A DNA stretch of 37,679 nucleotides from a virus (taxonomy: Duplodnaviria; Caudoviricetes), in the IMG/VR virus record IMGVR_UViG_3300012940_000054, positions 1 to 37,679 of that record. The stretch is one strand, 5' to 3'. Numbering within the stretch: the stretch's first letter is position 1; the number at the start of each line of letters is the position of its first letter. The notes under the pieces are model-generated. The model was not told where the DNA came from. It saw only the letters and a program-made list of their open reading frames with translations, and ran no database searches. A program made the translations under genes and the position numbers. This document shows positions 1 through 37,679 of this stretch, piece by piece.

Positions 1-776
1 CCTAGCTCGGCCGAACTTTTCACTTCGTAAACGTGCGCCACCTTCTTCAGCATGTAGCCGGTCTGGTCCGCAGGGCGAACGACGAAGGAGATGTCGAAGA
101 AGAGCGGGGCGGGGTTCAGCGCCGCAGCGCGGAGCCCACCAGGCGTAACCTGCCGGAGGTTGAATTTGAGGTGATCGCAGTACTGTGCTCGCGTAGGCGC
201 ACGATGCCCGCAGATGTTACAGACGTCGTACTTGATCCGGCAACCCATCGAGACAGCCGGGTATTCGCCATCGGCGATACGCTCGACGATGTCGGGGGCC
301 TTCTCGTTGTCCACGCCGAGCAGGAGCTCGACGCGGTGCATGTAGGGGTTCCAGAACGCCTTGAGAACGTCGCCGAAGTTCTTGTTCGGGTCTTTGTTTA
401 CGTGGTGCTTGAACACCGTGGCGTTCGTCTCGAAGGTCCGGTAATGCTGAGGCAGCGTCTCCGCGGAGGTGACCCACGCATCGCCTGCGGTGCAGCAGCC
501 ACAGGTCGGGCGTACACCAGGGCGATAGGCGTGCTCGTTGAAACCGTCGCCGTTGCGGTTGCAGTCGTAGGTTTCGTACGCGCCGAGCGCGAGCACCAGG
601 ACGATGCTCTTGCCCGGACGCGGCGTGACAGACTTGATGTATTCCGACGCCTCGCTCGCCGTCTTCGACGTCACACGCTCCCGCAGGGGGCGACCGTCGG
701 CGCCCCACAACAGAATCGGCTGGACCGTCGCTTCGCCGGTCGGGAAGTGTTCGTCGAGCTGGTAAACCTTACGCAT
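1..776 (-). CDS. Putative prohead (capsid maturation) protease, HK97/herpes-like fold; 3' end runs off the window
   Basis: Translated by hand (absent from the ORF track). ATG at 776 follows a GGGAG RBS and the frame stays open to the window edge: MRKVYQLDEHF...SKTASE...NRNGDGF...FKHHVNKDP..FG...AVSMGC..DVCNICG..YCDH...FFDISFVVRPAD...KKVAH. The H...VSxG...[DE]ISxVxxPA pattern fits phage prohead proteases. Confidence 0.75.
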   Translation of the reverse strand, partial: MRKVYQLDEHFPTGEATVQPILLWGADGRPLRERVTSKTASEASEYIKSVTPRPGKSIVLVLALGAYETYDCNRNGDGFNEHAYRPGVRPTCGCCTAGDAWVTSAETLPQHYRTFETNATVFKHHVNKDPNKNFGDVLKAFWNPYMHRVELLLGVDNEKAPDIVERIADGEYPAVSMGCRIKYDVCNICGHRAPTRAQYCDHLKFNLRQVTPGGLRAAALNPAPLFFDISFVVRPADQTGYMLKKVAHVYEVKSSAEL

Positions 777-845
777 GACGCTCCCGTGCGACACGCTTCA
801 TCGCTGGATGGGGATCAGTTGGTGCGTACGCAAGGCACTGGAGCG

Positions 846-1304
846 TCACTGGAGGAGGCCCCGCATCAGGCTGACCGCGTACTCGCGGCCGAGCAGCTGG
901 ATGCCTCGAAGGTGAACGAGGCCCTCGTAGTCGTCAGCGGCAGCAGCCTTCTCGAGCTGTTCAGTAAGGACATCATCGACGAAAGCGGCGGTCGTAAGCT
1001 TTGTCGCAAGATCCGCGACTGTATCCGGCGACGCAGCGACCTTCTCGCCGAGGGCGGTGTGCGTATTGCGGATGTCGAGGAGGAGACACGCGACCTTAGC
1101 CGCACTCGCTTCTTTACCGCGTAAACCACCGGGGAAACCCAGTGCCTCCGACGCCCGCTTCAGTCGACGGAAGAGGCCGTCACACATCTCGGAGTGACGC
1201 ACCTGTACAGCCGCGGATGTGGAAGCATCGATCTCGCCGGCAACCTTCTCGAGGTTGTCGGTGTGGCGAAGGGTCTTCCAAACGTGTGCGTAGAGCGGGT
1301 TCAC
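846..1304 (-). CDS. Hypothetical protein, probable head-associated (K-x-A motifs)
   Basis: GTG start overlaps the upstream stop (GTGA); contains EKVAG, EKVAA, EKAAA. Confidence 0.65.
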   Translation of the reverse strand: MNPLYAHVWKTLRHTDNLEKVAGEIDASTSAAVQVRHSEMCDGLFRRLKRASEALGFPGGLRGKEASAAKVACLLLDIRNTHTALGEKVAASPDTVADLATKLTTAAFVDDVLTEQLEKAAAADDYEGLVHLRGIQLLGREYAVSLMRGLLQ

Positions 1305-1519
1305 GCCTGACCCCCGAGATCCTTGAGTGCCTGGAGCCCCGCCTGGATGATACGACGCTCTGCGCGCTGCATGGCGATCTTCATCCCGAGGTGCATGAGC
1401 AGGGTTCTCTCGCTGTCGTCCTGGAGTCCGTACATCTGCGCCGCTAGCTTGGGGAAGCCGCCGGTGTTCACGATCTCCCGGAGCTGCGGGCTGACAAGCT
1501 TCTCGAAGTCAATCTGCAT
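1301..1519 (-). CDS. Small hypothetical protein
   Basis: Tightly packed in the operon with a GGAGG RBS; contains KLAA and KIAM. Confidence 0.6.
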   Translation of the reverse strand: MQIDFEKLVSPQLREIVNTGGFPKLAAQMYGLQDDSERTLLMHLGMKIAMQRAERRIIQAGLQALKDLGGQA

Positions 1520-1520
1520 T

Positions 1521-2408
1521 TCAGTGCCTCCGGCCCTTCGCGGCGTTTTCCGTCTCGACCAGATTCTTGATGGTAGCGTAGTTCGGACCTGTACCGCTCA
1601 GGACACACTCACGAAGAAAAGATCGAGCCGCGTTCGGGTCCAGAGAGATGGTCGGCGCGAACCGAACCATCGTGGCGTACGCCTCCAAGACCAACTCCTT
1701 GCCGTGCGGCTGCCGAGAAACGGCGTCACTGATGACGGGGTCGGTCCTGATGAGGCTCTCGACGAGCTGCTTCCGGCGAGGGTCTGTGACCAGCGTCTGC
1801 TTCAGCTTGTCGTACAGGCCCCCGATACCACCGAAGGCCGCGTCGAGCACGCCCTTTCCGATACCGGCGCCAATCCCAGACGCGAAGCTATCGATGCCCT
1901 TGTCCCGAATCGTGCTTCCGACGTCTGCCCAGCTGGCGGTGTTGACCAGCGTGGCCTTCTTCACGAGGAACTCGTCGAGGCTCGCCGTCACGTGGCGACC
2001 TGGGTCTCGGTAGGCGTTCATCAATTCTTCCTCGCGCTTCTGCTGTGTCGAGTAGTAGGCACCTGCAAGTATAGGCGTGGCGAGGGCGGCACCAACGCCA
2101 AACCGCATGAGCGCCGGATTCTTGTCCAGGTACTTCCCCACGTTCCTCGCGCCGCGCATCAGCGCGGGGCCTGCGGTGGAGGGCCGCACGGCCGCGCTTC
2201 CGACACGCTTTGCGGTATCCCACGCGGCACGGCCCATTTGCGCCGCATGCGGTAGTTCGTCCACAACGCCCATTCCACGACGTAGAGCTCTGGCGACGTC
2301 TTCCGATCCAGGAGACCGGTTGAGATCGCGAAGAACGTCCTGCGGGTCGAAGGGCCATGCAACCTTCTCCACCTCGGAGAGGTATGCCTTCACGATCTTG
2401 TTGCGCAT
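1521..2408 (-). CDS. Hypothetical protein with hydrophobic/Gly-rich segments, possible internal virion protein
   Basis: Operon packing; N-terminal EKVA; segments FGVGAALATPILAGAYY and FASGIGAGIGKGVLDAAFGGIGG. Confidence 0.65.
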   Translation of the reverse strand: MRNKIVKAYLSEVEKVAWPFDPQDVLRDLNRSPGSEDVARALRRGMGVVDELPHAAQMGRAAWDTAKRVGSAAVRPSTAGPALMRGARNVGKYLDKNPALMRFGVGAALATPILAGAYYSTQQKREEELMNAYRDPGRHVTASLDEFLVKKATLVNTASWADVGSTIRDKGIDSFASGIGAGIGKGVLDAAFGGIGGLYDKLKQTLVTDPRRKQLVESLIRTDPVISDAVSRQPHGKELVLEAYATMVRFAPTISLDPNAARSFLRECVLSGTGPNYATIKNLVETENAAKGRRH

Positions 2409-2412
2409 GCTT

Positions 2413-3225
2413 TCACCGCCCTAGTGCAGGCATGTTCTTGTCGATCCACTCGAGACCGCACCCGAAGCGAACGTAGTCCTCGCGCGCCTGCTTGGCCTGC
2501 TCGAGGACGGAGAGTTCCTTCGTGGCGTCGGCTACGTGGCGCTCACACAGCGACGCGACCTTCTCAGGGTCCGGGTTCGGCGCAGGCATCCGGAGGTTCT
2601 CGCGCAGGAGGGTAAGCTCCGGTACGATGTCCATCCCGTAGACGGCGTAGGCGTCCTTCTCGAAGTCGGTGTACACCGGGCCGTACCCAGCGGGACGCCG
2701 GAACACCTGCGTGAGCTCTGCGAGCTTTGTCTCCCACCGGTGCGCGGCACCGAGCTGCTCGATCTCGAACTCCGACGCGAGCTTGCGCAGAGCAAGCACG
2801 GTCATGTCCGGGCGGAGCGGCCGTTCGGGGACGTCATCGTACGCAGCAACTTTCTCCGCCGCATCGAATTCACGGCCGAGGCGCTTCGCGCGCATCATGT
2901 CAGGTACGGCGGTGTACGCCGCCAGCTTGTCGTTGTGAATATTCGCGCTCTGCGGGGGCTCCTCGTCGACGATGCGCCGAATCACGGCTTCCGGATCCCC
3001 CGTCTCGAATTCGACCATCTTGTCGCCGTCATCCTTCGCCTTGAAGAGCTCCTGGAACGCGGCCACGTTCGCAAGCCTCGTAAGTGTGCGGATCTCGTCC
3101 GGGTTGAGGCAGTTTTCGCGAGCCACCTTCTCGGCGAGGTCATTGATGCTGCGCTTCGAGGCAGCGTGGGCGACAGCGATCTCATTCGCGCGCCGAATAT
3201 ATTCGTTCTCGTTCCAGTTCGGCAT
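2413..3225 (-). CDS. Hypothetical protein, probable head-associated
   Basis: AAGGAG RBS; contains DKLAA, EKVAA, RKLAS, TKLAE, EKVAS. Confidence 0.7.
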   Translation of the reverse strand: MPNWNENEYIRRANEIAVAHAASKRSINDLAEKVARENCLNPDEIRTLTRLANVAAFQELFKAKDDGDKMVEFETGDPEAVIRRIVDEEPPQSANIHNDKLAAYTAVPDMMRAKRLGREFDAAEKVAAYDDVPERPLRPDMTVLALRKLASEFEIEQLGAAHRWETKLAELTQVFRRPAGYGPVYTDFEKDAYAVYGMDIVPELTLLRENLRMPAPNPDPEKVASLCERHVADATKELSVLEQAKQAREDYVRFGCGLEWIDKNMPALGR

Positions 3226-3235
3226 CGCCGTCTCC

Positions 3236-3919
3236 TTAGTGAAGGATCTCTTCGAGGGGTACCGGAGCCTGCTCAGGGGTCAGCGTTTCATCCCGCTGCT
3301 CAAGCGCGATCTCAAGCTCGTTTACCGCCGACTTAGTTGTCTGGGGGTCAATCTTCTCAAGCAACACCGCGTTGTTGATCGATACGCCCCACCACTTCAA
3401 CGCCTCCTTAGACATGCCGCTAGTCAAGGAGTTGCCCTTGTGGGCCATACCGCGGAAGAAAGCATCTTCCATGGTACGGCGTACGACGAGACGGTTGTCG
3501 ATCTGGTTCGTAGCGCCGTAAAGCCAGTGTAGGTAGGGCTGGCCCACCTGAACCGCGGTACGGACGATCTCTTTAGCGTAATCGCTTCCGTTGTAAGACG
3601 CGGCGTAACTCCAGACGTCAAGCTTGTTGCGGAACACCTGCATATCGAGAAACAGGTGACCGTAAGCAGCGAGCACATCCTGGGGGATCTCGAGAAGGGA
3701 CGACGTAGTCTGGACGTCTGTCCGCGCAAGGAAAAAGGCGTCAATGACGGCCCTGTGCTCGGGGTGCGTATACAGGTCGTGTGCGTACGCGACGTCCGAC
3801 CGAGAGCACGTACGCCCGCTAAAAATCTCGGCGAGGGCGGCCATCCGGGGGTCGCCAATCTCGACGCCCCCCGACAGCGCTTCCTTCACCGCCAGGTACC
3901 GGTGGTTAGGCGGCAGCAT
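3236..3919 (-). CDS. Hypothetical protein
   Basis: 227 aa ORF packed between its neighbours with an AGGAG RBS; no recognisable motif. Confidence 0.7.
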   Translation of the reverse strand: MLPPNHRYLAVKEALSGGVEIGDPRMAALAEIFSGRTCSRSDVAYAHDLYTHPEHRAVIDAFFLARTDVQTTSSLLEIPQDVLAAYGHLFLDMQVFRNKLDVWSYAASYNGSDYAKEIVRTAVQVGQPYLHWLYGATNQIDNRLVVRRTMEDAFFRGMAHKGNSLTSGMSKEALKWWGVSINNAVLLEKIDPQTTKSAVNELEIALEQRDETLTPEQAPVPLEEILH

Positions 3920-3921
3920 CG

Positions 3922-6534
3922 TTACTCCTGGTACGACGGATCGTTCTTTCCGGGCATCACGAGAGTGTTCTGGTTGATCTTCAAAATCAAGTCACCCAGA
4001 CCCTTGAACGTGGTGCGCAGGTTGTCTTCGATAGCGACGAAGGTCTCGTTGCCGATAGACCCCTTGATGTTCGTCTCATCCATCCAGAGGGTGAGAAGAA
4101 CCCGCCCGATGTTGTCGAGCGATTTCTCAAGGTTCGGCAGATACGCGCCGACCATATCCTTGAGCGCCGGGGACTGGGCCATAGACGCGAGGGCTGCGGC
4201 GTCAAAGGCCCCCGCGTCCTGGAGGGACCCTGCCTGCTCCATGAACTGCGGGTTCACCTGCTGCACGAGGCTCTCGACGGAGCCGTCGTCGGCGTTCATC
4301 ATCGCCTGCGGCATCTCGCCCTGCTGCGCCTGCGACGGGTCCATCGTCGGCTGACCCATGCCGGCAGCCTGGGCGCCACCCCCCTGTGCCATCGCCATCT
4401 GATTAGGGGCTCCGCCACCCATCGGTTGCTGGACCGGGGCGCCCGCCCCCATCATCGACGGGTCCATCGGACCACCCATGGCCGCCGCAGCCGCAGCGGG
4501 TGCCGCCGCCGCGCCGCCGCCACCTGCAATCATGTTGGCCCGCTGCTGGACCGTCATGAGCAGCTGCTGCATCTGTGTGAGCGCCTGCGCCTGCTGCTGG
4601 AGGTTCTGGATCTGCTCCGCGACAGCCATGTCTACGGGCGAGGGTCCCTGCGGCTGCGACATCTGCGCCGCCATAACCTGATCCATCGCCTGCTGTGCGG
4701 GATCAGCGGAACCGCCTTCACCCGAGCTAGCCTGCTCCTCACCCGCCGCTACCTTCAGGTACGCCGCCACCTTGGTGTACTTCTCAGGGGAGAGAACCCA
4801 GAACTCGGCGCGCCCGTCGTTTGTAGCCTGGTCGAGGAGGGTTTCCGCTTCGTCGACGGCGATCCCCTTCTCGCCTGCGATCTTACGAAGGGCGCCGACG
4901 TAGTCGTACTCCTGGCGGTCGATGACGTAGCCGCGGAAGGAGCCGGGCTGATGGACGATGACCTTCTCAGCGCCCTCCTTCACCAGACCCTCCAGCGTCC
5001 AGTGGAGGACATCCTTGGGCTCGGTCAGAAGATCGCCTGCAACGAGCTCGCCGCTAGTAGGCAGGAACACGTAGTCGGACGGAAGGTAGGCGATGTTGCT
5101 ACCCACCGGTACCATGAGCTTGCTGATCGGTGAGCCGGGGTCGGTGACGAGCGTGCGCTTGTCCCAGCCGGAGGACACCTCGATTCGCCGCACACCGCCG
5201 GCGTCCGTCGAGATGGACTCGATCTTCACAGGCGTGGTCGCCACGAAGCTCGCACCGCGCTTCTGAACGAAGATGCCCGTCTGGCCCTTCCGCGGGCCAG
5301 CAGCGGCGCCATCCCCGACGGTCTTCTTGTAGACTGCCGACCCCTCGAGATGGTCGATCGATACGGGCTGCCCCACCAGCTTTGTCGACTGGAGCAGTTT
5401 GCCGTCTTCGGTGACACCTACGTACCGATCGACGTGAACCTCGTCGCGGTAGCCGTCGAGACCGGGGACGCGATAATGCGCCCCGTGCCCGCGGTTCGGG
5501 TTCGCAGGTGCACTATCGACCTTGACGAACCGGATGTTTCGAGCGGGGGCCGGGTTGCCCGCGGTGTTCTTGAAGAGGTTTACCGGGTTACCGATGACGA
5601 GCGCGATCACGGGCTTGCCGTCGGACTTCCAGAGCTTGTACGCTCCCGCGTCCTTAGGCTCCTGGAGGTCACGGAAGGTCTGGACCTGCACCGCCCGGTT
5701 CCGTGTGGTGCGACTGTCTTCGGCGTAGTAGCCCTTGCGAGCGACGCCGCTGAACGCCACCGGCGCCTTTTCCCCGAAGAGACTCTTGAACTCACCGGGG
5801 CTTGTGTTCTTGTCTGCGATGTACAGCGCGCCGGTGGGCGAAAGCTTACCGCTGTAGTCCGCCAGCTTTTCTTCATGCCACGTCAGTGCGTCAACGAGAG
5901 GCTTTTCACCGTAGAAGAACACAGCCTGCTTGAGTAGGCGCGGGGTCGTCTCGAACAGGCGCGCGGTGGCCGACTTCACGCGGTTCGGCGCCTTGGAGAG
6001 GAAGTCGAGGAAGGCCAGCTTGGCCTCGGACGACTCACGGCGAGCTTCCTCAAAAACCTGCGCTACGCCTGCGCTATGGTCGGTCGCGTAGCTGTACCGC
6101 CCCGTCGTGGGGGGCACGACCGTGTTGCGGATGTCTACATCGGTCGACAGGGTTTCGGGTGCCTGAACACCGCGCCCGAGCTCACCGAGCGACATCTTGT
6201 CCAGCTCCTCGAGCCACTCCTTGCTGAGCGGGAGGAAGATGTTCAGGTCCTTGAAATACAAGACGTCGAGCGGCTTGATCTGGTTCTCCGCCATGATGAC
6301 GGGGATGTAGATCGTCTGGCCGCGGCGCAGCACGACGAACGCGCCAACGCCAGACCCCTCCTCGGGGTCGCTATCGAGAATCTTGAACGTGGCCACATCG
6401 CCACTGACGTTAGGGAGCTTGTTTACGAGGACGCTGTACGCCATCTGGGTAAGGCCCTGATCGAAAAGGGTCTTACCCTGGTCGCTCGGCACCCCGGGGG
6501 CCGCGAGAGCCTGCGTGCGAGGGGACAGGGACAT
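3922..6534 (-). CDS. Large hypothetical virion-associated protein (870 aa) with a Q/M/A/G-rich low-complexity segment
   Basis: Start reassigned to ATG 6534 (MSLSPRTQ) after GAGGAG. Contains EAKLA, EEKLA, RKIAG, TKVAA, LKVAA. Confidence 0.7.
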   Translation of the reverse strand: MSLSPRTQALAAPGVPSDQGKTLFDQGLTQMAYSVLVNKLPNVSGDVATFKILDSDPEEGSGVGAFVVLRRGQTIYIPVIMAENQIKPLDVLYFKDLNIFLPLSKEWLEELDKMSLGELGRGVQAPETLSTDVDIRNTVVPPTTGRYSYATDHSAGVAQVFEEARRESSEAKLAFLDFLSKAPNRVKSATARLFETTPRLLKQAVFFYGEKPLVDALTWHEEKLADYSGKLSPTGALYIADKNTSPGEFKSLFGEKAPVAFSGVARKGYYAEDSRTTRNRAVQVQTFRDLQEPKDAGAYKLWKSDGKPVIALVIGNPVNLFKNTAGNPAPARNIRFVKVDSAPANPNRGHGAHYRVPGLDGYRDEVHVDRYVGVTEDGKLLQSTKLVGQPVSIDHLEGSAVYKKTVGDGAAAGPRKGQTGIFVQKRGASFVATTPVKIESISTDAGGVRRIEVSSGWDKRTLVTDPGSPISKLMVPVGSNIAYLPSDYVFLPTSGELVAGDLLTEPKDVLHWTLEGLVKEGAEKVIVHQPGSFRGYVIDRQEYDYVGALRKIAGEKGIAVDEAETLLDQATNDGRAEFWVLSPEKYTKVAAYLKVAAGEEQASSGEGGSADPAQQAMDQVMAAQMSQPQGPSPVDMAVAEQIQNLQQQAQALTQMQQLLMTVQQRANMIAGGGGAAAAPAAAAAAMGGPMDPSMMGAGAPVQQPMGGGAPNQMAMAQGGGAQAAGMGQPTMDPSQAQQGEMPQAMMNADDGSVESLVQQVNPQFMEQAGSLQDAGAFDAAALASMAQSPALKDMVGAYLPNLEKSLDNIGRVLLTLWMDETNIKGSIGNETFVAIEDNLRTTFKGLGDLILKINQNTLVMPGKNDPSYQE

Positions 6535-6571
6535 GATCGAAACTCCTCGGAGTGTTTTTACGCCGTAAACC

Positions 6572-6606
6572 AAAAAGGCCGTCGGGCAGTTGAGCCCAAC
6601 GGCCTT
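6572..6606 (-). terminator. Rho-independent terminator
   Basis: Minus strand reads AAGGCCGTTGGGC-tcaact-GCCCGACGGCCTT-TTT (13 bp stem, one G-U), just downstream of gene 6641-7834. Confidence 0.75.
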
Positions 6607-6640
6607 GCTGGGCCAGCGGAGGTGGCCGGGCTTTGTTAGT

Positions 6641-7834
6641 TTAGCGCGCCGCGCTAGCGATGCGCTCCATCTCCGCGATGAGGCTCGAGGAGGTCTTCTC
6701 GCCCTTCTCCTTCGCCTCGTCACCCTTCATCGACTGCACCATCTCTGCGATGTCGCCCGCCTTCTTCTGGTCGACCGCAACCTTCGCATAGAGCGAATCG
6801 AGGATGGCCTGGCGGCCGTCGCGATCGTGACCCATCATCGAGCGGACCGCGGCAAGCTTCTCTTCACCAGTGAGCGTGGCCGGCAGGTAGGGGCCCACGT
6901 CCGCAGCGGTCTTGCGGAAGAGCTCCATGAAGAGCTCATCCTCCGATGCGGCCTTCGACGCCTGGATAACCGAGTTGGTGCCGCCGGGCGAGTTGGCCGG
7001 CGCCTCGGGGTGCTTCTTCTCGACGCCGACACGCGCGGCCTGCGGCTCCGAGAAATTGGCACCGCCGGGGCTCACCCGGTACGCGTTCTCCGGGCGCTGC
7101 TTGGCATCGAGCGCGCCAACCTCTGTGGTCTGAGCGGCCTGCGCAAAGGTGTTACCCTTGTCACCCCCCTGGATCAGAGCGCCTGCGATCTTACGAACGG
7201 CCTCACGCATAGCGGCTGCCTTCGTATTGGCGTCGGCACTCACCGAGTTGGAGCCCGACGGAGACTCCGCGGGCTTCTGGTCGTGCGTCTGGCTCGAGCC
7301 GTTCTGACCCTTGTTGGTGTCGAGCGCGGTGTTGCCCTGGCCGGTGAGGTAGGTGCCCTGGGGGCGCTGCTTCTCGTCGAGGGCGCCGACCTCGGTGGTC
7401 TTCGCAGCCTGGCCGGGGTCGTTGCCCTTGTCGCCACCCTGGATCAGGGCGCCGGCCTGCTTCTGAACCTCAGCAGCGGCCTTCTCCATGCAGGAGACGG
7501 CGACCGAGGAGGCGATGGCGTCGAGGTCCATCAGCGCCGCCGTCTTATTCAGGTCGGCCGCCGCAGCCTCCGCCTCGGGAGCAGGGGCGCCGCCACCGCC
7601 CGACTGCGCCATGAGGGCGTGAGCGATCTCGATCAGCTTGTTGGCGATCATCGCCACGTCCTCAGGGGCGTGACCTTCCGGGCCGGAGACTTCCGGCATC
7701 TCCTCGGGCATCTGCTCGGCGACCGCGTCAGCTGCCTCCTCGGCCGCCTCCTTCGACGGGAAGGAGACCACGCCGCGCCGCATGAGCTCGTGCGCCACGC
7801 CGTGAGCCGCCGCACGCTTGTACAGATTCGTCAT
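6641..7834 (-). CDS. Ala-rich hypothetical protein with an internal ~90 aa duplication; candidate scaffold or inner-head protein
   Basis: GAGGGAG RBS, apparent own promoter and terminator; many K-x-A motifs (KTAA, KAAA, KQAG, KIAG, KAAS, KLAA, KVAV). Confidence 0.7.
   Translation of the reverse strand: MTNLYKRAAAHGVAHELMRRGVVSFPSKEAAEEAADAVAEQMPEEMPEVSGPEGHAPEDVAMIANKLIEIAHALMAQSGGGGAPAPEAEAAAADLNKTAALMDLDAIASSVAVSCMEKAAAEVQKQAGALIQGGDKGNDPGQAAKTTEVGALDEKQRPQGTYLTGQGNTALDTNKGQNGSSQTHDQKPAESPSGSNSVSADANTKAAAMREAVRKIAGALIQGGDKGNTFAQAAQTTEVGALDAKQRPENAYRVSPGGANFSEPQAARVGVEKKHPEAPANSPGGTNSVIQASKAASEDELFMELFRKTAADVGPYLPATLTGEEKLAAVRSMMGHDRDGRQAILDSLYAKVAVDQKKAGDIAEMVQSMKGDEAKEKGEKTSSSLIAEMERIASAAR
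6965..7462 (-). repeat. Intragenic duplication with a 270 nt period
   Basis: KQAGALIQGGDKGN..QAAKTTEVGALDEKQRP..PAESPSGSNSV versus KIAGALIQGGDKGN..QAAQTTEVGALDAKQRP..PANSPGGTNSV. Confidence 0.85.
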
Positions 7835-7866
7835 TGCCGTTCTCCCTCGAACTTGAAACTGGCCTG

Positions 7867-7895
7867 AGCATAGGCCAGCGATGTTGTTTTCTCAA
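7867..7895 (-). promoter_or_regulatory. Sigma70-like promoter
   Basis: TTGAGA-17 nt-TATGCT upstream of gene 6641-7834. Confidence 0.55.
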
Positions 7896-7955
7896 CAGAG
7901 GCATCGGGCGCAAGCACCTCTCACCAGCATAGGTGGATCGTGCCCCACAGCCCAA

Positions 7956-8417
7956 CTACCAGGGCTGCTTTGTGGTGGAATTGAAGTTGCTCCCCACAGT
8001 GGCGCCGAGATTCGACATGAGCATCGAACCACCCATCTGCCCCAGCATGCCGAAAGGCTGGCCGAGGATGGCGCCTGCTGCCTGGCCCACGCCTGCGCCG
8101 ATAGCGGAGCCTCTCTGGTCAGGGGGGAGCTGTGCTGCGCTGTACACCTGGTACGCCGGGAGACCGTAGTTGAACAAGGCGTCGAACGCACCCTGCGGTA
8201 CGATCGCCTGCCGGAGCATACCGCCGGGGCTGAGCAGCTTACCCTCCCGCAGCTGCTTGGCGAAACCAGCAGGATCTCCGTAGACCATTCGACGCGCGGT
8301 TGGACCGGTCAGTGCGCCCTTGGCTTTTGTGGCGATAGAGCGCAGATCTATCGCCACCTTATCGACGCCGTAAGCGGTCATGGCAGCGGTGGCGCCGGTA
8401 TCGAAGTCGAGTCGCAT
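7956..8417 (-). CDS. Glycine-zipper-containing hypothetical protein
   Basis: C-terminal GSAIGAGVGQAAGAILGQPFGMLGQMGG; N-terminal FDTGATAAMTAYGVDKVA. Confidence 0.65.
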   Translation of the reverse strand: MRLDFDTGATAAMTAYGVDKVAIDLRSIATKAKGALTGPTARRMVYGDPAGFAKQLREGKLLSPGGMLRQAIVPQGAFDALFNYGLPAYQVYSAAQLPPDQRGSAIGAGVGQAAGAILGQPFGMLGQMGGSMLMSNLGATVGSNFNSTTKQPW

Positions 8418-8481
8418 CAGTCCCTTCCGTCACGGCCGGAGCCGGGCTCAGATAAGCATAGGCTACTGCGTTCGGAGCTAG

Positions 8482-10281
8482 TCAGTAACGACCATCGTTA
8501 CCCCCGCCGAACTCAGCTCCGTAGGCATACGCCGGGACAGGGTGCGTGCCGTGCAGGTTTGACTGATCGCCGAAATGCGCCCCTCGGACAAGGCTCTCCT
8601 TCAAGTAACGGTGCGCCATGCGCGCCATCCAGTCGGGGTGCAGGAGAGGGTTTCGCGTCATAGGCTTCATCAAGAACTCCACGCGCGGGGCTGTGTCCGA
8701 TACAGCTACGGTCTTTACCTGGTGGGCCTTGAGTGTTGCGACTATGGAGGGTGTGATCTGCGTACCTGCGGTAAAATGGAGCACCTCTTTACCGAGTAAA
8801 TGCCCCTCTGCCCGGTCTACGGGGATATCCCGGGTGCTCTCGCCTACCGCCTTCTTGTAGGTGTTGTAGTGGACGACGTCGCCCTTCAGGAGCTCAGGAT
8901 GCTTGTCGGAGTGCTCTGCGATCCTCACGTGGCTCAAGTCGACTCGCGCGAGGAGCTCGAGGTGCCGCTTGTCGACGTTCAGCCCCTGGCCTCCATACAG
9001 GTCATGGAGGGCATCCACCAGGTACTGCCGGCCTGCTCCGAAACCCTTGTGCCTTACGAGCTCGTCCGGCTTCGGGACCCCTTCCGAAAGCACGTCGCCG
9101 GCCTCTACAGTCTGGCCTACGTGAACTAGCACCTTCAGGTTCGGGCTTGCGTAGTGCTGAAGCCCGTCCACGTAGATGTAATTACCACCATGTGGTGCGG
9201 GCTCGATCTTAGTGATCTTTCCGTGCTTTTCAGCGAGAGCGGCCTTGTTGAAGAAGCTCTGCGGTACCTCGAGTAGCTGCCGCAGACCTGATAGACCTTC
9301 CAACTTCTGAGACGCGCCTTTCAGGACGCGCACGCCGTGCTTCGCGTTGAGGGCGAACTGGGTGAGAGGCTCCGAGAGCGCCTGTGCCGCGCGCACTCCG
9401 ACGTTCACCCCTAGGTCGTGCGGGCGGCCCTTCTCGTCCAGACCCTGGCACTTGCGACACACGCCCTCGTGCGCCTCGCAGGTGAGCGGGGAGCGGACGT
9501 AGATCGTCGCCACGCGTTCACGCAAGGACGAGGCGACCTGCGGCGTGACGAGGTCATTGTGCCTGAAACCACCTACGTCCTTTGCGAGATACCGACCGAG
9601 CGCGTGGGAGTCGCCGCTGGCCATGGCTATACCGTTCACGGTCCCGCAGTCGTCCTGCGTTACGACCATGGGGTACATGTTGTTCACCATGATCTTAGCC
9701 AGGTCGCCGGGCTCTGCGACGGACGTCGAACTCTTCACGGTGTTGATTCTGGCCTCGTTGCCTGCAACCCAATAATCAGCAGCGGTGAGGCCCTCAGAAT
9801 AAGATCGGCCGATGAGCCACGGGGCGATAGCTCCCTTCGCATCGACGGCCGCAACAGGTGACGCTACCGTCTTCATCAGCTGCGGGATGTTTCCGCGAGC
9901 ACCGGAAAGAGCCATCTGGGTCATCGAGCCCGGATGCTCTTTCGTGTGCGCCATGATCTTGTCCTGTACGTCTAGGATGATCTTCTCACGCTCTGCCTGA
10001 CTCTTGGCGCGCTTTGCCGCCTCGACCGCCGGCATGAGGAGTTTGTCCCGTGTTGCGTAGACAGGCGCGATGTCGTCCAGCCCAACGGAGACCCCGTCGA
10101 GCGTGGACAGTTCGTCGCCCACTCGCTTCAGCTTGCTGACGATGCCCACATACGCCTTGGGGTCTTCCTTTGCGATAGCGGTGAGCTTCTTTGTAAGCGC
10201 CGACTTGCCTAGACTATCGCTAGTACGGTGGTGCTCCGGGAGCACCTCATTGATCAGCAGCTGCCCGAGTGTGCTCGCCAT
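8482..10281 (-). CDS. RNA polymerase beta' subunit, C-terminal part (rpoC-like, split)
   Basis: SGARGN; bridge helix EGLTAADYW...ARINTVKSSTSVAEPGDLAK; DDCGT; Zn site RSPLTC..GVCRKC; trigger loop AAQALSEPLTQFALNAKH; KRHLELLAR. Confidence 0.9.
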   Translation of the reverse strand: MASTLGQLLINEVLPEHHRTSDSLGKSALTKKLTAIAKEDPKAYVGIVSKLKRVGDELSTLDGVSVGLDDIAPVYATRDKLLMPAVEAAKRAKSQAEREKIILDVQDKIMAHTKEHPGSMTQMALSGARGNIPQLMKTVASPVAAVDAKGAIAPWLIGRSYSEGLTAADYWVAGNEARINTVKSSTSVAEPGDLAKIMVNNMYPMVVTQDDCGTVNGIAMASGDSHALGRYLAKDVGGFRHNDLVTPQVASSLRERVATIYVRSPLTCEAHEGVCRKCQGLDEKGRPHDLGVNVGVRAAQALSEPLTQFALNAKHGVRVLKGASQKLEGLSGLRQLLEVPQSFFNKAALAEKHGKITKIEPAPHGGNYIYVDGLQHYASPNLKVLVHVGQTVEAGDVLSEGVPKPDELVRHKGFGAGRQYLVDALHDLYGGQGLNVDKRHLELLARVDLSHVRIAEHSDKHPELLKGDVVHYNTYKKAVGESTRDIPVDRAEGHLLGKEVLHFTAGTQITPSIVATLKAHQVKTVAVSDTAPRVEFLMKPMTRNPLLHPDWMARMAHRYLKESLVRGAHFGDQSNLHGTHPVPAYAYGAEFGGGNDGRY

Positions 10282-10544
10282 TACACGCCTCCGAAAGTCC
10301 TTACGCCGGGGTAACTGTACCGGCTGTCCGCGCTCTCGAGACTCACGCGGTCGCTCCAGAGGGGCGGTCGCTCCAACCGCTTGTGCGCGGCTCCGTCGTG
10401 GACGGTTCCGTAGTGGTCCTTGATCGCGCCGAGTGTTTTGGCCAGGTGCTCTGCACCGTTGACTGTGTGGCGCTCAGAGCGGACCCCGAACGCCTGGAGA
10501 GCGTCCGAGGCCCCTCGCTCAAATGCCGCCTGCTTTGTGTTCAC
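10281..10544 (-). CDS. Small hypothetical protein
   Basis: TAATG coupling to the beta'C gene; begins TKQAAFERGASDALQAFGV. Confidence 0.6.
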   Translation of the reverse strand: MNTKQAAFERGASDALQAFGVRSERHTVNGAEHLAKTLGAIKDHYGTVHDGAAHKRLERPPLWSDRVSLESADSRYSYPGVRTFGGV

Positions 10545-10900
10545 CGCCCGAGCCCGAGCCTGGCCTCGATCATCTTAGTAAGATGCTCGCGACCCTTGAC
10601 GTCAAGGCCGAGACGCTGAACTTCGGCCTCCACAAAATCGAGGGCGTAGTGCAGCTTCTGCGCACCGTCCGGCTTCGGCGCATCGGTCTTCAGACGCTTC
10701 TGTGCCCACTCCTCGGCGAGCGCGACCGCCCTGGTGAGCGTGGCGTCGAGGAGGGCTTCGTGCTGCTCAGCGATGTCGAGACCGGTCTTCTTCTCGAACG
10801 TCTGCACACCCTTCTTGGCCAGTGCGACAAGAACGACGGTGAAGACCATCGCAAGCACCGGAACCAGGTGTTCCAAGATCTCAGCAAGATAAGGATTCAT
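10541..10900 (-). CDS. Putative holin, LL-H-like
   Basis: Single N-terminal transmembrane helix followed by AVALAEE...GAQKL..A..FV...IEA, the pattern of LL-H-family holins. Confidence 0.6.
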   Translation of the reverse strand: MNPYLAEILEHLVPVLAMVFTVVLVALAKKGVQTFEKKTGLDIAEQHEALLDATLTRAVALAEEWAQKRLKTDAPKPDGAQKLHYALDFVEAEVQRLGLDVKGREHLTKMIEARLGLGR

Positions 10901-11097
10901 TTTTTTGCCTCCGTCCCCGCGACGCGAAGACTAGGTGATGTAGGTAGGCGGGACAACTTCTCGGGGCGGCGGGGCTGCTCCTTCCAGCCAACCTCCGCCA
11001 AGCGCGGAGGCTTCGACTTGACGCCGAACGCCTTCTCCGCTGCTGCCTGCCCGCGGAGGAATTCGGTGTAACCCCCAGAGGCTTTGTGCATGCTCAA
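10897..11097 (-). CDS. Small basic hypothetical protein
   Basis: Fills the gap with 4-nt overlaps on both sides; shares the F-x2-G-x8-GV motif with its neighbours. Confidence 0.5.
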   Translation of the reverse strand: MSMHKASGGYTEFLRGQAAAEKAFGVKSKPPRLAEVGWKEQPRRPEKLSRLPTSPSLRVAGTEAKK

Positions 11098-11699
11098 CCC
11101 TCGCAGAGAAGCATGCGGCGCATGTCATCCGCGTGATGGCTGTCGCTCAAGGCGAGCTGGTCCGCGAGCGCCTTGAGGGCGAGGTTTTCACCGGCGACAG
11201 CTGCGAGCTCCCGGGCGGCCTGTATAAGCGCCTGCTCCTGTCCCAGGATGACCATGTACATCCGGTGCAGGTCGCTCACGTCGGGTGGCGAGGAAACGGC
11301 CGGGGGCGGCTCACCGCCCAACGCCGTGATCTTCATGGCAAGCGCGTAAGCGTCCTTCTGCTCGTCACGCATGTGCTCCTGAAAGTGTTCGTAGATCACA
11401 TCACGGAAGTGGGCTCGCAGGCGGTCACCGTAATTCATGTAGGTGATGACCTGCGTGTACTTCAGCTTGAGCAGCTTCTGGAGCAGCTTCACGACACGGT
11501 CCTGCGGAACCGCGAAAGCGCCCTCCTGAGGCGACACCATGAGCGGGTGAACACCTTCGGAAGCGGTAGGAGGAGGCGGCTCCACCTGTTCCGGCTGCGC
11601 CACGGGCGCTACGTCCCTGCCGGTCACGGACTCCGCGAGCTGCTCGAGCGCCGTCTTCTGCTTCGTGTCCGTCGTCGGTGCGGGTACGTTGTAGCTCAT
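11094..11699 (-). CDS. Ferritin/bacterioferritin-like four-helix-bundle protein with an N-terminal extension
   Basis: LQKLLKLKYTQVITY...EHFQEHMRDEQKDAYALAMKITALGGEP...QEQALI...DSHHADDM; ATGA coupling to the RNAP gene. Confidence 0.65.
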   Translation of the reverse strand: MSYNVPAPTTDTKQKTALEQLAESVTGRDVAPVAQPEQVEPPPPTASEGVHPLMVSPQEGAFAVPQDRVVKLLQKLLKLKYTQVITYMNYGDRLRAHFRDVIYEHFQEHMRDEQKDAYALAMKITALGGEPPPAVSSPPDVSDLHRMYMVILGQEQALIQAARELAAVAGENLALKALADQLALSDSHHADDMRRMLLCEG

Positions 11700-14600
11700 A
11701 TGATCTCCACCTTATCCTGGAGGCTGATCTCTCCACGCTTGTAGGCCGCTACCGCGTCGGCCTTCGTCTTGAACTTATGGACCTTGCCGTCCGCCGCCTT
11801 GGCAGTTGCCAGGTGCACGCCGATGAGCGCCTCGTGACCAGGGGCGACCATGAGCTCGTTGTGCTGCTTGTCGCCGAAGATCAGGTTGGAGAGTGTCATC
11901 TGACGCACCTCGGAGACCGCTTGCGGCATCACCGGGACATGCACCTGGAAGGTGTCACCGTCGTAGTCGGCGTTCATGCCCTTCTCGATGAAGGGGTTCA
12001 CGCGGATGGTCTTGCCCTGCACCGGGACTGCGTACGCACCGACCACGTTGTAGCGGTGGAGTGTGGGAGCGCGGTTCACCATGACCGGCCGCTCCGCACA
12101 CTCGGCCATCAGAGCGTCACGGGCGGCAGGGTGCCGTTTCTCGAGCATCTCCTTCGCCTGTACAGCGCCGAAGCCTCTGGAGATCAGACGCTTGATGACG
12201 AACTTGCCGAACATACCCCAGAGCATGTCTTCCGGCAGCCCCACCTGATCCATGTCCAGAGAGCCATCAGGCGCAATCGTGCCGCGTCCCGACGCGTCCT
12301 GCTGCTTCTTCATCAGCTTCTTCTGGAAGAAGGAGCTCTTCGGAGTCGTCTTGCCAGTCAGGTGCTCGAGGAAGCCCTTCACGTTGCGCTTCTCGAGCTT
12401 CGGGTTATCTGTCGTGTGCGTCCCGATCACGGCGCCGACAGCCTGGTGCAGGTTGCGACGCAGCCCGGCGTGCTCATCCGGCGGGAGGATGGGTGAGTCG
12501 TTCTGAGCCTTCAGAACCTTGTTGTGCAGCATCGCGTTCTGGTAGAGGTAGTTCGAGTCGCCTACGACCATCTCCTGGCCGCCGTTGCCGGGGAGGATGG
12601 GGCGCATGACAGGCGGGAGCACCGGGAGCTTGGTGAGCACGTAGGCATCGCCGGGTCGCAATCCGGCGCGCTTCAGCGCCTCGAGATACTTGATCTGCTT
12701 CACCGCATCATCGAGCTTGGCGCCGGACAGTCCCTTGATCGTGTTCCTGAGTTCGGTAAGACGAGACTCGACATCGATCTGGTTGAGGCGTGACTTGATA
12801 GCGGCGCCGCCCTCGCGGTAGTGCAGCTCGTCGAGCGCCTTGTTGGTCAGGCCGAGGAGGCGCCTCGTAGGGTCTGTGAATACCGGATTGACGATGGGTT
12901 CGGCCAGGTCGATATGGGACCAGCGCGTACCGGCCGTACCCCCGGTAAGCGAGGGGTCGAAGAGGCCGCCGCGCTCAGGAGCGAGGTCCTTGGCGCGGAC
13001 AAGCTTCTCGTTCTGCACCGCACCAGACGACATCTTGAGTACGTCGTTGTCTGTAAGCGGTTTCAGCGTAAGCGCGCTTCCCTGCTGATCGACTTTGATA
13101 CCCGCGCCATGGAGCATTCCGATGAATTTATCGTACGCGAAAGAAGAGCGCATCGGAGGCAGAGGGAGACCCAGCTGGACGGCCCGCCAGAACTCGTCAT
13201 TCTTCTGACTCTTGATCGACGATGCTTCCTTGAGGACGTTGCGTGCGTTGTGCGCGATGAGCGCATTGAACTCCATTGCACCGATCGCCTTGGCACCCGC
13301 GTCACCACCCTTCGTCGGCTGCATGTTTACGTCGTAACCGCCGGTGCCGCGCGCCGAGAAGTTCGAGTCGGTCGTCTTGAAGAGGCGCAACGTGTACTGC
13401 GGCCCGACGAGGACGCCGTCGATGTGCTTCCCGGAGATCGGGTCGAAAACACGTTCCTTGTCCTTCACGCCATGCTGGGCGAGGAGGTCCTTCGCCCAAC
13501 GCACGTTGTCGCGTCCCGAGAAGTTCTCAACGACAATCGGCTGCCCGGTCTTCTGCGCAACTTTGGCCACAGCCGTCTCGATGATCTGCGCGGGGTTGAT
13601 TCGTGAGATGACGCCGGCCGACGTGTACAGGATGTCTACCGGCTTACCGCCTTCATCCTGGACCATCTTGTGGTCGGGCACGATGTGCGACACGACGCCC
13701 TTGTTGCCGTAGCGCCCGGCGAGCTTGTCGCCGATGCGCATCGGCTCCCGAGTACGGACGGTGACGACGATGCGTCGATCCGACTGGAAGACGTCGACGA
13801 CTTCACCCTCGAAATCGTGGTCCCATGTGCGGATGACTTCACGGTACGGGTTGGCGAGGCTCTTCTTGAAGTTCCCGAGCAGAGCGTCCGTAGAGGAGAG
13901 CTTACCCTTCTGCACACCAACAACGATCGGATCGTGTGGTAGCAGCTTGGCTCCCTTCTTTACGACACCCTTATCGTCGAGCTTGCGGTACTGCGCGGCC
14001 TGGTACTTGCTGCCGTAGTACTGCCGATGAATTTCACGCCCGATCGTCGTGTCGCGATCGACGTCGAGAACTTCCTTGTACATGTGCTCCGAGGTGAGCT
14101 TGGTTGCAGCACCCTCAGAGATGACGACAGCGTCGTTCGAGTTCAGCCCGTAGTAAGGCATATACGCGATCGTCATGTTCCGACCGAGCGCGAGTGTGCC
14201 CCCTCGGGTAAAGTTAGACTCGCCCAGCGGCTGGTCCGCGTGAACGGTGTCGCCAGGCTTTACGTGAAGATCATGGTTGAGGTACGTCTTCGACGCGAAG
14301 GGGAAGAACGTCTCGTACGGAACCTTGACGAGATTATTCTCTTCCGCGACTTTGACACCACCCTCGTCCTCGATCACGCGCTTGAATGCGTCAAGCGTTA
14401 CTGTATGGATGGTGCTCCGCATGCGTGGGAGGATGTGGTGGTCGAAGCACCGCACCGCCGCATCCTTAGTAGGGAAGCCGAGGAAGACCTTGTGCTCATC
14501 GAGTGTCTTCCCGTCGTCTTTGAGCTTCTCGATGATGAAAACGTCCTTCGCGTCCTGGTCCTCGCCGAGATACACGTCGAGCTCTTCCCCGTCGTTGTCG

Positions 14601-17533
14601 AAGAGACCGGGGACGAAGCCGTAATCGTACTGGTAGATGACCTTGGCGCCGTTTCGGAACGTGTGCTCGAAGCCCTTGGGTCGATCTACGTGGACGGGGA
14701 CGCCCTGGAAGAAGACCTTCTTCATCACCTCGTCTGCACGCTTCTGACGCGTAGCGTCCGCCGCCTGCTTCGTGTGCGTAGGGTCTATGTACACGTACTG
14801 GGAGTCGACCTTCACCACCTTGCCTGACACGGGCGCTGTGGGGAGTATCAGCTTGGCGAACTCCTTCTCCCAGCTTGAGATCTCAGACCCGTGCTGTGTG
14901 AGCCTCTTGGCCCCCACCTGGACGAGAGGGGCTTCACGCTCCACGAGCGGCAACGCCTGGGTCTGCATCTTCGAGCCCATGGTAGCGCGGTTGCCCTGGA
15001 TGCTCTCCATCATGGGGATGAGATTGGAGCTCGGCGAGTACAGCTGTGCGGAGTGGTACAGCTCGTACTGGACCTCCGCCGCAGGGACGTGTTGCACCTG
15101 TCCCCGCTTCATCACCGCTACCAGGCCAGACAAACGCTGGCCGGGGAACGCTACGACCTTCTGCTCGATGTCCTTGGCGGAGAGCTGCTCGAACTTGCCC
15201 GTCTTCACGTTGCGGACGGGTGTGTAGAGGTTCCCGCGCGCATCGCGATGGGCGAGCATGGACGCGCGGATGTCGACGCCGGCCTTGAAGGAGTTGCCCG
15301 TCCAGATGGGCATAGCCCCGTTCCTACGGATGTAGAGCATGTTGCCAGGAACCTGCGCACAGTACACCATGCCGTCGTACGGAACGGTGTAGTAGTGTCC
15401 CTTGCTCTTGCGCGCCTGTTTCTCCATCGCCTGGATCACGCGCACCTCATACACCGGGAGATACCGGTCATCGCGCTTGTCGACGTAGACGGCGGTGCGC
15501 GTAGGCGTGCCGAGGCTGATCGAGAGGCGCTCGAAGTCGCGTGCAAGGCGTTCGCTAGTTGTACAGAGGACTTCCTGGTACTGCTCCTTGCCGGTAGCGC
15601 GAACCTGTACGCCGTACCGCCCGTCGCCCCTGAGCAGTGCGCGCCAGAGTGCACGCCGAGCAGCCACGGGGGCCTCGAAGAGGTACTCCGGGATGTACTT
15701 CTGCGCGCAATGGCCGAACTGTGCCACGTATTCGGTGAGCTGGCGGCTATTGATGATGTACGTACGCTGATCTGCACTGCGCGTATACGCGAGCTGCATG
15801 CGCGCGAGGAGTGCCTCGATCTCGCGACAGCAGTCAGGGTTCGCGCCCTCAAACTGGCTGAGCTGTACCTGAAACTGCGGCAGATCCGTCAGCGTGAAGC
15901 TGCCCTCGCTCAAGTACCAGCCCACGAACTCCGCCCAATCCCGTATATCGAACACCTTGGCGGGTTCGTGCTTACCGCTACGCCGTGCCGCACCGGGCAA
16001 ACGGAACGTGGTGAGCCGCGCGTCACCTGCGTACGGATCGTGCCGGCCGGTGAACCACCGAATCCTGCCGTGCATCGTTTCAGCGAGGTCCATGCGGTAG
16101 GCGGCCCCGGGGTATTCAGGACGCGACCAGACCCGGTGGTTGGGTGTGACCAGATACTCGATCGGAGCCTTAGTGCCCGTCTTGACACCGTACATCTCAC
16201 CAACGTAACGGCGCGCAAAGAGGTGTTCCGGGTGGTGAAACTCGAGCTGCCCGCGGATGTTACAGGCGAGCTTGTCCGCCTGAGTCACGTCTCGGAACAG
16301 CTTCCACCCCGTGGAGGTGAGCACTTCCGTGTCGGCCGACACGCATTCGGGCGTGCGTACCGGGTCGAGGATGCCGAAGTGCGTCGGATGGAGCTGCCGT
16401 GCCTCCATGGGGATGGCGCGCTCAGACGAGATGCCGCCTTCGCCCAGGCTGGTGACCTTTACCGCGTTGTCGATCATCTCCATCGGGTTGATCTGAGTGG
16501 GAATCGCGCTGAGCTGCGATCCCGTCAGGAACGAGCGGACGCCACTGCTGAAGGGTGCCGAAGGGACGAGCTCTCGGAGGGTGGTCTTCGTCGTAGCCCG
16601 CCCCTTCACCTTGGCGGCGATTGCGCGGGCGTCGAGCTGGATGCGCTCCTTGATGAAGTCGTCGACTGAGTGGAACGTCTTGAACGCGAGAGAGTCTCGA
16701 TCATCGACGTCAGCGCCCGACCGATAGACCTCGAGGAGCTTGCGGGAGGCGTCCAGCAGCGCGCGGGGGGTGACCTTCTCGTGCGCGGCGCCGAGGGTGA
16801 CGTAGTTCACCTCGCCGTCCATAGCCGTAGTCTCAAACGCGCGATGGATCGCCTCGATCTTAGCGGCAGGCGTGGTTGCCGTCTGCTTAGACGGGTGCAC
16901 GAGCTTCCCGTAGAGCTTGTCGACCGCCTGGTCTGCCTTAGCCTCGAACGCGCGCGCGTTAGCCTCGGCCACCTGCCGCCCCCACGCCTGCGCGATCTCG
17001 TTCGGCTGCGTACCGAGCCGGCGAAGAATCGGGTAAAGCGGGATGGTGGTGGTCCCGTACTCGATGTACGGGTGACCCTTCTGCGGATCGAGCGACAGGC
17101 GGAAGTTCGACCCCTTTGAGAGGTTGAAGGCCGCCTCGAGTTCATCGTTTGCACGCCGACGCGTGTACACGCCGGGCTTCATTCGAAGCTGGTTAGAGAC
17201 CTGGTACTCGTTTCCGTCCACGACGAAGGTATGCCGCTCGGTGAAGTAGGGGAGGTGCAGCAGGGTGAAGTTCTTGGCCGTCTCGAGCACTTTGCCGTCG
17301 GGCCCTTTGAGAACGAGGGTGCCCTTGATCGGCTCGTGAAGCGAGTTACCCTGAAGCAGTGCGGCCTTCTGGTCGTCGGGGCCGTAGTTGCGTTCGTGGA
17401 TACGCGGGTCGTGCAGTTCGATGGTCAAATCGCGGACCTTGAGCGGAAACGCCTGCTGCAAGCCGTCGAGGGCTCGAGCGCGAATCTGGTCACGGCGCGT
17501 CTTAGGGTCGACGAGAACGGGCGTCAGTTCCAT
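11696..17533 (-). CDS. RNA polymerase beta + beta' N-terminal fusion (about 1945 aa, including intein and PPase-like insert)
   Basis: Start reassigned to ATG 17533. Beta motifs: TFVVDGNE, HPTHFG..PVRTPE, NRATMGSKMQTQA, GDKLAGRYGNKG, SRIN, GAME. Beta' motifs: PERGGLFD, HIDL, VLPPVMRP, NRAPTLHR and catalytic NADYDGD (about 11954-11974). Confidence 0.92.
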   Translation of the reverse strand: MELTPVLVDPKTRRDQIRARALDGLQQAFPLKVRDLTIELHDPRIHERNYGPDDQKAALLQGNSLHEPIKGTLVLKGPDGKVLETAKNFTLLHLPYFTERHTFVVDGNEYQVSNQLRMKPGVYTRRRANDELEAAFNLSKGSNFRLSLDPQKGHPYIEYGTTTIPLYPILRRLGTQPNEIAQAWGRQVAEANARAFEAKADQAVDKLYGKLVHPSKQTATTPAAKIEAIHRAFETTAMDGEVNYVTLGAAHEKVTPRALLDASRKLLEVYRSGADVDDRDSLAFKTFHSVDDFIKERIQLDARAIAAKVKGRATTKTTLRELVPSAPFSSGVRSFLTGSQLSAIPTQINPMEMIDNAVKVTSLGEGGISSERAIPMEARQLHPTHFGILDPVRTPECVSADTEVLTSTGWKLFRDVTQADKLACNIRGQLEFHHPEHLFARRYVGEMYGVKTGTKAPIEYLVTPNHRVWSRPEYPGAAYRMDLAETMHGRIRWFTGRHDPYAGDARLTTFRLPGAARRSGKHEPAKVFDIRDWAEFVGWYLSEGSFTLTDLPQFQVQLSQFEGANPDCCREIEALLARMQLAYTRSADQRTYIINSRQLTEYVAQFGHCAQKYIPEYLFEAPVAARRALWRALLRGDGRYGVQVRATGKEQYQEVLCTTSERLARDFERLSISLGTPTRTAVYVDKRDDRYLPVYEVRVIQAMEKQARKSKGHYYTVPYDGMVYCAQVPGNMLYIRRNGAMPIWTGNSFKAGVDIRASMLAHRDARGNLYTPVRNVKTGKFEQLSAKDIEQKVVAFPGQRLSGLVAVMKRGQVQHVPAAEVQYELYHSAQLYSPSSNLIPMMESIQGNRATMGSKMQTQALPLVEREAPLVQVGAKRLTQHGSEISSWEKEFAKLILPTAPVSGKVVKVDSQYVYIDPTHTKQAADATRQKRADEVMKKVFFQGVPVHVDRPKGFEHTFRNGAKVIYQYDYGFVPGLFDNDGEELDVYLGEDQDAKDVFIIEKLKDDGKTLDEHKVFLGFPTKDAAVRCFDHHILPRMRSTIHTVTLDAFKRVIEDEGGVKVAEENNLVKVPYETFFPFASKTYLNHDLHVKPGDTVHADQPLGESNFTRGGTLALGRNMTIAYMPYYGLNSNDAVVISEGAATKLTSEHMYKEVLDVDRDTTIGREIHRQYYGSKYQAAQYRKLDDKGVVKKGAKLLPHDPIVVGVQKGKLSSTDALLGNFKKSLANPYREVIRTWDHDFEGEVVDVFQSDRRIVVTVRTREPMRIGDKLAGRYGNKGVVSHIVPDHKMVQDEGGKPVDILYTSAGVISRINPAQIIETAVAKVAQKTGQPIVVENFSGRDNVRWAKDLLAQHGVKDKERVFDPISGKHIDGVLVGPQYTLRLFKTTDSNFSARGTGGYDVNMQPTKGGDAGAKAIGAMEFNALIAHNARNVLKEASSIKSQKNDEFWRAVQLGLPLPPMRSSFAYDKFIGMLHGAGIKVDQQGSALTLKPLTDNDVLKMSSGAVQNEKLVRAKDLAPERGGLFDPSLTGGTAGTRWSHIDLAEPIVNPVFTDPTRRLLGLTNKALDELHYREGGAAIKSRLNQIDVESRLTELRNTIKGLSGAKLDDAVKQIKYLEALKRAGLRPGDAYVLTKLPVLPPVMRPILPGNGGQEMVVGDSNYLYQNAMLHNKVLKAQNDSPILPPDEHAGLRRNLHQAVGAVIGTHTTDNPKLEKRNVKGFLEHLTGKTTPKSSFFQKKLMKKQQDASGRGTIAPDGSLDMDQVGLPEDMLWGMFGKFVIKRLISRGFGAVQAKEMLEKRHPAARDALMAECAERPVMVNRAPTLHRYNVVGAYAVPVQGKTIRVNPFIEKGMNADYDGDTFQVHVPVMPQAVSEVRQMTLSNLIFGDKQHNELMVAPGHEALIGVHLATAKAADGKVHKFKTKADAVAAYKRGEISLQDKVEII
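14345..14770 (-). other. Inorganic pyrophosphatase-like domain inserted in RNAP beta
   Basis: VHVDRPKG...YDYGFVPG..DNDGEELDVYLG...DEHKVFLGF matches the PKG / YGxxP / DGDxxD / DxK pattern of family-I-like PPase domains. Confidence 0.7.
15293..16345 (-). mobile_element. Intein (351 aa) with LAGLIDADG-type homing endonuclease
   Basis: TPE|CVSADTEVLT...VTPNH...FVGWYLSEGS...ALLRGDG...VYCAQVP..IWTGN|SFK; removing it restores the beta TPE motif. Confidence 0.9.
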
Positions 17534-17647
17534 GCCGCCAAGTATAGGGGACGGCGGGTCTAAACAGGGGGTCTGGAATTGGTACAAGCTAATAGAGCCC
17601 TGTGTAGAGGACTCTTGATCACGACTATCACCACGAAAGGGTTGGAC

Positions 17648-18304
17648 ATGGCGACCAAAGCAAAGACCGTCAACCTCAACAACATCCCCCCGGTCCCGGT
17701 GTTGCAGCTGGCACTCGTGGGTCTGGTCGACGGACGCCTGTCCGAGATGGTGAACCGCCTCAAGCTCAGCTCCACGGACAAACTCAGGCGGATCGCCATC
17801 CTCGCGCGAGAGCTGTCGAAGAAGAATTGCTTTTTCTGCGGGTTGGAGAGCAACCCGAAGATGAAGAAAGCGGATCAGCTCGAATGGGAGTCGCTCCCCA
17901 TCTGCGGGTGCCTCGCTCCGCTTCGGGCCGGCTACCGGGAATACTACCCCTGGCGGCAGCAGGTGCAGCAAATCCACGCAAGGGTTCAGGCGTGGCTCGA
18001 GGCCCGGAAGGCGGGTCGTGACCCCCTCGCCGAGGGGGGACTCGATCCCGAGGCGCCGATGTACTCGAACACGTGCAACCAGCCGGGCTGCTCGATCGTA
18101 TTCACCTGCACCGCCGGCAACATCTCGGGGTCGATTCGGCGGCACAACAAGCACGAAGAGTGGCGCAAGTGCAGGAGTTGCGCTCAGAAGCACGCGGCGC
18201 TGCGCGCTGAGTCCGGGGCGAGTAAGGCAGAAGTGCCCCCCGCTCGCCAGCGTCTAACGGCTACGCTCGGTGAGTCTCAGCGGCGGAAGGCGGGTATGGG
18301 ATGA
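17648..18304 (+). CDS. Cys-rich hypothetical protein (Zn-ribbon-like), against the direction of its arm
   Basis: ATG 17648 after GAAAGGG; contains CFFC, CGC, CNQPGC, CRSC; followed by a terminator. Confidence 0.65.
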   Translation: MATKAKTVNLNNIPPVPVLQLALVGLVDGRLSEMVNRLKLSSTDKLRRIAILARELSKKNCFFCGLESNPKMKKADQLEWESLPICGCLAPLRAGYREYYPWRQQVQQIHARVQAWLEARKAGRDPLAEGGLDPEAPMYSNTCNQPGCSIVFTCTAGNISGSIRRHNKHEEWRKCRSCAQKHAALRAESGASKAEVPPARQRLTATLGESQRRKAGMG

Positions 18305-18360
18305 TCATAAGATTCATCAGCCTGATCCATACGTCTTTGTTCAGGAAGTAGATCTAAGGT

Positions 18361-18396
18361 AAAGAAGCGGGTCGACAATAGACCCGCTTCTTTTTT
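18361..18396. terminator. Rho-independent terminator, probably bidirectional
   Basis: AAAGAAGCGGGTC-gacaata-GACCCGCTTCTTTTTT between convergent genes. Confidence 0.8.
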
Positions 18397-18398
18397 GT

Positions 18399-18911
18399 CT
18401 ACAGGTCTACGCCGCCCATGGCGGTAGCGCGCTCCTTAGCGGCCTGTCGCATTCGCTTGAAGTTCTGCTTCTTCTCAAGCCAGCGCAGAGATACGACGAT
18501 ACTGCCGTCTTTCTGATTGACCTCGTTCTCGCCCGCCAAGATGTACTCGGCAGCCAGGCATTTATTGACGACTTCCTCATACTCCTTGATCTGCGTATGC
18601 GGGCAGTTGTGGTCGCCATCATCAGGGAGATCAACCTTGCCGCTGGCTACGTCGTTCTGGCAGCGACTACACGACTCCCACGGCCGGAAGACCAGGAATA
18701 CCTTGCGCTTGACGAAGAAATCGTACGCAACGGCGCCGGGTATCGCCTCCGGCTCATTCGCGGTGTCGACGATGCGGTGGGTAGCGGCGATGGGGAGGGG
18801 GAACCCGTCGGGAAGGTCGCGCCCGACACCCCCGTCACGCGGGTCTGGGGGTGTCTGCGCTTTAGCGATGATCGAGGCGAAGTCGGATCCTGAGTTGGTA
18901 GGGGCGGGCAT
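18399..18911 (-). CDS. Hypothetical protein
   Basis: Immediately follows the portal gene; CSRC...CPH is a possible metal site. Confidence 0.65.
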   Translation of the reverse strand: MPAPTNSGSDFASIIAKAQTPPDPRDGGVGRDLPDGFPLPIAATHRIVDTANEPEAIPGAVAYDFFVKRKVFLVFRPWESCSRCQNDVASGKVDLPDDGDHNCPHTQIKEYEEVVNKCLAAEYILAGENEVNQKDGSIVVSLRWLEKKQNFKRMRQAAKERATAMGGVDL

Positions 18912-18913
18912 GG

Positions 18914-20650
18914 TTACTGGACTCCACCTGCGGCGACCTGCTGCTTCGCCTGCATCGTCTGTGCGTTCTGTGCGTCCTCGAGCCGCTGAATTACGACTGC
19001 GTGCATGACCGCGTCTTCTGCCTGAAGACTGTGAAGCTGGGAGCGGCGCGTGGCGGGGTCGAGCTGGATGAGCTCGGCCACGAGCTGGTCGGCCGAAGCG
19101 ATAACCGCCTGCTGATCGTAATTCAGCCCGGCGTTGCCCTGCATCTGCGCCTGCACCTGCTGCGCCAGAGTGTTCTGGAGCTTCTGAAGCTCCTGCTGCA
19201 CCTTCATATTGAGTCTCGCCTCATCGAGGATCTCCTGTAGACGCTTGTCGCGCTCCTCTTCAGGATCAATGCCTACACGCTCCGCCACAGTTGTTCTCGA
19301 TACGACAGGCGCTTCTCCGTTCGGGCCGGGGCTAGCGAGACCGATAATGACCTGCTTGGTCTCCGTATCCTCCACCATCTTCAGCGGCGTGAGCTTGGTA
19401 TCGATACGCTCCCAGCCGAGGAACTTGGCGAGCTTATCGGTGTACCACTGAAGGAGGCCGTTCATATCGTCAGCGTGACCTTGCAGCTGGTTTTCGATCA
19501 GCCTGAGCGTACCCTCCATGCCGGCCTTCGTGAGCCCTCCATAGAGGAACTCGGAGGGGATACCGAGGGCTGCCATGATCGCCTTCTCAGCCTCCTGGAG
19601 CTCACCGAGCGTAAGCATAGCGCGACCATCACCGCCGATGTTCGTAACCCCGATGGCTGTCGGTGAGAACATGGCGTGAAGCTGGTCGCGCCGGAACTGC
19701 CGCATGTTCTTCTTCAGTTCATCCTGCCAGCGCCCCATGGAGAGCATCTGCGCAATGTCCTGTGCGTTCGACTGCGCAGGATGGATGACGCGGAATGGGA
19801 CAATGTGCTCGAGCGCGATGGCCTCGTTCGCCTTGCGGAGTACCATCGTGTACAGGAAGAGCTTGATAGTGGAGGCGAGAGGCGGGAAGCCCCACTGCTG
19901 TTCGATGCCGGAGGGGGACGCTACCTTGATGTGGTAGATCGCGTCCTTCTCGAATCTGAACGTCTTGTTGTCGCGAATGTTCTCGAGGAACTCCATCGGC
20001 ATGGAGTTGATCAAATGCTTGGAGCCGAGCTTGACCTTGTCACGAACGGTCTGCGGGACGTTGTAGTAGTATATCGACTGGCCGGTGATCGGGTTGTAGT
20101 CGATGTCCATGAGCTTAGGGTCCCATCGAATGATGTGGACCTTGTTTACTGCGAGGACCTTTCGATCGACGACTTTACCGTTGACGCTCCGGTGGCACTT
20201 CTTGCACCTGTAATTGAACTGGAGCTTCTTCAGGTCGAACTTGTAGTCGACCATCTGGATGTTGATGATGTGATCACACTGAGGACACTTCAGGTGTCGG
20301 ATGAACGGCTGGTAGAACGACGTGAAGTGGTTGCCGTAGATGTGCTTGTCCAGTGACGCCATCAGCAGCGCACTCTTCACCTTCAGCGTCTTCTCGAAAA
20401 GACGACGATAGTTGCGCCGGAGAGACTCATTGGAGGTTCCGTACTCGATGTCGGTGACTACGAGTGATCCGTACTTCTGTAGTGTCGCGTAGATGTGTGC
20501 GCTGTTGTACGCGAGGTACTCGCACCACTTGAATAGGTCTTTCATCTTCCTCGGGACAAATCCCGTCAGGAAGTCGTACGCAGGGTTAGGGTGCGCAGAG
20601 GCACGATCAAACGCCAAGAACGCGTCATTCAGCGAAAGGTCAGAGGACAT
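18914..20650 (-). CDS. Putative portal protein with a Zn-ribbon insertion
   Basis: 578 aa; IYGN...RWDP...YHIK...WGFPPL...IMAALGIPSEFL matches portal-type motifs; CPQC/CKKC insert; heads the morphogenesis arm. Confidence 0.65.
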   Translation of the reverse strand: MSSDLSLNDAFLAFDRASAHPNPAYDFLTGFVPRKMKDLFKWCEYLAYNSAHIYATLQKYGSLVVTDIEYGTSNESLRRNYRRLFEKTLKVKSALLMASLDKHIYGNHFTSFYQPFIRHLKCPQCDHIINIQMVDYKFDLKKLQFNYRCKKCHRSVNGKVVDRKVLAVNKVHIIRWDPKLMDIDYNPITGQSIYYYNVPQTVRDKVKLGSKHLINSMPMEFLENIRDNKTFRFEKDAIYHIKVASPSGIEQQWGFPPLASTIKLFLYTMVLRKANEAIALEHIVPFRVIHPAQSNAQDIAQMLSMGRWQDELKKNMRQFRRDQLHAMFSPTAIGVTNIGGDGRAMLTLGELQEAEKAIMAALGIPSEFLYGGLTKAGMEGTLRLIENQLQGHADDMNGLLQWYTDKLAKFLGWERIDTKLTPLKMVEDTETKQVIIGLASPGPNGEAPVVSRTTVAERVGIDPEEERDKRLQEILDEARLNMKVQQELQKLQNTLAQQVQAQMQGNAGLNYDQQAVIASADQLVAELIQLDPATRRSQLHSLQAEDAVMHAVVIQRLEDAQNAQTMQAKQQVAAGGVQ

Positions 20651-20679
20651 GGGTGAATTCCTCGTGCAGTCAAGCCGAG

Positions 20680-20708
20680 AGCTTAGGTGAGGGAGGACAC
20701 CCCGACAA
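20680..20708 (-). promoter_or_regulatory. Sigma70-like promoter for the portal gene
   Basis: TTGTCG-17 nt-TAAGCT. Confidence 0.5.
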
Positions 20709-20737
20709 CTGGCCGCCCTCGTGAATCAGCGAGAGGG

Positions 20738-20750
20738 TTTACACGGTAAA
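20738..20750. promoter_or_regulatory. Palindromic site TTTAC-N3-GTAAA (one of six copies seen)
   Basis: GTTTACACGGTAAAC between the divergent arms; other copies at 1113, 6557, 8788, 26424 and 31366. Confidence 0.65.
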
Positions 20751-20787
20751 CTTGGTGCGGTACGGTTCCCCCCGCGCGGAGACCATC

Positions 20788-22857
20788 ATGCACATGCTCG
20801 AGTTAGAGCTTCTGAACGGAACCCCGATCTTCAGCATCCAATCCACGGACAGCGCCTTCTCAAGAGTACACAGCGCCGTCTTCGACAAGGCGCGCGGGCG
20901 GTGGCTTTTCCCGGCATACCCGCCTTTTGCACAGCGGGCGTTGGACGATCTGAAGAAAGTCGCACCTCTTCTCAAGATGTCACCCGAGGCAGCAGGGCAG
21001 GCAGATTACCTGGGTAAGGTTCAGCAGCTAATCACTGACCGCACTCTACCCGCCGGCTTCGAGTTCGTCACCAAGCCATTCGACCACCAGGTCGAAGGTC
21101 TCGTGCACATGCTCCACTACCCGCGGTTCGGCCTTCTCTGGGATGCCGGAACCGGGAAGTCGAAAGTCATGGTGGACCTGAAGAGGGCGCTGCCGCGTCG
21201 TCGCTGGCTGATCGTAACTCCGAAAGTCACTGTCCGCAACTGGGTCAAGGAGTTCGCCATTCATGGTGGGCCCGACATCAAGGTTGCTGCTGTGGTTGGC
21301 GATGCTCCTCGTAAACGAAAGATCATTGAGAGGTACAAGGAGTACGACGTCCTGGTCTGTAGTTACGGGACCGTCAGGACTCTTGGACTTCCTCGCTTGC
21401 ATAAAAACTGCCTGAAGCTGATCAAGGAAGCGCGCGCTGCTGGGAGGAAAATCAGCGATAGCGGCGTCGTTGACTTAGTGAAGGCTGTTCGCGTCGTATC
21501 GGACCCGGACCGGCAGGCCGCGTTTATTCTCGGGTGGGCGCTGGGTACTCCGGTGGCGCAGGTTGCTCGCTACGCCGCAGAAGAAGCGAAGCAGAAGGCG
21601 CAGTGGCTCGAGGATATCGAGTACGAAACGATGGTCCTGGACGAGAGTCACAACGTCAAGGAGCCGGGGACGCAGCAGACGAAGACGGTGCACGCGCTCG
21701 GTCGAAAAGCGGCTCGACGCTACATTATGTCGGGTACGTCTACCCTGGGGGATCCTCGACACCTCCGCCCGCAGATGAAGTTCCTGTCGCCAGCGATCTT
21801 CCCTGAAGACGACCGACGCTTCGACGACCTGTTCCTCATCCGCTCGGAGTGGAATAAGCGCGTCGTGACCGGGTTCAAAAACATGAACATCGTCAACGCG
21901 CGTGTGCAGCGCGTGGCGACGCGGAAAAAGAAAGAAGAGTGCCTCGACCTCCCCCCGCGGAAGATCATCGACATCCCTGTCGAGATGTCGCACGAGCAGA
22001 TTTCGCTCTACAACATGCTGGCGTCAAGCATGGCCGCTGACTTGAACAACTTTTTCGACGATCCGAGTAGTGCGCGGATTGAGGTGCAGAACGCAGCTAC
22101 GCTGCTCAATAAGCTGGCTCAGGTTACCTCTGGTTTCATCATCGACAGCCAGCGCAAAGCGGACATCTGCAACGAATGTCCGTACCTAGCGCGCTGCGTC
22201 GACGAGGGTATACAGCCGTACACTACCCGGTGCCGGATCGAACAGCAGGCGCCAGAATCGAAGCTGAAGTACCTCAAGAGCAACCCTAAGCTCGAAGCAC
22301 TAGATGGGATCCTGGATACGATCTTCCAGGACCCTTCCAACAAGGTCATCATCTGGGGAGTTTACAAAGCTGAGCTTACGCTGATCTGCGACATGCTCGA
22401 GAAGAAGGGTATCGGACACGTTCGTGTCGACGGTTCGACCGGAAACGCGCAGTTGCGTGTCGACAAGTTCAACGAGGATCCGAAGTGCCGGGCGTACGTC
22501 GGTCAAGTCGCTACAGGTATCGGAATTACCTTGAACGCCGCGACGTACATGATCTACTACACTCTCGACTGGTCTCTCGGAACGTATCTACAGTCCATCG
22601 ACCGAAACTACCGCGCAGGGCAGTCGAAGAAGGTAACCGTGTATCGACTGCTCGGAGAAAAAACCGTCGACGAGTACAAAGCAATCGCGCTCGACGAGAA
22701 GAAAGACATCAGCGCGGTCCTCACGAATAAGCTTAGTTGCGTGGCCTGTGAGAAGCGGGTTGAGTGCCTGAAGAACGGTACCGAGTTGTTCGACCCCGGC
22801 TGCGTCTACAAGAGAAGTGTCAAACGTACGATCGCCAAGGCAGAGGTCATCGCATGA
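20788..22857 (+). CDS. SNF2-family helicase/ATPase
   Basis: DAGTGKS, VLDESH, MSGT, GIGITL, QSIDRNYRAGQ; ATG 20788 after GGAG. Confidence 0.85.
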   Translation: MHMLELELLNGTPIFSIQSTDSAFSRVHSAVFDKARGRWLFPAYPPFAQRALDDLKKVAPLLKMSPEAAGQADYLGKVQQLITDRTLPAGFEFVTKPFDHQVEGLVHMLHYPRFGLLWDAGTGKSKVMVDLKRALPRRRWLIVTPKVTVRNWVKEFAIHGGPDIKVAAVVGDAPRKRKIIERYKEYDVLVCSYGTVRTLGLPRLHKNCLKLIKEARAAGRKISDSGVVDLVKAVRVVSDPDRQAAFILGWALGTPVAQVARYAAEEAKQKAQWLEDIEYETMVLDESHNVKEPGTQQTKTVHALGRKAARRYIMSGTSTLGDPRHLRPQMKFLSPAIFPEDDRRFDDLFLIRSEWNKRVVTGFKNMNIVNARVQRVATRKKKEECLDLPPRKIIDIPVEMSHEQISLYNMLASSMAADLNNFFDDPSSARIEVQNAATLLNKLAQVTSGFIIDSQRKADICNECPYLARCVDEGIQPYTTRCRIEQQAPESKLKYLKSNPKLEALDGILDTIFQDPSNKVIIWGVYKAELTLICDMLEKKGIGHVRVDGSTGNAQLRVDKFNEDPKCRAYVGQVATGIGITLNAATYMIYYTLDWSLGTYLQSIDRNYRAGQSKKVTVYRLLGEKTVDEYKAIALDEKKDISAVLTNKLSCVACEKRVECLKNGTELFDPGCVYKRSVKRTIAKAEVIA

Positions 22858-23294
22858 GGCTCATCCTCGAAAAGAACGAGATCATTCGGATCCTGGGTAA
22901 GCACTTTGACGCGGAACTGGACCCCGATAGGGTCATCATCAGAACCGATCCGTTCGAAGTCGAGTTGTCAGGCATTCCTCTCGCCGAGGGGGAGCCTGCC
23001 CAGGAAGAGCCCCGTGCTTCGCCAAAGCCGGCGCCCGCCCTGCGAGAGGGGGACGTGGAAACGGGCTGGGAGGTCGCCGCCCGTGCCGACGCCAACGCCT
23101 TCGCCGAGGACCCCGAGCCCGGCGTCGACGGAGAGAGTGGTGACGACCTCGCCTTCAATCCGGCGGCAGTGCTCGGCCTGTCGCAGCAGCTCATGGAAGA
23201 CTTGGACAAGAAGAACCCCAACCTCGTGAAGTCGCGCGGAAAGGCGGACGGGTCAACTCGTCTGCCCGGCGACTTCCGTGACGAGATCGGATGA
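22854..23294 (+). CDS. Hypothetical acidic protein
   Basis: ATGA coupling at both ends (MRLILEKN...). Confidence 0.65.
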   Translation: MRLILEKNEIIRILGKHFDAELDPDRVIIRTDPFEVELSGIPLAEGEPAQEEPRASPKPAPALREGDVETGWEVAARADANAFAEDPEPGVDGESGDDLAFNPAAVLGLSQQLMEDLDKKNPNLVKSRGKADGSTRLPGDFRDEIG

Positions 23295-24190
23295 TCACCA
23301 TGGAGTCTCAGGATCAGGAGCAGGTCAAGGAGTCCCGTACAGACCGACTCCTTCGGCGGCTGGGTCTCACGGCGGATTTCAAAGATCCGCTTCTCCCGAA
23401 GGAGACGTTCAGTCACTCGCAGTACTTCTCGTGGCTGGTGTGCGGCGCCGCATACGAGAAGAAATACGTCGAGGGGGTGGAGACGCCCAACTACCCGTCG
23501 ACGACGAAGGGAACGGCGGTGCACGCGGGCGCCGAGTTTATGCTCCGCGGCAAAATGGACGGCGACGTGCCCTCCATCGAGCAAGGTATCGCGGCGCTCG
23601 AGGCCAGCTTCGCCGAAAAGGCTCAGAAGGTCCTCAAATGGGAAGAGGACATGCCTGAGGGCAAGGTGAAGGACGAGGCGATTGCGGTCTTCAAGACCTT
23701 CGCCACCCAAGCGCTGCCGCTGATCAACCCGATCGCGGTTGAGAAGGGGTTCGCCAAGAAGGTCGGTGACGTCCCTATGATCGGGTACATCGACCTCGTC
23801 GACGAACAGCCTGCCATGGACACGACCGGGATGGACGAAGTAGAGGTCCTGCTCGCGCCCAAGAAGCGTATCACTGTGGACTTCAAGACTGGCCGTGCGA
23901 AGTGGTCGGACAATGAACTCCGGACGGATACGCAGATGACTCTCTACTCGGACGTAGAGGGCACGCCCGACGTTCGCGTCGACCAGCTCATCTCGCTCAA
24001 GAAGGGCCCCGTGTACATTCGCGGGGAGAGTGTCCGCACCCCCGAGGATGTTGCAATCCTCACCGAGCACATCAACGAGGTTGCGGGCCTCATCAAAAAG
24101 GGTGTATTCCCGAAGGCTCCAATCGATCATTGGTCGTGTAACGAGAAACACTGCTCCTACTGGAGCATGTGTAGAGGGAAGAAGAGGTAG
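23291..24190 (+). CDS. PD-(D/E)XK nuclease, Cas4/RecB/AddB-like
   Basis: SHSQ...C, GTAVH, GYIDLVD, VDFKTG, Q..LY, and C-terminal C-x4-C-x5-C. Confidence 0.8.
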   Translation: MITMESQDQEQVKESRTDRLLRRLGLTADFKDPLLPKETFSHSQYFSWLVCGAAYEKKYVEGVETPNYPSTTKGTAVHAGAEFMLRGKMDGDVPSIEQGIAALEASFAEKAQKVLKWEEDMPEGKVKDEAIAVFKTFATQALPLINPIAVEKGFAKKVGDVPMIGYIDLVDEQPAMDTTGMDEVEVLLAPKKRITVDFKTGRAKWSDNELRTDTQMTLYSDVEGTPDVRVDQLISLKKGPVYIRGESVRTPEDVAILTEHINEVAGLIKKGVFPKAPIDHWSCNEKHCSYWSMCRGKKR

Positions 24191-24192
24191 TC

Positions 24193-24570
24193 ATGAGCTT
24201 CAGTCACACCGTCACCTGTTCGCGCTGCAACCGCTCCGAAAACCGCTCGGTCAAGGACCCGGCCGAGATCCTCGCCATCGCCCAGAACCAGCAGGCGAAG
24301 AACGAGGTCAGGGCCAAGATCCGGGAGTTCTTCGAGAGCCTTCCGCGGGAGCACCTGCCCGCCCACGTCACCGTCCACGGCCAGGGGTCGGCCATCGTCA
24401 TCCATGACGAACTCTGCACAGGCGAGAACGCCAAGCGCTCGTGCGCCAAGCGCGTCGGTGACCTGACCGACGCCATCAACGAGCTCGAGGAGCGGAAGGC
24501 TCCGGCCCGCAAGGCCAAGACGACGTCCGAAGCCGCGTCGGAGGATGTTCTCGAGCCTGAGAACACCTAA
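24193..24570 (+). CDS. Hypothetical protein, possible Zn-binding
   Basis: GAGG RBS; CSRC near the N-terminus and a distal Cys pair. Confidence 0.65.
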   Translation: MSFSHTVTCSRCNRSENRSVKDPAEILAIAQNQQAKNEVRAKIREFFESLPREHLPAHVTVHGQGSAIVIHDELCTGENAKRSCAKRVGDLTDAINELEERKAPARKAKTTSEAASEDVLEPENT

Positions 24571-24599
24571 GTCCTCGCGGTAGGGCACAGGAGGCACCT

Positions 24600-24758
24600 A
24601 TGGAAAAGTACGGTGTTGAGCAGGAGATCGACGTGAAGACCGCGCAGGATGCACAGGGGAAGAAGAAGTGCCCTTCGTGCTGTTCTGTTCTACGGCCGTC
24701 GGAACACACGGGTGTACTCCTGTGCCCCACCTGCGGGTCCAAGCCTTTCGAGAGGTGA
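24600..24758 (+). CDS. 52 aa Zn-ribbon protein (not in the ORF track)
   Basis: AGGAGG RBS; MEKYGVEQEIDVKTAQDAQGKKKCPSCCSVLRPSEHTGVLLCPTCGSKPFER. Confidence 0.7.
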   Translation: MEKYGVEQEIDVKTAQDAQGKKKCPSCCSVLRPSEHTGVLLCPTCGSKPFER

Positions 24759-24761
24759 GCG

Positions 24762-25016
24762 ATGCCGCGTAGTTCTGCGCAGGAGGAGCTTGCTCGCCTA
24801 AGGCGAGCGTACGAGTCACAAAAGCATCTGCTCGAGAAGCTGCATAAGATCCGTGCGCTCTTCGTAACGGCCTATTCCTCCACACAGCCTGCGGAGAAGA
24901 TGGGCCTCGAATTCATGTACGCGGTGGGGGACGTCCTCGAAGGACAGCGGGTCGAAGATCTAAACCTTCGCCTGATCAGCCGAGAGGAGGTCCTCCGGGA
25001 GCTGAGTGATGGCTGA
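24762..25016 (+). CDS. Hypothetical protein
   Basis: GAGGT RBS; operon packing. Confidence 0.6.
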   Translation: MPRSSAQEELARLRRAYESQKHLLEKLHKIRALFVTAYSSTQPAEKMGLEFMYAVGDVLEGQRVEDLNLRLISREEVLRELSDG

Positions 25017-25335
25017 GTCGAATTCGAAGAGTGTGAAGAAGAAGACAGCGCGTCCGTTCATTACCCCGCAACACGTGCGCGACTTCGTCCCGCTGGTTGA
25101 CGCGGGGCTCGCAGCCCTGTCAATGGTGAGCCGAAAAGCACGCCCGGTGGCGTCGGCCCTCCGCGTCGTAACCAACGTGGGGGCTACCGCACTCCCTGAC
25201 GATCTTCTTCAAAAGATCAAGAACATCCGCACGCGTATCAAGGAACTTGAGGAGGACCCGAAGGGTAACTCCCGAGCACTTCGACAGGCGCGCTCAGCCT
25301 TGGAAGCACATCTCGACATGCTGCTCGGCGAATGA
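25009..25335 (+). CDS. Hypothetical protein
   Basis: GGGAG RBS; overlaps the previous stop; helical C-terminus. Confidence 0.6.
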   Translation: MAESNSKSVKKKTARPFITPQHVRDFVPLVDAGLAALSMVSRKARPVASALRVVTNVGATALPDDLLQKIKNIRTRIKELEEDPKGNSRALRQARSALEAHLDMLLGE

Positions 25336-25379
25336 TCAACAACCGCCTGTGACGACACAGGCACAAAAAGGGGTAGCCA

Positions 25380-26375
25380 GTGGTCAGTAATACGGAAATG
25401 TCCGCCGTGGGTGAGGCCACGTCGGACGAAACGGAAACGAATCACATCCGCGTGGGCGGAAAGCCGTCCAAGTCGAAGAGTTCGCGAGCACACCACAGCG
25501 ACACGCTCGAGGCGCAGAAGAAGTCTCTCGAGATGCCGATCAAGAACCTGCGTCTCCCCCAAAACGAAAACGTTCGTTCGGGCCCGCTCCCCGGTCTCAC
25601 CGAGCTCGCGTCCAGCATCAAGAGGGAAGGGATCCTCGAGCCCCTTCTCGCAGCTCCCGCGCGTGACGAGTCTGGCAAGACGATCCCTGACACGTACGAC
25701 CTCATCGCGGGGTACCGCCGCTACTACGCCGCGAAGAGTCTGGGGATGAAGACCGTCCCCGTCCGTCTGCTCGACGCGGACCGTGACCGCAAGCATCGGA
25801 TCGCTATCATCGAGAACCTCCAGCGGGAGGACATGAACCCGCTGGACAAGGCGCGCGGCATCCTGAAGCTGATGGACCAGGAAAAGATCGACCAGAAGGA
25901 GGCCGCAGCAGCAATCGGTGTCTCTCCGGGGTTCGTCTCGCAGCATCTTGCGCTGCTTCGGCTTCCGCGCCCGGTCCAGGATGCGGTCGCTAAGGGTAGG
26001 ATCGAGCTCACGCACGCGCGTACGCTCGGCCGTCTCCCTGAGGAGCAGATGCTCGAGGAGTTGCCGGCCGCCGTGGACATGACGGTGACTGAGCTCACCA
26101 ACCGCGTCGAGTACCTCCTTCAGCGCAACGCAGAAAAGGAGGTCGCGCAGGGTGAGGAGAAGCCGCGCCGCCCGCGCACGCCGTCCTCCGGGAAGAGCCT
26201 GGCGGAGGTATATGCCGAAACGGAGCTCGCCCCTCTGAAGAAGAACAGCCTCCGCGATACGCTCGTACTTTACGCGGACAAGCTCCAACGGTCGGAGTCC
26301 GAGAACAAGAGGACGGAGTACAAGTACATCCTCAAGGGTCTCGAGATCGCTGCGGGCATCAAGGAAGCGAAGTAG
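25380..26375 (+). CDS. parB: ParB/Spo0J/KorB-family DNA-binding protein
   Basis: LASSIKREGILEPL, IAGYRRYYAA (GxRR patch), ENLQREDMNP, and HTH QKEAAAAIGVSPGFVSQHL. Exact start uncertain. Confidence 0.85.
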   Translation: MVSNTEMSAVGEATSDETETNHIRVGGKPSKSKSSRAHHSDTLEAQKKSLEMPIKNLRLPQNENVRSGPLPGLTELASSIKREGILEPLLAAPARDESGKTIPDTYDLIAGYRRYYAAKSLGMKTVPVRLLDADRDRKHRIAIIENLQREDMNPLDKARGILKLMDQEKIDQKEAAAAIGVSPGFVSQHLALLRLPRPVQDAVAKGRIELTHARTLGRLPEEQMLEELPAAVDMTVTELTNRVEYLLQRNAEKEVAQGEEKPRRPRTPSSGKSLAEVYAETELAPLKKNSLRDTLVLYADKLQRSESENKRTEYKYILKGLEIAAGIKEAK

Positions 26376-26384
26376 CTGCGAAAC

Positions 26385-26420
26385 AGCGCCGGTCCTGCGA
26401 ATCGGGGCCGGCGCTTTTTT
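26385..26420 (+). terminator. Rho-independent terminator
   Basis: AGCGCCGGTCCTG-cgaat-CGGGGCCGGCGCT-TTTTT. Confidence 0.8.
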
Positions 26421-26457
26421 GGTTTTACGCAGTAAATACGCCCGCCCTAGCTTACGG

Positions 26458-27297
26458 CTACTCCGTGAAGAGATCGTCTGTCAACCGTACACGCTTGGCT
26501 TCGAGGTAGCTCTTCAACTGATCGAGGCAGTCCTTCTTGATCTGTCTGACTCGTTCTGAAGACAAATCCAGCCTGTTTGAGATCTGCCTGAGGTTCTTCG
26601 GCTCGTCACGCATGCCGAAGTAAGCCAGTACGATGTATTTATCACGGCCTCTAAAGCCCAGGTCGATTAGGGCTTGCTGCACGAGGTCGCTGCCGTACGT
26701 ATTGAGGAGGTCTCGCTCGAGACGCTCGTCTCTGTGCTTAGAGTCGATCTCGCTGACCTCTTCGAGCGTGACGTGGGGAGGTTCCACGTCACTCCCGTCG
26801 TTCATTTTCCGTTTCGCGCGCAGTGCTTTTTGTTTGTAGGTAGGTACGCGAACTAAGCCCATGCTGTCCAGCTCAGCGCAGATCTTCTCGCGGATCCACC
26901 ACGCAGCATACGTCAAGAAACGGGTGCCTCGCTCCGTTTCAAACCTATCGACGGTGTCTAGAAGGCCGAGGTTACCCGCAGAGATCAGCTGCAAGAGTAA
27001 GTCAGGGTCGTAGTTGACCCCTTTCGCCTTGCGCGCGTAAACCTTCGCCACCTTGATCACAAAGCGTAGAGCTCCTTCAATGATGAGCTCGCGTGCGCGC
27101 ATGTTGCGTCGAGTGCCGCAGCGCGGGCACTGCACGCATGTAGCGTCCTCCTGAAAGCCGTACTGGCAATTGGTACAAGTACGGTACTGACGGAAGAGCT
27201 CACGCTCCCGGTCAGCTGAAAGGAGGTTGCTGTTCCGTACGTCGGCGTAATACGCCTCGACGACACGGTCCCGATCCACGGAACCACTCGTACTCAT
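26458..27297 (-). CDS. Sigma70-family sigma factor with a Zn-ribbon insertion
   Basis: Region 1.2 YYADVRNSNLLSADRE; region 2 LRFVIKVAK...GNLGL..VDRF...RFLTYAAWWIR; region 4 LRQIS..LDLSSERVRQI. Confidence 0.85.
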   Translation of the reverse strand: MSTSGSVDRDRVVEAYYADVRNSNLLSADRERELFRQYRTCTNCQYGFQEDATCVQCPRCGTRRNMRARELIIEGALRFVIKVAKVYARKAKGVNYDPDLLLQLISAGNLGLLDTVDRFETERGTRFLTYAAWWIREKICAELDSMGLVRVPTYKQKALRAKRKMNDGSDVEPPHVTLEEVSEIDSKHRDERLERDLLNTYGSDLVQQALIDLGFRGRDKYIVLAYFGMRDEPKNLRQISNRLDLSSERVRQIKKDCLDQLKSYLEAKRVRLTDDLFTE

Positions 27298-27406
27298 TCC
27301 CAATTCTCCAGGGGGCGTCCCCTAAGCCGCTGGCGCGGAGTATACACTTGCCCCCGGACAGGCGGAAAGTGTAGCCTCACTCCCAGCTACTCGAGGAATC
27401 ACCATC

Positions 27407-28576
27407 ATGGCCAAGAAGTCCCGTAGCACCGCCGAAGCCCTTCCGACCCCTTCGGCTCCGGCCGAAGAGGCCGCAGCAAACGAATCTACCGAATCTACCG
27501 AATCCACCGAATCCACCGAGACCAAGATGACCCAGGACACCTCCGTCAACACCACCCCCGTCGCTGAGGACGTGGCGCTTGTGACTGCTTCGCAGGAGAC
27601 CGCTCTCGCGGCCCCGCAGAGCGCGCTGTCACTGGCCCGTGAGCTCGCGAGTCGGCTCCCGGCGCGTTACAGGGAAGACGTGCTCTTCCTCAAGCGCCCG
27701 TCGTCGGAAGACCTCTTCAACACCGTCATGGGCCTGCCGGCCGACTGGCAGGAGCGGATGATGGAGATCGTCCGGAAGACGAACCCCAAGAAGCAGGGTG
27801 CACACACCCAGCGCGCCGGGTTTTCGCCGATCGAGCTCCGCCTCTACCAGGGGACGGGTACGGACCCGGTTCGCCCGGCGAAGATGGCCCCGGGCGGATT
27901 CTACACCGCCGACTCCCGCGAACTCGGTGATAAGTTCGTGGGCGCCGTGATCGGCTACTACGAGGGGCGCATCCTCTGGCCTCCTCGTGACCAGAAGACC
28001 AACACCGGCGGAGAAGGCGGCAGCAGCAAGATGCCGCTCTGCGTCTCGCTGGACCGTATGGAGGGGTCGAAGTATGGCGCGTGTGCCAGCTGCCCCATGG
28101 CCTCGAAGCCTTACAACCAGGGCGGCTGCAACCGCGAAGTCGTGGTGTGGCTGATCGACCAGGAGATGACGGGTGTTTACGAGCTCCGCTTCTCCAAGTC
28201 GTCCGAGGCGGCGGGTAATGCGCTGACCAAGATCCTTCAGAAGAGCGAGAACCTGTGGGACCGCTGGTTCACCTTCGAGACGCAGGAGCGCACGGAGAAG
28301 GATCGGCGCTGGTTCGTCGTGAAGGTCACCCCGGTCTCCGACCCCAAGAAGCCGGAGCTCAACAACACGCCCAAGGCGGTCCATCCGCTCTTCGAGTCCC
28401 TCTCGAAGGTGCTCGACGCCGATGTGTACTACCCGCGTCTCGCCGACACCTACGACCGGTCGAAGAACAGCAGCGACTCGAGTGTGAACGGTGGCGGGGT
28501 TGCTGCGGCCGACACCTTCAACGAGCAGGAACTCCTCGGGAACGGTGCTGGCACGGGTGACGACATCGACCTCTGA
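27407..28576 (+). CDS. Putative ssDNA-binding/recombination protein
   Basis: C-x-S-x-D...CASCP...C motif, acidic tail ending DDIDL, replication-gene context; function is inferred. Confidence 0.5.
   Translation: MAKKSRSTAEALPTPSAPAEEAAANESTESTESTESTETKMTQDTSVNTTPVAEDVALVTASQETALAAPQSALSLARELASRLPARYREDVLFLKRPSSEDLFNTVMGLPADWQERMMEIVRKTNPKKQGAHTQRAGFSPIELRLYQGTGTDPVRPAKMAPGGFYTADSRELGDKFVGAVIGYYEGRILWPPRDQKTNTGGEGGSSKMPLCVSLDRMEGSKYGACASCPMASKPYNQGGCNREVVVWLIDQEMTGVYELRFSKSSEAAGNALTKILQKSENLWDRWFTFETQERTEKDRRWFVVKVTPVSDPKKPELNNTPKAVHPLFESLSKVLDADVYYPRLADTYDRSKNSSDSSVNGGGVAAADTFNEQELLGNGAGTGDDIDL
27482..27517 (+). repeat. 9 bp tandem repeat x4 encoding (EST)4
   Basis: GAATCTACC GAATCTACC GAATCCACC GAATCCACC. 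Confidence 0.9.
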
Positions 28577-28654
28577 ACAAGGGGCCGCAGCTGAGTGAGC
28601 AAATGCAGGGGCTCCGCTCGTAAAGGGTGGGGCCCCTGCCGTCGAGGGGTCACA

Positions 28655-29515
28655 ATGGAGATTCCGCAGCATCTCATCGATTACGGCCCGTGGTCGATCA
28701 GCAAAGCTGGCATGATCGAAAAGTGTAGCCAGCAGTTCTTCTACAAGCACGTCAACAAGTACAAAGAGCTGGTCACCTTCGAAGAAAGCCGCGTTGGTGT
28801 TGCGGTCCACAAGGCACTCGAGTTCACGCTCGACCCCAACTTCCTTAGCAAGGACTCCCACGACGTTCGCGTGAAGAAGGCGTTTGTCTTCGTAAAAGAT
28901 CAGTCGGAACTCACGAGCGACGAAGAAGAGCAGCTCGACACATTTTTCGATCAGGTGACCCGCTTTACCAAGCGTATGTACGCCAACCACGTGCGCCAGC
29001 GGGTACACCCGAGCAATGTGATGATCGAAAAGAAGTTGGGCGTCACTAAGAACTTCACGCGAGCAGGGTTCTACGAAGACCGTGTCATAAAGCTGAGAGA
29101 CGACCCCGAAACGCAGCCGTTGTTTCGAGGTGTGATCGATTACGCCTACATCACCGGCGATAACGACATGGTGATCATTGATCACAAGTCGGGACGCGAG
29201 CGCGAGCTTTCATACTACTCGACACAGTTCAAGGCGTACTGTGTCCTGGGCCTGGTGAACTTCCCTCAGATTCGCCGATTCAAGACTGCGATCAACTTCA
29301 CCGCCACAGACAAACTCCTTCCAAATGAGATAATCTCTGCGGAAATGGTGCGGAGTGAGTACTTCCCGTGGTTGGTGGAGTATCTGACCAAGTCGTGCGA
29401 GGGCCTGCTCATGCCGCCAAAGACCACACGTAGTGGCCTGTGTAATTGGTGCGCGTACAAGCCTATCTGCCCTGAATTCGGTGGGACGGGACGTGTCGAC
29501 ACCGAAAGCAACTAA
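28655..29515 (+). CDS. Second PD-(D/E)XK nuclease, Cas4/RecB-like
   Basis: WSISK...C, GVAVH, GVIDY, IDHKSG, Q..AY, CNWCAYKPIC; ATG 28655 after GAGGGG. Confidence 0.8.
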   Translation: MEIPQHLIDYGPWSISKAGMIEKCSQQFFYKHVNKYKELVTFEESRVGVAVHKALEFTLDPNFLSKDSHDVRVKKAFVFVKDQSELTSDEEEQLDTFFDQVTRFTKRMYANHVRQRVHPSNVMIEKKLGVTKNFTRAGFYEDRVIKLRDDPETQPLFRGVIDYAYITGDNDMVIIDHKSGRERELSYYSTQFKAYCVLGLVNFPQIRRFKTAINFTATDKLLPNEIISAEMVRSEYFPWLVEYLTKSCEGLLMPPKTTRSGLCNWCAYKPICPEFGGTGRVDTESN

Positions 29516-32500
29516 GCCGGCAGCGCCGGCCAAGATCACCGAGAAGCAGCTTCGCCGGATCTGGAGCGAGCTCAAGCCGCAGGTGCTCGTTGAGCGCCTC
29601 CGGTCACAGCAGCCGTCTGCTCGCTGGACGGCTTCAGGCTCCCGCCTTTCGGCCTGCTGCCCGTACCATGAAGAGCGCACGCCATCGTTCCACGTATACT
29701 TGGATCGAGGCTACGCCAAGTGTTACGGCTGCGAGAAGTTCCTCACCAACCCGGTCGAGCTCTGGGCGAAGGTGCGCGGCACCGGAGTGTCCGAAGCGCT
29801 CGCAGATCTTCGTCAGCAGTTCGGGCTGAAGTTCCTGTCGAGTGCTGCGAACGCGCAGCTCAAGAACTGGGAACGCAATCAGCAGCTGAAGAAGAAGATC
29901 ATGGCTATCTGCCATGACGAGTTGATCAATGCGATTAGCCATCCGAACGACCCCGCCTACGCCTCCGCACAGCCCTCAGTCAAGTACCTGCTGAACACGC
30001 GGCAGGTGCCCGTTGACGCCCTGCCCGCCTTGCCGATGCTCGGCATCGTGCCCCCTCTCGCGCGCCTGACCCAAATCCTCGCCAACGAGGCCGCGGAAGA
30101 GAACACGCGCCGTGAGGTGGACGCGCGCCTCAATGGAGAGCGGGTGGAGCGGTTCACTCCGATGGATGCCGAGGCCAAGGCGTACATGCAGGAGGCGGCG
30201 GGGTGGGTAGGGTCGCTCATTTTTCGCCTCGACCTGGCCCCCGACGTGATCGGACGCCTGAAGCTGCGGCGACCGGACACCAAGGACTTCCTCATCCTCA
30301 AAGACCCGTACGAGGAGGAGCTCGGGTTCTTCGGCCTCAGCTGGCCACTGTACGGAACGCTGCTCGGGTCAGTGCAGCAGTACGTCCCGGGGCTCTACAT
30401 CGTCGAGGGTGAGTTCGACGCGCTGTCGACGATGGCCCGGCAGGTGCAGGCGGGGGGTCCGAACTTCGTCGTCGTCTCCGCGGGCGGGCGTGGTACGAGC
30501 AACAACCTCGACAGCCTGCGGGGTAGTGGCTTCGAAGAAGCGTACCTCGTCGGCGACGCGCCCGATAAGCGCGGTGACGAGCTGATCGCTGACTGGCTCG
30601 CTTGCTTGAAGGAACTCCGCTCGAAGATATTCATCGGGCACACTACATTCCCCGGCTGCGGTGACCCTGACGAGGCGGTAGTCAGTCACGGCCTGTCCGC
30701 GTACCAGGCGGTCCTCCTCGACATCCGGAACAAGGCGTACTTTCAGACGCCCCAGGAGTGGGTGTACGACAAGGCGAGTCCGGAGATCGAGGCTACAGAC
30801 GAGAGCGATATTCGCTACCGCATGGAGATCGCCAGCGAATGGGGGCGGCTGCTCAAAAACAACGTTGAGTGTGACGCGTACGTCGAATTCTGCCACAAGG
30901 CGTACGGGCTCCCGACCGCACTCCTGAAGCGCGAAATTGTGGCACGCGAAGAAGATGAGCCTGCGTTCATCCTTCGAGTTGCCAGCGCCCTCCAGCAGAT
31001 CTTCTACGTTATCGGTCAGCGATCCCTCGACAACGACCGACGCTTGTTCCTCTGGTACAAGGATCGGCGTCAAGTCGTACAGGTATCCCTCGCTGATGAC
31101 GGTAGCTGCGAGCGCGAACTAGGCGCCGTACTAGGTACGAACTATCAGCTATTCCAGGAGCGCATCGGCGTCCCGGCCTTCCTTGAGCCTACGGAGAGTC
31201 AGAAGGCCAAGGGCGCGTACCTTCAGGAGCTCGACAAGAAGTACCGTTGGTACCTCCGCCAAGCTTTGATCATTATGGCCAACGGAGCGCCTGACTTCGA
31301 CATGGCTCGACACATGGGTCAGGGCGTACACGTCGTCCGTGATCCGCAGGGCGGGTCGCCTACGATTTACGTCGTAAACGGGAAGGACGTGTACTACGGT
31401 ACGTTCGACGCCGCCGATAAGCTCTTGTGGAAGAAGCTAGACGGCCCCTCCTATAATGGGATCATCTTCGACGTCGGCATCCGCCATGAAGAGCCTGCGT
31501 GGCTCGAGTGGATTCACTCGGTGGAGGATCTTGAGCGTGCCTCGTCGATCGACCTGAACCACGCCTGGCAGCGGCTCTACAACGTCGTTGAATCAGGGTG
31601 GCGGTACAAGAACCACGCGATTTCTTCGCAGTTCCTGGCCACCCACCTCCTGGCCTCGAACCTCTGTAACGCCTTCCGCAGGCAGGTGATGGTCGCCTTC
31701 CACGCCGATACGCGAGCAGGCAAGTCGAAGATGGTCATGGGCCTCATCGGCGGCACCCAGTTCCCGCGCATCAAGCTCATCGCCGGTGCGGTGGGTATGC
31801 CTGACTTCACCGCGGCCGGTATCCGCCAGCGGATGCAGAACAAGGTGCGCCCGCTCTGCCTTGACGAGTTCGAGGACGAGGGCACCGGTGATAAGAAGAG
31901 TCGGACCATCACCGAGACACTCGAGATGTTTCGCAACCTAGTGGGCGAGGACAACACATACACGATGGGTTCGCGCAGTGGTGAGCCCGTCACCTGGCGC
32001 ATGAACTTCTTCGTGTTCTTCGCCGCGATCAACAAAGCGCGTAAGGTTCAGGACGCCAACCGCATGCTAACTGTCTACATGGAGCGTGTGGACAATCGTC
32101 CGGATCCTGTTCAGATCTTGATGCGCGAGTTCGGCTCCAACTACATGGAGCAGCTGAAGCGCGACCTGTCTATCGTACTGCTCCCGCACGCAGCACGCAT
32201 ACACCGCGTCTACGAAGAGATCGAAAAGGAGTACGGCGAGGCAAACGCGAAGCCGTCGTCGGTCGACTCTCGTATCTTCGAGGCGCTATACCCGACGCTC
32301 ACGCTGATGAAGATGATGGGCATGGATTACCACAAGTTCGTCGAGGACTTCTGTGAGGCGAACAAGGAGATATTGACCGTCAGCGCGGGGCACACAGACT
32401 CGATGGCACTGTTCGACTGGTTGGTCCAGAGCCCTCAGCTGAAGATGCGCGTTGGCGACCATCAGGATAGAAATGACGCCAGCGTGTTGCAGATGCTGGC

Positions 32501-32906
32501 TGCACCTGAGACCCGCGGGGAGATCAACCTGTCGGGCTCCGGCATCTACTACGACGACGTAACAGAAACCCTCGTGGTCAACTGGACGATGGCCGTCCAG
32601 ACCGTCCTCACAAAGCACGCGCGGTACAGCCGCGAGACGAACACGTACAACCTCCGAGACCTCGCAAACCGAGCCCCGCACGCCATGAAGCCGAGCGAGC
32701 TCCTGGATAGTGGGGTCTTGAACCGCCTGCGCGGGCATGGTTTGATGGGCGTCCCGTTGTCCCACCTCACGGGCTACAGGGTTTCGCACATCATCCAGGG
32801 CTTCTACGAGGCCCCTGTCGCCCCGGCGGCTACGCCGGCACCCGCGCCCAACATCATCGAACCCCTCCCCATACCGAGAGCCATGGACGATGCCGACTTC
32901 ACCTGA
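29493..32906 (+). CDS. Primase-helicase: CHC2 zinc finger + TOPRIM + P-loop ATPase
   Basis: CPYHEERTPSF..CYGC; IVEGEFDAL; LVGD..D; ADTRAGKS; CLDEFE. Start (GTG 29493) is approximate. Confidence 0.8.
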   Translation: MSTPKATKPAAPAKITEKQLRRIWSELKPQVLVERLRSQQPSARWTASGSRLSACCPYHEERTPSFHVYLDRGYAKCYGCEKFLTNPVELWAKVRGTGVSEALADLRQQFGLKFLSSAANAQLKNWERNQQLKKKIMAICHDELINAISHPNDPAYASAQPSVKYLLNTRQVPVDALPALPMLGIVPPLARLTQILANEAAEENTRREVDARLNGERVERFTPMDAEAKAYMQEAAGWVGSLIFRLDLAPDVIGRLKLRRPDTKDFLILKDPYEEELGFFGLSWPLYGTLLGSVQQYVPGLYIVEGEFDALSTMARQVQAGGPNFVVVSAGGRGTSNNLDSLRGSGFEEAYLVGDAPDKRGDELIADWLACLKELRSKIFIGHTTFPGCGDPDEAVVSHGLSAYQAVLLDIRNKAYFQTPQEWVYDKASPEIEATDESDIRYRMEIASEWGRLLKNNVECDAYVEFCHKAYGLPTALLKREIVAREEDEPAFILRVASALQQIFYVIGQRSLDNDRRLFLWYKDRRQVVQVSLADDGSCERELGAVLGTNYQLFQERIGVPAFLEPTESQKAKGAYLQELDKKYRWYLRQALIIMANGAPDFDMARHMGQGVHVVRDPQGGSPTIYVVNGKDVYYGTFDAADKLLWKKLDGPSYNGIIFDVGIRHEEPAWLEWIHSVEDLERASSIDLNHAWQRLYNVVESGWRYKNHAISSQFLATHLLASNLCNAFRRQVMVAFHADTRAGKSKMVMGLIGGTQFPRIKLIAGAVGMPDFTAAGIRQRMQNKVRPLCLDEFEDEGTGDKKSRTITETLEMFRNLVGEDNTYTMGSRSGEPVTWRMNFFVFFAAINKARKVQDANRMLTVYMERVDNRPDPVQILMREFGSNYMEQLKRDLSIVLLPHAARIHRVYEEIEKEYGEANAKPSSVDSRIFEALYPTLTLMKMMGMDYHKFVEDFCEANKEILTVSAGHTDSMALFDWLVQSPQLKMRVGDHQDRNDASVLQMLAAPETRGEINLSGSGIYYDDVTETLVVNWTMAVQTVLTKHARYSRETNTYNLRDLANRAPHAMKPSELLDSGVLNRLRGHGLMGVPLSHLTGYRVSHIIQGFYEAPVAPAATPAPAPNIIEPLPIPRAMDDADFT

Positions 32907-35889
32907 CGCGACGGCGCTGCCCGTATGGAAATGCGGGTTGTGCCCCTCACCCAAACCCGCTTCGTGGTGCCAGGGCTGTCCTCGTGAGAAGGGGTGTCGT
33001 GAGACCCCGTTCCACTTCGTGGATGCCCGCCTGGGCTCCGCCGCGGACGTCATCCTGGTAGCCGAGGCGCCGGTCGTTCCGAAGATTTCCTCAGTCGACC
33101 GGCTGCACACGCCTTTCGCCGACGACGCAGGCCAGATCGTCATCAAGGCCATCGAGAGCATCAAGAAGGAGGCCGCGAGCCTCTCCAACCTGAAGGTCCA
33201 CCGTACCTACGCAGTGCTCTGCACCAGCAACCAGGGTGACAAGGAGCCTGCCAAGGCCATCCTCGACCGCTGCAAGGGCTTCCTCCACGGCAGCCTCGCC
33301 AAGTGCACGTCCCTGGCCGGGAAGACCCCGACCATCATCGCGATGGGCATGACCGCGGTGAAGGCGCTCGGCATCAAAGCGGGCTCCCTCAAGGAAGTCC
33401 AGAGCCGCGTCCTCTCCGGTGTTCAGATCGGTGACCAGCTCTACAACGTGGTGGTCACGATCTCGACCAAGCAGCTGGTCGCTATGGCCGGCATGTACAA
33501 CACCTTCTACAACGACCTGCGCCGTGCGATGCAGATCGCTGCCGAGGGTGCGCCCGAGCTCGTTCCGATGGAGGAGCTAACCAAGGGGTACGTCTTCCCG
33601 AAGACGATCGCTGAGGTTCGCGAACTCTGCGAACACATCCTCAGCTACTCCGAGGATGGGAAGCCGCCGGAGAAGTGGTCCATCTCGGTGGACACCGAGA
33701 CGAACACGAAATTTCCTCACCGCGACAAGCTGAAAGTACTCTGCGTCTCGTTCGCGTGGGCGACAGGGAAGGCAGCGGCCATCCCACTCTGGCACGACGA
33801 AACACCGTACGACCCCAACGACGCAATTCCGTACATTCGAGCCCTCCTAGAGTCCAGCAAGCCGAAGATCTTCCAGAACGGTAAGTTCGACCTGAAGGTC
33901 TTCAAGAAGATCGGACTACCGGTCGAGAACTTCGCCTGGGACTCGATGCTCGCCGAGCACGCGCTCGAAGAGGACAAGAAGGGGCAGTACGGCCTCAAGG
34001 AGATGACTCGCGTCAACTTCCCTGAGTTCGCCGGTTACGCCGACGTGCTCCACGCGATGCTCGAGAAGGAGGAGGGTGACTCCCAGCTCGAGAACATCCG
34101 CAAATCGAAGAAGACGGCAGCGGCCGATGACTTCGAAGCGCTCTCCGACAAGCCGAAAAAGAAGAAGCTCACGAAGAAGGAGAAGAAGCAGCAGGACGGT
34201 GGCTTCGAAAAGATCCCGCTTGCGACGCTGCTTCCGTACGCAGCGATCGACACCGACATGACTCGACGCATATCCATCCGGCAAATGCAGCGGATGGTCG
34301 TCGAGGAGAATGTGATCCGGCAGCTGAAGAATATCGAATCTCGGGACAAACGCCGCAGGTACCCGATTCCGGACCTGTGCAAGCTCCCGAACCCGGTGAA
34401 GTCGGTCGCCCAGGCCGCCATCCCTCGGTCCCGGGTGCTCTCCAACATGGAGTTCCGGGGTATTCGGGTCGACCGGCCCTACCTCGAAAAGCTCCAGACC
34501 GACCTGGGTACGGTGGTCAGTGACGCCGAAGAGAAGCTGTACAAGATGGCGCAGAAGCCAGATCTGAAACTGAACCACGCGGCTTCGATCGCCAACATCT
34601 TGTTCTCCGAGGGGTTCATCCACCCGACGACCGGTCAGCGCACGTTCTACCCGCCGGTCTCGTTCACGCAGAAGGGGCAAATCCAGACTACCGAGAAGGT
34701 GATGAAGTTCCTCACCGCTCGATACGAGTGCCCGTTCTCTGCGACAAAGCTGATCTATTCGAAGGCGTACAAGGCCAAGAACACGTTCTGCCAGAACGTG
34801 TGGGATCTGTCTTCGATCGACGGCTTCCTCCACACGAACTACAACGTACACGGAACGAGCACGGGGCGGCTCTCGTCCAACGACGAGAACATGCAGAACA
34901 TCCCGAAGAAGCTCGCGTCGACGAACATCAAGAAGATCTTCATCCCATCGGACGACTCGATGGTGTTCGTGAACGCGGACGCCAAGGCCGCCGAGGTGCG
35001 CATCTTCGCTGCGTACTCCAGGGACAGTGAGCTCATCCAGAGCTTGAACGACGGTCTCGACACCCACGCCTTCTTCGCTGCCAAGATCGTCGAAGCCGTC
35101 CGCCTTGAGGACGGTTCCTACGAGGCTCTGGACAGCATGGGTCTCGATGGCGACCGTCCTCTCACCTACGAAGACTTCCTGAACCGCGACGGAATCAAGC
35201 AGATCGACCCTGTCTACGGCGAGATGCTCGACAAGTTCCGCACCGCCGTGAAGCGCGTCGTGTTCGGGGTGCTCTACGGCGCGCAGTCCAAGAAAATCGC
35301 TGAGACTATTGGTATCAGTCAGAGTCAGGCCCAGTCGATCATCGACATGCTGTTCCGGCTGTTCCCGTCGATCCCTCGATACATCGAGCAGACACACTGG
35401 GAGCTGTCGACCTTCGGCTACGTCGAGACCTACTTCGGCCGGCGTCGTCGCTTCAACGTCAAGGGTGCGTCCGGGTACCTGCGCAGTCGTGCCGAACGCC
35501 AGACCGTAAACTTCAAGATCCAGAGCACCAGCTCCGACATCGTGTTGGACACGCTCGTAGAACTGGAAGGACCGCTGGAACGTGATATGAGGGGGCGCCT
35601 GCTCCTCACCGTACACGACTCCATCGGGTTCGAGATCCCGAAGAGGTACCTCTCCCAGCTGCCCGATTTCGTAAACTACTACTTGGAGAAGAGGGCCTCG
35701 GAGAAGTATCCTTGGCTCCCCGTCGCTTTCAAGTGGGACTTTGAACTCGGCGACAGCTACGGCGAACTGAAGCCGTACGACGCCTACATCCAGAACAAAA
35801 CCATTCAGGAGATCATCAATGAAGCCGCAGAAGCGTACACCGAAGAAGAAGTCCGCACCGAGCTCGCAGACGTCGAAGACGCGGCGTAA
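32890..35889 (+). CDS. Family A DNA polymerase with N-terminal UDG-like domain and 3'-5' exonuclease
   Basis: UDG-like: CGLCP...VILVAEAP...PFADDAG...YAVLC. Exonuclease: DTET, NGKFD, YAAID. Polymerase: TGRLSS, DAKAAEVR, RTAVKRVVFGVLYG, VHDS. Confidence 0.9.
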   Translation: MPTSPDATALPVWKCGLCPSPKPASWCQGCPREKGCRETPFHFVDARLGSAADVILVAEAPVVPKISSVDRLHTPFADDAGQIVIKAIESIKKEAASLSNLKVHRTYAVLCTSNQGDKEPAKAILDRCKGFLHGSLAKCTSLAGKTPTIIAMGMTAVKALGIKAGSLKEVQSRVLSGVQIGDQLYNVVVTISTKQLVAMAGMYNTFYNDLRRAMQIAAEGAPELVPMEELTKGYVFPKTIAEVRELCEHILSYSEDGKPPEKWSISVDTETNTKFPHRDKLKVLCVSFAWATGKAAAIPLWHDETPYDPNDAIPYIRALLESSKPKIFQNGKFDLKVFKKIGLPVENFAWDSMLAEHALEEDKKGQYGLKEMTRVNFPEFAGYADVLHAMLEKEEGDSQLENIRKSKKTAAADDFEALSDKPKKKKLTKKEKKQQDGGFEKIPLATLLPYAAIDTDMTRRISIRQMQRMVVEENVIRQLKNIESRDKRRRYPIPDLCKLPNPVKSVAQAAIPRSRVLSNMEFRGIRVDRPYLEKLQTDLGTVVSDAEEKLYKMAQKPDLKLNHAASIANILFSEGFIHPTTGQRTFYPPVSFTQKGQIQTTEKVMKFLTARYECPFSATKLIYSKAYKAKNTFCQNVWDLSSIDGFLHTNYNVHGTSTGRLSSNDENMQNIPKKLASTNIKKIFIPSDDSMVFVNADAKAAEVRIFAAYSRDSELIQSLNDGLDTHAFFAAKIVEAVRLEDGSYEALDSMGLDGDRPLTYEDFLNRDGIKQIDPVYGEMLDKFRTAVKRVVFGVLYGAQSKKIAETIGISQSQAQSIIDMLFRLFPSIPRYIEQTHWELSTFGYVETYFGRRRRFNVKGASGYLRSRAERQTVNFKIQSTSSDIVLDTLVELEGPLERDMRGRLLLTVHDSIGFEIPKRYLSQLPDFVNYYLEKRASEKYPWLPVAFKWDFELGDSYGELKPYDAYIQNKTIQEIINEAAEAYTEEEVRTELADVEDAA

Positions 35890-36325
35890 GCCCGCCGCCA
35901 AGTCGATCAAGATTCCTGTAGGAGCGCTTCCGATCTACAGCACGACCGCGGGTATGCTCACTGGCCGTGTGGTCGGCGAGACGCCGGACAGCGTTGTGCT
36001 CGAGTGGGCCGCGAACCTCGAGCTCGGCGTAGAGGCTGTCAACGGCGGACAGTCGTTCATCGTCAAGGCCCGCCTCACCGCACCGCTGCTCGTGGGGGAG
36101 GTTTACTTCCTGAACAAGAGTGCGATCCGCGGTACCGCGTATCGGAACGACTCGTGGCTCGTCGACCTCTACGCTCGGTTCGCTGTTCGCGCCGACCGAG
36201 GGGAGTTCGAGCTGAACCCCTACGCACCGCCCGAGACGACCTCCATCGTCCAGGGTGATGGCGCCGTATCCGCCGAAGAGGGTACGGTTGCGACCCTCCA
36301 GCCGGAGGTGGCCTCCAATGGCTGA
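35819..36325 (+). CDS. Hypothetical protein (possible Sm-like fold)
   Basis: Fills the gap between polA and hfq; GMLTGRVVGETPDSVVLEWA loosely resembles an Sm1 motif; start uncertain. Confidence 0.5.
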   Translation: MKPQKRTPKKKSAPSSQTSKTRRKPAAKSIKIPVGALPIYSTTAGMLTGRVVGETPDSVVLEWAANLELGVEAVNGGQSFIVKARLTAPLLVGEVYFLNKSAIRGTAYRNDSWLVDLYARFAVRADRGEFELNPYAPPETTSIVQGDGAVSAEEGTVATLQPEVASNG

Positions 36326-36545
36326 GCCGATGTCCCTCGAGTCACAGCACCTCGATACCCTCGTGAAGAAACAGGTGAAGGTGTTCCTTGTCAGCGGCGT
36401 GTGCCTCCATGGTATGCTGCTGCGTCACGACGACGACGCGATCATCCTCGACGACTCCTCGAAGGAGACGCTCGTCTACAAGGACCACATCACCACGGTT
36501 CACGAGGACAGGTACGATGCCCGTAAGAAACCTGCTGTTCGCTGA
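36318..36545 (+). CDS. hfq: Hfq-like RNA chaperone
   Basis: GGAGG RBS; SLESQHLDTL..VKVFLVSGVCLHG..HDDDAIIL..LVYKDHITTV aligns with Hfq Sm1/Sm2 (YKHAISTV). Confidence 0.8.
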   Translation: MAEPMSLESQHLDTLVKKQVKVFLVSGVCLHGMLLRHDDDAIILDDSSKETLVYKDHITTVHEDRYDARKKPAVR

Positions 36546-37071
36546 TCTCGAGACCACGGGCCTGGATGCGGGCCACCACGAGACGATCGAGGTGGCTCTC
36601 ATCCTCACCAGCCCGGACGGCCGAACCGTACTCGAAGAGTACGTGGCCAAGGTCAAGCCGGAGTTCATCGAGAGGGCGCACTGGAAGGCCCTTCAGGTCA
36701 ACGGTTACACCCCCGAGGAGTGGACCGACGAGACGTGCACTCCGCTCGCCGTGGTAGCTCAGAAGATCGTCGACATGGCGAAGAACGCCACGCTCGTCGC
36801 ACAGAACGTCTCCTTCGACGAATCGTTCCTCACCGCGCTCCTCGCCAAGGCCGGCCTGAAGCCCACGTGGCACTACCACAAGGTGTGCACGATGGTCCTC
36901 GCGTGGCCGCTCTACGCGATGAACAAGATCACGGGTACGAGCCTCGTGTCGCTCTGTGAGTACTTCGGCATCCCCCCGGAGCCGACCGTCCACAGGGCCC
37001 TCAACGGCGCCCGCACCTGTCGCTCGGTCTACCTCGCGGAGATCGAGCACTACATGCGCTCCGCAGCTTGA
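36517..37071 (+). CDS. DEDDh (DnaQ/RNase T-like) 3'-5' exonuclease family protein
   Basis: DLETTG, AQNVSFD, HRALNGA (Gly at the usual ExoIII Asp position). Confidence 0.8.
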   Translation: MPVRNLLFADLETTGLDAGHHETIEVALILTSPDGRTVLEEYVAKVKPEFIERAHWKALQVNGYTPEEWTDETCTPLAVVAQKIVDMAKNATLVAQNVSFDESFLTALLAKAGLKPTWHYHKVCTMVLAWPLYAMNKITGTSLVSLCEYFGIPPEPTVHRALNGARTCRSVYLAEIEHYMRSAA

Positions 37072-37079
37072 GCGCGGCC

Positions 37080-37679
37080 TGACCTTTGCATTGGCTAGCT
37101 GCCGATGGCCGGCGTAACGTCGGCACCAGGACCATCGGACTCTCCCACACCCTGCGAAGCCTAGCTTCTCGGGCATGGGATATGCCCCTACACGCCTGGG
37201 AGCGCATGAATATCGTCGAAGGACCGCGGCTTCGAGCGCCTCGAGGCGGACGGAGCTGCGGAGAACCTAGAAAGGTCAAGATCAAGCAGTAGCGGTTTCA
37301 GTCTCTACCGAGAGTCGGTGAAACGCCGACGTCCAGACCCCGGCCTCGGGGCCCGGAGCTCCGCCCGGCGGTATCAGGGCCACCCGAAGTGAAACCGACC
37401 TCAAGAGTCCAGTACTTTTCCGTAGCAGGTGAAACGCTTGCACTCAGATCGCGGGCTTCGTGGCCCGCGCCCAGGGGACCTGGGTTCGACCAGGGAATCC
37501 CGAAGTGGACTCTCTTCCATCTCTCAGACGCTTTCAAAGCGGCTGGCGCAACGCCAGCATCCCGCGCTTGAGTCGGGTGACCGACCCAGCAGGCGGCCCT
37601 TCAGGCCGGCGGAGAATCCCGAAGTGAGAGATCAGCCGTTCAGCGCAAAAACAAAAAGGCGGCTGGCGCAACGCCAGCA
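37080..37679 (+). ncRNA. Tandem array of at least 5 structurally conserved putative ncRNA units of unknown class; last unit truncated
   Basis: Each complete unit is closed by its own perfect 8 bp helix and contains a variable hairpin stacked on a conserved GGYG-NAA-CGYY hairpin. Units 2-4 end in CCCGAAG before the closing strand. G-U wobbles indicate the plus strand. Confidence 0.7.

Follow-up and report, generated by a model that had tools for sequence, protein, structure and literature searches.

Prohead proteases process packaged proteins in phages such as T4 (gp21, with the Alt and IP proteins) and phiKZ (gp175). The prohead protease of SPN3US, gp245, is described as cutting after A-x-E and mostly removing N-terminal propeptides, and this phage also packages a multi-subunit RNA polymerase (RNAP) (PMC10052503). 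In a cultured relative, Salmonella phage Arash, the RNAP homologue gp206 was the top-detected protein of purified particles, with 3516 spectra and 128 peptides, and gp216 gave 1210 spectra; the authors point out that abundant enzymes may co-purify, and the particle list includes a primase and a ligase (PMC10585845).

A second relevant system is InPase (Pfam PF18823), a domain related to inorganic pyrophosphatases (PPases), which the accessible part of Iyer et al. (2017, PMC5512222) reports as virion-associated in phage polyvalent proteins and portal fusions, and where processing of polyvalent proteins is proposed for the MPTase metallopeptidase. We found no structure of an InPase, the InPase-holding residues 529-765 of the Pa193 portal being without density in the available text (PMC11456595), and no report of enzymatic activity for the family in the literature. 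Outside subscription papers, we likewise found no description of an InPase inside a multi-subunit RNAP, and the portions available of PMC12619734, PMC11437467, PMC7824862 and PMC11766831 hold nothing on such an insert.

Here, we describe the RNAP of an uncultured phage that carries an InPase within its beta region, and compare the site with its counterparts in related viruses. The comparison suggests that the RNAP probably has a second role, bringing a helper enzyme into the virion, and that the Lys-x-Ala motifs of the loop are likely cutting sites of the head protease.

Results

A split RNA polymerase with a long insert in beta

The window is the whole stretch of viral DNA analysed, 37,679 nucleotides long. 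It encodes a re-partitioned RNAP, with beta and the N-terminal half of beta' in one gene and the C-terminal half of beta' apart, the same arrangement as in Arash gp206/gp216. The features concerned are:

11696..17533, minus strand: RNAP chain, all of beta and the N-terminal half of beta', 1945 aa from the ATG at 17533 (record P0005)
8482..10281, minus strand: C-terminal half of beta', a separate gene, homologue of Arash gp216
14780..14827, minus strand: N-terminal flank strands of the beta motif, SGKVVKVDSQYVYIDP
14330..14779, minus strand: variable loop (the cargo slot), 150 aa, in the beta sandwich-barrel-hybrid hairpin
14243..14332, minus strand: C-terminal flank of the beta motif, LVKVPY...VKPGDTV
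15293..16345, minus strand: probable intein in the RNAP beta gene, with C...GN/S ends and weak NCBIfam matches, absent from most homologues

The reading frame is open upstream to a GTG at 18193 (ORF 18193/17533-11696), and the fusion chain retains GDKLAGR-x-GNKG and NADYDGD, both intact. The beta segment holding the loop is what we take to be the 'sandwich-barrel-hybrid'; an N-terminal SBHM is described as common to phage and bacterial beta (PMC7824862). Both loop flanks can be aligned to bacterial beta, and in a cargo-free homologue the loop is a turn near D617-G618 of Thermus thermophilus beta (positions counted by hand from the alignment).

The initial annotation reported an insert here, and it is real: positions 14345-14770 (minus strand) are stop-free and encode 142 aa, KQAAD...VKVA, in frame between SGKVVKVDSQYVYIDP and LVKVPY...VKPGDTV. 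The loop has 150 aa in the window, whereas most relatives without cargo have 10-20 aa there, which puts the net insert at about 135-140 aa. An assembly artefact was ruled out: one contig of run X1 spans 13000-17600 with zero mismatches, gaps or joints, possibly being the source of the DNA and thus not independent support, and homologues share the layout.

Several other features of the window were recorded. The probable intein has a homing-endonuclease-like core, and a related element occurs further downstream, at a different site, in L012, L014 and L021; in Vibrio phage D181 (L037:3285-8799) the annotated RNAP gene is broken up around a homing endonuclease that lies immediately 5' of the loop region, which may point to an intron. 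Between the two RNAP genes lie a ferritin-like gene (11094-11699, minus strand) and an LLH holin (10541-10900, minus strand). Elsewhere are genes for a phage sigma-70-like factor with an inserted Cys-pair segment (26458-27303, minus strand), a ParB-like protein (25380-26375, plus strand) and a family A DNA polymerase (32890-35889, plus strand) bearing an N-terminal extension that may be uracil-DNA-glycosylase-like. A scan of genome contigs gave four loci in MAGs, from which no host is identifiable, and no RNA datasets holding the sequence were listed.

The insert is a member of the InPase family

The domain and its motifs are placed as follows (residues in P0005 numbering):

14372..14740, minus strand: InPase domain, 'DRPKG' subtype, family I PPase-like (Pfam PF18823)
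14576..14623, minus strand: Y-G-x-x-P...D-G-E-E-L-D motif, putative metal-binding loop (Y971, D981, E983, D986)
14489..14500, minus strand: D-E-H-K motif (D1012, E1013, K1015)

PF18823 matches residues 1152-1274 of P0001 (nucleotides 14740-14372) at E 5.6e-19, with 68.8 bits against a cut-off of 26.8; membership scores run from 68.8 to 74.9 bits against the same cut-off, covering model positions 4/5-134 of 135. The cut-off of PF00719, the family I soluble PPases, was missed (14.7 bits against 23.5), and we therefore file the insert under InPase. The annotation had suggested a PPase-like domain akin to those of phage polyvalent proteins, and the assignment to InPase, the family treated in the accessible part of PMC5512222, upholds that link; RPKG, YDYGFVPG, DNDGEELDV and DEHK are all present in the translation.

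An AlphaFold2 model of the domain (54-row alignment) reached pLDDT 92 and pTM 0.86. Foldseek returned only type I pyrophosphatases among the matches listed (n=34; E 4e-4 to 1e-2, TM 0.36-0.50), four of them with E up to 0.001, and the top eight rows of VIA-align were also type I PPases (Z 5.2-6.7, rmsd 3.3-4.4, 103-122 residues aligned), the next, unrelated row having Z 3.5. The predicted fold thus appears closest to the beta-barrel of the family I pyrophosphatases; the fold scores are moderate (Z under 7), yet the matches all belong to one family.

Across 202 domains compared, the near-invariant residues Y971, G972, D981, D986, D1012, E1013, K1015 and G1019 are kept in the window and E983 is also present, with the YG / DExK and acidic putative metal-binding positions of InPase all in place; the core Y, G, D, D, E, K, G is likewise kept in 97-100% of non-RNAP domains. 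The window differs from the family majority at Q-to-K1003 and Y-to-F1030, and because P0006, P0007 and P0013 have both deviations too, they mark an InPase subtype and not private decay. A profile alignment with the Mycobacterium tuberculosis PPase needed nine inserted residues at the strand 1-2 beta-hairpin region, and only the Y55, D65/D67/D70 and D102/K104-like positions of the Escherichia coli PPase align confidently; the substrate-binding set of the latter we take to be K29, E31, R43, D97, Y141 and K142. On these residues the insert is an InPase that probably works in a family I PPase-like manner.

The insert also matches the Pbunavirus portal gp19 (sequence of PDB 9b41; E 7.8e-11), and in cultured phages InPase matches fall on portal, minor head, tail and virion structural proteins (among the matches listed, 25 of 431). 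The top 150 representative matches of the insert include no RNAPs, a count that is biased, RNAPs clustering with insert-free representatives, and that has no value as a frequency. A two-domain model (pTM 0.56) predicts no fixed packing of InPase on beta, and its linkers are of low confidence (pLDDT 54-79 and 67).

Unrelated domains alternate in the loop

Homologous loops were collected in two ways. The first sample took 22 and then 79 IMG/VR loci (the second set being the best 80 of 130), which together with Arash, Vibrio D181 and the window gave 73 distinct loops, two loci without a same-frame C-flank having been dropped. The second, insert-blind sample was queried with the region after the loop only; after one locus had been dropped, it comprised 106 distinct loops from the best 80 of 185 and the best 80 of 188. 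Pooled (best 80 of 130, of 185 and of 188), there are 127 distinct homologous loops, 89 short and 38 long.

Among the 30 long loops of the insert-blind sample (best 80 of 185 and of 188), InPase fills 20, including the window's own contig L221 (19 of 29 without it), a GNAT domain fills five (three by Pfam, two near-identical to one of these), and the remaining five have no Pfam family above cut-off. Two loops, L054 and L078, hold an additional P-loop domain with motifs between the modules, and in multi-domain cargo generally (L004, L054, L078 and P0007) a K-x-A-type motif stands between domains. InPase, GNAT, P-loop and unknown domains thus alternate in one slot among relatives, as is characteristic of polyvalent proteins. 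No Pfam match to the self-processing MPTase domain was found in P0001 at E up to 0.01; some polyvalent proteins are also without one.

Cargo without a Pfam family above cut-off was seen at L237:3489-3938, L203:3545-4000, L130, L252:3197-4000, L265:3371-4000, L134:3752-4000 and L272; it includes an HSRG-motif domain, Cys-pair domains and others, that of L130 being seemingly frame-broken. By their motifs, the extra domain of L004 may be ParB-like and the cargo of L237 and L203 hydrolase-like, neither having a Pfam match. In ten medium loops of 34-43 aa (L113, L119, L124, L125, L145, L166, L167, L174, L215 and L229), two K-x-A-type motifs enclose a common 'AP(V/I)EHV'-like core, which may be a conserved peptide that is released.

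The InPase cassette has been exchanged

In a tree of RNAPs without their loops, cargo-bearing and empty loops alternate. The clade of the window (FastTree support 1.0) has InPase in 13 of 13 members, the position of the window within it having FastTree support of only 0.19-0.26. The InPases themselves fall into different lineages: those of the window, P0006 and P0007 (first copy) group with non-RNAP proteins (99/98), and the window type stands apart from that of L001-L005 and L045-L051. Forcing ten type A and B RNAP InPases together was rejected by an AU test (p 0.00027) on 40 author-chosen rows, with types D and A2 left out. A single ancient insertion was ruled out by this test and by the 202-row tree, which requires five changes, four of them forced by starred branches. 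At least four InPase lineages have entered the slot.

The loop of P0007 holds both InPase types in tandem, with K-I-A-G between them. This tandem and the distinct InPase lineages imply that members of the clade swapped or gained the cassette, a pyrophosphatase being kept each time. What the window newly adds is an InPase lineage unlike that of most close relatives, a cassette swapped with the pyrophosphatase retained. Two subtypes in tandem also occur in the non-RNAP protein P0081, and in P0051, P0091, P0097 and P0109; such pairs possibly hint at substrate specialisation. A mobile element acting at the DNA level was considered and rejected: the insert ends have no informative direct or inverted repeats, and GC3 of the insert (0.80) is like that of the carrying RNAP gene (0.80-0.87).

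K-x-A motifs at the loop

The insert is bracketed by three K-x-A motifs:

14759..14770, minus strand: K-Q-A-A, outer 5' motif, in a low-pLDDT linker, at a position apparently common with the motif of empty slots
14732..14743, minus strand: K-R-A-D, inner 5' motif, which goes with this InPase subtype in non-RNAP proteins
14342..14353, minus strand: K-V-A-E, 3' motif

The bracketing motifs had been pointed out in the initial annotation as TKQAA, QKRAD and VKVAE; all three are present, and the motif is kept in homologous loops. In the first sample (best 80 of 130; Arash and D181, both without the motif, excluded), 37 of 48 short loops contain strict K-x-A; windows of equal length from other parts of the RNAPs predict 3.5, and shuffling gives a mean of 18.3 (maximum 28 in 2000 shuffles). 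With the pattern K-x-A or K-x-[SG]-A, which was chosen after seeing the loops, that sample gave 48 of 48 short loops, and 23 of 23 long loops had a match at each end. The insert-blind sample (best 80 of 185 and of 188) gave 71 of 76 short loops, including 34 of the 39 new to it, and the pooled set (best 80 of 130, of 185 and of 188) 82 of 89 short loops, with a match at each end in 36 of 38 long loops. The exceptions include Arash gp206 and Vibrio D181, with loops of 5-7 aa, and the short loops of L187, L268 and L274.

No other K-x-A site of the RNAP chain is as well conserved as that of the loop (70 of 73 homologues; best 80 of 130). Three structured RNAP sites, including the catalytic GDKLAGR, nevertheless have K-x-A in 60, 49 and 47 of about 70 homologues, and the motif also begins a helix inside InPase; K-x-A alone is therefore not diagnostic, and the scores of the structured sites mean that exposure must matter. 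Among non-RNAP InPase proteins, the motif stands on both sides of the domain in 13 of the top 25 (shuffle mean 2.4, maximum 7) and in 44 of 152 overall (shuffle mean 9.5). K-x-A lies just ahead of InPase in 12 of 15 non-RNAP relatives (counted by eye, among the matches listed), so the inner K-R-A-D belongs to the cassette.

K-x-A motifs in the head module

The head genes relevant to the motif are:

846..7834, minus strand: head-module ORFs, K-x-A being significantly rich in 846-1304, 2413-3225 and 6641-7834
1..776, minus strand: head maturation protease gene, cut by the window edge (PHROG 18299, E 5e-12; 41% identity to Arash gp222)
18914..20650, minus strand: portal protein, 30% identity to Arash gp204

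The head-module ORFs starting at 2413, 3236 and 3922 match Arash gp220, gp219 and gp218. We divided the ORFs into head-module and replication-side sets by position and by Arash matches. Nine head-module ORFs contain 46 K-x-A motifs against a shuffle mean of 22.4, with none of 1000 shuffles as high, in agreement with the likeness to head proteins noted in the initial annotation; 11 replication-side ORFs contain 31 against 30.6. The narrower K-x-A[ASG] is slightly raised on the replication side (12 against 6.4, p 0.027). On sequence grounds, the motif has the traits of a prohead-protease substrate, being enriched in head proteins and conserved at a linker predicted to be exposed.

The head protease of the window has K-T-A before and K-V-A after its matched domain, at positions matching those of Arash gp222 and P0009. 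The latter is a head-protease homologue fused to an InPase, which is held between K-x-A motifs in its C-terminal part.

Discussion

In the window, a single reading frame encodes the N-terminal part of beta, an InPase, and the remainder of beta with the N-terminal half of beta', and the loops of homologues either have no cargo or carry different domains. The proteomics of Arash, together with the order of the genes, suggests that the RNAP would be built into the prohead. The proteomic evidence for packaging comes solely from a member without the slot, and by analogy the RNAP of the window, known from its genes beside portal and head genes, may be packaged as well. Because the Arash loop is without the motif, Arash supports packaging and not cleavage; for the same reason packaging in Arash does not depend on a cut at the loop, even though K-x-A is found in Arash head proteins.

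From the motif statistics, the head protease would then cut the exposed K-x-A linkers, nicking beta in every motif-bearing member and freeing any cargo held between two motifs. Its fold and residues suggest that the freed InPase would be a metal-dependent phosphoanhydrolase, delivered with the DNA as a helper enzyme. Its substrate would most likely be pyrophosphate (PPi) from early transcription or replication, and a nucleotide may serve instead.

The initial annotation had left two choices, a polymerase with a tethered PPi sink or a passenger released by the prohead protease, and the comparative evidence favours the passenger and weighs against the tether. Release is preferred because the motif persists in empty loops, because non-PPase cargo shares the slot, and because the closest InPases lie between the same motifs in non-RNAP proteins; on balance, we lean towards the InPase being protease-released virion cargo that acts on PPi. 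Were it to stay covalent in the beta loop and hydrolyse the PPi of its own RNAP, with the K-x-A linkers as flexible spacers or left uncut in the folded enzyme, the link to a PPi-producing enzyme would fit the prevalence of InPase as the commonest cargo (20 of 30 long loops, or 19 of 29 without the window's contig; best 80 of 185 and of 188), its presence in all 13 members of the window's clade and the entry of at least four InPase lineages into the slot. We nonetheless think this unlikely. The motif is retained in loops that are empty or that hold GNAT, P-loop or unknown cargo, the same InPase subtype occurs between the same motifs in non-RNAP proteins, and the two-domain model (pTM 0.56) predicts no fixed packing of the InPase on beta. 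The host cytoplasm, moreover, already contains a PPase. PPi clearance as such has been proposed for InPases by Iyer et al. (accessible part of PMC5512222).

We give somewhat less credence still to a released cargo that in fact acts on a host nucleotide (a defence signal, alarmone or polyphosphate) and for which the RNAP is a mere vehicle. InPases are without the classic family I beta hairpin and, in the accessible part of PMC5512222, are suggested to act on nucleotide-like substrates; the tandem subtypes in P0007 and in non-RNAP P0081 hint at differing substrates, and the window subtype deviates, as do its close relatives, at Q-to-K1003 and Y-to-F1030. The repeated choice of an RNAP slot, however, better suits PPi. 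A neutral or decayed hitch-hiker, tolerated only as the protease trims it out, seems improbable: cargo is patchy beside empty sister lineages and some slot InPase subtypes are highly diverged, but in the window the core Y, G, D, D, E, K, G is kept, the deviations are common to its subtype, and InPase is retained in 13 of 13 clade members. An ordinary lineage-specific beta insertion, the outcome that the initial annotation had set against its own proposal, is contradicted and can be given hardly any weight. Bacterial beta and beta' do carry large variable inserts between conserved regions, but those in the accessible part of PMC2939025 are SBHM or BBM2 repeats or other non-enzyme domains, whereas here an enzyme family is exchanged among close relatives.

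If the InPase is indeed released cargo, a multi-subunit RNAP would act as a polyprotein carrier with a conserved internal cut site in beta, and the prohead protease would have K-x-A specificity, unlike the cut-after-Glu rule of the studied giant phages. A bolder version, which we regard as doubtful, is that these phages eject a protease-split RNAP together with one pyrophosphatase per polymerase, their first transcription taking place beyond the reach of host pyrophosphatase, under selection strong enough for unrelated cassettes to replace one another. The beta loop is in any case marked as a site tolerating inserts of 130-550 aa, and the effect of a natural RNAP-PPase fusion on transcription yield bears on in vitro RNA synthesis.

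Comparison with known systems

The InPases of Iyer et al. are of the same family and have virion-associated carriers, with PPi clearance or nucleotide processing proposed; the domain here is inserted inside a conserved domain of a multi-subunit RNAP beta, whereas the accessible part of PMC5512222 mentions only N4-like single-subunit RNAPs for polyvalent proteins. Family I PPases (E. coli Ppa, M. tuberculosis Rv3628, PF00719) are the best fold matches, and their YG-x-x-P...D-G-D/E-x-x-D aligns with the insert; judged by sequence, the insert differs in its length (about 125 aa against about 170), its 10-18% identity, its apparently absent N-terminal hairpin and its PF00719 score below cut-off.

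The mReC phages (Weinheimer and Aylward 2020, PMC7481178) are described as tailed phages that likewise encode recognisable beta and beta'; the words 'pyrophosphatase', 'insertion', 'intein' and 'virion' are absent from the portion of that text available. Arash (OQ632216; PMC10585845) has in gp206 and gp216 the same split into beta with beta'N and beta'C, beside the portal gene, with 39% identity and K-x-A-rich head proteins. Arash and the Vibrio phages D69/D148/D181 differ in their loop, which has 5 aa in Arash and 7 aa in D181, no motif and no cargo. With SPN3US gp245 the common element would be a head protease that cleaves packaged proteins at a short motif; the motif proposed for the present phage is K-x-A, and it is an internal domain that would be excised.
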